This document shows positions 1-64,000 of a stretch of DNA of 64,000 bases, piece after piece. A program made the translations under genes and the position numbers. Positions within the stretch are counted from its first letter, which is position 1, and every line of letters begins with the position of its first letter. The notes beneath the pieces are model-generated. The model saw only the letters and a program-made list of their open reading frames with translations, was not told the origin of the DNA and searched no databases. The stretch is taken from contig CBDETK010000013.1 in NCBI GenBank assembly GCA_965242865.1, positions 128,001 through 192,000 of the forward strand, in the 5' to 3' direction. This DNA is from Candidatus Latescibacterota bacterium. GTDB taxonomy: Bacteria > Latescibacterota > UBA2968 > UBA8231.

Positions 1-1
1 G

Positions 2-700
2 GCCTTGCCGACCGAATGGCGGTGGAGCAATTACGCGTACGCTTGGGACAACGCCGAAATTGGCCGCTACTTTTTTAATACCGCCTATATCACCGCGCTC
101 GCCGCGCTCGGCACCCTAGCGGCGTCGGCCATGGCCGCGTACGTCCTGTCGCGGGTGGTCTTTCCGTTTCGGCGCTTGACCTTGTATCTCTTCCTGTCGG
201 CCATGATGGTGCCGCCCATGCTGTACCTCTTCCCGCTCTTCGTGCAAATGCGGCATTTGCACCTCACCAACAGCCACTTTGGGTTGATCGCGCTCTACAT
301 CGCCACCGGGCTGCCCTTTTCGATTTTTGTCCTGACGGGCTTTTTTAAGACCCTGCCGACCGAAATGGAAGAGGCCGCGCTGATCGACGGGGCCTCGCCG
401 TGGCGGACCTTTTGGCTGATCGCGCTGCCGCTGGCCAAGCCCGGGCTGATCGCGGTTTCCATCTTCAACTGCATCAATTACTGGAACGAGTTTTTCTGGT
501 CGCTCATCCTGCTCCGCACCGGCAAGCTCTACACGCTGGCGCGCGGCCTGCAAACCTTGTTTTGGAACATGTCAACCGAATCGCGCTGGACCGAGTTGTT
601 TGCCGGGCTGGTGATCGTCATGCTGCCCCTGATCGCGGTGTTCATCCTGTTGCAGAACCGCATCACCGAGGGCCTGACGGCCGGCGCGCTAAAGGGATAG
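2..700 (+). CDS. Carbohydrate ABC transporter permease (MalG-like), 5' end outside window
   Basis: EAA loop 'EMEEAALIDGASPWRTF', multiple TM segments, C-terminal 'GLTAGALKG'; frame is open to the window edge. Confidence 0.93.
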   Translation, partial: ALPTEWRWSNYAYAWDNAEIGRYFFNTAYITALAALGTLAASAMAAYVLSRVVFPFRRLTLYLFLSAMMVPPMLYLFPLFVQMRHLHLTNSHFGLIALYIATGLPFSIFVLTGFFKTLPTEMEEAALIDGASPWRTFWLIALPLAKPGLIAVSIFNCINYWNEFFWSLILLRTGKLYTLARGLQTLFWNMSTESRWTELFAGLVIVMLPLIAVFILLQNRITEGLTAGALKG

Positions 701-3127
701 CCAGTAATTGGCCTTGATAAAGAAGAGATCCGAACCCGCGTCGAGGAAGCTCTCGCCGATATTCTTCAGCGGGCGGAAGGAAGGTTGTGACGAGAACGCA
801 CTGTTTGCTTGGGACCATACCAAGAATAAGGTGCTGCCCGGCCGGTATTCCCAACGCAGGACCATGTTGCTTTGCAGTGAACGGCGGCGGAAATCGGGAT
901 TGTAGGACAACGCTGAATACGGGGTAAACAGGTACGAGCTCGGGCTGGCTAGTTCCTTGAAGTTTTTGTAGGTCCCAACCGCCAGAAACGGCTGCAAGTA
1001 GAGCTCTAGGCTCAGATCCCGACTGAAGATCACATTGAGGCGGGTCGTCAGATCGAGCGTCTTGCTACTCAGGGTTCCATATACGTGTTCAACTATGCCA
1101 TTCCCATCCGCGTCTATGTTCCCAACCCACTGTGCATCATCGAAACCCCACTGATAGCGTGGCTGAAAGTGATACTCGATGTAATCAGCGGGTTTGATTT
1201 CTACGCTCAATGCCAGCGTGCGCCAAGAGCTACCTTCTGTGTCGTTCCCCCAAGAAAAGCCGAGTTGGCTGCTTATGGCTCGCCGATCGTCGCTTTCGAG
1301 CTGCAGATCAAAATCGGTGCTAGCAGGCCGGACGATGAGCGGGCCACCCCGAGTGTCTAGATCGTCCTGGGTGCGGAAATTATGGTCAATTGAGCCAAAG
1401 AGTTCCCAGTAGGTACTGAACTGATGCCAAGTGCTCAAGCCGATGCCGTTTGCCAGTACTACGTCGTCAAAGTTCCAACGCCGCCACTGCTCAATGTTCA
1501 GGCTGTTCCGACGGAAAACATGCCATGGACGATCCTTGCGCAGCGCGAGTTGCCCCCGAGTTTCGTAGAAGTTGTTCCGCCATAGAAAACCCAGATCGTT
1601 GATTTCAAAGCCTTTTGAGTACGCTTTCCAATGGAATTCTCCGCGTAGCCAACCGCTCCGCTTGCCCACGGCCATCTCATTGCCCCACCCCCTTTGCCGC
1701 TCGGCAGCCGATCCGGTGTGGCTACCGGCGATCTGTCCCCAGAAATCGTAGGCGTTCTGCCCCGAATGCAGCCACCAATCCACACTCCCAGAGTACGCGT
1801 CCGCAGCCTGATGTCGGTTGAGGCTCGTTCCGGTCAGGCCAATGTGAGAGTTGCCTTGGAAAAGGTCTTGTTGTACTCGGCCAACCAAGATGTGGGAGCG
1901 CGGCTCGAGAATAAAATCACGACGGTTTTTTTCTTCTTCTACACTTTTTAGCGCTGCATATTCTTGCGCGGTGAGTGCTTCCATAAACCCAAAGCTGGTC
2001 TTGCCGGTGGTCTTGCCCATTATTTTAACGGCTCCTAAAATGGTGGTAAAATCTGGCCGGTCCACCACCTCAAAGCCGCTGGGGATGCGATTGAAGCCGG
2101 GCTGCTTGCCAATGCGACGGGAATAGAAAAGCTGGATCGGCGTGCGGAAATTATCAGCACCATCCACGAAAAAGGGACGCCGCTCCTCAAAGAAGGTCTC
2201 AAAGACCGAAAGGTTTAGTACGGCCGGATCGGCCTCCACCTGCCCGAAGTCGGGATTGACTGTGGCGTTGAGCGAGAGGCCCGAGGTCAGGCCGTAGCGC
2301 ATATTAACCCCCAGATTGCCAAAGAAATCGCGGCTATCGGACCCATCGTCGGAGCTAAAGGTGGATCGGCCGACGATATAGGGCATAATCTCCAACGGTT
2401 TCGGGGGAATGATCTGCTCAATACCTTCGAGGTGGTCAAAGTGCGATGGCCAACCGCTTTGCTCAAGCGGCACCATGCGCCAATATACATCTTCTTTTTT
2501 GCGACTTATATAGCGAATTACGTTGATGCCCCAAGTGTATTTCTCTTGGGGACTGAAGCGGAGTGCTTGATAGGGAATTTTGTACTCTACACACCACCCG
2601 TTCTCATGCCGGCTTTGCCGCGCTTGCCAGACCCCATCCCAAGCGCTGTCCCAACCCCGTCCATCGTCGTAATTGTAGCCATCAGTCAGGGAGCCGCCGG
2701 CGAATACTTGGAACACAAAGTTTGTCTGATGATCGTGGTGGGCATCAATGGCAATCTGTACGAAATCTGCTTCTGACCACTGATCGCGGCGGGCGAGACG
2801 AGCCACGATGTTCTCGGGCTGGCGATCAAAGGCCATCACACCGACGTACAGTGCTTTGTCGTCATAAGCAAATTGTACTGTCGTCGATTCGGTGGCCGCT
2901 TGGCCCGTATCGGGTCGCCGCTGGGTAAATCCCGTAAAGACAGGGGCTCGCTGCCAGATTAAGTCGTCTAAGCGACCGTCGATTTTAGGTGGAGTAGAAT
3001 GGAGCCGTATGGCACTTAGAGGCTTGCTTTCTCCGTCTTGGACATGGCCCCAAAGCGGATCGCCTCCAACGACAATGGCAGTGAGTGTTATGGCTACGAA
3101 TAAACGCATCATGGCGAGTCTCCTCAT
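689..3127 (-). CDS. DUF5916 / CBM9-like domain outer-membrane protein (lower-GC paralogue)
   Basis: Signal peptide, 'PKIDGRLDD..W', 'NATVNPDFGQVEADP', 'FFEERRPFF', 'LRWEYRPGSTLFLVWSQ', C-terminal NYW. Confidence 0.88.
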   Translation of the reverse strand: MRRLAMMRLFVAITLTAIVVGGDPLWGHVQDGESKPLSAIRLHSTPPKIDGRLDDLIWQRAPVFTGFTQRRPDTGQAATESTTVQFAYDDKALYVGVMAFDRQPENIVARLARRDQWSEADFVQIAIDAHHDHQTNFVFQVFAGGSLTDGYNYDDGRGWDSAWDGVWQARQSRHENGWCVEYKIPYQALRFSPQEKYTWGINVIRYISRKKEDVYWRMVPLEQSGWPSHFDHLEGIEQIIPPKPLEIMPYIVGRSTFSSDDGSDSRDFFGNLGVNMRYGLTSGLSLNATVNPDFGQVEADPAVLNLSVFETFFEERRPFFVDGADNFRTPIQLFYSRRIGKQPGFNRIPSGFEVVDRPDFTTILGAVKIMGKTTGKTSFGFMEALTAQEYAALKSVEEEKNRRDFILEPRSHILVGRVQQDLFQGNSHIGLTGTSLNRHQAADAYSGSVDWWLHSGQNAYDFWGQIAGSHTGSAAERQRGWGNEMAVGKRSGWLRGEFHWKAYSKGFEINDLGFLWRNNFYETRGQLALRKDRPWHVFRRNSLNIEQWRRWNFDDVVLANGIGLSTWHQFSTYWELFGSIDHNFRTQDDLDTRGGPLIVRPASTDFDLQLESDDRRAISSQLGFSWGNDTEGSSWRTLALSVEIKPADYIEYHFQPRYQWGFDDAQWVGNIDADGNGIVEHVYGTLSSKTLDLTTRLNVIFSRDLSLELYLQPFLAVGTYKNFKELASPSSYLFTPYSALSYNPDFRRRSLQSNMVLRWEYRPGSTLFLVWSQANSAFSSQPSFRPLKNIGESFLDAGSDLFFIKANYWLSL

Positions 3128-3167
3128 CCGTTCCCAAGAAGCATTGGTTTGAGGCGATTTTTCGTTG

Positions 3168-3301
3168 GAAGCGTTCTTAAAATTAGGGTTTCAGTGTCTG
3201 ATTCGGCTTGGTTCTTTGCTGGATTCCCGCGTTCGCGGGAATGACCCCTAGAGGCGTCAGGCAAGACGAGTCAAAAACAACATGAGTGTTAAGAACGCTT
3301 C
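3168..3301. mobile_element. MITE-like element with 13-bp terminal inverted repeats and an internal dRS3/REP-like hairpin
   Basis: gaagcgttcttaa (3168-3180) / ttaagaacgcttc (3289-3301); internal ggattcccgcgttcgcgggaatgac (3221-3245). Confidence 0.55.
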
Positions 3302-3334
3302 TTAGATGATTGCTAGGCTAATGATTAAGGCAAC

Positions 3335-3344
3335 ACAATGTCAA
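3335..3344 (-). promoter_or_regulatory. TTGACATTGT (-35-like) motif pointing to the DUF5916 gene
   Basis: acaatgtcaa on +; the identical 10-mer occurs at 15978, 16056 and 16388. Confidence 0.45.
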
Positions 3345-3443
3345 CACATGCCCTCGCGGAAATGGGAGGTGACAGGCGCGCGGGAAGTTTTTATGATCTT
3401 TGCAAAAAGTCTCCCCTAAAAGGCATATTCGCATCCGACAATC

Positions 3444-4751
3444 ATGAACCGCCGCGACGTCCTCAAATATCTCGCCGCCGCTTTTGCCAGCGGCTGCGGC
3501 CGGTACGCACCCGGGGAAAACGCGCTGGAGATCGCCAACCTCCAGCCTCCAGCCTCCCAAGTGCCGATCAATCAGCTTATGTGGCGGGCCGTGGCGCGCT
3601 TCCGCAAGACGCACCCAGAGGTGCAAGTCGAGCCGGCCAGCGGCGGTGGCGGCGGATACCAAGAACTGATGATTCGCGTCATGGAGGGGCATCCGCCGGA
3701 CATCATGTCCTTTGCCACGGCCGAGACCGGCCTTACCTACGCTTACGTCGAACAGGGGCACGTCCTCGATATAACCGAGTACCTCCAGCGGCCCGCTTGG
3801 GATACCCCGGGCAAGACTTGGCTGGAGACCATCGACCCGCTCTACCGAGAGCCGCTGACGCACCAAGGCCGCTTTTACGCCATCCCCCAAAACGTGATTT
3901 CCCTGCAAGTGTATTGCAATGCCGAGCTGTACCAACGCGCCGGGGCCGACCTCAATCCGCAGACTTGGGACCAGTTTCTCGACAACTGCGCCCGCCTCAA
4001 ACGCGCCGGTATCGTCCCCATTACCCAAGATGGCATCCACTGGTACACGAGTTGGTGGTTCGATCACCTAGCCCAGCGCATCCTCGGCGCCGACAAGGTG
4101 CGCCAAGCCTTCCGCGACCCCCAGCGCCAGACCCCATGGACCGAACCCGGGTTTCTCCAAGCGGCCCGCATGGTCGAACAGATGCTGGAGCGGGAGTACT
4201 TCGCCGCGGGGTTTGCCGGCCTCAACCACATCGAGTCCGAGCTTTTGTTCTGGCAGGGCCGCGCGGCCACCGTGTTTGTCGGCAGTTGGTTTACCAGTGG
4301 CCGCGCCCAAGTAATCGGGCAGGATTTCCCCTTGTACGCCTTTCGCTTTCCCGCCGTTGAGGGCGGGCGCGGGAATCCGCGTGACCTGATCGGCACGGTC
4401 AACACCCAGAGCATCCCCGCGTTGGCTCGCCAGCCCGAGCGCGCGGCCGAGTTTCTGCGCTTGGTAAACAGCCGCTGGTTCCAAGCGCAGATGGTGCAAC
4501 AGGCCCAGATGATCAGCCCGCTTATTGGGATGCCGCTGCCCGGCAGCCAACAAGGCTTAGACCAAATCCTCGCCGCGACCGAGCAGTTCTACTCGTTTTC
4601 CTTTGGGCTAGAAGGGGCGCACCCGTTCTTGTATCGCCAATACTGGAACGAGTGGAACCAGTTCATGGTGGCGCGTGCGCTATCGGCGTCCCAACTGGTG
4701 GAAAACCTCGAAAGCATTTTTACTCGGTATTACGAGCACTCCGCGGCCTAG
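3444..4751 (+). CDS. Sugar ABC transporter extracellular solute-binding lipoprotein (Tat-type signal)
   Basis: 'MNRRDVLK...SGC' signal/lipobox; SBP_bac_1-like motifs 'GRFYAIP', 'PQTWDQF'. Confidence 0.88.
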   Translation: MNRRDVLKYLAAAFASGCGRYAPGENALEIANLQPPASQVPINQLMWRAVARFRKTHPEVQVEPASGGGGGYQELMIRVMEGHPPDIMSFATAETGLTYAYVEQGHVLDITEYLQRPAWDTPGKTWLETIDPLYREPLTHQGRFYAIPQNVISLQVYCNAELYQRAGADLNPQTWDQFLDNCARLKRAGIVPITQDGIHWYTSWWFDHLAQRILGADKVRQAFRDPQRQTPWTEPGFLQAARMVEQMLEREYFAAGFAGLNHIESELLFWQGRAATVFVGSWFTSGRAQVIGQDFPLYAFRFPAVEGGRGNPRDLIGTVNTQSIPALARQPERAAEFLRLVNSRWFQAQMVQQAQMISPLIGMPLPGSQQGLDQILAATEQFYSFSFGLEGAHPFLYRQYWNEWNQFMVARALSASQLVENLESIFTRYYEHSAA

Positions 4752-4834
4752 TCGGCAGAACAGCACCACCGCGGCCACCCCGCACAGATAGGCCCTTTTC
4801 TGGTCGGCCACCGCGCACTCCGCCGAGGCCTGGC

Positions 4835-5830
4835 TCAACCCGCAATAAGCCCGGTCCCGCGCAGCAAGGTTTCCTGCACGAGGAGCTCGTGGTCGAGCGT
4901 CCGGTCGGGTGCTTGCTCGCCCTTGAGCACCCTGACGAAGGACGCCAATTCGAGTTCGTACAGCCCCTGCCGCGCAATCCCGGCAAAAGGCACCATCTGG
5001 ACGCCCTGTGCGTAGCCAGCGGCGGCCTCGGTTAGGCAGAGCCGAATGGCGTGGCCCGGCTCAAAAGGCTCGAGCAGAATCGCACTGCCGCGCTCGCCAT
5101 AGACCTCAAAGCGCCGGGCCATCGGTTGCGGCTCCATGGCCGCAATATCGACCCAAGCCATGGCCCGCTCGTATTCAAAAACGCCGAGCGTATTGTCCTG
5201 AAACCCGGGCACGCCTCCGGTGTCTTGCCGCAGAAAGGTCGTCACTTGCTCTGGCCGCCCCAAAATCCACACCACTTGATCGAGCATGTGCCCGGCTAGA
5301 TCGTAGAAGATGCCGCCGTGGTGCCCGGCCGCGATTACTGCGCGCCCGGCTGGGGGGATGTTGGTGGACATGTGGGCGCGCACCGCATAGACATGGCCCA
5401 AAAACCCCGTGCGCGCCCACTCTGCGATCTGGCTGAAGCCGGGATGGTAGCGCAGCATAAAGCCCATTTGCACTTGCAGATCGGCGGCCCGGGCTTCGGC
5501 GACGACTCGCTGCCATTGGGGCCAATCGTCCCCGGCCGGCTTGTCGTACCACACGTGCTTGCCCGCGCGGACGATGCGCTCGGTCTGGTCCAAGCTCTCG
5601 TCGTTGCGGCCCTCGGAGGCGACCGCCGCAATGGAGCGGTCGCCGAGCAGCTCTTCCTCGCTTTCCAAGAAGCGGACTTGCCGATAGGGTTCGTCGCTGG
5701 CGACTTGCTGGCGCCGCTCGGCATCGGGTTCGTACAGGCCGACGACTTCGACCTCGGGATTGTCGAGCATTGCCTTGAGTTTGCCAGCGGCGTGCCCGTG
5801 CTTGGTGCCGTATTGCGCCATGCGGATCAT
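4835..5830 (-). CDS. Gfo/Idh/MocA family oxidoreductase
   Basis: 'GKHVWYDKP', 'GFMLRYHP', 'DLAGH..D'; start set at ATG 5830 after the RBS 'cgaggag'. Confidence 0.9.
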   Translation of the reverse strand: MIRMAQYGTKHGHAAGKLKAMLDNPEVEVVGLYEPDAERRQQVASDEPYRQVRFLESEEELLGDRSIAAVASEGRNDESLDQTERIVRAGKHVWYDKPAGDDWPQWQRVVAEARAADLQVQMGFMLRYHPGFSQIAEWARTGFLGHVYAVRAHMSTNIPPAGRAVIAAGHHGGIFYDLAGHMLDQVVWILGRPEQVTTFLRQDTGGVPGFQDNTLGVFEYERAMAWVDIAAMEPQPMARRFEVYGERGSAILLEPFEPGHAIRLCLTEAAAGYAQGVQMVPFAGIARQGLYELELASFVRVLKGEQAPDRTLDHELLVQETLLRGTGLIAG

Positions 5831-5853
5831 GGGGTCTCCTCGCGGAAAAGGTG

Positions 5854-5961
5854 GAAGCAAAAATTGAGCAAACTTTGGAAATCGTCATAATCTCTTGTTT
5901 TTACAAGAAATTTTCACATCTGCGACATCCGCTTCTCGCCTAAAATCAAAACCCGATCAAA
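5854..5961. repeat. ~108-bp AT-rich direct repeat, copy A (downstream of the AlbA/HATPase gene)
   Basis: Aligns with 7500-7608; shared core ttgtttttacaaga.attttcacatc...cttctcgcc.aaaatcaaaacccgatcaaa. Confidence 0.85.
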
Positions 5962-5970
5962 CTTGGCCCC

Positions 5971-7439
5971 TCATGCCCAAAACGGCACATAGCCCGATTG
6001 CGGATGCTCGGGATCGGCCGCCTTGATAAGTTGCCGGGCTCGCGCCCGCCGGATCACCTGCGACACTTGTGCAGCATTTCGCGGGTCTATGCCGAAACGT
6101 GCTCGCAGGCTGCTGTTTTTCATCAGTTCTCCATTCACGAACTTCAACACGGCGTGATGATAGCACGCCCGGATGCGCTCTTCGACCGTCATCGCAGCAA
6201 ACCGACGCGGCGCGAAAAGAACCGCACATGTCGCCTCTATCCCGCCTTCCTGTACGCGAAAATCCGGTGGCGGCAACTGATAAACCTCCACCGCCGCCAC
6301 GACCTTGTCGATACCCGTACCTTGCTCCTCACACAACTTCATGCGTCGCATGAAGGCGGCAAGTGCTTCGTTCCTCGAGCGCGGAGGAGAGTCGATAAAT
6401 CGATTGGGACTGATCAGAGGCTTGCCTGGATTGGTGATTCTAGCCGATTGCTGAAGAGTTCAATGGACGGTCCGGCCCCGGTAATGGTCATGTCTTGGTG
6501 AATGAGCGCATTGACAATCAACTCGCGGAGGGCTATCGGAGGGAACAGCGGCTGCTCAGTGCGAAAAACTCGGTTAATTTGCTCGTTGCGCGGCAACAGC
6601 CGGTCGATGTAATCAACAATCCTCGCAAAGCCAAGGGCATAACCGCATGTTTCGTCGTACCGGTGGGTTACCGTATCCGCACGCCCCTTTCCATTATAAG
6701 CTGTGAAGCGCACCGACTTACGCGCAATCCGCGAATCGAACTCATCGAGGTGCTTGGCAAACAGAATCGCGCCCAGATTGGTGATCTTCCAGCGGGCACC
6801 GACATCCGGGGCGATAATTTGGTCTTGATTCAATCGCTCCAGAATACCTCGCGGATTGACCGGCAGCGGTTGGTCCATAAGTTCGAAATAGCTCGCATAG
6901 TCAATGCGGGCCAGCACGGCATCGTCGGTGAGAAACTGTGCGGCAATGCCGCTTTCCCAAAGATAGGGCTGGAGTTTGGTCCAGAGTGCTTTCTGACGGT
7001 CGGGATAATCGGACAAGCGCGGCGTCGCGGAGCCAATTCGGCAATAGGCAGTGCGGTCGAACTCCACCGGACTTATAGTTGTAGTTGCGGCGGGAATCTC
7101 AAGCAAAACCAGCCGGCCTTGCGGATGCTCCACAATCTGAAACCTGAATGCGACATCCGGGTTGAGCCGTTGCGCCAGCCAAAATGATAGGGGCTGGCCG
7201 TGGTGTTTGGCTGCATCCGGTTCAAAGCGTGTACCGATTATGGCATGGTCGGAATCCCGCACCCCCCAAAGCAGATAGGCGAAATCTCGCTCTGCCAGCG
7301 CAGCGGCATTGGCGAGGGCCGAGATGTATTTGCCAATCACAGCGGGCGCGAAGTTGTTCGCCTTGAACTCGACACAGGCGGTCTCGGCAGAGGCCGCTAG
7401 CAAATCGTTGATCAGCGCGAGGATGCGAGTGTCGTTCAT
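5971..7439 (-). pseudogene. AlbA_2 (Schlafen-like) + HATPase_c_4 (RecG-C-like) DNA-binding protein, frameshifted at ~6439
   Basis: 'E...VEFK.N', 'SALANAA', 'ALRELIVNALIHQD'; after CTA GAATC the other frame continues 'ITNPGKPLISPNRFIDSPPRSRNEALAAFMRRMKLCEEQGTGIDK...YVPFWA'. Confidence 0.85.
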
Positions 7440-7499
7440 TTACTCATCTCCCTGCAATCCCGTCTAGCGGGTGGCGTGACCGTGCTTGGTGCAAACGTA

Positions 7500-7608
7500 G
7501 AATCAAAACCTAGCCAAGTTTTGAAAAATTGTCTTAATTATTTGTTTTTACAAGAGATTTTCACATCCGTGACGTCTGCTTCTCGCCCAAAATCAAAACC
7601 CGATCAAA
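7500..7608. repeat. ~108-bp AT-rich direct repeat, copy B (upstream of the AlbA/HATPase gene)
   Basis: Aligns with 5854-5961. Confidence 0.85.
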
Positions 7609-7632
7609 AAATCGCGATCAGCGCGAGACCTG

Positions 7633-7659
7633 CGGTCTCCCCGCACGTGTGGGGAACAC
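7633..7659 (-). repeat. Single orphan type I-E-like CRISPR repeat (no array)
   Basis: Reverse complement GTGTTCCCCACACGTGCGGGGAGACCG resembles the I-E consensus GTGTTCCCCGCGCCAGCGGGGATAAACCG. Confidence 0.5.
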
Positions 7660-7689
7660 CAAAACGCCAGCAGGCGAGCAGCTTCCATC

Positions 7690-8457
7690 TCAGCGGCCCA
7701 TCCACCCGCCATCAACCACTACAATCGCCCCATGCACGTAGTCGGACGCTGGCGACGACAGCCACACCACCGCGCCCTTTAAGTCGTCCGGGGTGCCCCA
7801 CCGACCCGCTGGAATCCTCACCAGTAGCTGCTCGTTGCGCACGGGATCGTCGCGCAGGGCTTGGTTGTTGTCGGTGGCGATATAGCCCGGGGCAATGGCA
7901 TTGACGTTGACCCCGTGACCGGCCCATTCGTTAGCCAGCGCCATCGTCAACTGCCCGATCCCTCCCTTGGCCGCAGCATAGCCCGGCACGGTGATCCCGC
8001 CTTGGAAGGTCAGCACCGAAGCGGTAAAGATGATCTTGCCCCGGCCGCGAGACAGCATCTGCTTGCCGAATTCCCGCGCCAGCACGAATTGTGCGTTTAA
8101 GTTGACCTCGATGACGTGGTCCCAGTCGTCGTCGGAATGTTCGTCGGCCGGGGCGCGCCGAATCGTACCGGCGTTGTTGATGAGGATGTCGATCGGGCCG
8201 ACCTCGGCGTGGACCTGCTCGACAAAGGCGCGGACTGCCGCCCGGTCGCCAAAATCGCAGGTATAGCCCTTGAAGCACTTGCCGTGTGCTGCAATATCTT
8301 TGCCGACTTCGGAGTCTGCTTCGAGCGAAGCGCTGACGCCGACGATATCCGCGCCGGCCTCGGCCAATGCCTGCGCGAACCCGCGCCCGATGCCGCGGCG
8401 ACATCCGGTGACCAGTGCGGTTTGGCCATCGAGCTTAAAAAGATCCAAGATGCTCAT
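7690..8457 (-). CDS. kduD: 2-dehydro-3-deoxy-D-gluconate 5-dehydrogenase (SDR family)
   Basis: 'TGCRRGIG', 'NNAG', 'FQGGITVPGYAAAKGG', 'VDGGWMGR'. Confidence 0.85.
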   Translation of the reverse strand: MSILDLFKLDGQTALVTGCRRGIGRGFAQALAEAGADIVGVSASLEADSEVGKDIAAHGKCFKGYTCDFGDRAAVRAFVEQVHAEVGPIDILINNAGTIRRAPADEHSDDDWDHVIEVNLNAQFVLAREFGKQMLSRGRGKIIFTASVLTFQGGITVPGYAAAKGGIGQLTMALANEWAGHGVNVNAIAPGYIATDNNQALRDDPVRNEQLLVRIPAGRWGTPDDLKGAVVWLSSPASDYVHGAIVVVDGGWMGR

Positions 8458-8488
8458 GTTATTTCCCTTGCGTATCGATTAAAGCGGT

Positions 8489-8833
8489 TCAATCTACGCG
8501 GTGCGCCTTGTAGCACCCTTCATCAAAGATCACTTCGTCCAAAGTTGGAACATCTTCTTCTTTGAAGTACACTTTGCCCAGTGGAAGGGAGGCAAGGTGA
8601 CCGAGGTCTTCTTCAAGGACGAGGTCGGTAGAGATGAAAGCACCATTGATCCGCCCTGTACCAAGCCAAGCGGCCGCATCTCGTGGCCGCATCTCGATAA
8701 ACTCGAGCTCGTTGACTATCGCCCTTGATCCATGGCCATCGAAGAGTGATGTGGTGAAACCCGCCTGATTCAGAAGTTCTAAGGCGAAATCACGAAGACG
8801 CCCTCTTGAGGGGATGGCAACGCGAGCGATCAT
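8489..8833 (-). pseudogene. hisG: Truncated ATP phosphoribosyltransferase (HisG N-terminal ~87 aa) fused to an unrelated tail
   Basis: 'RVAIPSRGRL', 'MRPRD', 'ISTDLVLE', 'LPLG', then similarity is lost; only 114 aa. Confidence 0.75.
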
Positions 8834-9141
8834 CTTCTGCGTTCTCCTAGCTCGTTTATGACATCCTCAAAGGAAACATCTGCCCCTACGAGCCCAACAA
8901 GCAAATGGAACAGGAGGTCCGCGGCTTCTGAGGTGACGCGCTGCCGATTTACTACTGGCCGCCCAAGTTCAATACAGGTCTCGAACGCCTCCTCCATCAA
9001 CTTGCGTTGAAGCAACTCTTTGTCTGAAAACAGCTCGGTGGAATAAGACTCCTCTGGCCTCGTCCTGCATCGTTCCCGTAGGATGCTTTCTAGTTCGCGG
9101 ATGGTCTCTGACATCTGGAAATCTCTGGTGGATTGAGCCAC
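8830..9141 (-). CDS. hisE: Phosphoribosyl-ATP pyrophosphohydrolase
   Basis: 'RPEESYSTELF', 'KLMEEAFE', 'EAADLLFHLLV', 'ELGERR'. Confidence 0.88.
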   Translation of the reverse strand: MAQSTRDFQMSETIRELESILRERCRTRPEESYSTELFSDKELLQRKLMEEAFETCIELGRPVVNRQRVTSEAADLLFHLLVGLVGADVSFEDVINELGERRR

Positions 9142-9205
9142 GTATTATCTCCTCTCCTCTCGGTCCAGTCCATTTCTCATGTCTCCGACATTTTAGAATA
9201 GTCCA

Positions 9206-10264
9206 CTACCAATTATCCGCTAAGTACGTGCCGTACCGCCGCTGGCCTCCCAAGCCCTGTAGCTGCGTCGGCTCTGCAAGGGGCACCACGGGGTTTTCCA
9301 AAACCCCGATCCCGCCGGAAAAGGTCAACTGCATCACGTCTCCGTCCACAAGCCCCGCCGCCAAGTCCGCCTCGGCAAAGACGATGGGCGTCCCCCAATA
9401 AAACGCCAGCAGGGTGCGCGGCGCTAGGGGCAGCCGCCGGAAGAGGTGGTGCTCTAGATGCAGGAGTTGCCCGGGCATGTTTAGGTTGTTCTGGCCGGTT
9501 GCGCCCTTTTTGTACGCAATGGATCGTCCGCCGCGCAGGATGCGGCACGAGACCTCGACCTCGGCGTCGTCGTACTCGTCGGCCGTAACCAACAGCGGCC
9601 CCAAGGAAGCGCACCCACCGGCCCAGTTTTTGGCTTGGGGCAAGTTGAGGGGATTGGCGGCTTCAATGCCGTTGTCCGTGGCGTCGTTGCCGCCGGTGTA
9701 GCCCAGCCGCTCTAAGCGGCCTTGGCGCGTCAGGCCATAGACCGACACCAGCTCGGTCTCGGGCACTAAGCGCTGGGTATTCCCAGGCCGGGTGATGGGC
9801 TGGCCGTGCCCGACGACCGCGTCCGGCTCGCCCTTGGCAAACAGCTCGGGGCGGCCGCCGCCGGACACTTCGCGGTATTTCTGGTCGTACACGTTGACCG
9901 CCTCGCCGGTGGCCTGCTGGGCTTCGATTTCGCGCAGTTTGGCACTGACTTGGTGGGTCACGCCGGCCAGCCACACGCGCAGGGCGTGGGGGTCGCCGGG
10001 CGGGCCGCTGATCGGCTTAATCAGGTGCGGGGTGCGGGTGCTGCGGTTGGCCAACAGCGCGTCTAGCGGCAAGCGGCGCGTAGCCCGGTTTTGCAAGTTC
10101 TGAGCGGCAGCCGCCAACCCAAGCTCGTCGCCGCCGCCATCGTAGTAAAGCTGATGCACGGTGCGCAGCCCTTGGGCCGCGCCCGTCAGGTCTAGGACCT
10201 CGTCGCCGGCCACGAGGCCCAAGTGCATCCCGTCGCCCGGCTCGATAAACTGCACTAGTTTCAC
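9206..10264 (-). CDS. Fumarylacetoacetate hydrolase family protein (sugar-acid dehydratase-like)
   Basis: 'WLAGVTH..S', 'RPELFAKG', 'VPETEL', 'GYTGGND', 'ANPLNLPQAK'. Confidence 0.78.
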   Translation of the reverse strand: MKLVQFIEPGDGMHLGLVAGDEVLDLTGAAQGLRTVHQLYYDGGGDELGLAAAAQNLQNRATRRLPLDALLANRSTRTPHLIKPISGPPGDPHALRVWLAGVTHQVSAKLREIEAQQATGEAVNVYDQKYREVSGGGRPELFAKGEPDAVVGHGQPITRPGNTQRLVPETELVSVYGLTRQGRLERLGYTGGNDATDNGIEAANPLNLPQAKNWAGGCASLGPLLVTADEYDDAEVEVSCRILRGGRSIAYKKGATGQNNLNMPGQLLHLEHHLFRRLPLAPRTLLAFYWGTPIVFAEADLAAGLVDGDVMQLTFSGGIGVLENPVVPLAEPTQLQGLGGQRRYGTYLADNW

Positions 10265-10287
10265 GCGGATTGCTCCCTAAGAATCGG

Positions 10288-11115
10288 TTAAGAGATGAAG
10301 AGCGGTGCGTCGGACTTGGGCGCGATGCCAGCCCGCTCGGCGCGCTCGATCAGGTCGAATATGGCGGCCTCGCCGTCCGCTCCGTAATCGAGCGTGTGTC
10401 GATTGACGTACAGGTCGATATGCGCCTGCACGACGCCTTCGTCCATTTCTTGGGCGTACTGGCGGATGTAGCCCTGCACCGCGTCTGGATGGGTGTAGGC
10501 GAACTCTACGCTCTGCACGAGCGCGCGGTCGAGCTGGCTGATGAACTCGGCCCCGAGGCTGCGCCGCGCGAGGATGCCGCCGAGGGGAATTGGATGCCCG
10601 GTGCTTTCCTCCCACCACTGGCCTAGGTCGAGGATCGCTTCGAGCCCGTGTTGGGCATAGGTGAAGCGGCTCTCGTGGATGATGACGCCCGCATCGACCA
10701 AGCCCTGCGCGGTCGCTCCCACGATTTGGTCAAAGGGCATGACCGCTAGCTGCTCAATGCGGGGGTCAAAGAGCCTCAGCAGCAGGGCCGCGGTGGTCAG
10801 CCGCCCGGGAATGGCGATCCGCTTGTTCTTGAGGTCGTCCCGCGCCAATGGCTCCCGCGCGACCAAGAGCGGCCCGCACCCCCGCCCCAAGGCACCGCCG
10901 GCATGCAGGAGGCAGTACTGCTCCCGCAAGTGCGCCAGCGCGTGGAAGGATACTTTGGTCGCGTCGAGCTGCCCCCGCAGTGCTTGGGCGTTGAGCGTCT
11001 CAATGTCGGCCAGCACCGGGGTGCATTTGGGTGCGCCGGTGATCTGCCCGTGGACCAAGGCGCAAAAGACGAATGTATCGTTGGGACAGGGCGAATAGCC
11101 CAAGGTCACGCGCAT
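10288..11115 (-). CDS. mqnD: 1,4-dihydroxy-6-naphthoate synthase
   Basis: 'GYSPCPNDTF', 'GALGRGCGP', 'GVIIHESRFTY', 'PIPLGGI', 'HIDLYVN'. Confidence 0.95.
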   Translation of the reverse strand: MRVTLGYSPCPNDTFVFCALVHGQITGAPKCTPVLADIETLNAQALRGQLDATKVSFHALAHLREQYCLLHAGGALGRGCGPLLVAREPLARDDLKNKRIAIPGRLTTAALLLRLFDPRIEQLAVMPFDQIVGATAQGLVDAGVIIHESRFTYAQHGLEAILDLGQWWEESTGHPIPLGGILARRSLGAEFISQLDRALVQSVEFAYTHPDAVQGYIRQYAQEMDEGVVQAHIDLYVNRHTLDYGADGEAAIFDLIERAERAGIAPKSDAPLFIS

Positions 11116-11834
11116 AGCCCCCCCTCCAAAAGCTGCTGAACGGCGGCCTGCGCCCTAGCGGTGGCCTGCGGCAAATCCCATTGCTCGGGCGCGCGCTGTT
11201 CGACGATGTTGCTCATGGCGCGCAGCTCGGCAAAAGGCACCTCGTACAGGGTGCATAAGTGCGCGGCCGCCGCGCCCTCCATGTTTTCGCACAAGGCCCC
11301 AAAACGCCGTCCCCGTTCCACCCCCAATTCGTCGGTGCCCGCGCATTCCTGCACGGTGACGAAGGGGCCGATATAGGCTTCCGGCAACGCGGCCGCGGCC
11401 CGCTGCACCCACTGCTCGTCGGTGGGGAAGCAATTGAAGTAAGAACCCCCTTTCTCCAGCACCGGAATGCCCATTAGTTCGCCGTCCTGCCAGCCGTCTG
11501 GCGTCCGCACCCCCAAATCCCCGTAGTATTCCTCGCTGGCCAAGGCCAGATCTCCGACGCTGGCCCCGCTCTCGGGATAAGCTCCCCCCACGCCGACTTG
11601 GACGACCCGGAGCGGTCGCTGCTCCTGCAAGTAGCAGGTGAGCGCGTGGGCCGCATTCACCGCGCCGATGCCGGTCGTTACCAAGGTCACCGGCTGGCCG
11701 CCAATTTTCCCGCTTACCCATTCGCGCTCGGCGACTTTGCGCTGTACGCGCTCGGCCATGGCCTCTCTTAGGGCGAACTGCTCAAAAGCCGTCGCACTCA
11801 GCACGAGGATTTCTTCTGTGGTCGTCATGGACAT
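11106..11834 (-). CDS. mqnB: Futalosine hydrolase
   Basis: 'TGIGAVNAA', 'GVGGAY', 'ENMEGAA', 'RAMSNIVE.R...W'; adjacent to mqnD. Confidence 0.9.
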   Translation of the reverse strand: MSMTTTEEILVLSATAFEQFALREAMAERVQRKVAEREWVSGKIGGQPVTLVTTGIGAVNAAHALTCYLQEQRPLRVVQVGVGGAYPESGASVGDLALASEEYYGDLGVRTPDGWQDGELMGIPVLEKGGSYFNCFPTDEQWVQRAAAALPEAYIGPFVTVQECAGTDELGVERGRRFGALCENMEGAAAAHLCTLYEVPFAELRAMSNIVEQRAPEQWDLPQATARAQAAVQQLLEGGLCA

Positions 11835-11954
11835 TTCTGTAATATACGGTTGACTTAACCGAGGGCCAGCCTTACAATCCGGCCCGTTGCCTGTGCGAGA
11901 CGCTGGGTTGAGCGTCGAGTTGATCCCCGAGCGGATGGAACGGAAAGGACCTCC

Positions 11955-12992
11955 ATGAGCCAACGCCTCTCATACACCAGCGCCGGCGTCAATATAGACC
12001 AGACCGATGCCGCCAAGCGCGCCATGGCCGCGAGCATGGAAACCGCCGACCCGCGCGTGCTCAACCGGATTGGCGCGTTTGCCACCCTGCTCGACGCTCG
12101 CTTCCCCGGCTACGCGCACCCGGTGCTGGTCCACAAGAGCGAAGAGCCCGGGTCCAAGCAAAAGTTGGCTTTTGCACACGGCCGCCATCGCGGGGTCTGC
12201 TACGACATGGTCAACCACCTCATCGACGATATCGTCGTCATGGGCGCCGAGCCGATTTCGATCCAAGACGTCATCGTGTGCGGCACGATGGAGGGCGCGA
12301 TCGTCAACGACCTCGTCGACGCCTTGGCCGACGCCTGCCGCCAACAGGGCTGCACCCTGACCGGCGGCGAGACCTCGGTGCAGCCCGGCGTGGTCCCCGA
12401 TGGCCTCTACGTGCTGACCGCCAGCGTCATCGGCGTCGTCGATAAGGACGCCATCATCGACGGCCGCGCCATTGAGGCTGGCGATCAGGTTTTGGCGCTC
12501 GCTTCCAACGGCCTGCATACCAACGGCTATACGCTGATCCGCGCCCTCTTAGACCGGCAACCCGAGCTGCTCGCGGCCGACGTGGCTGGCGAGCCCTTCC
12601 TCGAAGCGGTGCTCAAGCCCCATACCTGCTACTTGCAGGCTGTGCGCGGCCTTTTCACCAGCCCCGGCCTGCACGGCATGGCCCACATCACCGGCGGCGG
12701 CCTCCGCGACAACCTCGGCCGCATCTTGCCGCCAGGCCTCAACGCCCAGCTCGACTTAGCGGCCCTGCAGATCCCACCGATCTTCCGCACCTTGCGCGCC
12801 GCAGGCGACCTAGACGAGGAGGACATGCTGCGCACGTTTAATATGGGCGTGGGTATGGTGCTGGTGGTCGCGCCCGAGGCCGTGGACCAGGTGCTGGCCC
12901 ACGTAGCGGCCCAAGCCTGCCGGGCCTATCCGCTCGGGGAAATCGTCGTTGGCGAGCGCGGAGTTGCGTTGCAGGGGACGCTCGCTTGGTAG
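11955..12992 (+). CDS. purM: Phosphoribosylformylglycinamidine cyclo-ligase
   Basis: 'SYTSAGVNI', 'GGETS..PG', 'SNGLHTNGY', 'HITGGG', 'RTFNMGVG'. Confidence 0.92.
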   Translation: MSQRLSYTSAGVNIDQTDAAKRAMAASMETADPRVLNRIGAFATLLDARFPGYAHPVLVHKSEEPGSKQKLAFAHGRHRGVCYDMVNHLIDDIVVMGAEPISIQDVIVCGTMEGAIVNDLVDALADACRQQGCTLTGGETSVQPGVVPDGLYVLTASVIGVVDKDAIIDGRAIEAGDQVLALASNGLHTNGYTLIRALLDRQPELLAADVAGEPFLEAVLKPHTCYLQAVRGLFTSPGLHGMAHITGGGLRDNLGRILPPGLNAQLDLAALQIPPIFRTLRAAGDLDEEDMLRTFNMGVGMVLVVAPEAVDQVLAHVAAQACRAYPLGEIVVGERGVALQGTLAW

Positions 12993-13189
12993 GGTTGCCG
13001 CCTGCGATCGGCCTGTGTGCCGGCTGCCGGCATGTGCGCGTCGTAGAGTCCGGGCGCGGCTCGGTGTTTTACTTGTGTCGCCGCGCTGCCACTGACCCGC
13101 GCTTGGAAAAGTACCCCCGCTTACCGGTGCGCGGCTGCCCCTGCTATGAGCAGGCAGCTGCCACACCCATCAACCCCAAAGGATCCTAA
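12986..13189 (+). CDS. Small Cys-rich (probable metal-binding) protein
   Basis: 'GLCAGCRH...GSVFYLC...DPRLEKYPRLPVRGC'; overlaps the purM stop; exact start uncertain. Confidence 0.65.
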   Translation: MVGLPPAIGLCAGCRHVRVVESGRGSVFYLCRRAATDPRLEKYPRLPVRGCPCYEQAAATPINPKGS

Positions 13190-13208
13190 GCGCGGCTTCC
13201 TCTCTGCC

Positions 13209-13859
13209 TCAGCGGCTGGCCCAGAGCATGCCGCGCCGCTGGATTTCGCGCGCTTGGGGCACGTCAAAGTCCCGCGCCACGTGGCCCAGCGACGAGTAGA
13301 ACACGCGGCCCGCTCCCCACACGCGCTTCCACACCACCGGCATGATCGTCCCGTTGACCCAAGGCGCGCTTTGACGACCCTTTAGCGTGGTCGTGGCCAG
13401 CACTTGATTGCCCGGATCGGTGTGCATGTAGTACTGCTCGGAGTGCATCTGAAAGTCGTCTAGGCCGGCGACGATGGGGTCGTTTGGGGCCGCGATGTTC
13501 ACTGTGTAGTCGATGATGCCGTCTGGGTGGGCGACGAACTGGCCGCCGACCATGAACTGGTAGGTGGTATTGTTGCGGAACGAATCGGCCATGCAGCCGT
13601 GCCAGCCGGCCACGCCGGCGCCCTGCTCAACAGCCGCTAGCAACCCGCGTTCCTGCTCTCCTTCGATCTGGCCCATCGTCCACGCCGGCACCACGAGATC
13701 TTGCTCGGCCATTAGGTCGCGGTCTTTGTACGCGTCGAGGGTGTCCGAAATGGTCACTGCAAACCCTTCTTCCGCTAGGATGGGCGCGAAAATATCGACG
13801 CACTGCTTGGGCTCGTGCCCCTCCCAGCCGCCCCAAACCATGATTGCTTTCTTGGCCAT
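13209..13859 (-). CDS. ThuA domain-containing protein
   Basis: 'WGGWEGHEP', 'GWHG', 'GGQFVAHP', 'SEQYY', '[10 protein letters not shown]'. Confidence 0.9.
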
Positions 13860-13873
13860 GATGCTCCTTTGCG

Positions 13874-14629
13874 TTAGCTGGCGCCGCGCGCCAGTTCGTT
13901 GTCAACGAGGTACTGATAGCTCTTTTCCACGGCTTCCATCATGTCGGTCGCACAGCGGTCCAACTCGACGATCAGCCAGTCGCAGGTGCCGTGGCTGGCC
14001 TCGATAATGGGCGGGAAATCCATGGCCCCTTCGCCGACGGCGAGCATGTCCTGCTCCGGGCCGCCCGGGCCGTCCTTGATGTGCAAAAGCGGCGCGCGCT
14101 CGCCCAGCTCCTCGACGACCTGCACGGAGTCGCCGCCGCCGGTATTCACCCAGTAGGTATCGACCTGAAAGAAGATGGACTCGTCGAGCGCTTCGACCAG
14201 TCGCTCAAAGCCCGGACGCCCTTCTACGGGTTGGAACTCCCACCAGTGGTTGTGAAGGCCCAGCTCCAACCCGTTCTCAGCGGCGATCTCGGCGGCTTGA
14301 TTCCAGCGGTCGCACAGGGCCGTGAGCGCGTCCGCGCTTTCAAAGGCAGCGCGCGGCGTGGAGCTCACCACGCGGTTGGCCTCCAGCTCGTGGGCCAGTT
14401 CGATGACTTGGTTTTTTTGCTTGCCCAAGGGCAACTGCGTATGCACGCTGCACACGTCTAACCCTAGATCGGCAAATAGGTCGCTGGCTTCATCTACGGC
14501 GATGCCGGGAAACCCGGCCGTCTCGACGCCCACGTACCCGATCTCGGCGATCCGGGTAACCACGGACTTGAAGTTGTGCGCGAGGGCGTCGCGGACCGTG
14601 TAGAGCTGAAGCGCTATGGGGGCAGCCAT
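13874..14629 (-). CDS. Sugar phosphate isomerase/epimerase (AP_endonuc_2 TIM barrel)
   Basis: 'LQLYTVRD', 'HNHWWEF', 'DTYW', 'HIKD', 'VELD'. Confidence 0.9.
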
Positions 14630-14871
14630 TTCTTCCTTCCTTGATGAGAGATGGTAGGGATATGAAAGTCAAAGCGAGAGCGGCTTGCAAATTGTTGGGC
14701 GTCGTAAGGGACTGATGCGTAACGGTAGTAATTAAATGAAAAAAAATGGGCCGAGGGGCAAATAATTTTTGATACACCAAGCCCGCGGTATGCAGCATCC
14801 GTTCATTCAATCCCTTGCTCGGCCGATCCCGCGCTCCTACATTAGCCGCTCCAACCAAGGAGCAATTGCCA

Positions 14872-15945
14872 ATGAGCAGCCAAGACAAAGCGCGCCTCGG
14901 GTTTATCGGCGCCGGCTGGTGGGCCACCAGCAACCACATGCCCGTTTTTGCCGCCCGCGACGACGTCGAACTAACGGCCGTGTGCCGCTTGGGCCAAGCC
15001 GAACTCGCGCAGGTGCGGGACCACTTCGGCTTCGCGTTTGCCACCGAGGACTATCGAGAGTTATTGACCCACTGCGAACTCGACGGAGTCGTCGTGGCCT
15101 CGCCGCACACCCTACACTACGAACACGCCCGCGCGGCCTTAGAGGCCGGCCTGCACGTGATGTGCGAAAAACCCCTGACCACCCGCGCGGCCCACGCGCG
15201 CGAATTGGTGCGCGTCGCGGCCGAGCGAGACCGCCACTTGCTCGTGCCCTACGGCTGGCACCACAAGCCCTTTATCCAGCGGGCCAAGGAGCTGATGGAC
15301 GACCGAGCTATCGGCGAAATTGAATTCGCGCTCTGCCACATGGCCTCGCCGATCCGCGCCTTGCTTGCGGGAGAGGAGGTCGATGTCTCGGACATTTCCG
15401 GGCAGGACGCGGCCAGCCTCTTTGGTCCCACGCCCTCTACGTGGGCCGATCCGGCCGTGGCCGATGGCGGCTACGCCCACGCGCAAATATCGCACTCCTC
15501 GGGGTTGCTGTTTTGGCTGTCCGGGCTGCGCGCCGAGCGCGTCTTTGCCGCCATGAGCGCGCCCGGGGCCAAGGTCGAGCTGTACGACGCGCTCGCGGTG
15601 CGCTTTACCTCGGGGGCCATCGGCACAGTCAGCGGTGCCGGCACCGTGCCCACGGACCAGACCTTTCAGGTTGATTTGCGCCTCTTCGGCTCGGAGGGCA
15701 TGCTGCTCGTCGATTGCGAGCGCGCCCGCATGCACTTGCGCCGCCACGACGGCCGCCACGTCGTCGAGGAGGTCGCCGCGGACGCGGGGGCCTACGAATG
15801 CGATGGCCCGCCCAACAATTTCGCCGACTTGATCTTGGGCAAAACCGACGTCAACTGGACCCCCGGCGCCGCGGCCATGCGCGGGGTGGAAATGCTCGAC
15901 GCCGCGTACCGTTCGGCCGCTTCGGGCCGGGAAGAGGCGGTGTAA
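14872..15945 (+). CDS. Gfo/Idh/MocA family oxidoreductase
   Basis: 'GFIGAG', 'VASPH..HYEH', 'HVMCEKP'; RBS aaggag upstream of ATG 14872. Confidence 0.9.
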   Translation: MSSQDKARLGFIGAGWWATSNHMPVFAARDDVELTAVCRLGQAELAQVRDHFGFAFATEDYRELLTHCELDGVVVASPHTLHYEHARAALEAGLHVMCEKPLTTRAAHARELVRVAAERDRHLLVPYGWHHKPFIQRAKELMDDRAIGEIEFALCHMASPIRALLAGEEVDVSDISGQDAASLFGPTPSTWADPAVADGGYAHAQISHSSGLLFWLSGLRAERVFAAMSAPGAKVELYDALAVRFTSGAIGTVSGAGTVPTDQTFQVDLRLFGSEGMLLVDCERARMHLRRHDGRHVVEEVAADAGAYECDGPPNNFADLILGKTDVNWTPGAAAMRGVEMLDAAYRSAASGREEAV

Positions 15946-16124
15946 CATCGGCCCTTTAATTGGCCGCAGAAAATTCGTTGACATTGTTTCGTCCCCCCGG
16001 TTGCTTCTGATATAGGAAGCGATTGGGGGTTTTTTGTGGTTTTTTTGAGTCGCCCTTGACATTGTATTACCCCTCCTCGTTGCATTTATAAACACAGAAG
16101 ATCGGCCCCAATTTTGGAGTTAAA

Positions 16125-16289
16125 ATGTTCGTCGTGAATCGCTTGGCTAGGCAAATGCACAGAGCTACGGGAAAAAGCCTCTCCAGCCGGAAGGCTCGTC
16201 TAGCGGCCGACATAGCAGTCGGCGATACCCAGCTCCTACAGACACAGACTTTATTCGCGCCGAGAGGAAGGGATGCCCAACCAGACTGA
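16125..16289 (+). CDS. Putative small protein/leader peptide, 54 aa (MFVVNRLARQMHRATGKSLSSRKARLAAD...)
   Basis: GGAG 5 nt before the ATG, promoter-like motif upstream, strong terminator downstream; below the ORF-track cutoff. Confidence 0.4.
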   Translation: MFVVNRLARQMHRATGKSLSSRKARLAADIAVGDTQLLQTQTLFAPRGRDAQPD

Positions 16290-16321
16290 GGCTCCCTCGT
16301 TCCGAAGGATTAGAATGGCCC

Positions 16322-16366
16322 AGAGGCCGTGGCGCGAAAAGACAACGCGCTACGGCCTCTTTTTTT
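16322..16366 (+). terminator. Rho-independent terminator
   Basis: agaggccgtggcgcg / cgcgctacggcctct 15-bp stem followed by a T run. Confidence 0.85.
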
Positions 16367-16475
16367 GTGAAAAATGGGGGAAATCACTTGACATTGTTTT
16401 ATCGCTTTTATTGAATAATTAGTGAACATTTGTTCAGCTAAATCGGGCTACAAAACAGCGCAACGGAAGCGAAAA

Positions 16476-16808
16476 ATGAAAACCAACGAACAACCACAGC
16501 ACCTCAACACCGCCCCCCGAGCCTTTGCTCGCGGCGGTGCCAAGATGCGCGTTGAGGCCAGGGCCGGCCGGGTCATCGACGCGCACCAGCGCTTCGCCGC
16601 TTTGCGGCGCGGCTTAGACAGCGGGGCGTTGCCGCCCACCCCGGGCGGACGGCAACGGGTCTGCGCGACATTCACCAAGCCAACCAAGGACCTCATCGCA
16701 AGGAGCAAGAATACTATGCGACGCGAGATCATCAACCAAGGGCTGATGTACGCCATCATCAGCCTCTTTGTATTCGCGATGATGCCGCTCCTGCGCTTCC
16801 TCAGCTAA
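16476..16808 (+). CDS. Hypothetical protein with C-terminal TM helix
   Basis: ORF after a promoter-like motif; hydrophobic C-terminus 'LMYAIISLFVFAMMPLL'. Confidence 0.55.
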   Translation: MKTNEQPQHLNTAPRAFARGGAKMRVEARAGRVIDAHQRFAALRRGLDSGALPPTPGGRQRVCATFTKPTKDLIARSKNTMRREIINQGLMYAIISLFVFAMMPLLRFLS

Positions 16809-16841
16809 CGGCTCTTTGACGCGCAGCGGCATTGCAACACC

Positions 16842-16877
16842 GCCCTAGGGCCGCGGCGGCCACCGCGGCCCCAGGGC
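16842..16877. terminator. GC-rich intergenic hairpin
   Basis: gccctagggccgcgg / ccgcggccccagggc; no T tail. Confidence 0.45.
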
Positions 16878-16910
16878 ATCCACCCTCTCGACCTTAGGAC
16901 ACAGAAAAAC

Positions 16911-19346
16911 ATGCAAAACCGCAAGACAGATGTGTGTACTCGGCTGGCCAACTGGTTGTATTGCTTGGGGTCGGTGGCCTGTGCGGTCCTCGGCCCCCGC
17001 GGCCTATACGCCCACCAAGCGCCCGACCGCGCGCTCAGTGCCGTGCGTCTAGAAGGCGTCCGGCCGCTGATCGACGGCGCGCTCGACGATCCCGTGTGGC
17101 AGCAGGCCCCGGTCTTTACCGGCTTCGTCCAGCGCGAGCCCGAGGAGGGGCAGCCGGCGAGCGAACAGACCTCCTTACAGATGGCGTACGACGACGAGAC
17201 CCTCTACGTGGGGATCATGGCGTACGACTCGGCACCCGAGGAGATCGTCTCGCGCTTGGTGCGCCGCGACCAGTGGGCCGAAGCCGACTGGGTCCAAGTC
17301 AGCTTAGACACGCATCACGACCACCAGACGGGCTACGCCTTCTTGGTGTATGCCGGCGGGTCGATCTACGATTCTGTAATCCGCGATTACGGCTGGGACA
17401 ACGACGCTTGGAACGGCGTGTGGGAATCCGCGCACAGCATCGGGCCAGAGGGCTGGAGCGTGGAGTTCGCGATCCCGTTCCACAACCTCCGCTTTAGCAG
17501 CGGTGGCGACTGGGGCATCAACATCGCCCGCTACATCAGCCGCAAGAAGGAACAGGTCTTTTGGGTCATGGTCCCGCGCCAAGAGAGCGGCTGGGTCTCG
17601 CGCTTTGCCCACTTAGAGGGCTTGGCAGCCATCCAATCCAAGCGGACGCTGGAGCTTTTGCCCTACTCGGTGGGCCGCTCCACCTTTGCGGTTGGGCGCG
17701 AATTATTCGGCAATGCCGGCGCGGACTTGCGCTATGGGCTGTCGTCGAATATGTCGCTCAATGCCACGATCAACCCGGATTTCGGCCAAGTGGAAGCCGA
17801 CCCGGCCGAGCTCAACCTCTCGGTCTTTGAGACGTTCCAACAAGAGCGCCGCCCCTTCTTCGTGGCGGACGGCGCGGTTTTCGACACGCCAATCGACTTG
17901 TTCTACTCGCGGCGCATCGGCCGCCGGCCGAGCTTTCACGCCCTGCCCGACGGGCACGATGCCCTCGACGAGAGCGAATCCACCACCATTCTCGGCGCGG
18001 CCAAGCTGACGGGCAAGACTGCGGCCAAGACCACCTTTGGCCTGCTGACGGCCCTTGCTGCCAGCGAGTACGTCCGCATTGAACCAACCTCGGGGCGCGC
18101 GGGGGCTCAAAAGCACCGCGACTTCCTCGTCGAGCCGCGGACCCACTTCCTCGTCGGTCGCGTCAAGCAGGACCTGTTTGCTGGCAACTCGCATGTCGGG
18201 CTTTTGGGCACGGCCGTGCAGCGCGACCGTGCGCCAGACGCCTATACCGGCGGCGTGGATTGGACGCTCAAGTGGCGCGACAATGGATACACCTTTTGGG
18301 GGCAGCTCGCCGGCAGCCTCGCCCCGGTAGATCGGCGCGGCGGTTTCGGCAATATGGCGGTCTTGAGCAAGAACAGCGGTTGGTTGCGCGGCGAGCTGTG
18401 GTGGGAATCCTATTCGCGGCATTTCGAGATCAACGACCTCGGCTTTCAGTGGCGCAACGACTTCTACACCCCTTGGCTGTGGATACAGCTGCGCAAGGAA
18501 GAGGACTGGGCCATCTTTCGCCGCAGTTTCTACAACTTCAATCGCTGGGGCACGTGGAATTTCGACCGCACCAACCTACAAAACGGCTTCGACTTCAACA
18601 CGCACCACCAGCTCAAAAACTACTGGTGGCTCCACTTCGATTACTACCATACGTGGCGGGCCTTCGACGATCTCGACACCCGCGGCGGCCCCCTCATTGT
18701 GAGGCCGGCAAACGACGGCTTTGAGATTGAGTTGGAAAGCGACGACCGCTTCATGGTCAGCGGCTGGGTCGAGTTTGAATGGGAGAACAACTCGGTTGGC
18801 AGCACCCACCGCGAGGTCTCGGGCCGCATCCGCGTCCGGCCGACTTCGCGGTTCGAGATCAGCCTGCGGCCGCGCTATAGCTGGGATTTCAACCATGCCC
18901 AATGGGTCGAAAACCTCGACGAGGACGCCGACGGAGAAGACGATCGATTCGTGTACGGGGAGTTAGACAGCCGAACCCTCGACCTGACGACGCGGGCCAA
19001 CATCCTCTTCAGCCGCGACCTGAGCTTGGAGGTCTATGTACAGCCTTTTATCAGCGCGGGCCGGTACGCCCACTTCAAGGCGTTGGCGCGTCCGCGCTCG
19101 TACTCGTTTGTCAAGCATCTCGGCCCAGCGGAAAGCCCTGATTTCCGCAACCGCTCCCTGCACAGCAACGCCGTCCTGCGCTGGGAGTACAAGCCGGGCA
19201 GCACCCTTTTCATCGTCTGGTCCCAGTTCCGCGACGACGAATCCGCAGTGGGCGCGTTTCGCCCTGGGCACAACCTGCGGCGCAGCTTTTTAGACGAGGG
19301 GACCAACATCCTCTTGGTGAAGCTCAACTATTGGCTGCACCTCTAG
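16911..19346 (+). CDS. DUF5916 / CBM9-like domain outer-membrane protein (host-GC paralogue)
   Basis: 'NATINPDFGQVEADP', 'ERRPFF', 'LRWEYKPGSTLFIVWSQ'; colinear with 689-3127. Confidence 0.88.
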   Translation: MQNRKTDVCTRLANWLYCLGSVACAVLGPRGLYAHQAPDRALSAVRLEGVRPLIDGALDDPVWQQAPVFTGFVQREPEEGQPASEQTSLQMAYDDETLYVGIMAYDSAPEEIVSRLVRRDQWAEADWVQVSLDTHHDHQTGYAFLVYAGGSIYDSVIRDYGWDNDAWNGVWESAHSIGPEGWSVEFAIPFHNLRFSSGGDWGINIARYISRKKEQVFWVMVPRQESGWVSRFAHLEGLAAIQSKRTLELLPYSVGRSTFAVGRELFGNAGADLRYGLSSNMSLNATINPDFGQVEADPAELNLSVFETFQQERRPFFVADGAVFDTPIDLFYSRRIGRRPSFHALPDGHDALDESESTTILGAAKLTGKTAAKTTFGLLTALAASEYVRIEPTSGRAGAQKHRDFLVEPRTHFLVGRVKQDLFAGNSHVGLLGTAVQRDRAPDAYTGGVDWTLKWRDNGYTFWGQLAGSLAPVDRRGGFGNMAVLSKNSGWLRGELWWESYSRHFEINDLGFQWRNDFYTPWLWIQLRKEEDWAIFRRSFYNFNRWGTWNFDRTNLQNGFDFNTHHQLKNYWWLHFDYYHTWRAFDDLDTRGGPLIVRPANDGFEIELESDDRFMVSGWVEFEWENNSVGSTHREVSGRIRVRPTSRFEISLRPRYSWDFNHAQWVENLDEDADGEDDRFVYGELDSRTLDLTTRANILFSRDLSLEVYVQPFISAGRYAHFKALARPRSYSFVKHLGPAESPDFRNRSLHSNAVLRWEYKPGSTLFIVWSQFRDDESAVGAFRPGHNLRRSFLDEGTNILLVKLNYWLHL

Positions 19347-19502
19347 GGCGGGAGAGGGCCTTGCCGCGATAGGCGGACGAAGCCTCTTTTTCTTTAGGCC
19401 AGTCGTCCAAACATTGATTTTAGGCATTTGTGCTCCGTAGCTTTTAGGCAAAGCGAACGATTGCACGACACCATACAAGCCCTTTTGCGCCGCCAACCAA
19501 CC

Positions 19503-20417
19503 ATGTCCACGGCCCACATCGCCCGCGCCCTTGCCGCAATGGACGAGCCCTTTGTGCGCTACAAGATCCGCCTCAACGTCTCGGCCCGCCCGCCCAGCGA
19601 GCGCGAGGTTCGCATTCTCCGCGACGAGATCCGCGAGTCGGTTTTGGTTCGCACCCTCTTGGCCGAGTTGGACGCTGCGGGCCGCATCCCCCTCCCCCCG
19701 AGCCACCGCTGGCGCGGTGCCCATTGGGTGCTCTACATGCTGGCCGACCTAGGCTCCGCGCCCCGCGACGAGAGCCTCTGGGCCTTGCGCGACCAAGCGT
19801 GCGAGTGGCTTTTGGACCCCAATCGCTCCGAGCCGGTCTGCGGCGCGATCGAGGGCAATGCGCTGTATTACTTGCTCTTCCTCGTGCTCGACGATGGCCG
19901 CGCCGACGCCTTGGCTCAGCGCCTCGTAGGCCGCTTGCCCAAGGCATTGGGCCGCAGTCCCGCGGCCTTCGGCCACGTGCTCACGGCCCTGCGCGGGCTC
20001 GGGCTGTACGCTCGCCTCCGTGCGGACCGAGCTTCCGCCGAGGCCGCCGCCCGCCTCGCCGAGCACGTGCTCGCCCACCGCCTCTACCAAAAGCCCGATG
20101 GCCGTCCCTTGAGCGCGGGCTGCGCCTCCTTGCACTATCCCTGCTACGAGCACTGCGACTTCCTCTTCGGCCTCAAAGTTATGGCCGAAGCCGGCCAGCT
20201 CGCCGACGTGCGGTGCCGCGCCGCGCTCGACCTGCTCAAGTCGAAACAACTCGCCGACGGCACATTCCCAGCCGAGCGCAAACACTACCGAGTCGGGCGC
20301 GTCGGCAAGGGCGACGACTCACTCGTCGATTGGGGGCGGCCCAACCGCAGCCGCCCCAACCTCCACGTCACCTGCGCCGCGCTCGGCGTGCTTCACGCTG
20401 CGGGCGAGCGGTTTTGA
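19503..20417 (+). CDS. Hypothetical alpha/alpha-barrel (prenyltransferase/terpenoid cyclase-like) protein
   Basis: 'WRGAHWVL..LADLG', 'LHYPCY..D.LFGLKVMAEAG', 'ALDLLKSKQL.DG.FPAE'. Confidence 0.6.
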   Translation: MSTAHIARALAAMDEPFVRYKIRLNVSARPPSEREVRILRDEIRESVLVRTLLAELDAAGRIPLPPSHRWRGAHWVLYMLADLGSAPRDESLWALRDQACEWLLDPNRSEPVCGAIEGNALYYLLFLVLDDGRADALAQRLVGRLPKALGRSPAAFGHVLTALRGLGLYARLRADRASAEAAARLAEHVLAHRLYQKPDGRPLSAGCASLHYPCYEHCDFLFGLKVMAEAGQLADVRCRAALDLLKSKQLADGTFPAERKHYRVGRVGKGDDSLVDWGRPNRSRPNLHVTCAALGVLHAAGERF

Positions 20418-20473
20418 GCACCGGCGCAAAATGCCGATATTGTGCATATTCGCCGCTTCACTGGGTAGCTGCC

Positions 20474-21430
20474 ATGCGCTCTCTGCTGTTGTTCCTCGCC
20501 CTCGCTCTTGCGGGCTGCTACGCGGCCTCGCTCGCGCCCGATCCCTTGGGCCCTTTTGTGGCCCGCACCGATCACCTCCACCGTCTAGAGCCGCTCGGGG
20601 AGCGCGTATTGCACGGGGCCGCGCTCAGCTTTGGGCCGCTGGCCCCCGAAGAGCAGCCGCGCCCGCTCGTCTATGCTGTGTACTATGAACTTCACGACCT
20701 GCCCTACGACTGGCATCTGACGTTGCTCGCGCATCTGGACCAGCACACCGGCTACGGTATTCCGCAAATCGACCTCGGTTTCAACGCGGCCGGCCAGCCC
20801 TACGAGGCGGCCATTGCCGCCGGCCAGCTCGACGCGGCGATTGAGCGGCTCTGCTGGGGGTTGCAGCAGCTAGGCCGCCCGGTTCTGTTGCGGTTGGGCT
20901 ATGCGTTCAACAGCTCTTGGAGCGACTACGAGGCGACGAGCTACGTCGAGGCTTGGCAGCGGCTGGCGCAAACGCTGCGCGGGCGCTGGGGCTTGGACCA
21001 TGTCGCGCTGATCTGGACGTACAAGGCCGACGGTGCGCCCGATTACTGGGCGTACTATCCGGGGGATGAGTACGTCGATTGGTGGTCCATTGACGTGACC
21101 GCGCCGCACAACCTGCGCCGCAGCCGCGCCTTTATCGAGGCGGCGCAGGAGCGCGGCTACCCGGTGCTCGTCGGCGTGGTCACGCCAACTACCACGGACC
21201 TGAGCCGGGCCGAGCAGGCGTGGCCCCATTGGTTCGTCCCCTTCCTCCGCTTCTTGCGCCACCATCCCAACATCAAGGCATTTACGTACATAGATTGGGA
21301 CTGGTCACAGGCGCAGCGCCTTGTCGATCCCGTGCTTTTTGCCCGTTACCGCAGCGAGTTGGCGCACCCGATTTACCAACACGCGGCCTCGCCCGCTGAG
21401 TTGCGCTGGCACTTAAACGTCAATCCCTAG
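20474..21430 (+). CDS. GH26-like glycoside hydrolase fold lipoprotein lacking the catalytic glutamates
   Basis: Lipobox 'LAGC'; 'RPVLLRLGYAFN', 'YYPGDEYVDWWSID', 'PVLVGVVTP', 'IKAFTYIDWDW'. Confidence 0.75.
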   Translation: MRSLLLFLALALAGCYAASLAPDPLGPFVARTDHLHRLEPLGERVLHGAALSFGPLAPEEQPRPLVYAVYYELHDLPYDWHLTLLAHLDQHTGYGIPQIDLGFNAAGQPYEAAIAAGQLDAAIERLCWGLQQLGRPVLLRLGYAFNSSWSDYEATSYVEAWQRLAQTLRGRWGLDHVALIWTYKADGAPDYWAYYPGDEYVDWWSIDVTAPHNLRRSRAFIEAAQERGYPVLVGVVTPTTTDLSRAEQAWPHWFVPFLRFLRHHPNIKAFTYIDWDWSQAQRLVDPVLFARYRSELAHPIYQHAASPAELRWHLNVNP

Positions 21431-21442
21431 CCTAGAGAAAGG

Positions 21443-22330
21443 ATGCACCCGATGGATAAAGTCGATGTTCACGTTCACGTTTTTGACCGGCCGAGCGAGC
21501 GGTTCCCCCGCGAGTTGAGCGGCCTCGCCCCGGCCGACCGCGCCTGCCCGATAGAGGCACTCATCGCCGACATGGATGCTTCGGGCATTGACCGCGCCGT
21601 GCTAATCGAAATGAACGGCACCCAAATTGAGCAACACGCTTACGTCACCCATTGCGTGCAGACGTGGCCCGAGCGGTTTACGGCGACCGGCCTGATCGAT
21701 GCGAACGATCCCGACCCGCCCGCTCGGCTGCGCGAACTCGTCGCGGCCACCGGCATTGAGGGGATTCGGCTGGGGGCGTTGGGCGCCCCGGCCGCCCAGC
21801 GGGCCGAGGACTTGGCGACGTACGCGCTCTTTGCGTGTGCCGACGAGCTGGGGCTCAACATCAACATCTACACCGGCGGAGCCCAGTTCCCCTGCATCGC
21901 ATTGCTGGCCGCCGCTTTTCCCGGCGTGAACATTTCCCTCGACCATCTCGGCGTAATGCCAACCACGTCCGGCGGGCCGGATCGGTGGGGCCGCCCCCGC
22001 TTTGATGCCGAGCCGCTGCCACCGGCCAACTACCCGCAAGTGCTGGCACTCGCTCGGTTTCCCAACGTCTATGTCAAAATCTCCGGGGAGTACGCGTTTT
22101 CCAAGCAGCCTTGGCCCTACGCGGACATGCGGCCCATGGTCGAGGATGTGTATCGGGCCTACGGCGCAGACCGCATGATGTGGTGTACGGATTCGCCGTG
22201 GATTGAGGTCGAGCCGGGCTACCAGAAACTGGTGGATTTACTCGACTGTCACCTGCCAGATATTTCCGCCGCGGAAAAAGAGATGATTATGGGCGGGACA
22301 GCACTCAAGCTGTGGTTTAAGGGACGCTAG
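21443..22330 (+). CDS. Amidohydrolase family protein (Amidohydro_2)
   Basis: 'DVHVH', 'LDHLG', 'NVYVKISG', 'RMMWCTDSP'. Confidence 0.88.
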   Translation: MHPMDKVDVHVHVFDRPSERFPRELSGLAPADRACPIEALIADMDASGIDRAVLIEMNGTQIEQHAYVTHCVQTWPERFTATGLIDANDPDPPARLRELVAATGIEGIRLGALGAPAAQRAEDLATYALFACADELGLNINIYTGGAQFPCIALLAAAFPGVNISLDHLGVMPTTSGGPDRWGRPRFDAEPLPPANYPQVLALARFPNVYVKISGEYAFSKQPWPYADMRPMVEDVYRAYGADRMMWCTDSPWIEVEPGYQKLVDLLDCHLPDISAAEKEMIMGGTALKLWFKGR

Positions 22331-22414
22331 GGGTCGTCCTACGTGAGTCGAGTGAAGGCAACGGACAATTTGATAGAAGTGGATTTTATTGAAAAACCCA
22401 TCCCAACCCTCAAT

Positions 22415-23587
22415 ATGTCCCTACTCTACTACTTGCCGATTCTAGCCCTCGTCGCCTGTCAGGACTCCCCCAGCGACCCCCAACCGCTGCCCCAAGGCCC
22501 TTATGCCGCGGCCATAGCAGCCGCGAAACGCGCCGTAGAACGCGATCCGACCTCTGCGGTAGCCCACCGCAACTTGGCGGACGCGTACACCCGCGACACC
22601 AAGCTGCCCCAAGCCCTAGCAGCCTATCAACAGGCCATCGCCCTGCAACCCAATTACGCCAAGGCGCAGACCGAACTGGCCATTGTGCTGACCCGCCTCA
22701 ATCGCCACGCCGAGGCCCTCGCCCTGTTAGAGGAGGTCACGCGCACGACCCCGGATTACGCTTGGGCCCAGATGGCACTCGGGCTGCTGTACTTTCGCCA
22801 AGCCCAGTACGAGCAGGCCGTTGCCGCATATAGCCGCGCCGTCGCCCTGCAAGACGACTACGGCGAAGCATGGTACAACCTCGGCGAGGCCCAGCTCAAG
22901 CTCAACGACTCCGCCGCGGCCGAAGCGGCCTATACCCGCGCACTAGCCGCGGATTCGACGGTGGCCAAGTACCGCTACGGCCTCGGCACAGCCTTGTACA
23001 AGCGCCGTGCGTACGCCGCGGCCATCGTTGAATTGCAGCGCGCCGTGTCCTTGGACTCGCTCTTTGCGCCGGCCCGCTTCCACCTCGGCAATGCCCTGTT
23101 GCGCCGTGGCCAGCCGGAAGAGGGCCGCCGCCAACTGGCTCTGTACCGCGAACTGGAACAGCAGGAAAAGCTCCTCGTCGGCCTGCGTACCACCCTGTTC
23201 CACACGCCCGACAAGGCCGAGCTGTACCACAAGATAGGCGCACTATACGGCCAGCGCGGACAATACGAAGAAGCGCGCCGGTACTATATACAGGCCCTCG
23301 ACCGCGACCCCAATTTCGCGCCCTCGTACCACAACTTAGGCAATCTATACTTGCGCCGCGGCCAAGTGGCCGAGGCCGCGGCCCTGTTCCGCACGGCCCT
23401 GCGTGCGGACTCCACTTATGTGCTCGCGCATCTCGCGCTCGGCAATGTCCTGATGATGGAAAAGGCATTTGCCCAAGCATTGGCGAGCTATCAGCGGGGC
23501 TTGCGCTTTGCGCCGGACGACGCTCGCTTACAGCGCGGCGCGGCCCTCGCCCGCAAGTTCGGCGGCACCGGCCAAACGCCGGACTAA
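22415..23587 (+). CDS. Tetratricopeptide repeat lipoprotein
   Basis: Lipobox 'LVAC'; many TPR units ('AWYNLG', 'YHNLGNLY'). Confidence 0.88.
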   Translation: MSLLYYLPILALVACQDSPSDPQPLPQGPYAAAIAAAKRAVERDPTSAVAHRNLADAYTRDTKLPQALAAYQQAIALQPNYAKAQTELAIVLTRLNRHAEALALLEEVTRTTPDYAWAQMALGLLYFRQAQYEQAVAAYSRAVALQDDYGEAWYNLGEAQLKLNDSAAAEAAYTRALAADSTVAKYRYGLGTALYKRRAYAAAIVELQRAVSLDSLFAPARFHLGNALLRRGQPEEGRRQLALYRELEQQEKLLVGLRTTLFHTPDKAELYHKIGALYGQRGQYEEARRYYIQALDRDPNFAPSYHNLGNLYLRRGQVAEAAALFRTALRADSTYVLAHLALGNVLMMEKAFAQALASYQRGLRFAPDDARLQRGAALARKFGGTGQTPD

Positions 23588-23589
23588 CC

Positions 23590-25233
23590 ATGGCCCTGCT
23601 ATTCCTCGCCTTGGTCGCGGCCAGCGTCAGTGCCCAGTCCGCCCCGCACTTCGTTGAGGTGACCCGCGCCGCCGGCCTTGACTTCCGCTATGTAAACGGC
23701 GCGAGCGGCCGCAAGTACCTGCCAGAGGCCATCGGCTCGGGCGCGGCGTTCTTCGACGCCGATGGCGATGGCTTCCTCGACCTGTACATCGTCAATGGCA
23801 CGGCTCTGCCCGGCTATGACGGCCCGCCCGGCACCAATGCCCACTACCGCAACGAGGGCGACGGCACCTTCGCGGATGTCACCGAGGCGGCGCGCACCGG
23901 CCATGCGGGGTACGGCATGGGGGCCGCGGTCGGCGACGTGGATAACGACGGTCGCCCCGACTTGTACGTGACCAACTACGGCCCCAACGTCCTCTATCAC
24001 AACCGGGGCCAAGGCCGCGCCTTTGCCGATGTGACGGCTCGGACCGGCCTCGATGACCCGGGTTGGGGCACCCACGCGGCCTTTGCCGATTACGACCGCG
24101 ATGGCGACTTAGATCTCTACGTAGCCAATTACATGGAGTTCGATTTGGGCGCGAACAAGGCGTGCTTTACGGGCGCGGCGCGCTCTATCTGCGGCCCCCT
24201 CGCATACCCCGGCCAGTCTGGCGTGCTCTATCGCAACGATGGCGGGCTCGCGTTTGGCAATGCGACGGTCGCGGCCGGCTTGTCCAACGACGAGGGCCGG
24301 CAACTCGCTGCGGTGTTTGGCGACTGCGACGACGACGGCGACCCCGACCTGTTCATCGCCAACGACCGACAGCCCAATTTCCTCTTCCTCAACAACGGCG
24401 ACGGCACCTTTGCGGAGCACGGCATCCTCGCCGGGGTGGCGTACAACGAGGAAGGGCGCGCTGAGTCCGCTATGGGCGCGGATTTTGGCGACTACGACAA
24501 CGACGGCCGGCTCGACATTATCCTCGCCACCTTCCAGTGGCTGCCCAACACGCTCTATCACAACGACGGCGGGGGCTTTTTTAGCGACCTGACGTTTGCC
24601 GCCCAGCTCGGCGCGCCGAGTGTGCCCTACTTGGGCATGGCCGCGGTCTTTTTTGACTGCGACAACGACGGCTTCCTCGACGTCTTTGTCACCAACGGCC
24701 ACCTCGATGAAAACGTGCGCGAATTTGACCCGGACACGACCTATCCTCAGCAAAACCAACTGTTCCGCAATCGGGGCGATGGCACCTTTGCCGATGTGAG
24801 CAACGACAGCGGGCCGGGCCTGCGCGTTGAGCGCGTCAGCCACGGCGCTGCTTTGGGCGATTACGACAACGACGGCGACATCGACCTCTTCGTCTCGGAT
24901 TCGGACGCGCCCCACTGCACCTTGTTGCGCAACGACCCCAGCGGTCGCAACAACTATCTGACGGTTGAGGCCATCGGCCGCCACAGCAGTCGCGACGGGA
25001 TCGGGGCCAAAATCCGCGCTGTGGCAGGGGGCCTCGTGCAAAAGCGCGAAATTCGCCGCAGTTACGGATACATGGGCAGCAGCGATGTGCGCTTGATCCT
25101 CGGCTTGGGCCGCCATGCCCAAGTAGATTCACTGCAAATTTTTTGGCCCCGCGGCGCGGTCCAGACCCTCTTAAACGTCGCAGCCAATCAGCACCTTGTC
25201 ATTGAAGAAGCCGAGAACAGCCATCCTAAATGA
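23590..25233 (+). CDS. CRTAC1 family protein (FG-GAP/VCBS repeats + ASPIC/UnbV)
   Basis: Repeated DxDxDG motifs; C-terminal 'SSRDGIGAKI...GLG...I.WP.G..Q'. Confidence 0.92.
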   Translation: MALLFLALVAASVSAQSAPHFVEVTRAAGLDFRYVNGASGRKYLPEAIGSGAAFFDADGDGFLDLYIVNGTALPGYDGPPGTNAHYRNEGDGTFADVTEAARTGHAGYGMGAAVGDVDNDGRPDLYVTNYGPNVLYHNRGQGRAFADVTARTGLDDPGWGTHAAFADYDRDGDLDLYVANYMEFDLGANKACFTGAARSICGPLAYPGQSGVLYRNDGGLAFGNATVAAGLSNDEGRQLAAVFGDCDDDGDPDLFIANDRQPNFLFLNNGDGTFAEHGILAGVAYNEEGRAESAMGADFGDYDNDGRLDIILATFQWLPNTLYHNDGGGFFSDLTFAAQLGAPSVPYLGMAAVFFDCDNDGFLDVFVTNGHLDENVREFDPDTTYPQQNQLFRNRGDGTFADVSNDSGPGLRVERVSHGAALGDYDNDGDIDLFVSDSDAPHCTLLRNDPSGRNNYLTVEAIGRHSSRDGIGAKIRAVAGGLVQKREIRRSYGYMGSSDVRLILGLGRHAQVDSLQIFWPRGAVQTLLNVAANQHLVIEEAENSHPK

Positions 25234-25279
25234 CTCGAAAGAATGGAATGTTCATCGGCCCTGTTTTTTGCATAGAGGG

Positions 25280-25306
25280 GTCATTCCCGCACAAGCGGAA
25301 ATCCAG
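25280..25306. repeat. dRS3/REP-like palindrome
   Basis: gtcattcccgcacaagcggaaatccag, inverse of the copies at 3219-3245 and 49588-49613. Confidence 0.7.
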
Positions 25307-25386
25307 TCTTGAATGATGCAGAACTGCTATAAATGAGCGCAGCCAAGCATCTCATGCAGGCCTGCCAAACAACGGAGAACTGTCGC

Positions 25387-26730
25387 ATGAAGTTGAGAAC
25401 AATCGCCCTGCTCACGCTCGCGGCTTGTGGCACCGAACCGGAGCCGAGCTATGTCGCCCGCATTGGTGAAACCACCCTATCGCCGGAAGACTTTAGGGAG
25501 CGCGCCCAAAAGCTGCTGCAAACCGGCTACGAGCACCTCGAGGAGATCAATGCGGACGCCAAGCTGGAACTGCTCAACGGCGTGATCGCCCGCGCGTTGT
25601 TGGTGCGCGAAGGGCTGCGGCGCGGCCTCGACCGCGAGCCGAGCATTGCCCGCGCAGTTGAGCGCGCCGAGCAAAAGGCCGTGGTGGCCAAACTGTACGA
25701 GGAAGAGGCCCTGCGCGGCGAGTACACGTCAACCGAAGAGGAGCTGCGGGCTTTTGCCCAAGAACGCGAATACGATGTCGAGGTCTTGAGCCAGCACATT
25801 GTCTGCGCCACCGCGGAAGAGGCCGAGGAGGTGCTGGCGGCCCTGCGAGAGGACACTCCGTTTGAGGCACTGGTGCCCATTTATTCGACCGCGACCATCC
25901 AGCGGCGCTTTGGCCCGGCCGGTCGGTTGGGGTGGTTCAAGATGGGCGACATGTTGCCCGAGCTGAAGGAACCCCTGCGGACCATGGCCGCGGGGCAACT
26001 CTATCCCCGGCCCGTGAAGACCCAAATGGGCTTTCACGTCTTCCGGCTCGACGACCGGCGGCCCTTGGATTTTGCGACCCAACGCGCATGGATCGCAGAA
26101 AAAGCGCGGGTGCAAAAGCGGGCCGACGACATGGAGCAATACGTCCAGCACCTGCGCCGCGACTACGAGCTAACGGCCCACCCCGAGGCCATAGCAGCCT
26201 TGACCGCGCCCGCTGGCGAGGAGTGGGTGCTCTTTCGTTGGCGCGGTGGCCAACTGACCTCGGCCGCGTACTGGGCCGCCCTAGCCGCGAGCCACAGCCG
26301 GCTCGACAGCGCCGCTCGCTACAAGGCGGCCGAGAACTTGGCCGGGGTGCAGATTATGATGGCCGAGGCCCGCAAGTTGCAATACGACCGCGACCCCGCG
26401 GTGCGCACGCCGGTGGAGCGCCAGCGCGACGCGCTCATCGTCGATTGGCTCTACCGCACTGAGGGCCAAAAGGTGGCGCGCCAGCAGGCCATCACCGAAG
26501 AGACCATTCGCGCGTACTACGACGCCAACATTGAGTTGTTTACCCGCAGTGACGGCAAAGTGGCCGATCTATCCTTGGTCTATAACAGCATCGGCACCCT
26601 GCTGAGGCAGCAGGCGGCAACGCAGGCCATGGACGCCTTTATCGCACGGCTCCGCGAGCAATCCAGCGCGGATATTGAGATAAATACCGCTGCGCTGGCC
26701 GAAGTTGTTTTAGCACTCGACAGGCCGTAA
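25387..26730 (+). CDS. Parvulin-type peptidyl-prolyl isomerase lipoprotein (PrsA/SurA-like)
   Basis: Lipobox 'LAAC'; 'HIVC', 'GRLGWF', 'PVKTQMGFHVF'. Confidence 0.85.
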   Translation: MKLRTIALLTLAACGTEPEPSYVARIGETTLSPEDFRERAQKLLQTGYEHLEEINADAKLELLNGVIARALLVREGLRRGLDREPSIARAVERAEQKAVVAKLYEEEALRGEYTSTEEELRAFAQEREYDVEVLSQHIVCATAEEAEEVLAALREDTPFEALVPIYSTATIQRRFGPAGRLGWFKMGDMLPELKEPLRTMAAGQLYPRPVKTQMGFHVFRLDDRRPLDFATQRAWIAEKARVQKRADDMEQYVQHLRRDYELTAHPEAIAALTAPAGEEWVLFRWRGGQLTSAAYWAALAASHSRLDSAARYKAAENLAGVQIMMAEARKLQYDRDPAVRTPVERQRDALIVDWLYRTEGQKVARQQAITEETIRAYYDANIELFTRSDGKVADLSLVYNSIGTLLRQQAATQAMDAFIARLREQSSADIEINTAALAEVVLALDRP

Positions 26731-26743
26731 AGCTCGTGCCTTT

Positions 26744-26847
26744 CACTAATCCATCTTGTGCGGATAACTCCGCTCCCACCCCACCGCACCAAACTCTTCA
26801 TCGGACCGCAGCGAGCCGCTTTCGGAGGCGTACACCAAGTTGTAATC
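26744..26847 (-). pseudogene. Divergent copy of the sulfatase 3' tip (copy 1)
   Basis: Aligns ungapped with 33251-33354; about 12 substitutions by my count, includes the stop codon. Confidence 0.9.
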
Positions 26848-26908
26848 AGCGGCGCGACCGATCACAAAGAGTGCGGGCTGCACTACAATGTATGAGAGGA
26901 ATCGCGCA

Positions 26909-27259
26909 ATGACCCACGCCTTGGAATGGCGCTACCACCGCCCTGGCTGACAAAGTTGCAAGCGCGCCCGAGAGTTTCTCGTGCAAAACAACATCGCCGA
27001 CGGCGTCGTGCAGAGCGCGACCAAAGAACCGATCTCCGGCCCGGCTGCCCTCGCCCTGCTGGAAGGCGCGACCGAGCTGTTCGTCGCCCAAGGGCAGCGC
27101 GTCCTCCGTTTTGACCTGACGGCGCAACGGCCGGCGGACGAGGAGTTGCTCCAGCTTCTATTGGGGCGTTCTGGCAAGCTCCGGGCCCCCGCGCTCCGCT
27201 GGGGGACGCGTCTTGTCGTCGGGTACAACCAAGCGCTGCTGCCGCTGGCGTTGGGTTAG
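26909..27259 (+). CDS. ArsC-family (seleno)protein with UxxC motif (TGA 26948-26950 read as Sec)
   Basis: MTHALEWRYHRPG-TGA-QSCKRAREFL...'LLGRSGKLRAPALRWG..LVVGYN'; RBS gagagga; hairpin CGAGA-GTT-TCTCG 3' of the TGA. Confidence 0.8.
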
Positions 27260-27322
27260 ATGGAGAAAGGCATGTCGAGTTCGACCTTGACTTGCCGGAC
27301 CATTGTGGACGCCTTGAATTAG

Positions 27323-28471
27323 ATGGAGAAAGATATGTCAAATTCGACCTTGGAAAATGATGTCTCCCTCAAGGAGGAAGAGAGCGATGTTGAAGAAGAG
27401 AAGGAGGACCCACAAGAAAGAATTACAACTCCATTTAACCCTGAGCAGATCAAAATTCGCACCACCCACATCGTCGTTGAACAGCTTATATCGCGCATTA
27501 AGCACGAGGAAATCAACCTAGCACCGGATTTTCAACGACAGGCCGGTATCTGGAACAAAGAGCGCAAGAGCCGCCTCATCGAATCGCTGTTATTACGCAT
27601 TCCTCTCCCGGTATTCTATGTCGCCGCAGACGAGTCTGAAAAGTGGTCGGTCGTTGACGGCATTCAGCGCATGAAGACCATCTATGACTATGTGACGGGT
27701 AAGTTCCCTCTGAGACGACTTGAATATCTAACCAAACTCAACGAATGTATTCACGAAAAACTGCAGAGGCCGTTGCAGCGACGAATCAGTGAGACCCAAC
27801 TCATCGTCAAAGTCATAGAGTCAGGGACCTCACCGGATGTGCTGTTCAACATATTTCGACGTATCAATACAGGTGGCATGACGTTGAACGGACAAGAGAT
27901 ACGCCATGCACTGAATCCTGGTCCTGTTCGGGGCTATTTGAAGGAACTCGCCGAATCCGACGAGTTCAAAAAAGCCACGGACGGTAGAATCAGCCCATTA
28001 CGGATGGTTGATCGGGAGTTCGTACTGCGATTCCTCGCTTTTCATATCATGCCGTGGGAAGAATACTCCTCCAGCGACCTCAATGGCCACCTTGTAAGCA
28101 CAATGAAGAAAATCAACCGCATGAGTGAGCGTGAACGCAACAACTTCGCTACTGATTTCAGGCGAGCAATGTTAGCGGCATTCGATGTATTCGGTGAGCA
28201 TACATTCCGCAAACCACCTAACACACCTGACGACCGCCGACCTCCAATTAATAAGGGTATTTTTGAGGCGTGGAGCGTTCAGTTTGCACGTTGTTCGCCA
28301 GAGCAAATAAGCGCACTTGTCGAGCAGCGGAATGAAGTCCAATGTCGTTTCAAAAAACTGGTGGCAGAAGATAGTGCCCTTCTAAAATCCATCTCCTATT
28401 CGACTGGATCGCCACAGCACGTACAGAAGCGATTCCAAGCAATTAAGCAACTTGTCAAGGAGTTCGTCTGA
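27323..28471 (+). CDS. DUF262 (ParB/GmrS-like) protein; Menshen NsnA-like
   Basis: 'PDFQR..IW', 'LIESLLLRIPLP', 'VVDGIQR', 'IFRRINTGG..L..QEIRHA'; lower GC. Confidence 0.88.
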   Translation: MEKDMSNSTLENDVSLKEEESDVEEEKEDPQERITTPFNPEQIKIRTTHIVVEQLISRIKHEEINLAPDFQRQAGIWNKERKSRLIESLLLRIPLPVFYVAADESEKWSVVDGIQRMKTIYDYVTGKFPLRRLEYLTKLNECIHEKLQRPLQRRISETQLIVKVIESGTSPDVLFNIFRRINTGGMTLNGQEIRHALNPGPVRGYLKELAESDEFKKATDGRISPLRMVDREFVLRFLAFHIMPWEEYSSSDLNGHLVSTMKKINRMSERERNNFATDFRRAMLAAFDVFGEHTFRKPPNTPDDRRPPINKGIFEAWSVQFARCSPEQISALVEQRNEVQCRFKKLVAEDSALLKSISYSTGSPQHVQKRFQAIKQLVKEFV

Positions 28472-29586
28472 TGCTTAGCAATATCAAGCTGATGCACTTC
28501 AAGTGCTTTGAGCAGTTGGATCTAAATTGCAAACAGCTCAATCTCCTCTGCGGTTTGAATGGGATGGGTAAGAGCAGCGTCATCCAAGCGTTGCTTATGC
28601 TCCGGCAATCGTCCGAAACAGGAGAATTGTCCGCCGGTAGGCTGGCCTTGAACGGCGAGCGAGGCGCTGTGGGTACAGGCGAGGATGTACTGTTTGAAGA
28701 CGCCGAGCGCGATGTGTTGGGATTCATGCTTGAGAGCAACAAAATAACAAGACCATGGAAAATGGAATTCGACTGCAGTAGAGAGGCTGATGTTCTATCG
28801 TCCAGCAAGGCTAAGGACGATAGATATAGCGAATGGCGTGATGTACCACCGTTTGGAGGAAAGCTCGTTTACGTGAATGCAGAACGGGTCGGCCCCCGGA
28901 AGTTGTACCCAGTCTCCACCGACGTGTTGACTAGGCGCGGAGATTTCGGTGAAAGCGACGAGTACGCGTGGGGCTATCTAAACCGCCATCAAAACGACCT
29001 TCTACAAGCCGACGACCCGCGTTGCATTGGCAGAGGAGAGCGTCCGCTATTCACCATTGTTGAGCAGTGGATGCAGGACGTGTGCCCCGGTGTTAATCTA
29101 CGACTGGAAGAGATGAGGGAGGTTGACGCGGTCATTGCCGGATTTAGGTTCGACCGAGAGGACGATGTGGCTTCCCACTGGTATCGGGCGACCAATGTCG
29201 GGTTTGGTCTATCGTACGCGCTGCCGGTCATCCTCGCCCTGCTTGCAAAGCCCGGCACACTATGCCTGATCGAAAACCCAGAAGCTCACCTACATCCTCG
29301 AGGCCAGACCAAGCTAGCCGAATTGGCAGCCCGTGCGTCGAAGGCCGGCGTTCAAGTGATTGCTGAGACCCATAGCGATCACTTCATGGATGGCGTACGA
29401 ATCGCGGTCCGCGACGGGCTTATCGAACCAGACGCCGCCACATTCCATTACTTTGAGCGCAAAGGCAATCAGACCGTCGTCTCTTCGCCACAGATAGACT
29501 CGGATGGGCGGTTGTCGTCGTGGCCGATCGGCTTCTTTGACCAGCACGACGAGAATCTGGCAAGGCTACTTGCACCAAAGGAATGA
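28471..29586 (+). CDS. AAA_15/21 ABC-like ATPase with DUF3696; Menshen NsnB-like
   Basis: Walker A 'GLNGMGKS', 'NVGFGLSY.LP', 'IENPEAHLHP', 'ETHSDH', 'WPIGFFDQ'. Confidence 0.9.
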   Translation: MLSNIKLMHFKCFEQLDLNCKQLNLLCGLNGMGKSSVIQALLMLRQSSETGELSAGRLALNGERGAVGTGEDVLFEDAERDVLGFMLESNKITRPWKMEFDCSREADVLSSSKAKDDRYSEWRDVPPFGGKLVYVNAERVGPRKLYPVSTDVLTRRGDFGESDEYAWGYLNRHQNDLLQADDPRCIGRGERPLFTIVEQWMQDVCPGVNLRLEEMREVDAVIAGFRFDREDDVASHWYRATNVGFGLSYALPVILALLAKPGTLCLIENPEAHLHPRGQTKLAELAARASKAGVQVIAETHSDHFMDGVRIAVRDGLIEPDAATFHYFERKGNQTVVSSPQIDSDGRLSSWPIGFFDQHDENLARLLAPKE

Positions 29587-29587
29587 T

Positions 29588-30538
29588 ATGCGCGAGTTCG
29601 TACTGAATGAAGCTAGTATTACAGCCCCCGATCAGCGTACTGCGATAGATTGGCTCGCAGATATCGCCAAAGGGATGTCGTCACTCATTGTTGAGCAAGT
29701 CGTTCAGAACACGTTACGAACGAGCCCCCCTCCACAGGAGATACATTATCGAGACAATAGCTCGCTCTCGGAGGTAATTCTTGCACTGAGACAATGCGGT
29801 TTAGTGGACGAGCATCGGTTCCTCATGCGTAGTAGCGTTAAGTCCCCTCTGATAAACGAACTTGAACAAAGTGTCAAGGATCGGTTCCTCGCGTGTGGAG
29901 GACGGACGTTTCCATCGCCAGTAGGCGATTCCCTCGTCTTATGTGCCATCTCCGATCGGATCGCTGTCAGCTTTCCCTCTGATTCAGTCTGGAACAGCGA
30001 CCTAATTAAGGTTGACTTTTACGAACTGAAGGACGACGAAAGTGGCGAGGTAAGCGAGGAAGAAACGTTTGAAGAAATTGACAATCTCGCCCGCTCCAAT
30101 CACGCGCCTCCAATATGCGAACGCCATCGCCAGAGTCTTCGCGGCCAAATCAAGAGTTATGCAGAATTGTGGAATAACAGAAAACAGGCATTTCCAGATC
30201 TCCTATTCGGGCCGGACGTAGAGGATCATCTTACGGGACTGAATACCGGCCACTTGGAGACTGTCGTTCGCAAGCTAGCGAGTCTCAATGCTGCTGCCGC
30301 CGAGTGGCGCGATGTTGGCGGCGGCGCACCCCAGTGGAAGACCAAAGTGACTGACGAAAACGAGGCGTTGAAGAACAACGCCAGGGAGCGAGAAAAGCGT
30401 CGGTTCAGATCGTGCGATGGTACGCACCCACTGTTCCTGTGGCACACTCGCTTTGGCAGTGCTGGCCGAATCCATCTCCGTTTCGATTCAAGTTCGCGTG
30501 AAATCGAAATTGGCTACATTGGAAAGAAGCTGCTTTAA
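29588..30538 (+). CDS. Putative effector with C-terminal RelE-like nuclease region; Menshen NsnC-like
   Basis: Starts 1 nt after the ATPase stop; C-terminal 'R.FR......F.WHTRFG..GRIHLRF.....IEIGYIGKKL'. Confidence 0.7.
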   Translation: MREFVLNEASITAPDQRTAIDWLADIAKGMSSLIVEQVVQNTLRTSPPPQEIHYRDNSSLSEVILALRQCGLVDEHRFLMRSSVKSPLINELEQSVKDRFLACGGRTFPSPVGDSLVLCAISDRIAVSFPSDSVWNSDLIKVDFYELKDDESGEVSEEETFEEIDNLARSNHAPPICERHRQSLRGQIKSYAELWNNRKQAFPDLLFGPDVEDHLTGLNTGHLETVVRKLASLNAAAAEWRDVGGGAPQWKTKVTDENEALKNNAREREKRRFRSCDGTHPLFLWHTRFGSAGRIHLRFDSSSREIEIGYIGKKLL

Positions 30539-30670
30539 GATTAGCGTCGAGCCGCTTCAAGAGGTGCCCAGTGCCTTCGCATGGAGCGTTTTTCATAAGG
30601 CGAGCCGCTTTTTCTTTATACAAGAACCAAATCCAGAGTTTTGGTCCCACTTCAAGCACTTACCGCTCCC

Positions 30671-30881
30671 CTAATCGATCTTGTGCGGATAACTCCGCTC
30701 CCACCCCGCCGCCCCGAACGCTTTATCGGACCACAGCGAGCCACTCTCCGAAGCATACACCAAGTTGTAATCGTGTGAGGTCTGTACGGAGCGCATGATC
30801 TCGCGCCAGAGCGCGGCGTCCAAGCGCCGGTATTCGGCTGTGTGCGCCGCAGATTCGGCGAGGTTGTGCTGCTCTTGGGGA
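30671..30881 (-). pseudogene. Copy of the sulfatase 3' end (copy 2)
   Basis: Near-identical to 33253-33463 (4 substitutions by my count). Confidence 0.92.
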
Positions 30882-31033
30882 ATTAGTAGGACTGGTCTTT
30901 GTTCTGGACGCGCTTTTCTTTTTCGAAAAGGCCCTGCATGTCTTTTTTCTCAATATTTTCTCAGTATCTTATATTGTAAGGTCATTTTCCCTGCTTCAGA
31001 CGACGAGCTGGACAGAGAACGCAATCAGCAAGA

Positions 31034-31239
31034 GCCCTGCTAAAGGGCGCGACCGAGCTATTCGTCGCCCAAGGACCGCGCGTCCTCCGCTTCGACCTGA
31101 CGGCGCAACGGCCGGCGGACGAGGAGTTGCTCCTGCTTCTATTGGGGCGTTCTGGCAAGATCCGGGCCCCGCGCTCCGCTGGGGGACGCGCCTAGTGGTC
31201 GGGTTCAACCAAGCACTGCCGCCGCTGGCGTTGGGCTGA
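31034..31239 (+). pseudogene. Divergent copy of the 3' half of the ArsC-family gene
   Basis: Aligns with 27053-27259; many third-position changes, a 1-bp deletion, stop TGA instead of TAG. Confidence 0.92.
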
Positions 31240-31316
31240 GTGCTTTCAGCACAGCGGCCCCTATATTCCGGCGTCTTCATCGCCGTTTGCTTGGCCCCTT
31301 AAAGAGAGGATTTGCA

Positions 31317-33380
31317 ATGCTACATCATTCAACATGTACTACAAAAAACTTAATTATCAAACTAATAAAAAATTATGAGGAATGTTCTATTCACGCTGCA
31401 CTGCTTCAGCATTGGGCGAAGATCAACGAAATTCCCTTTTCTAAGTTCAAGCAGACGAATGCAGCCGCTCGTTTTCTAACAGCGTCTCATCTCAGCGAAG
31501 TGGAAAGCATTCGCCGAATACTAAGTCAGTCCATTTTCAAGCTATCTATAAAAGACATAGAGCGCATTTTTGAGGTTCTAATAGATTCTGGCAGACGCAA
31601 ATCTCAAGGAGCTTTCTACACACCTGATTTTATAATCGAATACTTAGTGCGACATGGATTACAGCTAGGCAATCACCGCAGGAAAGAAGCTCCGTTAATT
31701 TGCGATCCCGCTTGTGGGAGTGGTGGATTTCTCATACGGGCAGCAGAGATATTAAAAGACGATATTTCTCCCGATAGAGCATTTGCGGAATGCCTCGTTG
31801 GATTTGACAACGACCCTTGGGCCATTGAGCACGCTCGTTGTCTCATCGAGATCTTTTTGATTCTTCATGGTTTTGAGCTCTCCGGCATCGATTTGCGTCT
31901 CTTCTGCCGCGATACCCTACTTTGTTCTCACGAAAACTTATGGAACTTATCAGGTGCTTACAATGGATTCAATCTAGTTACGACAAACCCTCCATACGTC
32001 AAGCTGCAAAACCTCGACTTTGAATACCGGACGAGACTAGCAAAAAAATTCAATCGTTATGCTAATGGGAATTTCAGTTTAGCCCTTCTTTTTTTAATCG
32101 CTGGGCATAGACTGCTCAGGCCGCAAGGATGCTTGGCCGTGATTACCCAAAACAATCTATATACTTCTTTCGCAGGTAGTGGCGTTAGATTCTACTTACA
32201 GAATCAGCAGTGCATACGGCGGATCGTTGACTTTGGTCATTACAGAGTTTTTAAGCAAGCTAACGCATATACTTGCTTAGTCTTTCTTGGGACCGAGAAG
32301 AAGGCTTGTTTTGAATTTGTTAGAATAGAGGGAGCTTGCGTCGATAGTCTCAGAAACGCAACGTTCTCAGAAATTCTTTTTTCAGACTTGCGGGCCGACA
32401 AATGGCGTCTAGCAAAAAGCAATCACTTAAGGAATCTTGAAATAATTGAATCGACTGGAAAACCTCTTGGGACCATAGCCTCTATCAAGGTTGGATTTGC
32501 AACGCTAAAAGATTCGGTTTTCTTAGTCCGCATAAGGGACGATCAGTACTGTACTGCAAATCCGATGAATCAAGAAACTCACCTAGTAGAAATCGGTCTC
32601 ACTCGTCCCGCCGTTAAAGTTGCAAACCTAAATAGAGCGGAAGACATAGAAAAAAATGACTTGCGAATCATCTTTCCTTATAAAAGGATAGAAGAGAAAT
32701 ACCGTCTAATGTCAGAGGAGGATATAAAGAATCGATTTCCGCAGGGGTATTCCTATCTGCGGAAATACCGCGATTTCTTAGAGAGCCGAGACAAGGGAAA
32801 GAAACGCTACGAAGGATGGTACGCTTGGGGGCGAACGCAAGGAATGGAAGCGAAGGGGCCTAAGCTGCTGACCAAGACATTTAGTAGATTCCCACAGTTT
32901 ATGCTCGACAGGAGCGATCAACTTTTTTGTAATGGCTATTCGGTAACTATAAAAGACGATTCTCTATTTAGGGATAAACTTACCATCGAAGTCCTTGAGA
33001 AAATCACCAACAGCAGGATTATGTATTACTACGCGAAACTGACTAGTTTCCAAATTGAAGGTAATTATCAGTGCTATCAGAAGAACTTTATCGAGCGAAT
33101 CGGTATTGTCAATATGACGGAAAGAGAAATGACAACGTTTATAGAACTGCCGAAACTCGAAGCAGACGAATACTTGGAAGGTCTCTATGGGATCAAAAGT
33201 AAAGAAATTGAGGAGATCTGTGGTTCAGCTTTATCGAGCACTAGCACCGTCACTAATCGATCTTGTGCGGATAACTCCGCTCCCACCCCGCCGCCCCGAA
33301 CGCTTTATCGGACCACAGCGAGCCACTCTCCGAGGCATATACCAAGTTGTAATCGTGTGAGGTCTGTACGGAGCGCATGA
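31317..33380 (+). CDS. N6-adenine DNA methyltransferase (Eco57I/TaqI-like, gamma class), no adjacent endonuclease
   Basis: 'GAFYTP', 'DPACGSGGFL', 'NPPY'; low GC; the last ~42 codons overlap the sulfatase antisense. Confidence 0.88.
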   Translation: MLHHSTCTTKNLIIKLIKNYEECSIHAALLQHWAKINEIPFSKFKQTNAAARFLTASHLSEVESIRRILSQSIFKLSIKDIERIFEVLIDSGRRKSQGAFYTPDFIIEYLVRHGLQLGNHRRKEAPLICDPACGSGGFLIRAAEILKDDISPDRAFAECLVGFDNDPWAIEHARCLIEIFLILHGFELSGIDLRLFCRDTLLCSHENLWNLSGAYNGFNLVTTNPPYVKLQNLDFEYRTRLAKKFNRYANGNFSLALLFLIAGHRLLRPQGCLAVITQNNLYTSFAGSGVRFYLQNQQCIRRIVDFGHYRVFKQANAYTCLVFLGTEKKACFEFVRIEGACVDSLRNATFSEILFSDLRADKWRLAKSNHLRNLEIIESTGKPLGTIASIKVGFATLKDSVFLVRIRDDQYCTANPMNQETHLVEIGLTRPAVKVANLNRAEDIEKNDLRIIFPYKRIEEKYRLMSEEDIKNRFPQGYSYLRKYRDFLESRDKGKKRYEGWYAWGRTQGMEAKGPKLLTKTFSRFPQFMLDRSDQLFCNGYSVTIKDDSLFRDKLTIEVLEKITNSRIMYYYAKLTSFQIEGNYQCYQKNFIERIGIVNMTEREMTTFIELPKLEADEYLEGLYGIKSKEIEEICGSALSSTSTVTNRSCADNSAPTPPPRTLYRTTASHSPRHIPSCNRVRSVRSA

Positions 33381-34719
33381 TCTCGCGCCAGAGCGCGGCG
33401 TCCAAGCGCCGGTATTCGGCTGCGTGCGCCGCGGATTCGGCGAGGTTGTGCTGCTCTTGGGGATCTTCCTGCACATCGAAAAGCCCGGCCGCGCCATTGC
33501 CGTATTTGACCAGCTTGTACCGTCCGTCGTAGGCCATCCAGCCGGACTGCAAGCCGCCGACTAGCAGGTTGCGCGGCGCATCGCCAGCCAAGCCCAAGCC
33601 GGGCAGGGGCCTAGCATCCATGTACTCGGGAACGCCGTGGCCAGACGAGGCGAGCAGGGTGGCGGTGACGTCCGTGAGGCAAACCAAATCGTCGCACACC
33701 GTGCCAGTGGCCCCGCTCGGCTGGCGAACCAGCATGGGCACGTGACAACTGCCTTCGTAGAAGTTGCCCTTGGCATTTACGCCGTGATCGCCCACTAGGT
33801 CGCCGTGGTCTGAGGAAAAAATGACGAGGGTGTTGTCGAGACGACCGCTTTCCTCCAAGGCCGCGAGGATGCGGCCCACTTGGTGGTCTATCTGCAAGAT
33901 GAGGGCCGAATAGTGGGCGCGCACCTTGCGCTTTTGTTCCTCGGTGTAGGGGCCTTGGGTCTCTGGAGTCCATATCGGCACGCCGGGCCGACGCGGCGGA
34001 TGGATGCCCTCGCGGACATCGCGGTGAATGGGGTCGCCCGGGGCGGGCGCGGGAATTTTATCTACATCGACTTGGGCCAAAAACTCTGGCGTGGGGTCGT
34101 ATGGGTCGTGCGGGCCGGGAAAGCCGACCATGCAGGCGAAGGGCCGTTCGTCGTCGTACTCGCGGATGAAGCGAGCCGCCTCCTCGCCGACGAAGTAATC
34201 CCAATAGCAGTCCCAAGGCAGAAGCGACACGCAAGCACCGCGCTGTTCGTCGTAGCCTACGTGCTCCTTGCCCATGTACTTGCGGTGGCCGCGCTGTTGC
34301 AAGTAGTGCCAGTAGTCGTCTTGGATGTTGACCCACACCTTGTCTTCGCAGGCGATGCGGTGTTGGAAGCCAAAAGAGGCGTCCCAAGGGTAGAAGTGCA
34401 TCTTGCCGATGGCCGAGGTGAGGTAGCCGGCGTCGGTCAACATCTCCGCCCAAGTGCGGATGCCGCATGCGGCACGGTCCGGGCGCAGGTAATTGCCGTT
34501 GGTCAGCACGTGGGTGCGCCAAGCGTTGAGGCCGGTAAGCAGGGAACAACGCGCCGGCACACAGACCGGGTGCAAGCTATACGCGCGATCGTAGCGGATG
34601 CCCTCGGCGGCAATGCGGTCGATGTGGGGCGTGGAAATGTGGGGGGCACCGTAACAACTGAGAAAGTCGTGGCGCAGCTGATCGGGCATGATGAACAATA
34701 GGTTGGGTCGGTCGGGCAT
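33253..34719 (-). CDS. Sulfatase (Cys-type formylglycine-dependent)
   Basis: 'LFIMPDQLR', 'CVPARCSLLTG', 'GKMH', 'PHDPY', 'SSDHGD'. Confidence 0.93.
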   Translation of the reverse strand: MPDRPNLLFIMPDQLRHDFLSCYGAPHISTPHIDRIAAEGIRYDRAYSLHPVCVPARCSLLTGLNAWRTHVLTNGNYLRPDRAACGIRTWAEMLTDAGYLTSAIGKMHFYPWDASFGFQHRIACEDKVWVNIQDDYWHYLQQRGHRKYMGKEHVGYDEQRGACVSLLPWDCYWDYFVGEEAARFIREYDDERPFACMVGFPGPHDPYDPTPEFLAQVDVDKIPAPAPGDPIHRDVREGIHPPRRPGVPIWTPETQGPYTEEQKRKVRAHYSALILQIDHQVGRILAALEESGRLDNTLVIFSSDHGDLVGDHGVNAKGNFYEGSCHVPMLVRQPSGATGTVCDDLVCLTDVTATLLASSGHGVPEYMDARPLPGLGLAGDAPRNLLVGGLQSGWMAYDGRYKLVKYGNGAAGLFDVQEDPQEQHNLAESAAHAAEYRRLDAALWREIMRSVQTSHDYNLVYASESGSLWSDKAFGAAGWERSYPHKID

Positions 34720-34768
34720 GGTCTCATTCCGTTGGTTGGGGTGTTTTCGCGGCCTTGGTGCGCTCATA

Positions 34769-36169
34769 CTAATCTCCTCGGCCAAGACCAGCAAGTACCA
34801 GCCGTTTGAACAGGTCGCCGCGCTCGGCGTAACTGGCAAACTGATCGAAGCTGGCGCAGGCCGGCGAAAGCAGCACCACGTCGCCGGTTCGCGCCCAGCG
34901 CCGAGCGAGGGCGAGGGCTTGAGATAGGTCGCGGCAAAAATGGGCGATCTCGCCCGCGCCCGCCCGCTGTATGGCCGCGGCAATGCGGGGGGCCTCTTGG
35001 CCGATCAGCAGCGCGGCGCGCACCCGGCCCGCGGCAATCGCAGTGCCCAAGGCACTGAAGTCGGCCCCTTTTGTCGCGCCGCCCGCAATCAGCAGCAGGG
35101 GCGCGTCAAAGGCGCGCAGGGCCGCACAGGCCGCATCAACCGTCGTGGCCAGTGAGTCGTTGTAATAGGTGACGCCGGCGCACTCGGCCACGTATTCGAG
35201 GCGGTGGGGCAGGCTCGTAAAGGCGCGTAGGGCCTCGGCAAAGCGGGTCGGCGACGCCCCAAAAGCCAAAGCACCGGCGACAGCCGCGGCGGCATTGGTC
35301 CAATTGTGTTGGCCCCGCAGGGGCAAGTCGGCCACCGGACAGAGGGCGGAGGGCTGCGCCCCGGGGCGAGCGGCCCACAACTGGTCGTTGGCAATCCACG
35401 CGCCCGGCGCGCTCGGGGCGGTGGGGCTAAAGCCCCACAGGGCGGCCGAACTCTCGGCGGCAAAGGCCCGGGCCGTGGGGCAATCCCGCTGGACGATGAG
35501 GATGTCGCCGGGCGTTTGGTAGCGGCACACGGGCTTTTTAGCGGCCACGTATTCGGCGAGATCGGCGTGGTAGTCGAGGTGGTCCTCGGCGATGGAGAGC
35601 ACCACGGCGATGTAGGGGCTTTGGTCGAGGTCTTGCAGTTGAAAGCTGGACAGCTCTAGGACCACGCGGTCGGTCGGCTGCACCTCGTCGAGGAAGTCGA
35701 GCGGCGGCCGGCCGATGTTGCCGCCGCTAAACACCCGGATTGCGGGGTCGGTCGCCAAGAGCGCGTGCAGCAGCGCGGTCGTGGTGCCTTTGCCCTTGGT
35801 GCCGGTGACGCCGAGGACGGGCGCGGGGCACAGCTGTAAAAAGAGCCGAGTCTGGCTCGACACTTCGACGCCGCACCCGCGCGCCGCCTGTAGGCGCGGG
35901 TGTAGCGCTGGCAGGCCCGGGGTGCGGAACAGCAGGTCGAAGTCGGTCAGGTCGTCGAGATAGTGCTCGCCAACGCGCCATTGTTGTACGCCCTCCACCG
36001 GCGTGGCCGGGGCGCGTACATCGCACACAGAAAAGGAAATCTGATGCGCGTGGAGAAAGCGGGCTAGGGCGCGGTTTTCCACGCCGAGGCCGAGGAGGGC
36101 AATGCGCCGCTGGTGCAGGGGTTGGACCGCGCTTGACGCTCGGGGGCTTGGAGATTTTTTTAGCATCAT
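34769..36169 (-). CDS. murD: UDP-N-acetylmuramoyl-L-alanine--D-glutamate ligase
   Basis: 'GVTGTKGKGTT', 'GNIG', 'ELSSFQL', 'DHLDYH', 'LLSPACASFDQF...ERG'. Confidence 0.92.
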   Translation of the reverse strand: MMLKKSPSPRASSAVQPLHQRRIALLGLGVENRALARFLHAHQISFSVCDVRAPATPVEGVQQWRVGEHYLDDLTDFDLLFRTPGLPALHPRLQAARGCGVEVSSQTRLFLQLCPAPVLGVTGTKGKGTTTALLHALLATDPAIRVFSGGNIGRPPLDFLDEVQPTDRVVLELSSFQLQDLDQSPYIAVVLSIAEDHLDYHADLAEYVAAKKPVCRYQTPGDILIVQRDCPTARAFAAESSAALWGFSPTAPSAPGAWIANDQLWAARPGAQPSALCPVADLPLRGQHNWTNAAAAVAGALAFGASPTRFAEALRAFTSLPHRLEYVAECAGVTYYNDSLATTVDAACAALRAFDAPLLLIAGGATKGADFSALGTAIAAGRVRAALLIGQEAPRIAAAIQRAGAGEIAHFCRDLSQALALARRWARTGDVVLLSPACASFDQFASYAERGDLFKRLVLAGLGRGD

Positions 36170-36229
36170 TGAAATCGCAATCCGCGCTTTGATTATAACC
36201 AGCGAGAAGGTGCTGTGGCTGTAACAATT

Positions 36230-36592
36230 ATGCGTACGGTGCGGCCTAGTCCGCAATGGCAAGACAGCTTGATCCGGCTAGCGCCCGGCCAACGGGTCGT
36301 GGTGGATGCCGAAGAAACTTGGTCGCCGGACATGCGCAATCAAATCGCTTGGTGCGGCGCCGATGGCGTGTACAACCTGCCCGCAGAATCGGGCTACCTA
36401 TTACCGGGCGCCAATGTCGGCGCCCTCTTGGGCCGCATTGGCGACGCTGGGCCGGTTTTTGCCCTGGGCAGCCGCTGCGACTTTATCGCCGACCGCGCCG
36501 GCATCCTGCATTTGGCCATGAACGAAAACCCGAGCTTCAACAGCCAAGCCGGCAAAATCGTCGCCCAAATCATCGTCTTTAGCGCACCATGA
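36230..36592 (+). CDS. LecA/PA-IL-like lectin domain protein
   Basis: 'WQDS...L.PGQ.V...A..TWS', 'GALLGRIG..GPVF.LG', 'G.LHLAMNE'. Confidence 0.6.
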   Translation: MRTVRPSPQWQDSLIRLAPGQRVVVDAEETWSPDMRNQIAWCGADGVYNLPAESGYLLPGANVGALLGRIGDAGPVFALGSRCDFIADRAGILHLAMNENPSFNSQAGKIVAQIIVFSAP

Positions 36593-37581
36593 GCCTCGCC
36601 CGCAGTGCGATCGCGCCGCTGGCCGAAGGAGTCTGGCGCGTTGAGGACGCGGCCGGCCGCGATGTCGTGGTCAAGCACCAGCTCTTTGGGCGGCTGACCC
36701 GCGGCCGGGCCTACGATCTGCTCGAAGTGGAGCGCGAAGTGCTCGACATCCTGCGCACAGCCAACTGTCCGGTGCCCGCCTGCCTCGGCGTGGACCCAGA
36801 CGCCCAGTGCATCTTCTTGCAATGGGTGGGCGATCGCCTGCTCGACGACGCCATTCAGGACGGCGACCCAGAGCCGACGATGCAGGCCATTCGCGGGTTG
36901 TGCGCCATTGAGCGCGCCTGCGCCCAACGCGCCGACCGGCTAGTCCCCCGGGTCGTGCCGAGCGCCAGCCGCGCGGCCCTTGCCACCGCTTGGGACGAGG
37001 CCGGAGCGCGGGCCTACGCGGGCATGGAGCAGTTGTGCGGCCGGCTCCAGCGGCCTTTGGACGCCGGACTGCGACCGCTGCTCAAAGCCATGCACGGCTG
37101 GCTAGCGGCGCGGCCGGCCGCGCTGGGCAGCGTTGATTACAACGCGCGCAACGCCGTGGTCGAGCCGGGGGGCACGCGCGTTTACTTCCTCGAATTTGCC
37201 AAAATCGGTTGGGACTGGACGGAACGACGCTTGACGCAGTATGTTACTAGTATGGGCAGCGGCCGGCCGGATGGGCGAATGTGCTCGCTGCTAGACGCGC
37301 CGGCCGCGCGGTTGTACGCCGAGGTATCCGGGCGCAGCGACGGAGCGCGGGCACTCGATTATCACCGAATTTTTTTTCTCCTCAATAGCGCGGCCCTGTT
37401 GGGCGCGGCCCTCGATGGCGAGCCGTACGCGCTGGCCCTGCGCCAGCACTGGAAAAGGCCCCGGGCGCGGCTGCGGCAATGCGCGACCATGCTGGCCGAG
37501 GGCCTGAGCACGGACCCGAGCGCGGCCGAGTTCAGAAGCCGGTTGCAGTTTTGTTTATCACCACGCGGAGGTACTCTATGA
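36589..37581 (+). CDS. Kinase-like (APH/ChoK superfamily) protein with degenerate motifs
   Basis: 'VVVKH', 'E.EVL..L....PVP', 'VDYNARN', 'FLEFAKIGWD'. Confidence 0.55.
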   Translation: MSLARSAIAPLAEGVWRVEDAAGRDVVVKHQLFGRLTRGRAYDLLEVEREVLDILRTANCPVPACLGVDPDAQCIFLQWVGDRLLDDAIQDGDPEPTMQAIRGLCAIERACAQRADRLVPRVVPSASRAALATAWDEAGARAYAGMEQLCGRLQRPLDAGLRPLLKAMHGWLAARPAALGSVDYNARNAVVEPGGTRVYFLEFAKIGWDWTERRLTQYVTSMGSGRPDGRMCSLLDAPAARLYAEVSGRSDGARALDYHRIFFLLNSAALLGAALDGEPYALALRQHWKRPRARLRQCATMLAEGLSTDPSAAEFRSRLQFCLSPRGGTL

Positions 37582-37844
37582 GCGAGTGGAACACGCTCGA
37601 TTTCAAGCCCCGGGCCCGGGGCATCATCATCGGCGATATTCCTTGGCTGGCGCGGATAGCCGACAAGGCGCGGGCGCACCAGCAACAGCGCATCGGCGAC
37701 TATGTATTTCCCTGACCGGCCGACCAGCGCTTCCTGGAGGAAGTGGAGTTGACAGCCGGAGCATTTGAGGAGATGGTGGCCGCGTCCGACGACGACGATG
37801 CCCTGATCCAAAAGATGAAAGCGCACTTGGCCAGAAAGCCCTAG
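37578..37844 (+). CDS. DUF5069-like putative selenoprotein (TGA 37713-37715 read as Sec), 88 aa
   Basis: 'PWLARIADKARA....IGDYVFP-TGA-PADQRFLE' matches the family YxxPCPxD motif; RBS ggagg; frame closes 1 nt before the next ATG; hairpin CTTCC-TGGA-GGAAG. Confidence 0.78.
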
Positions 37845-37845
37845 C

Positions 37846-38733
37846 ATGAGCACCCCAACGCGCCCCGCGCGCACACCCAAGCGGAGAGTTCGGGAGCTGG
37901 AGGTGGTCGTCGTCCAAGCGCGCCGCGACACCCCAGACACCACCACGCTCTTTATGTCGGCTGGCGACGAGCCGCCCGCCTACGAGGCCGGCCACTTCTG
38001 CACCATTGATCCGCATCAGTTCGGCGAGTTGGAGCACTTCACCGCCTATTTAGAAGATCAAAAGGGGCAGCGGGAAAAGCCGCGGGCCTATTCCATGGCT
38101 TCTGCACCGCACGAGCAGCATCTGGCCATCACGATCAAAGAGGAACGCTACGAGAGCGGCCAGACCCCGTACCCCCCGCTGCTGTCGCCGCTTTTGACGT
38201 ACTACGTCCAAGCGGGTCGGCGGCTGGTCATCAGCGGTTTTACCGGGGCATACACCTTTCCCCCTGATGTCTGCGACCGCACCGGTCACATTCTCCACGT
38301 GTGTGCTGGCAGCGGCATTGTGCCCAACCGGAGCTTGATCAAGGAAAGCCTGCACCGCGGCGACCCCCTCCGGCACACCTTGCTGTTTAGCAACAAGACG
38401 CGCCGCGACATCATTTACTACGAAGAGTTTGAAGCGCTGCGGGCGCAGTATCCCAGCCAGCTCGACGTGATTCACTGCATCACCCGCGAAGATCCCGTCG
38501 GCATCCGCGGGGCCCGCAACGAGCGCATCTCCGGGGACCTCTTGCGCGAAGTCGCGCCCGACCCTTCGGCGGTGCTGGCCTATAGCTGCGGCCCGGGCAT
38601 CACGCCCTACGAGCGTCGGGCGGCCCGGGCCCAAGGCGAGGAGCCGGAGCCGCGCTTCGTCGAAAACATGGTCGCCCTGTTGCGCGCCCACGGGTTGGAC
38701 AAAGGGCAGATCCGGCAGGAAAGCTGGGGCTGA
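37846..38733 (+). CDS. FAD/NAD(P)-binding oxidoreductase (ferredoxin-NADP reductase family)
   Basis: 'RAYSMAS', 'CAGSGIVP', 'LLFSNKT', 'YSCGP', 'ESWG'. Confidence 0.85.
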   Translation: MSTPTRPARTPKRRVRELEVVVVQARRDTPDTTTLFMSAGDEPPAYEAGHFCTIDPHQFGELEHFTAYLEDQKGQREKPRAYSMASAPHEQHLAITIKEERYESGQTPYPPLLSPLLTYYVQAGRRLVISGFTGAYTFPPDVCDRTGHILHVCAGSGIVPNRSLIKESLHRGDPLRHTLLFSNKTRRDIIYYEEFEALRAQYPSQLDVIHCITREDPVGIRGARNERISGDLLREVAPDPSAVLAYSCGPGITPYERRAARAQGEEPEPRFVENMVALLRAHGLDKGQIRQESWG

Positions 38734-39690
38734 ATGAAGTTGATCGTGCAGATTCCCTGCTTTGACGAAGAGCAGACCCTGCCCGCTGTACTGCGCGACA
38801 TCCCGCGCCAAGTGCCCGGCATCGACCAAGTCGAAATTTTGGTCATCGACGACGGCTCCAGCGACCTCACCAGCGAGGTGGCCCGCGAGTGCGGCGCCGA
38901 TCACGTACTGCGCTTCCCGCGCAACCGGGGGCTAGGGCAAGCCTTTAAGGCCGGTTTTGACGCTTGTCTGCGGCTGGGCGCCGACATCATCGTCAACACC
39001 GACGGCGACAACCAGTACTTCGGCGGCGACATCGGCAAATTAGTCGCGCCGATCCTCTGCGGTCAGGCCGACATGGTCATCGGCGACCGGCAGACGCAGG
39101 GCATTGCCCAATTCTCCGCCCTCAAGCGCTACCTACAGAGCTTGGGCAGCCGAGTGATAAGCCGCCTCGCCGGCGTACCGGTGCCGGATGTGGCCAGCGG
39201 CTTTCGCGCCTACAGCCGCGATTGCGCGCTCCAGCTTTCGACCCTTACCGATTTCGACCACACGGCCGAGCACGTGGTCGAGGCCGGGTACAAGAATTTG
39301 GCCGTTGCTTCGGTCGCGGTCCGCACCAATCCCAAGACGCGCGAGTCGCGCCTCTTTTCCAACATCGGCCAGTTCGTCTTCAAATCCGGGGAAATCAGTT
39401 TGCGGACCTACACGCGCTATACCGCACTCAAAATATTTGTGGCATGCGGCACTTTGACCTTTGTCGCTGGCTTTTGCCTCGGGGTGCGCTTTCTCTACTT
39501 CTTCTTTTTTACCGACCAAGGAGGGCTGCACATGCAGTCGCTGATTTTGGCGGCGATTCTGCTGTTGGCCGGGTTTCAGATGGTTCTCACCGGGGTCCTA
39601 GCCGATTTGATCGCGACCAATAGGCACTTGCTCGAAGACGCCCTGCAGCGGATCAAGAAGTTGGAATTGCGCGGCACGAGCCAAAAGTAA
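38734..39690 (+). CDS. Glycosyltransferase family 2 (DPM1-like) with C-terminal TM helices
   Basis: 'QIPCFDEE', 'IDDGSSD', 'NTDGDNQY', 'DVASGFRAY'. Confidence 0.9.
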   Translation: MKLIVQIPCFDEEQTLPAVLRDIPRQVPGIDQVEILVIDDGSSDLTSEVARECGADHVLRFPRNRGLGQAFKAGFDACLRLGADIIVNTDGDNQYFGGDIGKLVAPILCGQADMVIGDRQTQGIAQFSALKRYLQSLGSRVISRLAGVPVPDVASGFRAYSRDCALQLSTLTDFDHTAEHVVEAGYKNLAVASVAVRTNPKTRESRLFSNIGQFVFKSGEISLRTYTRYTALKIFVACGTLTFVAGFCLGVRFLYFFFFTDQGGLHMQSLILAAILLLAGFQMVLTGVLADLIATNRHLLEDALQRIKKLELRGTSQK

Positions 39691-39694
39691 CTTC

Positions 39695-40642
39695 ATGCCG
39701 AAACCTGCGATTTACATAGACGGCCAAGAGGGGACGACCGGGCTGCGGATTCGCCAGATGCTAGCCGGGCGCGAGGATGTGGAGGTGTTGCTCATTCCAC
39801 CGGCTCATCGCCGCGATCGGGGGGCGCGGGCCGAGTTTCTCAACCGAGCGGATTTGAGCGTGCTCTGCCTGCCCGACGACGCGGCCGCCGAGGCCCTCGC
39901 CTTGCTCGAAAACCCCCAGACCAAGGTCATCGACACGAGCACGGCGCGCCGGGTCCACCCCGAGTGGACCTACGGGCTGCCCGAGATTTCACCCGCGCAC
40001 AAGGAACAAATTCGCCGGGCGCGGCGAGTCGCCAACTGCGGTTGTTATCCCGTCGGCTTCATCCTCGCGGTGCGGCCCCTCATCGAGCAAGGGCTGCTTT
40101 TGCCCACCGCGCCGCTGGCCATCCACGCGGTGTCCGGCTATTCCGGCGGCGGACGCAAAATGATCGCCGAATACGAGGGAGCCGGCGACCGCAAGCCCTT
40201 TTGTCTGTACGGCCTCGATGGCACCCACAAGCACTTGCCCGAGCTATGGAAATTCAGCGGGTGCGAAAAACGGCCGCTCTTTGTGCCGTCCGTGGATCAT
40301 TCGTTCTGCGGCATGGTCGTCAGCACGCCCGTGCCCGCGGAGTTTTTCGCCCGTCCCCCCGTCACGTGCGAAGCCGTACACGAGGTCTGGCGCGAGTGCT
40401 ACAAAGACTGTCCCTTTGTGAAGTTGGTCGCGCCGCAAGCCCCTGTCCTGCGCGACGACAAGTTCCTCGACCTAACCGGATTGAGCCAGACGAATTTCGT
40501 CGAGCTATCGGTTTGGGGCGACCCGCACCAAGGGTTGGTTTTGGTCGGGCGGCTCGACAACCTCGGCAAAGGGGCTGCGGGCAATGCCGTGCAGTGCCTC
40601 AACTTGATGCTCGGTGGCGATGAAACCGCAGGGCTGTGCTAG
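39695..40642 (+). CDS. argC: N-acetyl-gamma-glutamyl-phosphate reductase (type 2)
   Basis: 'IDGQEGTTGL', 'ANCGCYP', 'SGYSGGG', 'LDNLGKGAAG.AVQ'. Confidence 0.93.
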   Translation: MPKPAIYIDGQEGTTGLRIRQMLAGREDVEVLLIPPAHRRDRGARAEFLNRADLSVLCLPDDAAAEALALLENPQTKVIDTSTARRVHPEWTYGLPEISPAHKEQIRRARRVANCGCYPVGFILAVRPLIEQGLLLPTAPLAIHAVSGYSGGGRKMIAEYEGAGDRKPFCLYGLDGTHKHLPELWKFSGCEKRPLFVPSVDHSFCGMVVSTPVPAEFFARPPVTCEAVHEVWRECYKDCPFVKLVAPQAPVLRDDKFLDLTGLSQTNFVELSVWGDPHQGLVLVGRLDNLGKGAAGNAVQCLNLMLGGDETAGLC

Positions 40643-41392
40643 ATGCTCGTCGATAGCCACTGCCACCTTGACCAATTTGCCGATGCGGACGCCATCCTCG
40701 CCGCGGCCGCTGAAGCCGGGGTGGGGCAGGTCGTCGCCGTCAGCGAAAGCACCCACTCCATGCGTGCGGTGCGCGCCCTCAAGCAGCGCTACCCACGCCA
40801 AGTGCTGGCCGGGCTGGGCTTGCATCCCGCCTGGGTCACCCAAGTCACAGCCGCCGAACTGGCCGATGGGCTCGCCTATCTGGCCGCGCACTTGCCCGAG
40901 GCCGATGTCCTCGGCGAGGTCGGCCTCGACTACAAGTGCGCGGTTAGCCCAGCGCAGCAGGCCCATCAGCAGGATGTCCTCGCGCAGCAGCTCGATCTAG
41001 CGGCTCAATGCGGCAAGCCGATCAACCTGCACTCGCGCCGCGCCCAGCGGCCCACCTTGGAACGGGCTGTAGAGTTTCGCCGCCGCACCCAGCTCAACGC
41101 CCAGCTACACTGGTTCACCCAATCCAAAAAGCTCGTGCGGATATGTCGGGCGGAGGGCATTTACGTCTCCGTCGGCCCGTCGGTGCTGGCCGACCCGCAG
41201 ACCCAAGCCGTGGTCGCGGAGTTGGACCGCGCGTTGCTGCTGTTGGAAACGGACGCGCCCGTGCCCATCGGCGGGGCCGTGGGCCATCCGGCGCGGGTGG
41301 CCGCCGTGGCCGCAAAACTGGCCGAGCTCATCGGGTTCACCGCAGAGGAGGCCGCGGCCAACTGGGCGCGTTATTTGGGCGAGCGGCCGTGA
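40643..41392 (+). CDS. TatD family hydrolase
   Basis: 'DSHCHL', 'GLHP', 'GEVGLD', 'HSRRA', 'LLETDAP'. Confidence 0.9.
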   Translation: MLVDSHCHLDQFADADAILAAAAEAGVGQVVAVSESTHSMRAVRALKQRYPRQVLAGLGLHPAWVTQVTAAELADGLAYLAAHLPEADVLGEVGLDYKCAVSPAQQAHQQDVLAQQLDLAAQCGKPINLHSRRAQRPTLERAVEFRRRTQLNAQLHWFTQSKKLVRICRAEGIYVSVGPSVLADPQTQAVVAELDRALLLLETDAPVPIGGAVGHPARVAAVAAKLAELIGFTAEEAAANWARYLGERP

Positions 41393-41437
41393 AAACGCTA
41401 GACATTATTGGAAATAGCTAGGTAAACAGGAGGAACC

Positions 41438-43180
41438 ATGCCAACGAGCATTTTTGCCCTTGCTTGCGCCCTCGTCTTTGGCGGGCTATCCGGGCCAGCA
41501 AGCGCCCAACAGGGCCTAGGAAACTTGGAAAATCTGATCGATCTGGGCGGCGGAGACGCCAGATTACAGGCCCTTTCCGCAGCCGACCTACCCGACCTCA
41601 ATCAGGATTTGACTTCCGGCAAGGCGCGCCTGCCCGGCAGCTTGAACGTAGATAAGACGCGCATCAGCCAAGATCGCGACGTAAATCCAGACGCGTACAT
41701 CGTCGGCCCCAACGACGTATTGCAGCTTTACATCTGGGGAGAATTCGACCAACCCTACACGCTGCAAATCGATCCAGAGGGCAATGTCCTCATCCCCACG
41801 GTCGGTTCGTTTCACATTTCGGGCCGGTCCCTGACCGAGGCTAAAGAACGCCTCGCAACCGCAGTCCAAAACAAGTATCCCAACGTGAAAATCAGCATTT
41901 CGCTCGTGAGCATGCGCTTCTTTACGGCGTACGTCACCGGCGCGGTGATGAACGAGGGCAGCTTCACCATTCATCCGACCACGCGGGTGGCGGATATAAT
42001 CAAGCAGGCCGGCGGCTTTAGGGATCGGTCACGGGGCCAAGGCGCTGAAGATCCGACCCGCCGCACCAACCGCGCCACCGGCCGGCGCTCCATTGAGGTG
42101 TTCCACCGCGACGGCACGGTCGAGCGCGTGGACCTCGACATGTTCCTCGCCACCGGCAACCTCGCGCACAATCCCTACGTGCGCATGGGCGACGTGGTCC
42201 ACGTGGCGTTCCGCGACCATGCGGTGTACATCTTCGGCGCGGTCAACCAAGAGGGCGAATACGAGTTTTTACCCGGGGACACCCTCGGCGACCTAGTGAC
42301 CTTGGCCCAGGGCTTGCGCCGCGCCAAGCCCCTGATCAGCGCCGAGCTCTGGCGCTTTCAGGAGGGGACTGAGCAGGCCGAACTCATCGAGCTGAGCGGC
42401 GACAAAGGGACGCTGGCAGAGCTGGATTACGAAAAAATCCGCCACCTCGAGCTGCGCCCCAACGACGCGGTCTTCATCCGAGCGCAGTCCCTGTGGCAAT
42501 CTACGCACACGGTCTCGGTCTCGGGCGAGGTCCGGTTCCAAGGTCGCTACCGCATCGAACCCGGGGTCACCCGCATCAAGGATGTGGTAGCCGCGGCCGG
42601 CGGCCTAACCGACGAGGCGTCGCTCATTGGCGCCCGCGTGATTCGCACGCGGGTCCGCGCCGAGAGCGACCCCCAGCTAGAGCAGCTGCAAAGACAGAGC
42701 GAGGTGGCGGGCCTCACGTACATGAACATTGAGGATCGGGCTTATCTCAAGACCAAAACCCGCGAGGAAAAGGGGCGGGTCGCGGTCGATTTTGAGCGGT
42801 TGTTTATCGATGGCGACGAGGGGCAAAACATCCTACTGGCCAGCGGCGACGTGATCTTTTTTCCCCTGCAGCGGCACACCGTCAGCGTCAGCGGCCAAGT
42901 GGAGCGAGCCGGGCTTATTGACTACGAGATCGGCCGCGACGTGCGCTACTACATAACCAAGGCCGGCGGGTACTTGTACGACGCGGACAAGCGCAATGCC
43001 CGCCTAGTCCGGGCGCGCACGGGCGTCCGCGAGAAACTCAAGGGCGACCTAATCGTCGAAGTTGGCGATGAAATATGGGTGCCCCAGAAGGAACGCATCA
43101 ACTACTGGGCACTCACCCAAGAGACCATTCGCACCGCCGCCAGCATCCTCGCCCTCGTCCTTGCGGTGCGGTCTCTTTAG
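41438..43180 (+). CDS. Polysaccharide export protein with SLBB domains (Wza-like)
   Basis: 'YIVGPNDVL', repeated SLBB 'V.G.V...G.Y'. Confidence 0.85.
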   Translation: MPTSIFALACALVFGGLSGPASAQQGLGNLENLIDLGGGDARLQALSAADLPDLNQDLTSGKARLPGSLNVDKTRISQDRDVNPDAYIVGPNDVLQLYIWGEFDQPYTLQIDPEGNVLIPTVGSFHISGRSLTEAKERLATAVQNKYPNVKISISLVSMRFFTAYVTGAVMNEGSFTIHPTTRVADIIKQAGGFRDRSRGQGAEDPTRRTNRATGRRSIEVFHRDGTVERVDLDMFLATGNLAHNPYVRMGDVVHVAFRDHAVYIFGAVNQEGEYEFLPGDTLGDLVTLAQGLRRAKPLISAELWRFQEGTEQAELIELSGDKGTLAELDYEKIRHLELRPNDAVFIRAQSLWQSTHTVSVSGEVRFQGRYRIEPGVTRIKDVVAAAGGLTDEASLIGARVIRTRVRAESDPQLEQLQRQSEVAGLTYMNIEDRAYLKTKTREEKGRVAVDFERLFIDGDEGQNILLASGDVIFFPLQRHTVSVSGQVERAGLIDYEIGRDVRYYITKAGGYLYDADKRNARLVRARTGVREKLKGDLIVEVGDEIWVPQKERINYWALTQETIRTAASILALVLAVRSL

Positions 43181-43206
43181 ACAAAAACCCCAAGGAGCGC
43201 GACTGA

Positions 43207-44400
43207 ATGAATTCCCCGAAAAAAGAAATCGACATCCTCGACTTGCTAACGGCGCTGCACGCGGGCCGATGGCCCATCATCGGCGGCACCTTGGCGATCT
43301 GCGTCTTGGCCGGGGGCCTCAGCTTCCTCCTGCCAAAGGAATACGAGGCCACCGTGCAAATTCTGCCGCCCCGAGAAGAGAAGCAGAGTTTTGGTTTTTC
43401 CAGCCTGCTGTCGTCCTTACCCATACCGACGCTGCGCCTCGGGGAACGGGGCACGCCGGCCGACATTTCGCTCGCGACCATCCGCAGCGAGACGACGCGG
43501 CGGCGGATGATCCAGCAATTCGACTTGATGCGGCACTACGAAGCGCGCACCCTGACCGACGCGCTCGAAACCCTCGCCGACAAAACCACGGCCGACATGA
43601 CCGAAGAGGGCATGCTTTCGGTTTCAGTACTCGCCCCAGAGCCGCAGATGGCCGCGGACATGGCCAATTACTACATCGTCCTGCTCGATAGCACCAACAA
43701 GCGGTTCTCGCACAAGACCGCCTCCGAGCGCTTGAGTTTTATCCGCGGGCTTTTGCAAGAAGAGGATCAAAAGCTAGAGGACAAAATGAAGCGGCTGGAG
43801 GAGTTCCAAGCCGAGCACAACGCCATCTCGATCGCGGACCAAGCCCGCGCCGTGATCCTGACTGCCACCTCCATGCGGACCGCCGTGCTGGAGCTCGAAA
43901 TTGAGCGCCAACGGCTCATTCAATCCGGGCTGGGTTTTGACCACGACAAGGTCAAAAAGCTCGAGCGCGAAATTCAACTGCGGAATGTGACCATGGATTT
44001 CTTGCGCGATGGCCTGCCGACCAACAACGGCGTCCTGCAAAACAAGGCGTTACAACTCGATCTGGAGGAAGACTTCTTTCTGCCGCTCAAGCAGATCCCG
44101 GGCGTGGCCCAAGAGTACGCGACCCTCGAAAAGGATGTTCTCGTGCAGACCTCCCTTTTGCTGGTCCTGCTGCAACAGGAGGCCCAAGCCCTGATTGAGG
44201 CCAAGGACGCCACTTCAACCGTGCAGGTGCTCGATCCGGCCACGCCGCCCGAGATCAAGGCAAAACCCCAGCGCGTGATGATCGTATTTATCGCCGGCCT
44301 ACTCAGCCTTTTTGCCTCAATAGCTTATGTGCTGGGGGCGGTGTACATGCGGGATATTCAGCAGCGCTGGCGCACGCGGCGCGAGGCGCTGGCGGTCTGA
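43207..44400 (+). CDS. Wzz/GumC-like chain-length determinant (GNVR)
   Basis: 'EIDILDLL', two TMs, '[18 protein letters not shown]'. Confidence 0.85.
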
Positions 44401-44840
44401 TGGCTATTCAAGTGAAGGTGGTCAACAAAGGCGGCCAGCCGCTGCCGACCTACGAGACCGCCGCCAGCGCGGGCCTTGATTTGCGCGCCGCGCTATCCGC
44501 AGCCGTCGTCTTAGCCCCCGGCGAGCGCGGCCTCATTCCCACGGGCCTGTTCCTCGAAATCCCCCCGGGCTACGAGGCCCAGGTCAGGCCGCGCAGTGGC
44601 TTGGCCCTCAAGCGCGGTCTGACCCTGCTCAACGCCCCGGGCACCATCGACGCCGACTACCGAGGCGAAGTGGGCGTCATCGCGATCAACCTTTCGGCCC
44701 AAGCGCAGCGCATCGCCCCAGGCGACCGCATTGCCCAGCTCGTTTTCGCGCCGGTGACGCGCGGCGAGTGGGTCGAGGTGGAGACGCTCGCCGAAACCGA
44801 GCGCGGGCGCGGCGGCTTTGGCTCGACCGGGACGCACTGA
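44400..44840 (+). CDS. dut: dUTP diphosphatase
   Basis: 'SAGLDL', 'RPRSGLA', '[11 protein letters not shown]', 'RIAQL', '[10 protein letters not shown]'. Confidence 0.96.
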
Positions 44841-44931
44841 AGATCCTTGGACCGGCAGTAGTGACAAGCGGCGATGGTTGTCGCTGGAATACCGCACCGC
44901 TGACTTTAGGCGCGAATAGAAGGATTCAGGA

Positions 44932-45468
44932 GTGGAAATTGGGTGTACCTATCGCGTAAAAGTAAACTGGGTTATTGACGGTGATACTGTGGACGTCCTG
45001 TGGCAGGGCAATAAATATCGCGTACGGATTTACGGTATTGACGCTCCAGAATTAGAGCAGGCATACGGTCCAGAAGCTGCCGAGGCTTTGCACAGGATGC
45101 TGGGCGGTAACGAAGTACTTCTAGAAGTGACGAACGTGGACAGGTATGGCCGTGTGGTGGGGCTTATTTACTATGCGGACAGACATCGCCAAAATTCAAT
45201 CAACCTGCGTATGGTGCGAGATGGTCATGCCTATGCGTACATCCGCTATGGGGGTGCGGAGTTGGGCTTTACCAATGCGGAAGGTGATGCTCGGCATGGG
45301 CGGCGTGGCGTCTGGCGGCAATCAAGGCAGGGCGGTGAGCGCCCTTGGGACTTCCGTCGTCAGCAGCGCAGCAAGGCTCCGGTAGATAGTGGCGGCTGTC
45401 TGTTGTGGTTTTGCTTTCTGACTATTGCAGTAATTTTTCTTTTCTGGCTCGTGCGAGGAATTTGGTAG
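44932..45468 (+). CDS. Thermonuclease (SNase) family protein with C-terminal TM anchor
   Basis: 'VIDGDT', 'RIYGIDAPE', 'DRYGR', 'PWDFRR'; lower GC. Confidence 0.88.
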   Translation: MEIGCTYRVKVNWVIDGDTVDVLWQGNKYRVRIYGIDAPELEQAYGPEAAEALHRMLGGNEVLLEVTNVDRYGRVVGLIYYADRHRQNSINLRMVRDGHAYAYIRYGGAELGFTNAEGDARHGRRGVWRQSRQGGERPWDFRRQQRSKAPVDSGGCLLWFCFLTIAVIFLFWLVRGIW

Positions 45469-45489
45469 TTGGAGTATGGATAACGCGGT

Positions 45490-45759
45490 TTAACGCGCGC
45501 CTCCGGCCAATGCCGGCAGAAAATGCACCTCGCTTTGCGGCCCCACCTTCGCCCTAAGCCCGGCCGCGACGACTTCGCCATCTACCGCCACGGCAATCTC
45601 GGTCTTGATGCGGTCGCCATCGAGAATCCGCTCCTTGAACGCAGGGTAGCGGGCGTCGAGTGCGACAATGACCTCGCGCACGGTCGCGCCCTCTACCTCT
45701 ACTTGCTGCTGGCCGTCGGTCAGCTTCTGCATCAGCGAAGGAATCCAAACCACCGGCAT
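45490..45759 (-). CDS. MoaD/ThiS family sulfur carrier
   Basis: Ubiquitin-like 'VEVEGATVREVI..L...YP', 'EVHFLPALAGGAR'. Confidence 0.88.
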   Translation of the reverse strand: MPVVWIPSLMQKLTDGQQQVEVEGATVREVIVALDARYPAFKERILDGDRIKTEIAVAVDGEVVAAGLRAKVGPQSEVHFLPALAGGAR

Positions 45760-45763
45760 GGCC

Positions 45764-48019
45764 TTAGCTACTCCCGGCCAATGCGGCCACAATCCGGTCG
45801 GGCTTCATGGGCAATTCCCGCGGACGCACACCCACGGCATCCTCAATGGCAGCGGCGATGGCGGCGGGCGGCGGGGCGATGTTGGCCTCGCCGACGCCGC
45901 GCACCCCGTAGGGATGGCCCGGATTGGGCACCTCGACGATGATGGTCTCGATCATCGGCAGGTCGAGGCTGGTCGGGATCCGGTAGTCGAGATAGCTGGA
46001 GTTGTCGAGGTGGCCGTCTCGGTTGTAGAAGTACTCCTCGTTGAGTGCCCAACCAATGCCTTGCGCCGAGCCGCCCTGCATCTGGCCCTCAACGTACGCC
46101 GGGTGAATCGCCCGGCCAGCGTCTTGGACCACCGTAAAGCGCAGGATATCGACCTTGCCGGTATCGGGATCTACCCTGACATCGGCGATATTGGCCGCAA
46201 AGGAGCCGCCGACGCCCGAATCGGGGTCCACGGTGGCGCGGCCAATGACCGGGCCGCCGGTCTCCTCGACTCGGCCAGCGAGTTCCTTAAAGGTCATGGC
46301 CTTATCGCCGGAGCGGAAGACGCCGTCGTCAAACTCGACTTGGCTCGCCTCGACCTCCCAGAGTTGGGCCGCGCGCTCGCAGAGCTGATCCCGCACATCG
46401 AGGGCGGCCTTGTACGCGGCCCAGCCCGTGGCGTACGTCACGCGGCTACCGCCGGTTACGTCCGTGTGGCCGATTGAGTCGGTGTCGCCCACTTGCGGTT
46501 TGACGTCTTCGGCCCGCAGGCCCAAGGTCTCGGCAAACTGCATGGCAACCGACGTGCGCGTACCGCCGATGTCGGTCGAACCCTCGACCAAGCTGACCGT
46601 GCCGTCTGCGTTGACGCTGGCTGTGCAGGAGGATTTAAGCCCGACGTTGAACCAATAGCCGACCGAGATGCCGCGCCCGCCGTTGGGGGCTGCCGGTGCT
46701 GGACTCTGGTAGTGGTCCGAGTGGGCGATGGCTTCCAACACCTCCTTGCAGCCCATCTTGGGATACACCACGCCGTCAATGCGGCGGGTGCCGGTTGTCG
46801 CGCTGTTTTTGAGCCGGATCACCAGCGGCTCCATCCCCAATTCGGCGGCCAGCAAATCGACCACGTGCTCGGTGGCGAAAGCCACTTGCGTCGAACCCGG
46901 GGCGCGATACGCAAAGCTCCGCGGCTTGTTGACCACTACGTCGTAGCAGTCGATTCGGCCATCGGGGATGTCGTAGCACGAAAACACGCACATCGCAGCC
47001 GCGCCGACTAAGCCGCCGGGGTACGCCCCGGACTCAAAGGCGATGTAAGCGTCGGCGGCCACGATCTTGCCGCTCTTGTCCGCGCCCATCTTGATCTTGA
47101 TGTACGACCCCGGCGTCGGGCCGGTGCTCTCGAAGACAGCGGGCCGGGTCATAACCAGCTTGACGGGTTGGCCGCTCGCCTTGGAGAGCAGGGCGGCGAT
47201 CGGCTCCAAGTAAATCGGGATTTTGCCGCCAAAGCCGCCGCCGATTTCTTGGGGCACGACCTTGATCTTGGAAATGGGCATGTCTAATACCGCGCCGATT
47301 TGGGCGCGAGCGGTGAACGACCCTTGGGTGCTAGTCCAAATCGTCAGTTGGCCGTCGGCGTTCCAACTCGCGGTGGCGTTGTGCGGCTCGATGTACCCTT
47401 GATGCACGGTGGCGGTCTGAAACTCGCGCTCCACAATCACGTCGGCCTCGGCAAAGGCCCGGCCGGGGTCGCCGAGCCGGTGTTCAAAGTGGGTGGCGAG
47501 GTTGCTCTTGCGGCCGGTGTCTTCGCCAAACTCTTGGGTCGTCATGTCGTCGTGGAGCTGGGGGGCGTCCTCCTGCATGGCCTCGCGCACATCGAGCACT
47601 GGCTCTAGGACCTCGTACTCGACCTCGATCAGGCTGAGGGACTCTTCGGCAATGTGGACGCTGGTAGCAGCAACCGCGGCGACCGGATGCCCGCTGTACA
47701 GGGCTTTGTCGGTAGCCAGCACATTGTCGCGCAGGTACTTGAGCCGGGCCGGGCCTTCGCCGAGATCGACGATCTGGTCGCCGGCATCGGGCAGATCAGC
47801 CCCGGTGAGAATGGCCTTGACCCCCGGTAGGGCCGCGGCTTTAGCAGTGTCTAGGGACTTGATGCGCGCATGGGCGTGGGGCGAGCGCAGGACCTGTCCG
47901 TAGAGCAAGCCGGCCAATCGGGTGTCGGCCCCGTACAGGGCGCGCCCGGTGACCTTGTCGACGCCGTCGTGGCGAATGGGACGGGTGCCGATGACTTTGT
48001 AGCCGTTGGTAGCAGACAT
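45764..48019 (-). CDS. Xanthine dehydrogenase family molybdopterin-binding subunit (CoxL/CutL-like)
   Basis: 'DKVTGRA.Y', 'RSPHAHA', 'GGGFGGK', 'AYRAPG', 'GQMQGG..QG', 'RGVGE'. Confidence 0.93.
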   Translation of the reverse strand: MSATNGYKVIGTRPIRHDGVDKVTGRALYGADTRLAGLLYGQVLRSPHAHARIKSLDTAKAAALPGVKAILTGADLPDAGDQIVDLGEGPARLKYLRDNVLATDKALYSGHPVAAVAATSVHIAEESLSLIEVEYEVLEPVLDVREAMQEDAPQLHDDMTTQEFGEDTGRKSNLATHFEHRLGDPGRAFAEADVIVEREFQTATVHQGYIEPHNATASWNADGQLTIWTSTQGSFTARAQIGAVLDMPISKIKVVPQEIGGGFGGKIPIYLEPIAALLSKASGQPVKLVMTRPAVFESTGPTPGSYIKIKMGADKSGKIVAADAYIAFESGAYPGGLVGAAAMCVFSCYDIPDGRIDCYDVVVNKPRSFAYRAPGSTQVAFATEHVVDLLAAELGMEPLVIRLKNSATTGTRRIDGVVYPKMGCKEVLEAIAHSDHYQSPAPAAPNGGRGISVGYWFNVGLKSSCTASVNADGTVSLVEGSTDIGGTRTSVAMQFAETLGLRAEDVKPQVGDTDSIGHTDVTGGSRVTYATGWAAYKAALDVRDQLCERAAQLWEVEASQVEFDDGVFRSGDKAMTFKELAGRVEETGGPVIGRATVDPDSGVGGSFAANIADVRVDPDTGKVDILRFTVVQDAGRAIHPAYVEGQMQGGSAQGIGWALNEEYFYNRDGHLDNSSYLDYRIPTSLDLPMIETIIVEVPNPGHPYGVRGVGEANIAPPPAAIAAAIEDAVGVRPRELPMKPDRIVAALAGSS

Positions 48020-48039
48020 GGCGTTCCTCCTCTTCCGGT

Positions 48040-48519
48040 TTAGGCACTTTGGCGCACTTCCTCCGCGGCGTCGAGGACCGCGCGGATGATTTTGTCGTAG
48101 CCCGTGCAGCGGCACAAGTTGCCGGCCAGCCAGTGCCGCACTTCGTGCTCCGAAGGGTTGGGGTTGTGATCGAGCAGTGCCTTGGCGGCCACCAAAAAGC
48201 CCGGGGTGCAGATGCCGCATTGGAGCGCGGCGTGTTCGAGGAACTTCTGCTGCACCGGGTGCAGGCTATCCGGGCTGGCAAGGCCCTCGACCGTTTCGAC
48301 CGCCTTGCCCTCGGCCTCGACGGCCAGCATGAGACAAGAATCGACGAGGATGCCATCGACTGCGACCGAGCACGCGCCGCAGTTGCCGTCGTTGCAGCCC
48401 TCTTTGGTGCCGGTGAAGCCGAGCGTCTCGCGCAATACTTCGAGCAGGCTCTGGCGCGGCTCGCAGAGAAATTCAGTCGGCTCTCCGTTGATCGTGGTTT
48501 GGACGTGTGTTTTGCTCAT
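48040..48519 (-). CDS. (2Fe-2S)-binding subunit (CoxS-like)
   Basis: 'GTKEGCNDGNCGAC', 'QCGICTPG', 'NLCRCTGY'. Confidence 0.95.
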   Translation of the reverse strand: MSKTHVQTTINGEPTEFLCEPRQSLLEVLRETLGFTGTKEGCNDGNCGACSVAVDGILVDSCLMLAVEAEGKAVETVEGLASPDSLHPVQQKFLEHAALQCGICTPGFLVAAKALLDHNPNPSEHEVRHWLAGNLCRCTGYDKIIRAVLDAAEEVRQSA

Positions 48520-48564
48520 TACCTTAACTCCGAATTTGGGCCGCCTGTTGCGGCGAGTGAAGAG

Positions 48565-49473
48565 TTAGCCGGCCGCTTCCTGCACGGCGTTGGCGACGAA
48601 CTGGCCGCGGGCCCGAGTGATAGCACCCGCAAGGGTGCGCTTGACCAGCACTCCGACGAGGTGGGTGCGGAACTCGGCCGGGCCGCGCATGTCGGAAATT
48701 GGCCGAGCCGCGCTTTGAGCGGCGGCCGCCGCGGCCGCGATGGCCTCGTCGGAGACGGCTCGACCGGCTAGGCTGTCGCCGGCCTCGCGGGCGAAAATCG
48801 GCGTGGGGCCGACCGCCCCGAGCGCGATGCGCGCGGCCTTAAACTCCTTGCCGCGATTGGCCAAGACAACGTGCGAGGACACGCCGACGACGGCAATATC
48901 CATCTCATTGCGCGGAATGAAGCGCTGGTAGTGAGAGCCGGTGTTCTTCTTGGCAATCGGGAGCTGGAGAGCAACCAAGAGCTCCCCGGGCGCGAGCACA
49001 TTGCGGCCCGGGCCGGTGCAAAAGTCCTCTACCGCGACTTGGCGCTTGCCGTCCGGCCCGGCGATGTGGCACACGGCCGAGTGAGTAATCAGGCTGGGGG
49101 TCGCGTCCGCGCTGGGCGAGGCGTTGCACAAATTGCCGCCAAACGTGGCGCGGCCTTGGATTTGGATGCCGCCGATAATGGCGGCCGAATCCACGAGCCC
49201 GGGGTAGCGCTCGACGATTTCGGGGTCGTTGTAGATGCGCCAGCAGGGCACGGCCGCGCCAATGACCAAACCCCGGCGCGGACCGTAGGAAAGCTCATTG
49301 ACCTCGGGGACGTTCTTGATGTCGAGGATGCAGTCGGGCTCAAAACGCTTGCCGCGCAATTGGACGATCAAGTCGGTGCCGCCGGCAAGGACGCGGGCGG
49401 CCTCGCCTTTTTCGGCCTTGAGGGCCACGGCCTCGCGCAACGTGCTAGGGGCGCAGTATGCAAAATTTTTCAA
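48565..49473 (-). CDS. FAD-binding subunit (CoxM-like)
   Basis: 'LAGGTDL', 'ATFGGNLCNASPSAD', 'PISDMRG'. Confidence 0.93.
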   Translation of the reverse strand: MKNFAYCAPSTLREAVALKAEKGEAARVLAGGTDLIVQLRGKRFEPDCILDIKNVPEVNELSYGPRRGLVIGAAVPCWRIYNDPEIVERYPGLVDSAAIIGGIQIQGRATFGGNLCNASPSADATPSLITHSAVCHIAGPDGKRQVAVEDFCTGPGRNVLAPGELLVALQLPIAKKNTGSHYQRFIPRNEMDIAVVGVSSHVVLANRGKEFKAARIALGAVGPTPIFAREAGDSLAGRAVSDEAIAAAAAAAQSAARPISDMRGPAEFRTHLVGVLVKRTLAGAITRARGQFVANAVQEAAG

Positions 49474-49587
49474 GGAAAAGCCTCCTCGCTTGTAAGTGGT
49501 CGCTGCGTTCGCGCCTAATTATGGAATGCTCCATCCGCGCTGTCAAGAGCGGTACAAGGGGCGGCGCAATGGGCTGGAAGCTGGAGT

Positions 49588-49613
49588 TGGATTCCCGTTT
49601 TCACGGGAATGAC
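49588..49613. repeat. dRS3/REP-like palindrome
   Basis: tggattcccgttttcacgggaatgac. Confidence 0.7.
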
Positions 49614-49677
49614 GGAGCCCGGCTCTACGGCTTGTTCAACACGACCCAAAGGGGATTTTCAGACCGCCTACAGCCTC

Positions 49678-51507
49678 TTAGGGGAGCTTGGTCATCTTCT
49701 TGGTTTCTACTCGCCCATCCACTGCGGCCCGATAGAAATACACGCCAGCGGCCACATCCCTACCCACCGCATCGCGGCCGTTCCAAGTAAAGCGATGAGC
49801 GCCCGCCGGCAGTGCCCCTTGCCATAGCTGTCGCACCCGACGACCGAGCGCGTCGTACACGGTCAAGGACGCCTGCGTCGCGTCCGTCGCCAAGTCGAGG
49901 GGGATCACGACAGCCGGGTTGAACGGATTGGGATAGCTGTCGCCCAGCCGATGTTGCGCGGGCCGAGCCCCCGCCGCGGTCGTCACCGCCGTCGGCAGGC
50001 CAGCCCCCGAATTCTCGAGCACATACATACCGCCCAAGGCCGGGTCCAACACCACCAAGTCTAGGTCGCCGTCGTCATCGACATCGCCGGGCAGCACGCT
50101 GACCCCATCGCCGGCCAAGCGATGCGTCTCTGTTTCTTGGGTCGGGTTCAAGCCTCCACCCCACTCGACAAACACCCCAAGGCCCGACGCCCGGTTGCCG
50201 CCGACAAACACCCAATCATCGACCCCGTCGGCGTTAAAATCGCGCACCACCACCTCTGAGCGCAGAAACAGTTGTCCGTCGTACAGCACTTGCTCGTTAT
50301 ATATCACCTCTTCTGCGGAAAGCCCTTGCACGACGAGGCCCATGTTCCCCTCAAAGGGGTTGCGTTGGAGTTCCGCGAGCCACTCCCACTGCCCATCGCC
50401 ATCAAAATCGCCCCCTGGAATATCCCAGAGGCGTTCCACCAAATCCAAGAGGTCGAGATCATTCGGATTCATAGTGAGTACCTCTTCTTGGAGATCCGGC
50501 CCAATAGACCAAACCTCAATTTCGTCTCTTTTTCCTATCACGATCTCGTCTTGGCCATCGCCATCTACATCGTGGGCGAATGGCTGCCAAGGGCCCATGT
50601 CTTGGCTGTACTTGAGGCGTGCGAATTCAAAGGCCCCGCGGCCATCATTGAGTGCCATGACCCAAGCCCAAGAGGGCCGCCAGCCGGCGGGGGGATCGCC
50701 CTCATAAGGGGCATGCCGAGCAGAGAAAAGGTCTAAGTCGCCATCGCCATCTAAGTCGGTCAAGACGCCGCCCCATATATGCCCTAAACCCGGGGTAATC
50801 GGATAAAACACTGGCGGCGCGAAAAGACCGGGGCGATCAAAGTGGAAATACGCTACGGGCGGCGGGGCCAATTCGCCCTGCGAGCGCTCTTCAGGGCCGG
50901 TCAACTCGATCCAGTCGATCTCAAGGTGCCCGACCAACTCGTCCACGGACTGGAGCTCCGCCGCTTCGTTCCGAGCAAAGAAAAAAGCCAGCCGAATATC
51001 TCGTAAAAGCCCTTCCCACACGATCTCATCTCGGCCGGAGAGGGTAAACTCTGCTTCCTTCCACTCGGTGGTAGTGTAAGCGGAACCGTCCGTGGAGCGG
51101 ATCGTAAACCGGCTTTTTGACGGCCTTTCTGGGTCGAGCCCTGGGGCCGCGAGATTGTGCTCATTCGTCCAAGCAAACCAAACGAGGCTTGCCGTAGGGC
51201 GATGGTGTGCGGTGCGGAACCGAACTCGCACCCGGTCGAACAGGTGCGAATCGTAGCCTATGGTAGAAGAAATCAAGGCCACATTCGGAGAAGGATACCT
51301 TTTCCCAGCTACCGAGGGCGAGACATTGACCTTCCACACGCCGTCTTCAACTTCCCCCGGAAACAGATGAAATTCACTTGACCCGCCCCAAGCAGTTGCT
51401 GTTTTGGCGGCCCACCCTTGCGTCGTTCCGTCGTCGAAATCCCACTTGACGGCCTCGGCGAGGCTGCTCCACAGCACTACGCAGGTAAAAACGGCGAACT
51501 TCAACAT
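49678..51507 (-). CDS. Secreted FG-GAP repeat protein with C-terminal FlgD-Ig/T9SS-type sorting domain
   Basis: Signal peptide 'MLKFAVF...AEA', DxDGDGD repeats, 'YPNPFNP...YD.LGR.VR...WNGRD..G..VAAGVYFY'. Confidence 0.85.
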   Translation of the reverse strand: MLKFAVFTCVVLWSSLAEAVKWDFDDGTTQGWAAKTATAWGGSSEFHLFPGEVEDGVWKVNVSPSVAGKRYPSPNVALISSTIGYDSHLFDRVRVRFRTAHHRPTASLVWFAWTNEHNLAAPGLDPERPSKSRFTIRSTDGSAYTTTEWKEAEFTLSGRDEIVWEGLLRDIRLAFFFARNEAAELQSVDELVGHLEIDWIELTGPEERSQGELAPPPVAYFHFDRPGLFAPPVFYPITPGLGHIWGGVLTDLDGDGDLDLFSARHAPYEGDPPAGWRPSWAWVMALNDGRGAFEFARLKYSQDMGPWQPFAHDVDGDGQDEIVIGKRDEIEVWSIGPDLQEEVLTMNPNDLDLLDLVERLWDIPGGDFDGDGQWEWLAELQRNPFEGNMGLVVQGLSAEEVIYNEQVLYDGQLFLRSEVVVRDFNADGVDDWVFVGGNRASGLGVFVEWGGGLNPTQETETHRLAGDGVSVLPGDVDDDGDLDLVVLDPALGGMYVLENSGAGLPTAVTTAAGARPAQHRLGDSYPNPFNPAVVIPLDLATDATQASLTVYDALGRRVRQLWQGALPAGAHRFTWNGRDAVGRDVAAGVYFYRAAVDGRVETKKMTKLP

Positions 51508-51581
51508 GACGATACCTCCATAGAAATTTCCGCAAGATGGCGTGACGAACAATCGAATTATATGGCCAGCGACTGGCCGCA

Positions 51582-51909
51582 TCAATCGCTCTTTTCCTCC
51601 GCTTCCAAGCTCCAATAGATCGTTTCGATCCAGCGCGGCGTTGGTACGAAAGCCCAGTCCCACGACGCCCATTGCGGATCGAGCCCCTCTGCGCGGATTT
51701 GGTCGAGGGACATGCCCGCGTGCCGGCGCGTCCGCACGCTGGCCGTGGTTTCCACCAACATGCGATGGTAGGTCTTTAGGTCGTTGAGGGTGGCGACCGG
51801 ACCGTGGCCGGGGATGATTTTGGCGTCTGCGGGAAGCTGGTCGATGAGCGTGGCGATGTGCTGCGTCAGGGTCTCGACATCGCCGCCGTACTCTAAATCG
51901 ACAAAGGGG
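51582..51909 (-). pseudogene. C-terminal fragment of an MBL-fold metallo-hydrolase (cyclase-like)
   Basis: Frame reads PFVDLEYGGDV...KIIPGHGPVAT...W..W.W.F....WIETIY; no N-terminal half or start. Confidence 0.75.
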
Positions 51910-51999
51910 CTCCACGGCAGGCGAATCTTCGCCGGGCGATCAGCACGGCCTATTACGCTCTATTCCATTGCTTGGCCAGATGTTGCGCCGACATGCTAG
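51902..51999 (+). pseudogene. Internally deleted copy of the HEPN gene
   Basis: Matches 55926-56023, then jumps to the gene end via the 12-bp repeat ccgacgcgctag (56012 and 56338). Confidence 0.85.
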
Positions 52000-52655
52000 C
52001 GGCTCAGTGCCCAGACCGCGATGTTGGTGCCCATTTTGAGGGCGTCGAGGCGCTTGCTCTCCGGGTCGTTGTGGACGCCGGGGTCCTCCCAGCCGTCGCC
52101 TAAATCCGCTTCGTACGTGTACAGTACGGCGAGGCGGTCGCCGGCGAACAGCGCGAGGGCTTGCGGTCGTTTGCCGTCGTGCTCGTGGACTTTGGGCAGG
52201 CCGGCTGGCAACTCAAAGTGACAGCGGAACAGGGGATGTTCGGGCGGCAGCTCGATCCACTCGGCGTTGGGAAAGACTGGGCGCATGGCGCGGCGGAAGC
52301 TCTCGTCCATGCCGTAGTTGTCGTCCGCGTGGAGAAAACCGCCGCTCTCCAAGTAGTGCCTAAGCCGCGCCACTTCCTCAGCGGAAAACGCGACATTGCC
52401 GTGCCCGGTCATGTAGATGTACGGATAGGAAAACAATTCCTCGTCCATGATTTGCACCCGTGCCTCGGCTTCGGCCGCGTCGATTTGGGTATGCTCCCGC
52501 AAAAAGCGGAGCAGGTTGGGCAGGGAAGAGAGATCGCTGTACCAGTCGCCGCCGCCGCCGTACTGCAGTCGCGCAATGGTAAATAGGGGCTGGGCCGGGC
52601 TGTCCACCGCAAGGAGCGCGACGGCAACCGCAGCGTAGAGGGCGCGGACGCGCAT
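51996..52655 (-). CDS. DUF4159 domain protein (duplicate copy)
   Basis: 'GGGDWY', 'YPYIYMTGHG', 'GGFLHADDNYG', 'DLGDGWED'; near-identical to 56346-57005. Confidence 0.88.
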   Translation of the reverse strand: MRVRALYAAVAVALLAVDSPAQPLFTIARLQYGGGGDWYSDLSSLPNLLRFLREHTQIDAAEAEARVQIMDEELFSYPYIYMTGHGNVAFSAEEVARLRHYLESGGFLHADDNYGMDESFRRAMRPVFPNAEWIELPPEHPLFRCHFELPAGLPKVHEHDGKRPQALALFAGDRLAVLYTYEADLGDGWEDPGVHNDPESKRLDALKMGTNIAVWALSR

Positions 52656-52656
52656 G

Positions 52657-53874
52657 TCAGGGATTGTTGATCACGGCGAATTTGCCGCGCACGGGATCGC
52701 CGATTTCTGCCTGCGCGACAAAGTAGTAAATGCCCGACCCCGCGAGAAAGCCGGCCGCGCTCTGGCCGTTCCAAATGACCGCGCCCTCGCCGGCCGCCGT
52801 GAAAATGCGGACGCCGGCCCCAAGCGGCAGATCGGCAAAGGTCAGGGATGCGCCGCGGCCGCCGATGTGAAAGGGGTTGGGGTACGCGTACGCCCGCGGT
52901 CCAACGGCTGTCCCCGAGCCGCCGAGTTGCAGGCGGCTCATGCCGGCGAGCGTACCAATCCACAACGCGCCGTTTTCCCGGTCGAAGTGGAGCGAGTTGA
53001 CGCGATTGTTGACGAGGCCGTCGCTGGTGTCGAGCGCGAACTCAACTTGGCCCTCGGTGTTGATGCGGGCCAAGCCGCCTTCGGTGCCGACCCACATTCG
53101 CCCCCAGTCGTCTTCGGCCAGCGCCGTGGTCGCGGTGGATGGCAGGCCGTTGTCGGTGCTGTACACCCGCCAACTCGCGACAGCAAAATCCGCATTGGCG
53201 CGCGAATAGGTGCCGCGCACGGCATTGAGGCCGTTGTTCGTGGCGACCCACACCCGCCCCGACCGATCGACGTGAATGTCGCTGATGGTATCGCTCGTCA
53301 GGTCGGGGTATGCGGCCGTGTCAAAGGCCAAGCCGAGCTCGTCGCCGATTGCAAAAGGAGTGCCGCCATCGTCGAAGCTGTTGAGCGCGGCCCGTTGGGG
53401 CGGCCACCCATCCATGACGACGAGTCCATTGCGGACGTTGGCGATCCACAGCAAGCCGTTGGCGTCGCGGTCAATGTCGCTGATGGCGACAAAGGCATCG
53501 CCGTCAATGCCGGCGAGCGCCGAGTTGGTGGCGTTGAGGTTGTGCCACTGGCCAGCGGCGTCGCGCACGTCAATGCCCCAACCCCAACTTCCGACCCACA
53601 GCAAGCCCTCGGCGTCGGTCTCTACGGCCGAGACTTTTTCGGACGACAGGTTGGTCCGGCTGGTGTGGGTGGTCCAGCCTTGGCCGTCGAACTCGTACAG
53701 GCCAAAAGCGGGCAGATTGTCCTTGGGCACGGAGGCGACCCATAGATGACCGTCGGCGGTCTGAGCCATGTCGAAGAAGAAATTGCCTACAGGATCGCGG
53801 GGGGGCCGCGGCGGGTCGGCACCGATGACGCGCAGGCCGCTCGCGCTGGCTACCCACAGCGGGCCACCGGTATC
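52657..53874 (-). pseudogene. 3' half of the two-component-regulator propeller (PorZ-like) gene with two internal in-frame deletions
   Basis: Copy of 57007-58359 missing 33 bp and 102 bp; no signal peptide. Confidence 0.88.
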
Positions 53875-53875
53875 A

Positions 53876-54415
53876 TTCGTGGCCAACGGGCACGTGTATC
53901 CCCAAATCGAACGCCCGGGCAGCGGCGCGACCTACGCGCAAGCCAACCACTTGTTCGCCAATGACGCCGGTCACTTCCGCCTCGTTGAGCTGGCCCCGAG
54001 CGAGAAGCGGGCGGTCAGTCGCGGCGCGGTGGCCGGGGACTTTGACGACGATGGCCGCTTAGACCTGTTCGTCACTAACCTCAACGACCGCCCCTCCCTG
54101 CTGCACAACCAGACGACCGCTGACCACCATTGGCTCGGCCTGCGCCTTGTGGGCGCGGGAAAAAACCGCGAGGCCGTTGGCGCGAAGGCCGTATTGTGGA
54201 GTGGCGGTCAAAAGCAGCGGCGGGACGTGCTCTGCGGCGAGAGCTTCTTGGGCAGCGGCGACCGGCGCGTGCATTTTGGCTTGGGCGCAACGGGCCGAGC
54301 GGATTCGCTGCACATCTATTGGCCGAGCGGGGTGCTGCAACGGCTAATTGGCTTGCCGATTGATGGGTATGTGAGGGTTGAGGAGGGAGTTGATGGCGGC
54401 GTTGGAGTCTGGTAG
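53876..54415 (+). pseudogene. C-terminal fragment of a CRTAC1/ASPIC-UnbV gene
   Basis: 'FVANGHVYPQI', 'SRGAVAGDFDDDGRLD', 'NREAVGA', 'HFGLG', 'WPSG'; starts abruptly at the junction. Confidence 0.82.
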
Positions 54416-54510
54416 GTTATCCGTCGATAGCACTGAATGGCGGTATAGTTGAGGATGGTAGGGCCGCTGTTCCGACACACCTAGGAAGGTACATAGCTGG
54501 AGACTCAATC

Positions 54511-54894
54511 ATGCAGAGCTACCCCTATCCAGAATACGATGGCGTAAGAAGTATTGTGCTCGGAGTCGTCGTCAGCATTTTGACGTGCGGGATTTACTAT
54601 TTCTATTGGCAATACAAACAGATGGAAACGCTCAATGCGTGGTTGGGCCGAGAGGAGTACAACTTCTGGCTTTGGATCGTACTCTTTATTCTGACGTGCG
54701 GCATATTTGAGATTTACTACGAATACAAGATGGCGAAGGGCATCAACGAGATTCAGGAGGACAATAGTCTGCGGGCAAACAAAGACTTAGCATTGATCTG
54801 CGTCCTGATTTCTGTTTTTACCTTCGGATTGGCCGCTACTGCCATCCAGCAGTGGGAAATCAACAAGTTCTACGGTGAAAACGCCGACAGTTAG
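54511..54894 (+). CDS. DUF4234 domain membrane protein
   Basis: Duplicated 'ILTCGIY..YW.YK' / 'ILTCGIF..Y..YK', C-terminal 'Q.EINK'. Confidence 0.82.
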   Translation: MQSYPYPEYDGVRSIVLGVVVSILTCGIYYFYWQYKQMETLNAWLGREEYNFWLWIVLFILTCGIFEIYYEYKMAKGINEIQEDNSLRANKDLALICVLISVFTFGLAATAIQQWEINKFYGENADS

Positions 54895-55264
54895 TCCTGT
54901 TCACCTCGCACGAGTTTTCCTCGTTGGGCTGGCCCTCGTCGCTGCATTCTCGGCGTGGTTTAGCCCAGTGTTCGGCATGGCTTGGCCGATCCTGTGCCCC
55001 TTCCGCTTCCTCGCCCATCTACCCTGCCCAGGCTGCGGCATGGCACGCGCCTGCATAGCCCTCGCCCAAGGCGACTTCGCCGGAGCTTGGTACTACCATC
55101 CCTTCGCGTTCTTCCTCGTCTCATTAGCCCTCGCTCTCGCGTGCTCTCCGAGTCGGCTCGGCCGCGCTTGGCTCGTGCTGTCTCCGCCCCTCCGCGAGGT
55201 ACTCGCTGGAGGCGTACTGGCTCTCGTGCTAGCGTTGTGGATATATCGCGTGTTGCCCTGCTAG
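54875..55264 (+). CDS. DUF2752 domain membrane protein
   Basis: 'CPFRFLAHLPCPGCGMARA..AL..GD...A..YHP'. Confidence 0.88.
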   Translation: MKTPTVSPVHLARVFLVGLALVAAFSAWFSPVFGMAWPILCPFRFLAHLPCPGCGMARACIALAQGDFAGAWYYHPFAFFLVSLALALACSPSRLGRAWLVLSPPLREVLAGGVLALVLALWIYRVLPC

Positions 55265-55290
55265 CGGCTCAGTACCCCAGCGTGGACGCC
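55261..55290 (-). repeat. Remnant of the DUF4159 3' tip
   Basis: ctagcggctcagtacccag vs ctagcggctcagtgcccag at 56346; followed by gtggacgcc (cf. 56421). Confidence 0.65.
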
Positions 55291-55445
55291 CAGGCAGTGG
55301 CGCGACCTAGGTGCAAGCGAATCATTATGTTCGCCAATTTCTCCTGCTCTCTGTTGAACCATCCGAGAAATACGTCGGCATCGCAATAGACGTTCCGCAT
55401 ATAGGTTTACTCAGATGGCAATTCGTTTTTGGGGCGCATAAGAGC

Positions 55446-55517
55446 CTCGCTGGGGGTGTGCTGGCTCTCGTGTTGATGCTTTGGTTGTATCGCTTGCGGC
55501 GTTGCGAGGGCTGTTGA
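55446..55517 (+). pseudogene. Divergent copy of the DUF2752 3' tip
   Basis: LAGGVLALVLMLWLYRL vs LAGGVLALVLALWIYRV (55202-55264), with synonymous codon changes. Confidence 0.75.
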
Positions 55518-55571
55518 CCGCGACAGGACCATCGGACATGTTAAGACAGAACGCAGACGCGGAGGACGACA

Positions 55572-55889
55572 ATGCCAGAAGTCACACAGCAGCAATTGAA
55601 TGACGCGAAGCATGTGGTCGAAACCACGTTGGGAGAGCAATTCGACGATATTGACTTCGTGATGGTCTCCGTCTTGCCCGATGTAGAAGAGTGGGACGAC
55701 GACGACGACGAATTTATTGAAGTCAAGGCGATCTACGACGGAGTTGCCGGGCAATTGCGCGGCGAGCGAATGGTCGGGGTGATTCCTCTGCTGCGGCGAC
55801 GCCTACTAGAATCGGGCGTCACCGCGTTCCCGGTCATGCGCTACATCGCAAAATCCGACTGGGACGAGCGTCCAAGTGACGCCGCATGA
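55572..55889 (+). CDS. Acidic small protein upstream of HEPN (putative antitoxin, possibly degenerate NTase fold)
   Basis: RBS ggagg; overlaps the HEPN start; 'DDDDDEFIEV...LRRRL.E.G..AFP'. Confidence 0.65.
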   Translation: MPEVTQQQLNDAKHVVETTLGEQFDDIDFVMVSVLPDVEEWDDDDDEFIEVKAIYDGVAGQLRGERMVGVIPLLRRRLLESGVTAFPVMRYIAKSDWDERPSDAA

Positions 55890-56349
55890 CCTCATTTCTG
55901 CCGCGCAAGACTTAGTCGGCGACGGCAAAGGAGCTCCACGGCAGGCGAATCTTCGCCGGGCGATCAGCACGGCCTATTACGCTCTATTCCATTGCTTGGC
56001 CGGATGTTGCGCCGACGCGCTAGTAGGAACTGCCAGAGCCAATCGAAGCGAACCTGCATGGCGTCAAGCCTATCGCGCCCTAGAACACCGCGACGCTGCT
56101 AAGCGGTGCGAACAGAACCAAATTCAGCGGTTCCCGCCAGAAATTCAGGAATTTGCCGGGGCGTTCGTGGACATGCAGCGAAAACGCCATCGAGCGGATT
56201 ACGCATCTGAAGGGCATTGGCTGAAGTCCGAAGTAGCGGACGATATAGCCCAAGCGGCCGCGGCAATCGCGCTACTTGAACATGCGCCGCTAAAGGATCG
56301 TCGCGCATTCGCTGTCTATGTCTTGCTTAGGCTCAGACCGACGCGCTAG
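55876..56349 (+). CDS. HEPN domain protein
   Basis: 'RRAISTAYYALFH', 'RALEH', 'KRHRADY'. Confidence 0.82.
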   Translation: MTPHDLISAAQDLVGDGKGAPRQANLRRAISTAYYALFHCLAGCCADALVGTARANRSEPAWRQAYRALEHRDAAKRCEQNQIQRFPPEIQEFAGAFVDMQRKRHRADYASEGHWLKSEVADDIAQAAAAIALLEHAPLKDRRAFAVYVLLRLRPTR

Positions 56350-57005
56350 CGGCTCAGTGCCCAGACCGCGATGTTGGCGCCCATTTTGAGGGCGTCGAGG
56401 CGCTTGCTCTCCGGGTCGTTGTGGACGCCGGGGTCCTCCCAGCCGTCGCCTAGATCCGCTTCGTACGTGTACAGCACGGCGAGGCGGTCGCCGGCGAACA
56501 GCGCGAGGGCTTGCGGTCGTTTGCCGTCGTGCTCGTGGACTTTGGGCAGGCCGGCTGGCAACTCAAAGTGACAGCGGAACAGGGGATGTTCGGGCGGCAG
56601 CTCGATCCACTCGGCGTTGGGAAAGACTGGGCGCATGGCGCGGCGGAAGCTCTCGTCCATGCCGTAGTTGTCGTCCGCGTGGAGAAAACCGCCGCTCTCC
56701 AAGTAGTGCCTAAGCCGCGCCACTTCCTCGGCGGAAAAAGCGACATTGCCGTGCCCCGTCATGTAGATGTACGGATAGGAAAACAACTCCTCGTCCATGA
56801 TTTGCACCCGTGCCTCGGCTTCGGCCGCGTCGATTTGGGTATGCTCCCGCAAGAAGCGGAGCAGGTTGGGCAGGGAAGAGGGGTCGCTGTACCAGTCGCC
56901 GCCGCCGCCGTACTGCAGCCGCGCAATGGTAAATAGGGGCTGGGCCGGGCTGTCCACCGCAAGGAGCGCGACGGCAACCGCAGCGCAGAGGGTGCGGACG
57001 CGCAT
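56346..57005 (-). CDS. DUF4159 domain protein
   Basis: 'GGGDWYSDP', 'MTGHG', 'DDNYG', 'GDGWED'. Confidence 0.9.
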   Translation of the reverse strand: MRVRTLCAAVAVALLAVDSPAQPLFTIARLQYGGGGDWYSDPSSLPNLLRFLREHTQIDAAEAEARVQIMDEELFSYPYIYMTGHGNVAFSAEEVARLRHYLESGGFLHADDNYGMDESFRRAMRPVFPNAEWIELPPEHPLFRCHFELPAGLPKVHEHDGKRPQALALFAGDRLAVLYTYEADLGDGWEDPGVHNDPESKRLDALKMGANIAVWALSR

Positions 57006-57006
57006 G

Positions 57007-59211
57007 TCAGGGGTTGTTGATCACGGCGAATTTGCCGCGCACGGGATCGCCGATTTCTGCCTGCGCGACAAAGTAGTAAATGCCCGACCCCGCGAGAAAG
57101 CCGGTCGCGCTCTGCCCGTTCCAAATGACCGCGCCCTCGCCGGCCGCGCCCTCGAGGACGCGGACGAGTTCGCCGGCCGCCGTGAAAATGCGAACGCCGG
57201 CCCCAAGCGGCAGGTCGGCAAAGGTTAGGGATGCGCCACGGACGCCGATGTGAAAGGGGTTGGGGTACGCGTACGCCCGCGGTCCAACGGCCGTCCCCGA
57301 GCCGCCGAGTTGCAGGCGGCTCATGCCGGCGAGCGTACCAATCCACAACGCGCCGTTTTCCCGGTCGAAGTGGAGCGAGTTGACGCGATTGTTGACGAGG
57401 CCGTCGCTGGTGTCGAGCGCGAACTCAACTTGGCCCTCGGTGTTGATGCGGGCCAAGCCGCCTTCGGTGCCGACCCACATTCGCCCCCAGTCGTCTTCGG
57501 CCAGCGCCGTGGTCGCGGTGGATGGCAGGCCGTTGTCGGTGCTGTACACCCGCCAACTTGCGACAGCAAAATCCGCATTGGCGCGCGAGTAGGTGCCGCG
57601 CACGGCATTGAGGCCGTTGTTCGTGGCGACCCACACCCGCCCCGACCGATCGACGTGAATGTCGCTGATGGTATCGCTCGTCAGGTCGGGGTATGCGGCC
57701 GTGTCAAAGGCCAAGCCGAGCTCGTCGCCGATTGCAAAAGGAGTGCCGCCATCGTCGAAGAGGAAGAAACCGTCGAGCGCCGTCCCGACCCACTTTAGGC
57801 CGTCGGGTCCCACGGCGATTTTGGTCATGTCGCGGCCTAGGGACATGCCAAAGTCCAACTGGCTGTTGAGCGCGGCCCGTTGGGGCGGCCACCCATCCAT
57901 GACGACGAGTCCATTGCGGACGTTGGCGATCCACAGCAAGCCGTTGGCGTCGCGGTCAATGTCGCTGATGGCGACAAAGGCATCGCCGTCAATGCCGGCG
58001 AGCGCCGAGTTGGTGGCGTTGAGGTTGTGCCACTGGCCAGCGGCGTCGCGCACGTCAATGCCCCAACCCCAACTTCCGACCCACAGCAAGCCCTCGGCGT
58101 CGGTCTCTACGGCCGAGACTTTTTCGGACGACAGGTTGGTCCGGCTGGTGTGGGTGGTCCAGCCTTGGCCGTCGAACTCGTACAGGCCAAAAGCGGGCAG
58201 ATTGTCCTTGGGCACGGAGGCGACCCATAGATGACCGTCGGCGGTCTGAGCCATGTCGAAGAAGAAATTGCCTACAGGATCGCGGGGGGGCCGCGGCGGG
58301 TCGGCACCGATGACGCGCAGGCCGCTCGCGCTGGCTACCCACAGCGGGCCACCGGTATCCGATAGGTCGGCGGCGCTGCTGATACCGCTCGCGCTGAGCG
58401 GTTGCCAGCGGTTGCCCTGCCGCAGGGTTAGGAGGCCATCAGCCGTCGCCCTGACGATGCGCCCCTCAAAGAGGCCGAGGGTGACGATGCGGGTCGTGGG
58501 GTACGCGAGCACGGGCGGGTCGAGCGCGGGATGGACGCGCCAGATGCCGTCCACGGCTGAGACGAAGAGCGTGTCTTGATGGACTAGCATGTCGCGCACC
58601 TCGCCTCTTATGGGCGCGGTCTGCCAACTGCTGGGGTCTTGGAGGTTGGGTTGGTCCAAATCCGCCGACGCTAGGCCGTGGACGGTCCCGGCCCATAGCT
58701 GACCGGCAAATAGTGCTAGGCTGGTCACCTCGGTGTCTTTGGCCAAACTTCCCAAGCGGCGATAGGTTTCCTTGACCTCCTCCTTGCTGATGATAAACGC
58801 ACTGACGCCGCGCTCGCTGCCGACGTAGAGGACGTCCCCATGCGGCTTGAGGGCGTTGATGCGGAGGTTTTGGAAGTCGAGAAACGGCGGGTCAAAGCGG
58901 TCTTGCGCCGGCCGATAGCGGCTCAAGCCCTCGGAGTGCGTACCAAACCACAAGTGGCCGTTGGCATCTGCGGCGAGGCTCAAGATGAGGTTGCCCGGCA
59001 GGCCGTCGCGGCGGGTGAAGCGCGTATAGGCTTGGGTCTGCTGGTCGTAGCGCAGGACGCCGCCGTGCGTGCCGGCCCAGACGGCGTTTTGGTGGACGAG
59101 GACCCGATTGATTTGGCGCATACTGGTATAGGCTTCCCATTGGGTGCCGGCGAGCTGGGCGCGGACGGGTAGAGCCAAAAGCAGCAGCGAAGCAAGGTGG
59201 AGCCAGAGCAT
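57007..59211 (-). CDS. Two-component regulator propeller domain protein (PorZ-like) with C-terminal sorting domain
   Basis: Signal peptide, repeated 'D..G.LW.GT..GL' blades, 'AYPNPF...WNG.......SGIY'. Confidence 0.85.
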   Translation of the reverse strand: MLWLHLASLLLLALPVRAQLAGTQWEAYTSMRQINRVLVHQNAVWAGTHGGVLRYDQQTQAYTRFTRRDGLPGNLILSLAADANGHLWFGTHSEGLSRYRPAQDRFDPPFLDFQNLRINALKPHGDVLYVGSERGVSAFIISKEEVKETYRRLGSLAKDTEVTSLALFAGQLWAGTVHGLASADLDQPNLQDPSSWQTAPIRGEVRDMLVHQDTLFVSAVDGIWRVHPALDPPVLAYPTTRIVTLGLFEGRIVRATADGLLTLRQGNRWQPLSASGISSAADLSDTGGPLWVASASGLRVIGADPPRPPRDPVGNFFFDMAQTADGHLWVASVPKDNLPAFGLYEFDGQGWTTHTSRTNLSSEKVSAVETDAEGLLWVGSWGWGIDVRDAAGQWHNLNATNSALAGIDGDAFVAISDIDRDANGLLWIANVRNGLVVMDGWPPQRAALNSQLDFGMSLGRDMTKIAVGPDGLKWVGTALDGFFLFDDGGTPFAIGDELGLAFDTAAYPDLTSDTISDIHVDRSGRVWVATNNGLNAVRGTYSRANADFAVASWRVYSTDNGLPSTATTALAEDDWGRMWVGTEGGLARINTEGQVEFALDTSDGLVNNRVNSLHFDRENGALWIGTLAGMSRLQLGGSGTAVGPRAYAYPNPFHIGVRGASLTFADLPLGAGVRIFTAAGELVRVLEGAAGEGAVIWNGQSATGFLAGSGIYYFVAQAEIGDPVRGKFAVINNP

Positions 59212-59220
59212 GGAAGCGGC

Positions 59221-61671
59221 CTACATCATAGTTAGAGGGTCGATGTTGATGGAAAAGTGGAGGGCGTGCTCTTTGGCGGCCGCGCGCATGGCCGGCAGAG
59301 CGCTGAGGGTGGTTGTGCGCAAGCAGCGCACCGAGGGGCCGCGCAACAGGGCTTGCCAGCGGTAGTGCCCGCGCAGGCGCGCCAGCGGGGCTGGGGCCGG
59401 CCCGAGTACGAGCGCGGCCGCGTCGAGCCCCTGGCGCAGGGCGGCTACGCCCCGTTGGGCGCCGGTTTCAACGGCTCGCTCGCAGGGGCCGCGCCAGCGG
59501 AAGACGATTAGGCGGCCAAAAGGGGGGAATCCCGCCTGCTGCCGCTGGGCCAACTCGCTGTGGGCAAAGGTCGCGTAGTTTTGGCTGGCGGCCGCACGCA
59601 GGGCGTCGTCGTCGGGTAGCAGCGTCTGGATGACGACCTCGCCGGCCGTGGGGCCGCGCCCTGAGCGGCCGGCCACTTGCGTCAGGAGCTGGAAGCTCCG
59701 CTCGGCCGCGCGGAAGTCCGGCAGGTGCAGGCCGGTGTCCGCGGAAATTACGCCGACGAGCGTAACTTCGGGCAGGTCGAGGCCCTTGGCGATCATTTGG
59801 GTGCCGAGCAGCACATCGGCCTCGCCCCGGCGGAAGCGCTCGACGAGCGCGTCGTGCGCACCCTTCCACGCGGTGGTATCTACATCCATGCGGATGACGC
59901 GGATGCCCGGGAACTGGGCCAAGAGGGCCTCTTCAACTCGTTGAGTGCCCACCCCGTCGAAGCGCAATTCCGCGCTGCCGCAGGACGGGCACACTGGCGG
60001 CGGCGGGGTCGCATAGTCGCAGTAGTGACAGCGGGTCTCGGAGGCCGCGGGGCGCCGGTGATAGGTCAGGGAGACTCGGCAACTGGGGCACTGGACCGGC
60101 TCGCCGCAGGTGGCGCAGCTAACAAAGGGCGCGAAGCCCCGGCGATTTTGCAACAGGATGATTTTCTCGCCGCGGTCGAGGCGGTCTTGCATCTTGCCCC
60201 GCAGTTCGCGCGAGAAGATGGTTCGCTGCTTCCTTTGGAAAGGCTCCTCCTTCATATCGACGACCCCCACTCGGGGCAAGGGCCGGTCGTCGATGCGGCG
60301 GGGCAAGGTGTAGCGCTGGTACTTGCCCGTGGTGGCATTCCAGTGCGACTCCAGGCTGGGCGTGGCCGAGCCGAGGACGACGACTGCGTTGCCGTGCTGC
60401 CCGCGCACTAAGGCGAGGTCGCGACCGTTGTACGTGAGGGGATGGCTGCTGTCTAGGTCTTCTTGCTTGTACGAGGAGTCGTGCTCTTCGTCCACGACGA
60501 TCAGCCCCAAATTTTCTACGGGCGCGAGAATGGCCGAGCGAGCGCCGATGAGCAGGCGTTGCTCGCGCCGGCGCAAGCGACGCCACGTGTCGTAGCGCTC
60601 GCCGGCCGAGAGCTGGCTGTGGAGGACGGCCACGGCCTCGCCAAAGTGCTCCTTGAAGCGCCGCACCATCTGCCAAGCGAGGGCAATTTCTGGCACCAAG
60701 ACGATCGCCCCGCGCCCGGCCGCCAACGCTTGCGCCGCGAGTTGGACGTACACCAAGGTCTTGCCCGAGCCGGTGACGCCGTGCAGCAGAGCCGGATGGA
60801 ACTTCCGGGCGTCGAGCGCGGCCAACAGGGCGTTGAGCACTTGTTGCTGGTCCGGGGTTGGGACGAGGTCCGGGGGCGCGCCGCTGACGATGTGGGCGAG
60901 GGGATCGCGAACTTTTTCCTCGGCCGTTGACTCGATTAAGCCGCGGTCTTCAAGGGCCTTGAGGACAGCTGCGGAAAAGCCGGCCGCGCGCAGTTCGCTG
61001 GCCGCGGCGGCGGGGTGGTCGAGCAAGTAGCGCAGACAGGCCGCTTGTCGCGGGGCGCGCTTTTCAATGGCGGCGATGGCGGTGGGTGCGGCCGGTTCGT
61101 CGCGCAAGCGGAAGCGGCGTTGGCTCAGGGGGCGGGGCCGCCGGTCTTCGAGCACGGGCGCGATTTCAATGCGGCCGCTGCGGCGCAGGGTACGCATCCC
61201 CTGTTCCAAGCCTTGGCGGCCGAGTCGGCGCTGGAGGGTGCTCACCTTGAGCGAGCCGTTGCGCTGGAGCTCGCCGAGGATGCGCGCCTCAATGCCGGTG
61301 TGGTGGCCGGTGGGCGCGCCGCGCAATTGCACGAGGCGGTTGGAACTGAGTTTGACGCCGGGGGGCAGCGCGGCCATCAGCGCACTGCCGAGGGGGGCCA
61401 TGTAGTAGGAAGCCATCCAGCGGCAGAGCGCGACGATCTCGGGGCTGAGGAGCGAGGTGTCGAGAATTTGTTCAATCGGGCGGATTTTGCTCGGGGGGAT
61501 GTCGCCGGGTGTGGCCGGCCCCAAGACGATACCGGTGAGCCGGCGCTGCACGACCGGCACCAACACCAAGGCTCCCGGCTTTGCTTCCGCGGCGAATTCA
61601 GCAGGTACGCCATAGGTCAACTCGCGCGCTACGGGGGGCGGCAGGGCGACCTCTACGTAGCCTTGGGTCAT
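59221..61671 (-). CDS. priA: Primosomal protein N'
   Basis: 'GVTGSGKT', 'DEEH', 'GSATPS', Zn-finger Cys pairs, 'GTQMIAKGLD', 'QVAGRSGR'. Confidence 0.96.
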   Translation of the reverse strand: MTQGYVEVALPPPVARELTYGVPAEFAAEAKPGALVLVPVVQRRLTGIVLGPATPGDIPPSKIRPIEQILDTSLLSPEIVALCRWMASYYMAPLGSALMAALPPGVKLSSNRLVQLRGAPTGHHTGIEARILGELQRNGSLKVSTLQRRLGRQGLEQGMRTLRRSGRIEIAPVLEDRRPRPLSQRRFRLRDEPAAPTAIAAIEKRAPRQAACLRYLLDHPAAAASELRAAGFSAAVLKALEDRGLIESTAEEKVRDPLAHIVSGAPPDLVPTPDQQQVLNALLAALDARKFHPALLHGVTGSGKTLVYVQLAAQALAAGRGAIVLVPEIALAWQMVRRFKEHFGEAVAVLHSQLSAGERYDTWRRLRRREQRLLIGARSAILAPVENLGLIVVDEEHDSSYKQEDLDSSHPLTYNGRDLALVRGQHGNAVVVLGSATPSLESHWNATTGKYQRYTLPRRIDDRPLPRVGVVDMKEEPFQRKQRTIFSRELRGKMQDRLDRGEKIILLQNRRGFAPFVSCATCGEPVQCPSCRVSLTYHRRPAASETRCHYCDYATPPPPVCPSCGSAELRFDGVGTQRVEEALLAQFPGIRVIRMDVDTTAWKGAHDALVERFRRGEADVLLGTQMIAKGLDLPEVTLVGVISADTGLHLPDFRAAERSFQLLTQVAGRSGRGPTAGEVVIQTLLPDDDALRAAASQNYATFAHSELAQRQQAGFPPFGRLIVFRWRGPCERAVETGAQRGVAALRQGLDAAALVLGPAPAPLARLRGHYRWQALLRGPSVRCLRTTTLSALPAMRAAAKEHALHFSINIDPLTMM

Positions 61672-62531
61672 GGTTGGGCGTCGGGGGCCTCTTCTGTGAG
61701 GGGCAGCAAGGTTATGCCGGCGGCTGTGGCGCGGAAGCGCAGCACTTTATCGGGGTCGCCAAGCTGGCCGTCGCCGAGGAGTTGGCCATCCAACCAATAC
61801 TTCAGGCCGTGGGGACGGGTCGAGAGCACGACGAAGTGGTCGCGGGCCTCAAAGCGGTGGTGCTGGCCGGGCGGGACAATGGCCTCAAAATTTTCGGCCG
61901 CGTCATCCCAGTGGATTTGCACCCAAGTAGAGTCGCGGGCCTCTAGTTCGAGGATGACCGGAGAGGCTACGGTGGCTTGCGGCGCGGGCGCAGGGGCCGG
62001 GGTGATGGCGGGCGCGTCGAGCACCGGCTCGATGCTCGCCGGCGGGGCTGCGGGGGGGGGAGAAGCTGCTGGCTCGGGCTCGGGCGGCGTGGAGACCGTT
62101 TGCGGCGGGGCCGCTAGGGGGGCGGACTCCTCGTCGCCAGCGCCCAAGTAGTAATAGGCCCCGACGAGCAGGCAGCAAGCGCCGATTACCAAGCTAATGA
62201 CGATCAGCGGGGTCTGAGAGCGGTGCTTGGACTTGGACTTGGGCTGCGATGGCAAGACCACAGGGCGGGGGCGAGGCTGGAAGGCCCGACCTTGCTGTTG
62301 GTCGAAGCGGGTCAGGAACGGCTCCGGGTCGAGCCCGAGGTATTCGGCATACGCTTGCAGGGCTAAGCGGGCGAAAACCGGCTCGACCACATCAAACCGG
62401 CCGTCTTCTATGCCCTGCAAGACCGCCAAACTAATGCCGCTCTGCCGATGGACTTCTTCGAGGTCGAGGCCGCGCGCTTGGCGGGCGGCCAACAATTCTT
62501 CTGCGATGGTTCGTTGTTTTTCTTCGCTCAT
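61668..62531 (-). CDS. rodZ: RodZ-like HTH membrane protein (DUF4115-like C-terminus)
   Basis: N-terminal HTH 'ARQARGLDLEEV...IEDG', single TM, Pro-rich linker, 'LEARDSTWV'. Confidence 0.75.
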   Translation of the reverse strand: MSEEKQRTIAEELLAARQARGLDLEEVHRQSGISLAVLQGIEDGRFDVVEPVFARLALQAYAEYLGLDPEPFLTRFDQQQGRAFQPRPRPVVLPSQPKSKSKHRSQTPLIVISLVIGACCLLVGAYYYLGAGDEESAPLAAPPQTVSTPPEPEPAASPPPAAPPASIEPVLDAPAITPAPAPAPQATVASPVILELEARDSTWVQIHWDDAAENFEAIVPPGQHHRFEARDHFVVLSTRPHGLKYWLDGQLLGDGQLGDPDKVLRFRATAAGITLLPLTEEAPDAQP

Positions 62532-63115
62532 TTTGGGCCCTGATCGTTTAGGTCGTACCCCACCGCGCTCAAGAGGACGCAAAGACGAGCTAGCGGCAGA
62601 CCAACTACATTATAATAACAACCGGCGATGCGTTCAATAAAGCGCGCCCCGAGTCCCTGTATGCCATAGCCACCGGCTTTGTCGAGCGGTTCGCCGCTGG
62701 CAACGTAAGCGGCAATGTCGGCCGCGGTCAAGGGCCGCATCTCGACTTGGGTGCAAGCGACTTCCCGCAGGAGCTGCTCGCCGCTGTGGATGGCTAGCCC
62801 GGTATAGACCTGATGGACCCGACCCGAAAGGTGCCCGAGCATGGAGGCCGCATGGGCTGCGTCGGCCGGCTTGCCCCAGATCGCGCCGTTGCTGCAGACG
62901 ATGGTGTCGGCCGCGATGACAGTGGCGTCGGCCGCCACCGCCCGAGCCACTGCGCGGGCTTTGGCCTCGGCCGATGCGAGTGCATAGTCGGCCGGAATGG
63001 ACGTGGCCGGCACTGGCTCGGCCACCGGACTGGGCACGACCGTAAAGGGCAGCGCGAGTTGGCGCAACAGCGCGGCGCGCCGGGGCGAAGCCGAGCCGAG
63101 GACGAGCGGCTTCAC
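62528..63115 (-). CDS. maf: Maf family nucleotide pyrophosphatase
   Basis: 'LGSASPRR', 'ADTIV', 'GKP', 'DKAGGYGIQG', 'NVVGLP'. Confidence 0.93.
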   Translation of the reverse strand: MKPLVLGSASPRRAALLRQLALPFTVVPSPVAEPVPATSIPADYALASAEAKARAVARAVAADATVIAADTIVCSNGAIWGKPADAAHAASMLGHLSGRVHQVYTGLAIHSGEQLLREVACTQVEMRPLTAADIAAYVASGEPLDKAGGYGIQGLGARFIERIAGCYYNVVGLPLARLCVLLSAVGYDLNDQGPK

Positions 63116-63555
63116 GTGGGGGACTCCACCATCAAGGTGACCGGGCCGTCGTTGTGAATCTCAACCTGCATGTACGCGCCGAAGACGCCGCGTTGGGGCG
63201 GCAAGCCTTGGTCGGCGAGCAGTTCGAGAAAGCGCTCGTAGAGGCGTTGGGCCACCGGAGGCGGGGCGGCGTGGACGAAGCTGGGGCGGCGGCCCTTGCG
63301 ACAATCCCCGTACAGGGTAAACTGCGAGATGGCGAGCACGCGGCCGCCCACATCGAGAACCGAGCGATTCATCTTGCCTTGGTCGTCGGCGAAGATGCGC
63401 AGGTGAGCGCATTTTTCAGCGCAGAAGCGCAGGGCGCGCTCGTCGTCGCCCGGGCCGAAGCCGACGAGCAGGACCAGCCCGTGGCCGATTTGGCCGCAGA
63501 GCAGGCCATCGACGCGGACGCTAGCGCGGCTGACGCGCTGGACGAGGACTTTCAC
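63112..63555 (-). CDS. dtd: D-aminoacyl-tRNA deacylase
   Basis: 'VQRVSRASV', 'SQFTL', 'KGRRPSF', 'NDGPVT'. Confidence 0.95.
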   Translation of the reverse strand: MKVLVQRVSRASVRVDGLLCGQIGHGLVLLVGFGPGDDERALRFCAEKCAHLRIFADDQGKMNRSVLDVGGRVLAISQFTLYGDCRKGRRPSFVHAAPPPVAQRLYERFLELLADQGLPPQRGVFGAYMQVEIHNDGPVTLMVESPT

Positions 63556-63639
63556 GGGAGGGGTCAGGGGGTTGGTTGGAGAAATCGGCCATAGAATTGG
63601 CTGTAAATGTATCCCCCGACCTATTGCTGTCAACCAATC

Positions 63640-64000
63640 CTAAAAGCGCCGCTGGCCGCGCTCGAGTTTGAGCTGGGGAATGTCTTTTAATTGGACCTTC
63701 AAAAAGAACGCCCGGTTTTTGTGGAAGGTGCTCGGTTGCACGTTGAGGGTCGTGGTCCAATCGTGGAACTCCTTTTGTAGGGACAACAACTCAGAGGTGA
63801 TGCGCTTGGTGGCCAACAGCCGCGTCCCCGGGGCCCGCAGATTGTAGTTGAGCGAGTAGTTGCAATGCCAGCTCGCCCTCGGGCTCAAGCCGACCGAGGC
63901 CCGCACCCAAGAGCGGCTGGTACTGGCGCGGCGGTGCGAGAAGTAGTGGCTGAGCTGGAAGCGGCTGCCGCGCCGACGGGTGTCGATGTCGCGCATGAGG
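63640..64000 (-). CDS. lptD: C-terminus of a putative LPS assembly protein LptD (partial)
   Basis: Beta-strand pattern and C-terminal 'KEFHDW......P......F.LK..LKDIPQLKLE'. Confidence 0.6.
   Translation of the reverse strand, partial: LMRDIDTRRRGSRFQLSHYFSHRRASTSRSWVRASVGLSPRASWHCNYSLNYNLRAPGTRLLATKRITSELLSLQKEFHDWTTTLNVQPSTFHKNRAFFLKVQLKDIPQLKLERGQRRF

What the first reader, a model, noticed from the sequence alone, without database searches (positions are those of the whole stretch)
26744..33354. Integrase-free stacking of defence cassettes between duplicated 3' tips of two convergent genes
Seen: ppiC-> | sulfatase tip (26744-26847) | arsC-> | DUF262-ATPase-effector-> | sulfatase 3' end (30671-30881) | ~150-bp low-GC filler | arsC 3' half (31034-31239) | methylase-> | <-intact sulfatase. 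This reads as two alternative versions of one locus, [arsC-Menshen-sulf'] and ['arsC-MTase-sulf], placed head to tail, plus an older ppiC/sulf' junction. No integrase, transposase, tRNA or attC-like site is present. Inference: a convergent-gene junction acts as a cassette slot, and alternative fillings from relatives are added in tandem through one homologous anchor plus one illegitimate junction, building a defence array without a dedicated recombinase.
Basis: partly seen in the sequence, partly recalled or inferred. Interest (0 to 1): 0.85.

Follow-up and report, generated by a model that had tools for sequence, protein, structure and literature searches.

The report
Two defence-slot alleles joined in tandem
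In a sponge-associated bacterium, two alternative fillings of one gene-end "slot" (a Menshen anti-phage system and the leftover methylase of a restriction system) sit one behind the other, joined by scars that point to ordinary homology-guided recombination and not to a dedicated mobile-element enzyme.

Summary
The repeats are real: three copies of the sulfatase 3' tip and two of the arsC 3' half, at the stated coordinates.

The main reading holds. Same-genus genomes carry this arsC/sulfatase junction empty (9), with Menshen (2) or with the methylase plus its restriction enzyme (2). A ~98%-identical strain in another run has the methylase-only allele. Run X6 spans every junction at flank-like depth, so this is not a two-strain co-assembly.

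Three corrections:
- The "filler" is a copy of the upstream region and first 22 nt of the PAPS-reductase gene that normally precedes arsC.
- The ppiC-side tip is not an old slot. It is fused to a 57-nt tail of that reductase gene, at a strain-specific rearrangement breakpoint.
- The methylase is an orphan; its restriction partner is lost.

Junctions have 0-2 nt microhomology and sit at different depths in the sulfatase gene, and no integrase or tRNA is present.

Best explanation: homology-anchored insertion of an allelic fragment. This matches the published "insertion with long target duplication" and HFIR proposals. At least four more loci in this genome show the same duplication. Verdict: a new variant of a known kind.

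The parts
25333..26730 (+). ppiC-type peptidyl-prolyl isomerase gene. Homology to orthologs stops at 26706, 24 nt before its stop codon. It is not the ancestral neighbour of arsC.
   Evidence: Pfam Rotamase_2 7.2e-12. Orthologs in G012, G007 and G009 continue into a block found at G000 C13:12667 onward. The X8 contig leaves the window at 26706 into that same block.
26707..26742 (.). 36 nt of unassigned sequence at the rearrangement junction between the truncated ppiC end and A1.
   Evidence: It aligns only weakly to the spacer beside A3.
26743..26847 (-). A1: detached copy of the sulfatase 3' tip (stop codon plus about 95 nt of coding sequence), a dead fragment.
   Evidence: 88.6% to A3 and 88.2% to A2. 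It ends at '...GTTGTAATC', with 1-nt microhomology to the next piece.
26847..26903 (+). 57-nt copy of the 3' tail (last 49 nt plus 8 nt) of the PAPS-reductase gene Y. It is the native leader of arsC, and an inverted duplicate of G000 C13:605127-605183.
   Evidence: 98.2% over 57 nt, inverted. Relatives' Y-arsC DNA matches both places.
26909..27259 (+). Intact ArsC-family selenoprotein gene with TGA at codon 14 in a UxxC motif. This is the left anchor gene of the slot. Its allele is about 5-6.5% diverged from strain X8.
   Evidence: NF041106 1.6e-32. The TGA is conserved in 12 of 12 relatives and a tRNA-SeC gene is present. X8 shows 20 differences in 313 nt.
27248..27352 (+). 63-nt tandem duplication of the arsC-stop/NsnA-start junction. 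The first copy holds a decayed NsnA start and the second holds a decayed arsC end. It is read as a further small allele-insertion scar.
   Evidence: Repeat D8, 83% over 42 nt. In G001 and G023 the NsnA ATG abuts the arsC stop with no duplication.
27323..30538 (+). Complete Menshen system: NsnA 27323-28471, NsnB 28471-29586, NsnC ORF 29504-30538.
   Evidence: PADLOC NsnA 3.7e-139, NsnB 1.1e-102, NsnC 2.1e-58. Pfam GmrSD_N and AAA_15/AAA_21/DUF3696. 85-88% DNA identity to the same cassette at the same site in G001 and G023.
30671..30881 (-). A2: detached 211-nt copy of the sulfatase 3' end. It is the original right flank of the Menshen allele, cut at an illegitimate junction.
   Evidence: 98.1% to A3. 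Collinear with G001's NsnC-sulfatase junction. Homology to A3 ends at '...CTTGGGGA'.
30882..31029 (+). The former 'filler': a copy of the Y upstream intergenic region (about 125 nt) plus the first 22 nt of Y, with ATG mutated to CTG. It carries a promoter-like site at 30947-30975.
   Evidence: BLAST 82% over 134 nt to rc C13:605869-606000. A global alignment extends to 30882 with 8- and 16-nt indels. It is the sister of the native copy, and other species are unalignable. The promoter is a consensus match only.
31034..31239 (+). B2: 3' 40% of arsC, frameshifted by a 1-nt deletion, joined to Y(+22) through about 4 unassigned nt. This is a deletion scar. Its allele matches strain X8.
   Evidence: X8 agrees with B2 at 6 of the 7 X8-versus-B1 differences listed in the B1 span, and it carries the extra base at 31167.
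31317..33380 (+). Orphan type II N6-adenine methylase. Homology to relatives' M gene ends about 33221. The ORF has lost its own stop and reads about 50 codons through the antisense sulfatase tip. The cognate REase is absent.
   Evidence: PADLOC MTase_II 2e-108, profile positions 36-602 of 607. G043 has M plus REase_II at 1.7e-67. X8 also lacks the REase.
33253..34983 (-). Intact sulfatase gene, the right anchor of the slot. A3 is its 3' tip, 33253-33463. Orthologs align from about residue 75-85 of this ORF.
   Evidence: Pfam Sulfatase 1.1e-44. Orthologs at 85-92% aa identity in 18 of the same-genus genomes searched (a 19th, G016, is at 70%).

Best explanation
The arsC/sulfatase convergent gene junction is a variable cargo slot in this genus of Candidatus Latescibacterota. 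In this strain, two alleles that occur singly elsewhere are joined head to tail.

Unit 1 is arsC, Menshen NsnABC and a dead 211-nt sulfatase tip. Unit 2 is a trimmed copy of the whole locus: the PAPS-reductase upstream region plus its first 22 nt, the arsC 3' part, an orphan methylase and the intact sulfatase.

Most likely mechanism. A DNA fragment of the homologous locus from a close relative, linear or circularised, paired with the resident locus through flank homology using the host's RecA pathway. Its other end was joined illegitimately. The incoming allele was therefore added beside the resident one instead of replacing it, and a flank segment was duplicated. This is homology-facilitated illegitimate recombination (HFIR) or a Campbell-type single crossover. 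Its outcome is the published 'insertion with long target duplication'.

Later changes. One deletion removed Y and the arsC 5' half from unit 2. The REase was already lost in the methylase allele.

The leftmost tip. A1 fused to a 57-nt Y tail is another scar of the same type. It now sits at a breakpoint of a recent strain-specific rearrangement spanning about 450 kb, which brought ppiC next to it.

Shown:
- The anatomy of the array.
- The allelic series in relatives.
- The conspecific methylase-only haplotype.
- Junction microhomology of 0-2 nt.
- Absence of recombinase genes.
- The same duplication at other loci.

Inferred:
- RecA dependence.
- The route of DNA entry.
- Linear versus circular intermediate.
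- Which unit was the incomer.
- The order of events.
For: 1. Allelic series at one site. In one search, 9 of 16 fetched loci are empty, 2 carry Menshen and 1 carries other cargo. G043 and G008 carry methylase plus REase.

2. Cargo sits inside the arsC-to-sulfatase spacer. That spacer measures 52-202 nt in the 8 of 9 empty loci that could be measured, and 52-53 nt in 5 of them. NsnA abuts the arsC stop in G001 and G023.

3. Unit 2 is collinear with the methylase allele. G008 aligns over 2235 nt across B2 plus the methylase. The X8 contig 31111-34864 has 74 differences.

4. Unit 1 is collinear with the Menshen allele of G001 through A2.

5. The 'filler' is homologous to the Y upstream region plus Y 1-22. 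The inserted DNA therefore came from the same locus.

6. The junctions are sulf@211::Yup, sulf@95::Y tail and Y+22::arsC+~144. They have 0-2 nt microhomology and different end points.

7. Mixed ancestry. X8's arsC matches B2 and not B1 at 6 of 7 listed sites. The full arsC differs from X8 by 20 of 313 nt. By comparison, ppiC differs by 21 of 1207 and the methylase-sulfatase stretch by 74 of 3754.

8. No integrase or transposase domain in the interval. No tRNA.

9. Generality. I fetched 8 further low-GC cassettes bracketed by 78-238-nt direct repeats. The 20 cargo ORFs tested include McrBC, type III R-M, Eco57I-like plus SNF2/PLD, and SIR2-STAND proteins, and none has a recombinase domain. In 4 of the 8, relatives have an empty site where both flanks overlap on the single-copy repeat.

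10. The 9 repeat segments compared (A3, B1 and 7 of the 8 extra loci; L057 left out) share no common core. The longest shared word is 11 nt; shuffles give 9-13.

11. One molecule. X6 unitigs bridge every junction at depths 115-168, against flanks at 148-151. The window lies in a 5.6-Mb contig.

12. ComEC and DprA homologs are present. This is weak evidence, because the non-competent control genomes have them too.

13. Published counterparts. Furuta et al. 2010 (PMC2853133; passages and Discussion read). Kirchberger et al. 2017 (PMC5361080; passages read).
Against: - A2 and A3 differ by only 1.9% (4 of 211). B1 and B2 differ by 8.4%, and the Y-upstream copy differs from the native one by about 10% at aligned positions (BLAST gives 82% with gaps). 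One insertion from one donor predicts similar divergence. Gene conversion between A2 and A3, a mosaic donor, or decay of the dead copies has to be invoked.
- The Y-upstream copy differs from both the native copy and strain X8 at the 3 X8 differences listed in that span. It is therefore not simply 'resident' DNA. Attempts to polarise these changes with other species failed.
- Published HFIR junctions use short microhomologies and usually delete recipient DNA (recalled, not checked). Here microhomology is 0-2 nt and DNA is duplicated.
- Ku was not found, in a genome 93.6% complete. End-joining circularisation therefore has no obvious enzyme.
- A1 needs a separate, unresolved event. Its cargo partner is gone.
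- 4 of the 8 extra loci did not confirm. L057's repeat is a dispersed ~90-nt element. L052 and L054 have rearranged flanks in relatives. L056 is unclear.
- The reads examined were Logan contigs, not raw long reads. X6 may be the source data set of the assembly, and so may not be independent.
Confidence: 0.6

Rival explanations
1. Cis tandem duplication followed by cassette swap. The locus from the Y upstream region to sulfatase +211 first duplicated within one chromosome. Ordinary double-crossover homologous recombination with a Menshen-bearing relative then replaced the cargo and arsC of the left copy. Deletions followed.
For: A2 and A3 are 98.1% identical, as expected for a recent in-genome duplication. 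The diverged pieces are exactly arsC plus Menshen. Allelic substitution by flanking homology is the commoner process in the published cases (PMC5361080 passage; PMC2853133 Table 1).
Against: It needs more steps: duplication, swap and deletion. The Y-upstream copy in unit 2 should then be near-identical to the native copy, but it differs at about 10% of aligned positions plus indels. No relative or strain examined shows a duplicated locus with one kind of cargo.
Confidence: 0.15
2. One complex replication-based rearrangement (template switching, MMBIR-like). It stitched short copies of nearby sequence (105, 57 and 150 nt) at the breakpoints of the inversion and duplication.
For: Several short patches of local sequence are joined with 0-2 nt microhomology. 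They lie directly beside a breakpoint of a rearrangement spanning about 450 kb, with a 57-nt inverted duplication. Inversions next to R-M insertions are on record (PMC2853133 introduction).
Against: The patches are 8-18% diverged from their in-genome templates. The rearrangement is absent from a ~98%-identical strain, so it is young. The 57-nt duplicate is 98% identical. The model does not explain why arsC plus Menshen is a diverged allele while B2, the methylase and the sulfatase are strain-typical.
Confidence: 0.1
3. Tandem accretion of decayed integrative elements (CIME-like). The cassettes were integrated by a site-specific recombinase that targets the sulfatase 3' end. The tips are attL/attR, and the integrase has been lost or acts in trans.
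For: Direct repeats of a gene's 3' end bracket low-GC cargo in tandem. This is the usual picture of elements that integrate into gene ends (general knowledge, recalled).
Against: No integrase, transposase or tRNA is present. The tips end at different depths in the gene, 95 and 211 nt. The inserted DNA contains pieces of the opposite chromosomal flank, arsC and the Y upstream region. The 9 repeat segments compared, from this locus and 7 other loci of this genome, share no core. Filled alleles in G001, G023 and G043 show no duplicated tip (and the tblastn/blastn rows), and the ORFs I scanned there (DarT1 and NADAR in G023, M and REase in G043) are not integrases.
Confidence: 0.07
4. Assembly artefact: two strains with different single alleles were co-assembled into a false tandem.
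For: The organism is known only from metagenome-type data. Strain mixtures do exist: run X8 holds a methylase-only strain at depth 217-356 plus Menshen at depth 2-10.
Against: The A2::Yup junction itself places a sulfatase tip upstream of the methylase unit on one molecule. It is bridged in X6 by a unitig at depth 168. Menshen at 132.7 and the methylase at 115 are each close to the flank depth of 148-151, instead of summing to it. The contig is 5.6 Mb. The junction sequences are not simple strain variants.
Confidence: 0.03

Closest known systems
Insertion with long target duplication of restriction-modification genes (Nobusato et al. 2000, cited as ref. 37 and not seen; Furuta, Abe & Kobayashi 2010, PMC2853133, passages and Discussion read)
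   Same: Small low-GC defence gene sets without any mobility gene are flanked by direct repeats far longer than transposon target duplications (45-423 bp in their tables; 78-238 nt here). The repeat is single-copy in an empty-site relative. Allelic substitution at the same locus and neighbouring inversions also occur. The mechanism is stated as unknown.
   Different: Their screen required R and M genes. Here the cargo includes Menshen, and other loci carry McrBC, SIR2-STAND and unknown genes. Here the insert also carries recognisable pieces of the opposite flank of the same locus (arsC 3' part, Y upstream region). This shows that the inserted DNA was an allelic copy of the locus, and that two alleles were stacked. 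Their supplementary figures could not be opened, so similar cases may be shown there.
HFIR-type sequential displacement that builds orphan immunity-gene arrays in Vibrio cholerae T6SS clusters and orphan 3' regions in Rhs/CDI loci (Kirchberger et al. 2017, PMC5361080, passages read)
   Same: A new module enters by one homologous anchor plus an illegitimate join. Old material is kept and pushed along, so arrays with stubs of earlier gene ends build up without an integrase.
   Different: There the anchor is the conserved 5' part of the effector or toxin gene, and the arrays are immunity genes. Here the anchors are housekeeping genes that converge on an intergenic slot, and the cargo is anti-phage systems. 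In both cases the mechanism is a proposal and has not been demonstrated.
Core defence hotspots flanked by conserved core genes (P. aeruginosa cDHS, Johnson et al. 2023, PMC10250203, passages read; E. coli hotspot #37, Hochhauser et al. 2023, PMC10121019, one passage read)
   Same: A fixed pair of core genes brackets highly variable defence cargo. Often there is no identifiable mobile element. Exchange through flanking homology is suggested.
   Different: Those hotspots are large (median 26 kb for cDHS1), and the passages I read describe no junction scars. Here the slot is a spacer of about 52 nt between convergent stop codons, and the scars record how an allele was added.
Integron cassette arrays
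   Same: Promoter-proximal stacking of small, tightly trimmed cassettes at one site.
   Different: There is no IntI gene. No inverted-repeat attC-like structure lies at the cassette borders. The repeats are pieces of the flanking chromosomal genes.

Membership tests
Menshen anti-phage system (NsnA-NsnB-NsnC) | Three-gene operon: NsnA with a ParB/DUF262 domain, NsnB ATPase, NsnC effector (abstract of PMC12065111) | tested here: met
   PADLOC NsnA 3.7e-139 (profile 10-382 of 385), NsnB 1.1e-102 (1-343 of 345), NsnC 2.1e-58 (4-303 of 305), in that order on one strand. Pfam GmrSD_N and AAA_15/AAA_21/DUF3696.
Menshen anti-phage system (NsnA-NsnB-NsnC) | Protects against phage | not testable with these tools
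Type II restriction-modification system | Methyltransferase with an N6-adenine MTase domain | tested here: met
   Pfam N6_Mtase 5e-21 and Eco57I 1.1e-19. PADLOC MTase_II 2e-108.
Type II restriction-modification system | Cognate restriction endonuclease gene beside the methylase | tested here: not met
   G043 has a convergent REase_II (1.7e-67). G008 has its remnant across a contig break. In the window, homology stops at about 33221 and the sulfatase stop follows 30 nt later. The X8 strain also lacks it. The methylase is therefore an orphan.
Insertion with long target duplication (Furuta et al. 2010 criteria) | Direct repeats longer than 30 bp flank the insert and align to a single-copy sequence in an empty-site genome | tested here: met
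   A2/A3 is 211 nt at 98.1%, and A1 is 105 nt. The tip is single-copy in all 16 fetched relatives, and the site is empty in 9.
Insertion with long target duplication (Furuta et al. 2010 criteria) | Insert under 20 kb with no other mobile-element genes | tested here: met
   The units are 3.9 kb and 2.6 kb. No integrase or transposase domain and no tRNA.
Insertion with long target duplication (Furuta et al. 2010 criteria) | Insert contains both R and M gene homologs (their screening criterion) | tested here: not met
   One unit is Menshen; the other is a methylase without an REase. This was a search filter in that paper, not a mechanistic feature.
Homology-facilitated illegitimate recombination (HFIR) | One end of the incoming DNA is homologous to the recipient; the other joins at a non-homologous site | tested here: inconclusive
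   The structure fits: collinear allelic DNA on one side, and sulf@211::Yup with 0-2 nt microhomology on the other. A Campbell-type circle or a cis duplication gives the same end product.
Homology-facilitated illegitimate recombination (HFIR) | Depends on RecA and on uptake of foreign DNA (natural transformation in the published cases; recalled from the references listed) | not testable with these tools
   ComEC (1.2e-61) and DprA (1.1e-75) homologs exist. The same families also hit non-competent control genomes.
Site-specific integrative element or integron | Integrase gene within or beside the array | tested here: not met
   All ORFs between 26743 and 33253 are assigned to other families.
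Site-specific integrative element or integron | The same crossover core at every junction | tested here: not met
   The tips end at +95 and +211 of the sulfatase gene. The 9 repeat segments compared share no core. No inverted repeats lie at the cassette borders.
ArsC-family (seleno)protein NF041106 | Family HMM above its cut-off, in-frame TGA at the redox motif, and Sec machinery in the genome | tested here: met
   112.3 bits against a cut-off of 85. TGA in U-x-x-C is conserved in 12 of 12 relatives, and tRNA-SeC lies at C13:3729554-3729652. SelA, SelB, SelD and a SECIS element were not searched.

The most novel reading that the evidence does not exclude
In this lineage, defence cassettes of any type travel as 'allele fragments' that need no recombinase of their own. 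A cassette plus a stub of its flank is inserted next to the resident allele by host homologous recombination. The long flank duplication this creates then lets the cassette loop out as a circle and re-enter another genome at the same core gene. The convergent-gene slot with its scars would be the first natural intermediate showing how 'insertion with long target duplication' works. That mechanism has been open since 2000. It would also show that the process extends beyond R-M systems to Menshen, McrBC and others, building defence arrays by stacking.
Probability: 0.2. Interest if true: 0.7.

Novelty: new variant of a known kind. Interest (0 to 1): 0.5.

Why it matters
How defence systems move into 'hotspots' that carry no mobile-element genes is an open question. 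The papers I read say so for P. aeruginosa core hotspots and for R-M insertions with long target duplication.

This locus is a well-preserved natural record. Both parental alleles exist singly, in relatives and in a conspecific strain. The product keeps four junction scars. The inserted DNA carries pieces of the opposite flank, which identifies it as a copy of the same locus from a relative.

That narrows the mechanism to homology-guided addition of an allele. It also gives concrete constructs for a bench test.

The locus further shows stacking, not replacement. A genome can therefore accumulate defence systems at one slot. The same flank-duplication signature marks at least four other cassettes in this genome, including types that are not R-M systems.

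Tried and rejected
- A whole-genome self-BLAST timed out. The first k-mer repeat list was swamped by tandem paralog families. I replaced it with a filtered scan.
- One search printed 34 rows. I inspected 12 and fetched 8. The other rows were not examined.
- Among the 8 extra loci, L057 was rejected as a target duplication because its repeat is a dispersed ~90-nt element with many copies in relatives. L052 and L054 have flanks that are not adjacent in the five relatives. L056 is unclear.
- The 'goes back' joints in runs X9 and X1 (31093->27113 and 31064->27113) looked like a third haplotype. A 40-nt stretch identical in B1 and B2 allows that path in a k-mer graph, so I did not use them.
- The sponge-metagenome runs X1-X4 (shares 0.23-0.40) were not used for habitat or haplotype claims beyond what was laid.
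- Polarising the differences between the Y-upstream copy and the native copy with other species failed. The intergenic region is unalignable outside this species.
- Ku was not found. I drew no conclusion beyond noting it.
- Promoter and terminator scans gave numbers close to the shuffles: 8 against 5.0 and 11 against 8.3. The site in the Y-upstream copy is only a consensus match.
- No structure, complex or atlas job was run, because no claim needed one.

Full report
**Observation**

The repeats exist as described.
- The repeat finder and BLAST give three copies of the sulfatase 3' tip: A1 26743-26847, A2 30671-30881 and A3 33253-33463, the last attached to the intact gene.
- They give two copies of the arsC 3' part: B1 27053-27255 and B2 31034-31235.
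- Identities are A2/A3 98.1% over 211 nt, A1/A3 88.6% over 105 nt, and B1/B2 91.6% over 203 nt with a 1-nt indel that frameshifts B2.
- E-values run from 1e-33 to 1e-102.
- The own genome holds no further copies.

**Genes**

In order along the window:
- a ppiC-type rotamase;
- an ArsC-family selenoprotein, with an in-frame TGA in a UxxC motif (NF041106 above its cut-off);
- a complete Menshen operon, NsnA, NsnB and NsnC;
- a type II N6-adenine methylase;
- a convergent sulfatase, followed by a Mur-ligase-like gene.

GC drops from about 0.65 in the core to 0.46-0.58 in Menshen and 0.39-0.47 in the methylase. No tRNA lies in the 64-kb window. No Rfam family hits 20-40 kb. No ORF in the interval has an integrase or transposase domain.

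**Genome and relatives**

The window is part of a 5.6-Mb contig of a 6.0-Mb genome. Public records of same-genus relatives are titled Candidatus Latescibacterota MAGs.

One search listed 19 orthologous sulfatase loci (85-92% aa identity, with G016 at 70%). I fetched 16 of them with 15 kb on the arsC side. The three left out were G021 and G020, which lie at contig ends, and G008, which I fetched later.

tblastn gave these states:
- arsC directly beside the sulfatase in 9 loci;
- arsC-NsnABC-sulfatase in 2 (G001; G023 has a DarT1/NADAR pair stacked behind Menshen);
- arsC, a 1239-aa secreted protein, a 208-aa ORF, then the sulfatase in G013;
- no arsC nearby in 4 (G007, G005, G002, and G016 at a contig end).

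In 8 of the 9 empty loci the stop-to-stop spacer could be measured. It is 52-53 nt in 5 of them and 65-202 nt in the other 3.

The methylase was found in 3 of 31 genus genomes, including this one. G043 (complete genome) and G008 (split over two contigs) carry Y-arsC-methylase-REase-sulfatase. The REase scores 1.7e-67. No relative has duplicated tips (and for G043 and G008).

The predicted single-cassette haplotypes therefore exist. The convergent junction is a variable slot in this genus.

In 11 of the 16 fetched relatives, the DNA upstream of arsC is syntenic with G000 C13:605127-619016 in reverse orientation; G043 and G008 show the same. The gene next to arsC there is a 251-aa PAPS-reductase-like gene, which I call Y (Pfam 3.7e-33).

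In this genome Y lies 450 kb away and inverted. BLAST of that region against the window gave two hits.
- Window 26847-26903, the stretch between A1 and arsC, is a 98% inverted duplicate of the last 49 nt of Y plus 8 nt.
- Window 30907-31029, the 'filler', matches the Y upstream intergenic region and the first 22 nt of Y.

A global alignment carries the second match back to 30882, directly after A2. Only this species' own Y upstream region aligns to it; other species are too diverged.

Unit 2 is therefore a trimmed copy of the whole locus: Y upstream plus Y 1-22, then a deletion, then arsC from about +144, the methylase and the sulfatase.

ppiC is not an ancestral neighbour.
- In G012, G007 and G009, the 3 of 5 searched genomes that have a ppiC ortholog, ppiC abuts a block that lies at C13:12667 in this genome.
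- Homology breaks 24 nt before the ppiC stop.

**Junction anatomy**

- sulf+211 '...CTTGGGGA' is joined to 'ATTAG...' of the Y upstream region.
- sulf+95 '...GTTGTAATC' is joined to 'AGCGGCG...' of the Y tail.
- Y+22 is joined through about 4 nt to arsC at about +144.
- Microhomology is 0-2 nt at each junction.
- A fourth scar is a 63-nt tandem duplication of the arsC-stop/NsnA-start junction. It is absent from G001 and G023, where the NsnA ATG abuts the arsC stop.

**Reads (Logan contigs only)**

Run X6 holds 0.98 of the sampled words and may be the source data set.
- It tiles 25500-35000 at 100% identity.
- Its unitigs bridge ppiC::A1::Y tail, A2::Yup, Yup::'arsC, NsnC to A2, and methylase to A3.
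- Depths are 132.7 for Menshen and 115 for the methylase, against 148 and 151 for the flanks. The shared tip piece is at 339.
- Two strains with one allele each would give flank depth equal to the sum of the two cassette depths.

Run X8 carries the same organism label but comes from another sample. Its dominant strain is about 98% identical.
- One contig leaves ppiC at 26706 into the ancestral neighbour.
- One runs Y upstream, then 685 nt, then the Y tail and arsC.
- One covers 31111-34864 with 74 differences, and carries the extra base at 31167 that restores the arsC frame.
- Menshen is present there only at depth 2-10.

X8 is thus a conspecific methylase-only, REase-less allele with ancestral synteny. 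X8's arsC agrees with B2 at 6 of the 7 X8-versus-B1 differences listed in the B1 span. The full arsC differs from X8 by 20 of 313 nt, against about 2% in the flanks. Unit 2 is therefore strain-typical, and arsC plus Menshen is a diverged allele.

**Mechanism**

A site-specific recombinase is unlikely, for four reasons.
- No such gene is present.
- The tips end at different depths in the sulfatase gene.
- The insert carries pieces of the opposite chromosomal flank.
- The repeats here and at other loci share no core. The longest shared word is 11 nt; shuffles give 9-13.

The structure is what results when a fragment of the homologous locus from a relative pairs through one flank and is joined illegitimately at its other end. 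A circularised fragment integrating by a single crossover gives the same result. In both cases the incoming allele is added beside the resident one, and a flank segment is duplicated.

Weak points:
- A2 and A3 (1.9% apart) are much closer than B1 and B2 (8.4%) or the two Y upstream copies (about 10% at aligned positions).
- The Y upstream copy differs from both the native copy and X8 at the 3 X8 differences listed in that span. Conversion, a mosaic donor or decay must be invoked.
- The history of A1 is unresolved.
- ComEC and DprA homologs are present and Ku was not found. None of this is decisive.

**Generality**

A filtered k-mer scan of the genome looked for 70-450-nt direct repeats, 0.8-25 kb apart, bracketing DNA at least 7% lower in GC. 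It printed 34 rows. I inspected 12 and fetched 8.

The 20 cargo ORFs tested include:
- McrBC plus a methylase;
- a type III R-M system;
- an Eco57I-like protein plus a SNF2/PLD helicase;
- an AAA_15-DUF3696 ATPase plus an RNA ligase;
- a SIR2-STAND protein;
- an M-S fusion;
- several ORFs with no family.

None has a recombinase domain.

I compared each locus with five relatives.
- Four (L051, L053, L055, L058) show an empty site whose two flanks overlap on the single-copy repeat.
- One (L057) has a dispersed repeat instead.
- Three are inconclusive.

**Comparison with the literature**

- Furuta, Abe & Kobayashi 2010 (PMC2853133; passages and Discussion read) define 'insertion with long target duplication' of R-M genes. 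The repeats are 45-423 bp, no mobile genes are present, the empty site exists in a related genome, and the mechanism is unknown. They also report allelic substitution and nearby inversions. Their supplementary figures could not be opened.
- Kirchberger et al. 2017 (PMC5361080; passages read) propose HFIR for the stacking of orphan immunity genes and cite the same idea for Rhs orphan 3' regions.
- Johnson et al. 2023 (PMC10250203; passages read) and Hochhauser et al. 2023 (PMC10121019; one passage read) describe core-gene-flanked defence hotspots without identifiable mobility.
- My searches for direct-repeat-flanked defence hotspots and for Menshen (listings only) showed nothing that describes this allele stacking. 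That is not proof of absence.

**Verdict**

The phenomenon is a new variant of a known kind. Its value is that both parental alleles and all the scars are preserved.

Noticed in passing
window 26909-27259 (TGA at 26948-26950); G000 C13:3729554-3729652: The 'arsC' is an ArsC-family selenoprotein (NF041106). Its in-frame TGA sits in a U-x-x-C motif and is conserved in 12 of 12 same-genus relatives. The genome has a tRNA-SeC gene. The gene always follows a PAPS-reductase gene, which suggests it is that enzyme's redox partner. SECIS, selA, selB and selD were not examined.
   Followed up: partly
G000 C13:1813560-1818260 (L051), 4770083-4774275 (L053), 5412907-5422835 (L055), 4410721-4414981 (L058): Four more low-GC cassettes are flanked by 78-214-nt direct repeats that are single-copy at empty sites in relatives. 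Their cargo is McrBC plus a methylase, three unknown ORFs, an Eco57I-like protein plus a SNF2/PLD helicase, and an M-S fusion plus two unknown ORFs. Of the 34 rows, 22 were not inspected.
   Followed up: partly
L028 (G023) 13174-14967: In relative G023 the same slot holds Menshen followed by a DarT1-like ADP-ribosyltransferase and its NADAR antitoxin. That is two systems stacked, with no duplicated gene tips.
   Followed up: partly
G000 C13:154847-154903 versus 605127-605183; C13:12580-12667: There are strain-specific large rearrangements. The segment between arsC and a 1056-aa repeat protein, about 450 kb long, is inverted relative to relatives and to strain X8, with a 57-nt inverted duplication at its ends. 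The ppiC/neighbour adjacency is also broken. All these breakpoints lie at ends of convergent genes. The full breakpoint graph was not resolved.
   Followed up: partly
G000 contigs C9 (22,004 nt) and C12 (21,965 nt): Each of these small contigs is about two head-to-tail copies of a unit of about 10.4-10.5 kb. That looks like a small circular plasmid or phage genome assembled as a concatemer.
   Followed up: no
L057 3045-3134 (G000 C13:5477045-5477134); L043 5155-5252: A dispersed repeat of about 90-100 nt has many copies in this genome and in relatives, at 76-94% identity. It may be a MITE- or REP-like element.
   Followed up: no
L056 (G000 C13:4504001-4512000): A methylase-containing cassette lies downstream of a 272-aa gene here, but upstream of that gene's ortholog in G010 and G023. 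The site is empty in G001, G009 and G043. This is unexplained.
   Followed up: no
window 33221-33380: The methylase ORF has lost its own stop codon. It reads about 50 codons through the antisense strand of the sulfatase 3' end, so the two convergent ORFs overlap by 128 nt. The X8 strain has the same arrangement.
   Followed up: partly

Follow-up and report, generated by a model that had tools for sequence, protein, structure and literature searches.

The 64,000-nt stretch of DNA analysed here (the window), from the genome of a sponge-associated bacterium, contains two predicted anti-phage gene modules that adjoin one another between a single pair of housekeeping genes, an ArsC-family gene and a sulfatase gene. 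Upstream lies a SurA-like PPIase gene (25333..26730, + strand; Pfam Rotamase_2/Rotamase), whose homology to its orthologues ends at 26706-26711, so that its last codons have been replaced and the position marks a rearrangement breakpoint; past this point three related genomes (G030, G012 and G009) run on into another region, and a contig from run X8 departs from the window sequence at 26706. A 34-nt filler (26712..26745), which begins TGA-A-GG after the stop, as does one of the junction types described below, leads from the breakpoint to the stop codon of a first partial copy of the sulfatase gene, tip 1 (26746..26847, - strand; last 33 codons and stop). The private changes of tip 1 include W to R at a Trp that is invariant in 20 of 20 orthologues. 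It abuts the 3' tip of cysH (PAPS reductase-like, ending KECGLH) with 8 further nt (26847..26903, + strand), identical at 56 of 57 positions to the 3' end of the complete cysH gene (about C13:605128-605184), found some 450 kb away in inverted orientation. The full ArsC-family gene follows (26909..27259, + strand; Pfam ArsC), in an allele linked to the first module, its TAG stop overlapping an NsnA-type start. Between it and the first module, 27260..27322 (+ strand) holds what remains of an earlier NsnA start (27260-27289), then 21 nt of filler and the last three codons and stop of another ArsC allele (27311-27322); these elements together make up a 42-nt repeat (27248-27289 and 27311-27352) with 83% identity.

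The first module (27323..30538, + strand; Pfam GmrSD_N, AAA_15/21, DUF3696) consists of three adjacent genes that match PADLOC profiles over nearly their whole lengths: NsnA (27323-28471; 3.7e-139), NsnB (28471-29586; 1.1e-102) and NsnC (about 29582-30538; 1.6e-58). By these profile matches they are a Menshen system (NsnA, ParB/DUF262; NsnB, ATPase with DUF3696; NsnC) with a predicted anti-phage role. Downstream is sulfatase tip 2 (30652..30881, - strand; coding part, the last 69 codons and stop, 30671-30880), which carries the Menshen-type downstream junction GGGAGCGGTAAG. It is joined to a copy of the intergenic region upstream of cysH with the first 8 cysH codons (30882..31033, + strand; 88-92% identity to C13:605869-606006), in which the ATG is changed to CTG. 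After this start piece an internal deletion runs from cysH codon 8 to about ArsC codon 48, and the sequence resumes as an ArsC 3' tip (31034..31239, + strand), a methyltransferase-linked allele with 17 substitutions relative to the full gene and a TGA stop. The second module is a type II (Eco57I-like, gamma-class) DNA methyltransferase (31317..33222, + strand; Pfam N6_Mtase, Eco57I; PADLOC MTase_II 1.9e-108) without a partner nuclease; its own stop is lost, and the ORF continues to 33380 antisense to the sulfatase gene. An extra 306-aa gene that stands between methyltransferase and sulfatase gene in one relative (L035) is missing here. A junction 3' of the sulfatase stop (33226..33252) precedes the full sulfatase gene (33253..34767, - strand; Pfam Sulfatase 7.4e-45), whose longest ORF extends to 34983; if residues are numbered from 34767, the part matched by orthologues is 3-504, and these orthologues, in 24 genomes of the genus, have 86-94% amino-acid identity. 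The full ArsC-family gene has an in-frame TGA at 26948 within a U-x-x-C motif, conserved as TGA in 20 of 20 relatives, with a hairpin 3' of it, and tRNA-SeC and SelB score above cut-off in the genome; with TGA at the redox Cys and Sec machinery present, it is a predicted ArsC-like selenoprotein.

By search of the whole 6.0-Mb assembly, the sulfatase end occurs three times (100%, 98% and 89% identity; E 8e-117 to 2e-32) and the 3' part of ArsC twice (100% and 92%), and these repeats are confined to this locus; beyond these tips the relics comprise the cysH end, the cysH promoter piece and the NsnA start. The original prediction had counted mainly synonymous differences between tips and genes, and our recount reproduces it for tip 1 against 33253-33354 (12 differing codons, 7 synonymous, including all four codon examples named, and 5 replacement) and for tip 2 against 33253-33462 (4 differences, 3 synonymous). 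For the ArsC tip against 27053-27259 it had given about 10 synonymous and about 6 replacement codons with a TAG/TGA stop swap; the swap is real, and we count 6 replacement codons and 11 synonymous changes, 10 in purely synonymous codons and one as a step inside GAA/AAG. Overlooked in that reading was the loss of 1 nt (C5 to C4, after 31167), which puts the tip out of frame. The dN/dS check it had proposed, computed as pN/pS of tip versus gene, gave 0.19 for tip 1, 0.095 for tip 2 and about 0.2 for the ArsC tip.

Variable defence content between conserved core genes is familiar, as are cassette loci exchanged via flanking homology. The region between the convergent ArsC-family and sulfatase genes is an integrase-free defence-cargo hotspot in this genus of sponge-associated Gemmatimonadota, resembling such core-gene-flanked hotspots in its variable, integrase-free content but differing from them in that the border of the cargo falls within the final codons of each flanking gene, so that stop codons and C-termini co-vary with cargo. 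The ancestral order cysH>ArsC><sulfatase<MurD is present in relatives, and across 20 same-genus loci the interval either lacks cargo or carries Menshen NsnABC, a type II methyltransferase, DarT1-NADAR or other genes: ArsC lies within 240 nt of the sulfatase gene in 10, NsnABC cargo occupies 3, a methyltransferase with the 306-aa gene 1, cargo remnants 2 and other content 1, while 3 are without ArsC inside 15 kb. Pieces of a DDE transposase occur at one relative's locus. No integrase was found in these 20 loci, no integrase or recombinase among the 16 cargo ORFs scanned in relatives, and no tyrosine or serine recombinase in either unit here (Pfam and PADLOC scans of all cargo ORFs). In this genome the Menshen and methyltransferase units are stacked in tandem. 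A second sulfatase tip occurs in none of 20 relatives' 17-kb loci, and a second ArsC tip in none of the loci of 20 ArsC-bearing relatives; clean swaps are therefore the rule, and the relic-bearing stack is the exception.

Every allele type of the hotspot (empty; Menshen NsnABC; methyltransferase with or without nuclease; NsnABC with DarT1-NADAR) comes with final codons, stop codons and junctions that are peculiar to it on both flanking genes. An ArsC TAG overlapping ATGGAGAAAG, the NsnA start, is shared by the full gene here, 3 of 3 NsnABC-bearing relatives and G030; the TGA stop with a GTGCxTTCxGCA leader is shared by the ArsC tip, the methyltransferase-bearing L035, and L056. On the sulfatase side, the stop followed by the Menshen-type junction unites tip 2 with L026, L033 and L038, and TGAxGG...CTCGxxAAAGCT unites the full gene with L035, L041 and L030. 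Each tip has the stop codon and junction sequence of its cargo type in other species.

Synonymous changes make up 21 of the 33 pooled over the tips. Neutrality of both copies would predict 8-10.5 (P(>=21) = 2e-5 to 2e-4 for kappa 1-6); with one copy neutral since the split the expectation is 11.5-14 (P = 6e-4 to 0.012); and with both under purifying selection at the omega values measured among orthologues for the same segments (0.35, 0.25, 0.19), 19-21. The counts are small, and for tips taken singly the excess is borderline only. The pooled excess rejects neutral decay, as had been claimed, and less strongly rejects decay of one copy from the start. These figures support the view that most of the tip-gene divergence arose under purifying selection, in which case the tips would have been parts of working genes in separate lineages. 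Polarising the changes with outgroups places 6 synonymous and no replacement changes on the ArsC gene branch and many replacements on the tip branches (for ArsC 6 replacement against 5 synonymous changes as well as the frameshift, for tip 1 3 against 2). The branch of the functional partner thus accounts for some of the synonymous excess, which limits what a dN/dS argument can say about relics, and the tip replacements, the frameshift and the lost invariant Trp show that decay is also present. The ArsC tip branch (0.067) is 1.5 times the gene branch (0.044).

Relatedness at the DNA level, judged against 20-24 species representatives, puts every tip nearest to this genome's own gene: tip 1 matches it at 90/102 positions against 87/102 for the nearest other, tip 2 at 206/210 against 194/210, and the ArsC tip at 187/206 against 186/206. 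The earlier notion of identifiable donors at graded distances is not supported by this comparison, which points instead to very close relatives as sources. By residues, the ArsC tip is nearer to an intact 92-aa ORF, P0133 (3 of 67 differing, with K, P, F and W shared), than to its own gene (6 of 67), and three of the tip's six replacements are found in that intact ORF. In the tree the ArsC tip and full gene are sisters (support 98/92) and share states absent from all 20 species representatives, such as TGG for TGC; this TGG also occurs in other intact alleles (P0132, P0133) and so is no marker of a within-genome copy. Tip 1 falls in a polytomy with G030, G007 and the pair of gene and tip 2, and its site patterns, judged by eye, conflict, three grouping the gene with G030 and two or three grouping tip 1 with the gene. 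None of 15 listed members of a 361-member sulfatase cluster matches tip 1 exactly; P0156, the best of the 15 sampled, shares 2 of its 5 replacements. A scan of metagenome contigs with the sulfatase protein returned 80 loci with no full-length match above 76% and no strain-level variants, one partial fragment covering residues 7-197 at 85% identity. The claim that the tips come from working genes of separate lineages is supported, but not the claim that all arrived with cargo: the pair that meets at the central joint stems from two different units, which means that only one of these relics can be an import, the other being the resident's displaced end. The cysH tip was copied locally.

Contigs from several runs bear on the physical layout. 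A contig of run X8 (depth 217) covers 31111-34864 with 74 differences in 3754 nt (about 2%) and presents ArsC 3' end, methyltransferase and sulfatase, with an extra A after 31167 that restores the frame; as the contig starts at 31111, ArsC is seen there as its 3' part alone. NsnABC depth in the same run is 1-10. The order SurA, tip 1, cysH tip is bridged by contigs of other studies (X9, 26619-26876, 0 differences; X1, 26466-26816, 4), and X6 contigs bridge 27123-30700, 30946-31123 and 31104-33282 with 0 differences each. None of the contig pieces listed crosses the joint of tip 2 with the cysH upstream region (30881|30882), where sulfatase codon 70 from the stop abuts that region with 0-1 nt of microhomology; such microhomology at the joints fits illegitimate joining but is no proof of it. 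A joint in X1 that leads from 31064 to 27113 (depth 5.6) may be an artefact of the assembly graph, linking one ArsC copy to the other, and was disregarded.

What is observed directly is the arrangement of the parts, the codon counts, the types of junction, the variant strain and the intact allele found elsewhere; the mechanism of recombination, the order of events and the identity of the newcomer unit are matters of inference. The tips are probably scars of recombination between related strains, in which alternative alleles were stacked by homologous-plus-illegitimate recombination. DNA of a closely related strain or sister lineage would have recombined homologously on one side and illegitimately on the other, joining a point 230 nt inside the sulfatase 3' end to one about 150 nt upstream of cysH. 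Such a join would leave sulfatase tip 2 and a second cysH-ArsC copy, later trimmed by internal deletion to a promoter piece and the ArsC tip. In an earlier or accompanying event the Menshen module may have been replaced, and in another an inversion of about 450 kb may have duplicated the 57-nt cysH end and captured sulfatase tip 1 at its junction. The tip/gene pairs would then be diverged alleles, each evolved as a working gene, which would explain the synonymous excess, with the tips decaying since the joins (frameshift, Trp to Arg, ATG to CTG). The methyltransferase unit continues unbroken into the full sulfatase-MurD region, collinear with relatives, and the left unit continues into ArsC and the cysH tip as in relatives; the second unit must once have extended past ArsC, since 30882-31033 copies the cysH upstream region and 8 codons. 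As regards foreign origin, the paired copies are diverged alleles, one of them intact elsewhere. Which unit was added is suggested differently by different observations: relics of a Menshen allele in the sister species G030 and the 2% distance of tip 2 favour the methyltransferase unit, and the Menshen unit is favoured by the many joints that it contains and by the X8 strain, which has the methyltransferase only. The SurA, TPR and cysH breakpoints relative to G030, G009 and G012 indicate that more than one inversion separates the genomes, and the 6 kb upstream of ArsC in relatives are collinear with C13:605127-611116 reversed. Counting against stacking, the ArsC pair is 8% apart and tip 2 only 2% from the gene (4 of 210 differing, about 16 expected at G030 distance), whereas a single event predicts equal distances, so that gene conversion of tip 2 or later module replacement must be invoked.

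A local origin seems to us unlikely, if worth serious weight: a segment that starts upstream of cysH and reaches 230 nt into the sulfatase gene would have been duplicated within the lineage, in tandem or with an inversion; one copy would then have exchanged its cargo through ordinary homologous replacement, and the surplus gene copies would have decayed. The sister relationship of ArsC tip and gene, their states lacking in the species representatives, the nearness of every tip to its own gene (98% for tip 2), the replacements and frameshift on tip branches, and the clearly local, inversion-linked cysH tip all speak for it. Yet the synonymous fraction is too high for a copy decaying from the start, the ArsC tip branch is 1.5 times the gene branch where about 2.3 times would be expected, and half of the ArsC tip's replacements occur in an intact ORF. 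Moreover, the ArsC copies end in different junction types, both common to other species, and the X8 contig, some 2% diverged, lacks the joint of SurA with tip 1, even though tip 1 is 12% from the gene.

That the assembler placed Menshen and methyltransferase haplotypes of different strains in tandem is far less credible still. The genome is a MAG with 6.8% estimated contamination, X8 reveals co-existing strains with different hotspot content, and the tip 2|cysH-upstream joint lacks a bridging piece among those listed; but the second unit, with its internal deletion, mutated start codon and frameshift, is no clean haplotype, and the X6 bridges over three stretches, with 0 differences, and those of two other studies over SurA|tip 1|cysH tip argue against misassembly. 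Least probable of all are integrase-type islands, each cargo being an integrative element whose attachment site brings a replacement 3' end of the target gene, as in tRNA-targeting islands, with tandem integration displacing earlier ends. Direct repeats of a gene 3' end around cargo do look like attL/attR duplications, but the repeats are of unequal length across joints (57, 105, 206 and 230 nt), the joints lie at different positions and cargo boundaries vary with cargo type, and we rejected this reading on the lack of a recombinase in all cargo ORFs scanned.

Stacking of alleles by homologous-plus-illegitimate recombination has precedents, and the mechanism is of a known kind; the locus is a well-resolved example rather than a new principle. 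The original work on homology-facilitated illegitimate recombination is reportedly that of de Vries and Wackernagel (2002) and Prudhomme (2002). Sequential displacement by this process has been described for T6SS effector-immunity arrays of Vibrio cholerae (PMC5361080). As in that account, a new module enters at a conserved flank, anchored by homology on one side and joined illegitimately on the other, the old module is displaced with its gene 3' ends persisting as relics, and clean homologous swaps are far commoner than relic-leaving ones. Unlike there, two convergent housekeeping genes provide the flanks here with their 3' ends, the cargo belongs to predicted anti-phage defence, three flanking genes have left relics along with a promoter piece, and the products alone are observed. 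Insertion of restriction-modification genes with long target duplication (PMC2853133) likewise involves a methyltransferase insert without a mobility gene and direct repeats above 30 bp, of a sequence present once where the insert is lacking. Here these are 230 nt (30652-30881 and 33234-33463), with no mobility gene and with the second copy in none of 20 relatives' loci. Unlike the repeats there, ours are 2-8% diverged with different junction types, and so represent no fresh duplication of one target; the insert includes a far-flank piece (cysH upstream region, ArsC tip), which points to two alleles stacked rather than a target duplicated, and it holds a methyltransferase alone where the criterion given there asks for an R as well as an M gene. 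Inversion-associated DNA duplication, reported from Helicobacter pylori (cited in PMC4671568), resembles the 57-nt cysH end found inverted at both ends of the segment of about 450 kb, a likeness limited to the cysH tip; this mechanism leaves the diverged tips of sulfatase and ArsC unexplained.

Most defence islands are catalogued by content, and integrase-free transfer of cargo is usually inferred from presence and absence. In this uncultured sponge symbiont genome, a failed clean swap would have kept both alleles and at least six flank relics together, so that one can read directly where the joints lie, in which order some of the events came and how selection has acted on the flanks. It is conceivable, though doubtful, that defence cassettes carry replacement ends for both flanking core genes (last codons, stop and terminator), the 3' ends acting as portable homology arms. 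If so, species could swap cassettes through these ends without an integrase, selection on the cargo would maintain the junction haplotypes that different species have in common, and the rare exchange that fails, such as the one at this locus, would preserve datable fossil traces of the donors.

The sulfatase 3' end is present in three copies in the window and the 3' part of an ArsC-family gene in two. Besides the sulfatase gene (33253-34767, minus strand, stop at 33253, with MurD adjoining beyond) and the full ArsC-family gene (26909-27259), both recognized by Pfam, leftover ends occur as sulfatase tip 1 (26743-26847), sulfatase tip 2 (30652-30881) and an ArsC tip (31034-31239); no further copy of either segment was found in the whole 6.0-Mb assembly. 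Between a SurA-like PPIase gene (25333-26730; Pfam) and the sulfatase gene lie two cargo units: the left carries a complete Menshen system (27323-30538; PADLOC: NsnA 3.7e-139, NsnB 1.1e-102, NsnC 1.6e-58), and the right an Eco57I-like type II methyltransferase without a nuclease (31317-33222; Pfam, PADLOC). Across 31317-33380 the partner gene and the methyltransferase's own stop codon are gone, and the ORF extends about 50 codons past, antisense into the sulfatase gene. A 547-aa secreted protein with FG-GAP/VCBS-type repeats accounts for seven 61-nt direct repeats at 23590-25233, which match the reference copy at 64-75% identity; this is an ordinary repeat-protein structure.

Codon comparison bore out the original prediction that the tips diverge mainly at synonymous sites. 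Of the 12 codons that distinguish tip 1 from the gene, 7 are synonymous, as are 3 of the 4 that distinguish tip 2; the ArsC tip shows 11 synonymous and 6 replacement steps and has TGA for TAG, together with a 1-nt deletion after 31167, overlooked in that prediction, which shifts its frame. Pooled over the three tips, 21/33 changes are synonymous (transition:transversion 23:10). Were both copies neutral, 8-10.5 synonymous changes would be expected (P(>=21) = 2e-5 to 2e-4). If only one copy had been neutral from the split onward, its partner evolving at the omega measured among orthologues of the same segments (0.35, 0.25 and 0.19), the expectation would be 11.5-14 (P = 6e-4 to 0.012), and with both copies under that selection it would be 19-21; any single tip by itself is only borderline.

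When changes were polarized with 20 orthologues as outgroups, the full ArsC gene branch carried 6 synonymous and 0 replacement changes, and the ArsC tip branch 5 and 6, plus the frameshift. For tip 1 the gene branch carried 3 synonymous changes and 1 replacement and the tip branch 2 and 3, with 2 and 1 ambiguous; private to tip 1 is a change to Arg at a Trp invariant in 20/20 orthologues. Part of the synonymous excess therefore stems from the branch of the functional partner, and the tips do show decay. Even so, had the copies been free to decay from the split onward, longer tip branches would be expected: the ArsC tip and gene branches measure 0.067 and 0.044, whereas site counts and omega predict an approximately 2.3-fold difference under such decay.

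By the refuting condition set with the original prediction, import from sampled species is disfavored, each tip being nearest to this genome's own gene among species representatives: at the DNA level tip 1 matches its gene at 90/102 positions (87/102 in G030, the closest relative), tip 2 at 206/210 (versus 194/210) and the ArsC tip at 187/206 (186/206 in G030). Maximum-likelihood trees join the ArsC tip and the full gene as sisters (98/92), followed by G030 (90/82); tip 1 is unresolved within a clade of G030, a second relative (G007) and the pair of gene plus tip 2 (95/89). This picture is altered by finer sampling, because an intact 92-aa ORF, P0133, which lies on a 789-nt contig and belongs to a 49-member ArsC protein cluster, resembles the ArsC tip, having K, P, F and W in common with it and differing at 3/67 residues, as opposed to 6/67 for the genome's own gene; the names of protein-cluster members carry the taxon Gemmatimonadota. 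Three of the six ArsC tip replacements are common to P0133 and so were fixed in a working gene. The Trp, once taken for a within-genome mark, also occurs in P0133 and in another cluster member, P0132; it is encoded by TGG in both ArsC copies (27179-27181 and 31179-31181), the site being TGC (Cys) in all 20 species representatives and Cys or Tyr elsewhere in the cluster. In this lineage a conserved second Cys has thus been replaced.

The sulfatase orthologue occurs at 86-94% amino-acid identity in 24 same-genus genomes, and 17 kb around it was compared in 20 of them. The usual order is cysH>ArsC><sulfatase<MurD, and conserved genes occupy the 6 kb upstream of ArsC. ArsC lies less than 240 nt from the sulfatase gene at 10/20 loci; NsnABC intervenes at three, a methyltransferase with a 306-aa gene lacking a Pfam match at one, a methyltransferase remnant at one, an NsnC remnant at one (G030), and a large secreted protein at one, while three loci lack ArsC inside 15 kb. 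The ArsC-sulfatase gap is a cargo hotspot between two convergent core genes, integrase-free in that none of 16 scanned cargo ORFs of relatives yielded an integrase; DDE transposase pieces are present at one relative's locus. Integrase-type islands were rejected here, there being no recombinase and the repeat lengths being variable. Among the genomes examined only this one bears two cargo units, and neither a second sulfatase tip in the sulfatase loci of 20 relatives nor a second ArsC tip in 20 ArsC-bearing loci was found. The 306-aa gene, between methyltransferase and sulfatase gene in L035, is a candidate nuclease. One NsnABC locus (L031:13174-14964, from G023) adds, downstream of NsnABC, a DarT1-like ADP-ribosyltransferase, with an SSB-like piece at its N-terminus, and its NADAR antitoxin. 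The Menshen system of G030 is torn apart by rearrangement: a lone ArsC gene (L053:2188-2584), flanked by unrelated regions and separated from the sulfatase gene by 22 kb, retains an NsnA start remnant of about 20 nt, and the sulfatase gene is still adjoined by the NsnC remnant.

Across species, each flanking gene's final codons, its stop codon and the first few bases past it co-vary with the cargo. An ArsC TAG overlapping ATGGAGAAAG, the NsnA start, is found in the full gene here, in 3/3 NsnABC-bearing relatives and in G030; a TGA followed by the leader GTGCxTTCxGCA is found in the ArsC tip, in L035, which has the intact methyltransferase, and in L056. ArsC ends in TGA in 6/20 relatives, with no empty or NsnABC site among those six. 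Likewise, the sulfatase stop is followed by GGGAGCGGTAAG in tip 2, G030, L033 and L038, and by TGAxGG...CTCGxxAAAGCT in the gene here, L035, L041 and L030. The TAG/TGA swap thus marks a cargo-linked allele and not a random change.

Contigs from four public runs (X1, X6, X8 and X9) were placed on the window; runs containing the stretch are sponge metagenomes. Contigs of X6 tile the region with 0 differences. A contig of X8 (depth 217) spans 31111-34864 with 74 differences in 3754 nt, a divergence of 2.0% that matches its flanks (2.1-2.7%), and an extra A after 31167 gives it an in-frame ArsC end beside the same methyltransferase and sulfatase. Because NsnABC reaches a depth of only 1-10 in X8, and its SurA contig (depth 356) departs from the window at 26706, a conspecific strain apparently has only the methyltransferase allele and lacks the SurA joint; the methyltransferase contig begins at 31111, with the ArsC 5' part outside.

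The simplest account is a stacking of two hotspot alleles that came from close relatives, in which the arriving DNA entered by homologous recombination at one side and an illegitimate join at the other. The illegitimate joint would be 30881/30882, where sulfatase codon 70 from the stop abuts the cysH upstream region with 0-1 nt in common, and a redundant second cysH-ArsC pair would later have been deleted down to relics. Such a product is as expected of homology-facilitated illegitimate recombination, the process that a Vibrio cholerae study (PMC5361080) proposes for the sequential displacement of effector-immunity modules. It also resembles restriction-modification gene insertion with long target duplication (PMC2853133), from which it differs in having repeats that are divergent alleles and do not share one junction type. 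Of the two tips that meet at the central joint, tip 2 is part of the Menshen unit and the ArsC tip part of the methyltransferase unit. It follows that, no matter which unit came second, one of these tips was brought in by cargo while the other is the displaced end of the resident. Relics of Menshen on both flanks in G030, and the distance of only 2% between tip 2 and the gene, suggest that the methyltransferase unit was the one added; the X8 strain, which has the methyltransferase alone and whose contig is as diverged from the window as its flanks are, and the many joints inside the Menshen unit favor the reverse. One event with one donor should give similar pair distances, yet the ArsC copies differ by 8% and tip 2 and the gene by 2%, which would call for gene conversion of tip 2 or later Menshen replacement. 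Tip 1 is bounded by two joints missing from the X8 contig. Although that contig is about 2% from the window, tip 1 is 12% away from the gene, and the best reading of it is therefore a captured piece of a divergent allele, of whatever origin.

A cargo swap after an old local duplication would also leave each tip nearest its own gene. We consider this rather improbable in view of the synonymous excess, the shortness of the tip branch, the existence of an intact allele elsewhere (P0133) and the different junction types of the copies. That the arrangement is an assembly artefact is unlikely: although the 30881/30882 joint is absent among the listed bridging contig pieces, the second unit carries an internal deletion and mutations, and two of the joints are bridged by contigs of other studies, with the SurA/tip 1/cysH tip segment covered in X9 (26619-26876, 0 differences) and X1 (26466-26816, 4 differences).

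The locus contains further relics. A cysH relic at 26847-26903 (last 15 codons, stop and 8 nt) is identical at 56/57 positions to the full cysH end, which lies about 450 kb off in inverted orientation; this additional tip is a local copy, and its pattern is that of a duplication tied to inversion. At 30882-31033, what looks like AT-rich junk is a copy of the intergenic region upstream of cysH together with the initial 8 codons of cysH (88-92% identity to the genome's own version; start codon ATG changed to CTG), after which an internal deletion extends to about codon 48 of ArsC. The original start of the methyltransferase unit therefore lay upstream of a second cysH-ArsC pair. The ArsC end and NsnA start are repeated at 27248-27289 and 27311-27352 (83% identity), so that an earlier start of NsnA and the final three codons of a different ArsC allele survive, and the Menshen module was therefore swapped out at least once. 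Homology of the SurA gene to orthologues ends at 26706-26711, with a different region following in three relatives (G030, G012 and G009). Several large rearrangements that set this genome apart from its relatives have breakpoints exactly at gene 3' ends, of SurA, a TPR gene and cysH (C13:605127; window 26706-26711); in relatives SurA adjoins the C13:12667 region and the TPR gene the C13:4438671 region.

In the ArsC-family gene an in-frame TGA at 26948-26950 stands where the redox Cys would be, within a U-x-x-C motif, and TGA occupies that column in 20/20 same-genus orthologues; gene callers give only the 92-aa ORF downstream. The genome carries tRNA-SeC (C13:3729554) and a SelB match over the cut-off, and a hairpin lies 3' of the TGA (CGAGA/UCUCG here, CAAGA/UCUUG in relatives). 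ArsC-like selenoproteins appear in tables of PMC1794560.

The proposal that the tips were parts of working genes in sister lineages holds in that they mainly evolved so, in lineages that were separate but very closely related. Arrival with the cargo is possible for only some of them, the other tip at the central joint being the resident's displaced end, and donors at graded distances were not identified among species representatives. The locus is a well-resolved case of an already known kind of event.

Follow-up and report, generated by a model that had tools for sequence, protein, structure and literature searches.

Bacterial bSECIS genes, of which Escherichia coli fdhF is the type example, carry an in-frame UGA at a position where homologues have Cys, followed just 3' by a small hairpin within the coding region. 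The published bSECIS model asks for 3-9 nt in the loop and 4-16 bp in the stem, a G within the first two loop positions, a location 16-37 nt from the UGA and a minimum free energy of -7.5 kcal/mol or lower (PMC13188914). The same inventory includes DUF1858, DUF523, DUF3179 and KCU-star/DUF466, which were recognized bioinformatically as families with selenocysteine (Sec) and Cys forms and have no known reaction, and many of its other families present CxxU, UxxC or CU motifs (PMC13188914). Another relevant system is NF041106, "ArsC family (seleno)protein", a curated and listed family of small single-Sec proteins with a UxxC motif. The protein family DUF5069 (PF16798), for its part, has a solved structure, PDB 3omd, from an uncharacterised protein of Leptospirillum rubarum.

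Here, we analyzed a stretch of 64,000 nucleotides from a Candidatus Latescibacterota bacterium, hereafter the window, and its principal features are collected in Table 1. The gene at 37578-37844 is very probably a single gene for a DUF5069 protein in which codon 46, a UGA, is decoded as Sec. It shares with the bSECIS genes the in-frame UGA aligned with Cys of homologues and the small coding-region hairpin just 3' of it, with a G at the second loop position followed by another G and with all criteria falling in the ranges given in the inventory (PMC13188914). It differs from them in its protein family and in a core that is unusually uniform, since 12 nt are near-invariant even though the proteins are only about 50-55% identical. 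Like the DUF1858, DUF523, DUF3179 and KCU-star/DUF466 families, DUF5069 pairs Sec with Cys bioinformatically and has no known reaction, but its Sec is isolated, unlike the CxxU, UxxC or CU motifs of many families in that inventory (PMC13188914). With NF041106 it has in common a small single-Sec protein, a TGA with a conserved downstream hairpin and an occurrence in the same lineage, whereas its F-P-U-P-A-D motif contrasts with UxxC in having no second Cys near the Sec.

Table 1. Coordinates of the DUF5069 locus and of the second candidate selenoprotein gene, counted from the first nucleotide of the window.
Feature	Position	Strand	Remarks
125-aa ORF, first of a conserved trio	36215..36592	+	63-96% identical in 48 of 80 loci
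Kinase-like (APH-like) 330-aa protein gene	36589..37581	+	upstream; stop overlaps the selenoprotein start as ATGA
Shine-Dalgarno-like GGAGG	37567..37571	+	6 nt 5' of the start codon; read from the sequence
DUF5069 selenoprotein gene (predicted)	37578..37844	+	88 codons including Sec46, then TAG; translated with TGA=U
In-frame TGA, putative Sec codon, residue 46	37713..37715	+	aligned with the invariant Cys of homologues
Extended stem-loop, lower stems around the core	37716..37759	+	minimum-energy fold
Candidate SECIS core hairpin	37728..37745	+	7-bp stem CGCUUCC/GGAAGUG, apical loop UGGA (37735-37738), -8.0 kcal/mol alone; in DNA, CGCTTCC 37728-37734, TGGA 37735-37738, GGAAGTG 37739-37745
FNR-like NAD(P)H-flavin reductase gene	37846..38733	+	Pfam NAD_binding_1; starts 1 nt past the selenoprotein stop
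Second selenoprotein gene, ArsC-type (predicted)	26909..27259		TGA at 26948; NF041106 "ArsC family (seleno)protein", 112.3 bits, cut-off 85

The initial annotation of this DNA had proposed a ribosome-binding site, an ATG, an in-frame TGA, a terminal TAG and a hairpin, and all of these lie where it had placed them, exact to the base. The start codon (ATG, 37578-37580) runs into the stop of the preceding ORF (36589-37581), a TGA at 37579-37581, the two together reading ATGA. Past the in-frame TGA, 42 sense codons (37716-37841) lead to the TAG (37842-37844), and the ATG of the following gene is found at 37846. The proposed DUF5069 identity also held when the read-through 88-aa protein was aligned with PF16798, giving 49.4 bits (cut-off 27, E 6.5e-13) over residues 11-86, so that the match spans the TGA at codon 46. 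Since only positions 4-79 of the 133 profile positions are covered, the protein represents a short form of DUF5069. Its motifs P-R, R-x-x-D-K-x-R-A and Y-x-[YF]-P-C-P-x-D are those of the Cys-containing DUF5069 proteins, from which it differs by Sec in place of Cys and by the absence of the C-terminal part present in 3omd and in most members. The YxxxCPxD motif on which the annotation had relied is seen in the homologues as Y42-x-x-x-C46-P-x-D49, with the TGA on its Cys.

To compare the codon across relatives, we searched about 5.8 billion protein clusters and obtained 58 full-length homologues of approximately 89 residues (49-72% identity), all of which (58/58) have Cys at residue 46. Further out, the same column is Cys in 66 of 75 distant members, with the window protein counted as Cys, and another residue in 9 of 75. 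We also scanned GTDB representatives, with one genome per species, which yielded 176 confirmed relatives. The aligned codon in the best 80 of these 176 loci was TGA in 65, TGC in 10 and TGT in 5, counts that do not represent an unbiased frequency because one of the two search patterns demanded a Cys codon (the other was neutral) and the ranking favours kin of the Sec-form query. A TGA private to this sequence, which the initial annotation had named as the case against Sec, is not what we observed: the codon is shared by 65 of the 80 loci, and the other 15 have TGC or TGT. According to their MAG records, whose phylum labels may be imprecise, the TGA loci belong to Latescibacterota (28), Poribacteria (21), Gemmatimonadota (10), Planctomycetota (1) and Pseudomonadota (1), with four bearing no phylum label. 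The identity of their proteins to the window protein drops to about 49%. The nearest relative, from a Latescibacterota MAG, encodes a DUF5069 protein that is 94% identical, with neighbouring genes at 80-96%.

In the TGA loci, the frame after the TGA stays open for 35-46 codons up to a normal stop, with one locus (L055) cut by a contig end. The entropies at codon positions 1, 2 and 3 were 0.73, 0.64 and 1.30 after the TGA (hairpin excluded) and 0.46, 0.34 and 1.32 before it. Judging from this pattern of variation, which is that of coding sequence with the third positions most variable, the stretch 3' of the TGA is clearly translated. A quick tree, from which L055 was left out, needs at least three changes between Sec and Cys, of which well-supported branches force only one, the tree being poorly resolved because it is built on only 88 columns. 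Among 145 representative protein matches, 11 were ORFs stopping exactly at residue 45, and the protein-cluster search yielded no full-length protein more than 72% identical, yet 24 loci are 88-94% identical. This shows that gene callers systematically truncate the DUF5069 Sec genes at the TGA.

The loop of the core hairpin begins 19 nt past the TGA. When compared with the bSECIS criteria, the hairpin fell within all four (loop UGGA, stem of 7 bp, distance of 19 nt, -8.0 kcal/mol). Across the TGA sequences, the 18-nt core alone reached -7.5 kcal/mol or lower in only 37 of 65. As a single sequence, a 63-nt segment had a folding energy of -22.5 kcal/mol (z -2.24), which 7 of 200 shuffles matched; this is just moderately unusual, and the case for a SECIS element is thus built on the comparison with relatives. 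The lower stems of the extended structure are predicted in many Latescibacterota-type loci but not in Poribacteria-type loci, which indicates that they are not a conserved part. The 12-mer TTCCTGGAGGAA, which comprises the inner four stem pairs and the loop, is nearly invariant in 64 distinct TGA forms; with one mismatch permitted, it occurs once in the 64-kb window versus 0.15 expected. The third positions of the four hairpin codons had entropies of 0.12, 0, 0.12 and 0 in these 64 forms, compared to 1.00, 0.91, 1.16 and 1.16 in 15 Cys forms, and third positions elsewhere in the TGA forms ranged from 0.5 to 1.9. The hairpin singled out in the initial annotation is the conserved element itself, and only the TGA forms maintain it.

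The stem was analyzed further in 60 distinct Sec forms, in which 95.0% of cells were paired versus 78.6 +/- 1.3 after shuffling (reached by 0 of 500 shuffles) and at most 70.5% when one arm was slid. Double-sided stem changes numbered 54 against 16.6 expected, and the covariation score was 0.370 versus 0.114, again reached by 0 of 500 shuffles. The three outer stem pairs are exchanged in a compensatory manner, even where amino acids change: pair 18-31 is C-G in 38 forms and G-C in 22, while pair 17-32 is A-U in 18, G-U in 16, U-A in 16 and G-C in 7. In 17 of the 60 forms, the two outermost stem positions (16-33) do not pair. Neither the number of pairs with a double change (3 versus 3.0) nor that of extra pair types (7 versus 7.9) exceeded the shuffles, and the exchanges fall for the most part between the Latescibacterota-type and Poribacteria-type clades, so the covariation events that can be counted as independent are few. 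The 15 Cys forms had no excess of pairing or covariation (74.3% versus 70.0 shuffled, reached by 31 of 500 shuffles). Two of them stand out, L029, in which the stem is kept with the loop TACA, and L056, in which the entire core is kept; both look like fossils of a former SECIS and would fit its decay after a switch from Sec to Cys. Taken as sequence evidence, these comparisons support the view that the hairpin behaves as a SECIS element specific to the UGA forms.

We looked for other indications that the organism decodes Sec. Besides the DUF5069 gene, the window contains an NF041106 gene with the motif U-x-x-C, and its TGA and a conserved 8-bp hairpin with the loop GUU were present in 17 of 17 full-length copies from related loci. 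A selenoprotein gene with TGA and hairpin in the same window predicts that the organism decodes Sec. This gene was the sole real case in a profile scan of TGA read-through candidates, of which the whole window holds 239. The scan covered 29 of these, namely TGA ORFs in stretches without a Pfam-supported gene; such ORFs number 31 if the two frames of the DUF5069 gene itself are included. Matches to PRA-PH and HATPase_c_4 were rejected because they do not span the TGA. Elsewhere in the window, TGA serves as an ordinary stop, ending 16 of 41 Pfam-supported ORFs, including the gene immediately upstream, which speaks against a change of the genetic code. None of selA, selB, selD or tRNA-Sec was seen in the 64-kb window or in the 80 loci, each of which spans about 20 kb at most, a coverage too small for this result to count as absence from the genomes. 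With ARAGORN, the window gave no tRNA, and the 80 loci gave just two, a tRNA-Met and a tRNA-Ala of L060; Rfam at gathering thresholds gave no match in the window. A SelD candidate at 11955-12989 turned out to be PurM (273.7 bits, versus 26.5 bits for SelD with a cut-off of 125), the only AIR-synthase-like gene in the window. Sec-containing hydrogenases have been reported from Poribacteria MAGs (PMC13582414).

Following the established bacterial pathway, from which the steps are inferred, the mRNA 12-32 nt past the UGA would fold into the 7-bp hairpin with its UGGA loop as the ribosome nears the UGA. SelB, with GTP and Sec-tRNA(Sec), would bind this loop and put Sec in the A site in place of release factor 2, and after insertion translation would continue through the 42 further codons until the TAG. 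A truncated peptide of 45 residues would be expected under a shortage of selenium or SelB. Of this scheme, our analysis shows the codon, the conserved open frame downstream, the Sec/Cys pairing and the conserved Sec-specific hairpin.

Could the TGA instead be a true stop, in a pseudogene, in a split gene yielding a 45-residue peptide, or through a sequencing or assembly error? The 11 gene calls ending at residue 45, a frameshift in the DUF5069 gene of a close relative (P0059) and the Sec machinery genes missing from the window and the 80 loci can all be cited for such a stop. We nevertheless hold it to be extremely unlikely, as 65 independent assemblies with several phylum labels have the same TGA, an open frame with a coding pattern and a proper stop, whereas a decaying pseudogene would gather more stops and frameshifts. 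No restart codon or ribosome-binding site lies right past the TGA, yet the residues P-A-D-x-x-F-L encoded there are among the best conserved. A downstream frame that is so clearly translated is equally expected if the UGA is read as Trp, Gly or Cys without selenium, be it through a changed code, a suppressor tRNA or near-cognate read-through stimulated by the hairpin. Hairpins past a stop codon can boost read-through in general, and in some bacteria a Sec machinery short of selenium can put Cys at UGA. Even so, reading without selenium seems very unlikely for this gene: the ordinary use of TGA as a stop in the window shows that the code is unchanged, and across the 80 loci the only codons that take its place are TGC and TGT, none of them coding for Trp or Gly. 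In loop, spacing and size, the hairpin also matches the bSECIS model, and NF041106 has its own TGA and hairpin in the same window as well as in 17 related loci.

A different objection concerns the hairpin rather than the codon. Being located inside conserved coding sequence, it could owe some of its conservation to the protein, for instance to the residues F-L-E-E, or it could act as an attenuator or as the binding site of another factor, and the Cys forms also pair in 74.3% of cells at the hairpin columns. A need of the protein, however, does not explain why synonymous positions are frozen only when the codon is TGA, nor why stem swaps that change amino acids are compensatory, with codons for R..V, M..H and K..L giving C-G or G-C. 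The Cys forms vary in residues and codons alike, and L029 and L056 appear fossil-like. We consider a hairpin that is not a SECIS element the least probable of these alternatives, and Sec insertion at codon 46, directed by the hairpin, is the reading retained below.

We examined the genes around the DUF5069 gene. In the lineage of the window, it comes third in a conserved trio, after the 125-aa ORF and the 330-aa kinase-like gene. Neither the 330-aa protein nor the 125-aa ORF matched a Pfam or NCBIfam family, and for the latter we obtained only a weak lead to the PA-IL lectin. By protein-atlas features, the 330-aa protein groups with APH (0.98-0.99, 23 of 30 matches). Its 35 aligned relatives have invariant Lys, Glu, Asp and Asn residues, which, judged by eye, may be the catalytic ones of the kinase fold. 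In 50 of 80 loci, a relative of the 330-aa protein is encoded upstream of the DUF5069 codon and no more than 6 kb away from it; of 48 full-length cases, 36 have 4 nt shared between the kinase-like and DUF5069 genes and 4 have 11 nt. The FNR-like reductase gene adjoins the DUF5069 gene in 38 of 80 loci. A complex prediction for the natural Cys-form pair of L038 (APH-like and DUF5069 proteins, each with an alignment) gave a score of 0.00 (mark, 0.32), which speaks neither for nor against an interaction. Among the Poribacteria-type loci, no relatives of the 125-aa, 330-aa or FNR-like proteins were detected with E relaxed to 0.01, indicating that the trio is lineage-specific and thus cannot define the function of the DUF5069 family. 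In those loci, the gene upstream is UPF0182 (18) or a glutaredoxin-fused pyridine-nucleotide disulfide oxidoreductase (2), and pheA lies downstream (22); we did not accept these neighbours as functional linkage.

In the AlphaFold model (pLDDT 83.4), the 88-aa protein is mainly helical, four helices being accompanied by a short beta hairpin, and residue 46 comes directly before helix 47-55. Its sole structural relative in a Foldseek search was 3omd_A (query-normalised TM 0.76, rmsd 1.8 A, 73 columns, 32% identity, E 4.2e-3), no other PDB chain falling below E 5, and 3omd was also related to the window protein by profile (E 2.1e-13). The residues around the Sec are Y-V-F-P-U-P-A-D, without a nearby Cys, and hence the site does not belong to the CxxU or UxxC type of redox centre. 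Together with the modelled beta hairpin and four helices, the isolated U argues against a thioredoxin-fold or CxxU/UxxC redox selenoprotein, which we rejected on the strength of the model. Among 75 diverse DUF5069 members, P11 and K30 are invariant, and R12, R26, D29, D49 and D73 nearly so. The wider family includes fusions to Cupin_2 (twice), DUF2249, a methyltransferase, DLH and CO_deh_flav_C as well as tandem DUF5069 copies, partners that are too mixed for a function to be derived. The most likely role, proposed with low confidence, would be that of a one-Cys or one-Sec redox or nucleophilic centre beside a basic binding patch. The single reactive chalcogen would sit before helix 47-55, adjoining the conserved P11, R12, R26, D29, K30 and D49. 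In the lineage of the window, the protein would be made along with the APH-like kinase, to which its translation would be coupled, and in most cases with the FNR-like reductase as well.

A bolder combination of these observations, which we regard as improbable, would make DUF5069 not a generic thiol-type antioxidant but the selenium or sulfur nucleophile of a new two-protein enzyme system, in which it would work with the APH-like kinase coupled to it in translation and with the FNR-like reductase encoded next to it. Its substrate would be either a small molecule carrying phosphate or a precursor of envelope glycans, whose phosphate the P-R/R-x-x-D-K-R patch would hold beside the Sec. The near-invariant SECIS core common to the Latescibacterota-type and Poribacteria-type genes would then stem from transfer of the Sec form between lineages. 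If true, this would be a chemistry without counterpart among known selenoproteins.

The initial annotation had also remarked that DUF5069 was not a classic selenoprotein family, and the records that we consulted agree. In NCBIfam release 20.0, no family matched the read-through protein at E values up to 0.001, and the searchable full-text literature contained no mention of "DUF5069" or "PF16798". Neither term occurs in the available part of the BSepDB supplementary file, and PF16798 is absent from the 119 selenoprotein families and subfamilies that the 2026 inventory gives in its Table 1 (PMC13188914). DUF5069 is very probably a selenoprotein family that uses a known recoding mechanism and that these sources do not list as such, although other supplements or papers may list it.

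With DUF5069, the bacterial selenoproteome gains a protein family. Judging from records labelled Latescibacterota, Poribacteria and Gemmatimonadota, this Sec family seems to occur widely in phyla about which little is known. An exchange of Cys for Sec usually signals a catalytic redox or nucleophilic residue. For DUF5069, whose structure has been solved, a conserved Cys important enough to be exchanged for Sec provides the first functional clue. Finally, the very uniform hairpin could help in finding further selenoprotein genes and in studying the specificity of SelB in these lineages.

Besides the DUF5069 gene, the window holds a second hidden gene that, from its sequence, is a predicted selenoprotein gene. 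Its 116-aa ArsC-like product carries the motif R-P-G-U-Q-S-C and matched the NCBIfam model NF041106, 'ArsC family (seleno)protein', with 112.3 bits against a cut-off of 85. In the related loci, the TGA was kept in all 17 full-length copies, as was a conserved hairpin with a GUU loop located approximately 23 nt 3' of it.

The region around this gene is partly duplicated. Direct repeats with 88 to 93% identity were found within positions 26746-27255 and 30671-31235, so that part of the ArsC-like gene region is present twice. The repeats flank a block of approximately 3.3 kb with three ORFs, which looks like a defence island inserted beside the ArsC-like gene. The distance between the ArsC-like and DUF5069 genes was 10.8 kb in the window as compared to 4.6 to 9 kb in the related loci. 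Elsewhere in the window, two gene pairs of like kind lie near each other on the minus strand (51996-53886 and 56346-59211).

Window coordinates of the ArsC-like gene, the adjacent repeats and block, and the DUF4159 genes
Feature	Position	Strand	Remarks
ArsC-like selenoprotein gene (predicted)	26909-27259	+	TGA 26948-26950; NF041106 match
Direct repeat pair 1	26746-26847 / 30671-30772		
Direct repeat pair 2	27053-27189 / 31034-31170		
Direct repeat pair 3	27184-27255 / 31164-31235		
GmrSD_N-domain gene	27323-28471		inside repeat-flanked block
AAA_15/DUF3696 ATPase gene	28471-29586		inside repeat-flanked block
ORF without family	29504-30538		inside repeat-flanked block
DUF4159 gene, first pair	51996-52655	-	then Reg_prop beta-propeller gene
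DUF4159 gene, second pair	56346-57005	-	then Reg_prop beta-propeller gene

Upstream (5') of the DUF5069 selenoprotein gene, a pair of genes without Pfam family (36215-37581, plus strand) was conserved in the fetched loci L001 to L050. The 125-aa ORF of this unit was 63 to 96% identical across 48 loci, with a weak resemblance to PA-IL lectin as the sole lead. The 330-aa protein was of the APH-like kinase-fold type, and certain Lys, Glu, Asp, and Asn positions in it did not vary.

Some proteins of the DUF5069 family contain two or three domains in tandem, and others are fused with a Cupin_2, DUF2249, methyltransferase, or dienelactone-hydrolase domain (among these are the database proteins P0064, P0074, P0076, P0082, and P0106). 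A close relative, the 76-aa public metagenome protein P0059, shared 88 to 93% identity over its first 31 to 33 residues, after which the record passes into a different reading frame. Its residues 44 to 57 are identical to what the window encodes in the +2 frame through the TGA and hairpin. The P0059 contig thus has this TGA context as well, together with an indel that is either an assembly error or the mark of a broken copy.

Parts of the SECIS hairpin were also observed in two loci with Cys in place of Sec. Locus L029 (TGT) kept all 7 bp of the stem with a TACA loop, and L056 (TGC) kept the entire TTCCTGGAGGAA core. These two hairpins are possibly relics of Sec-to-Cys replacement.
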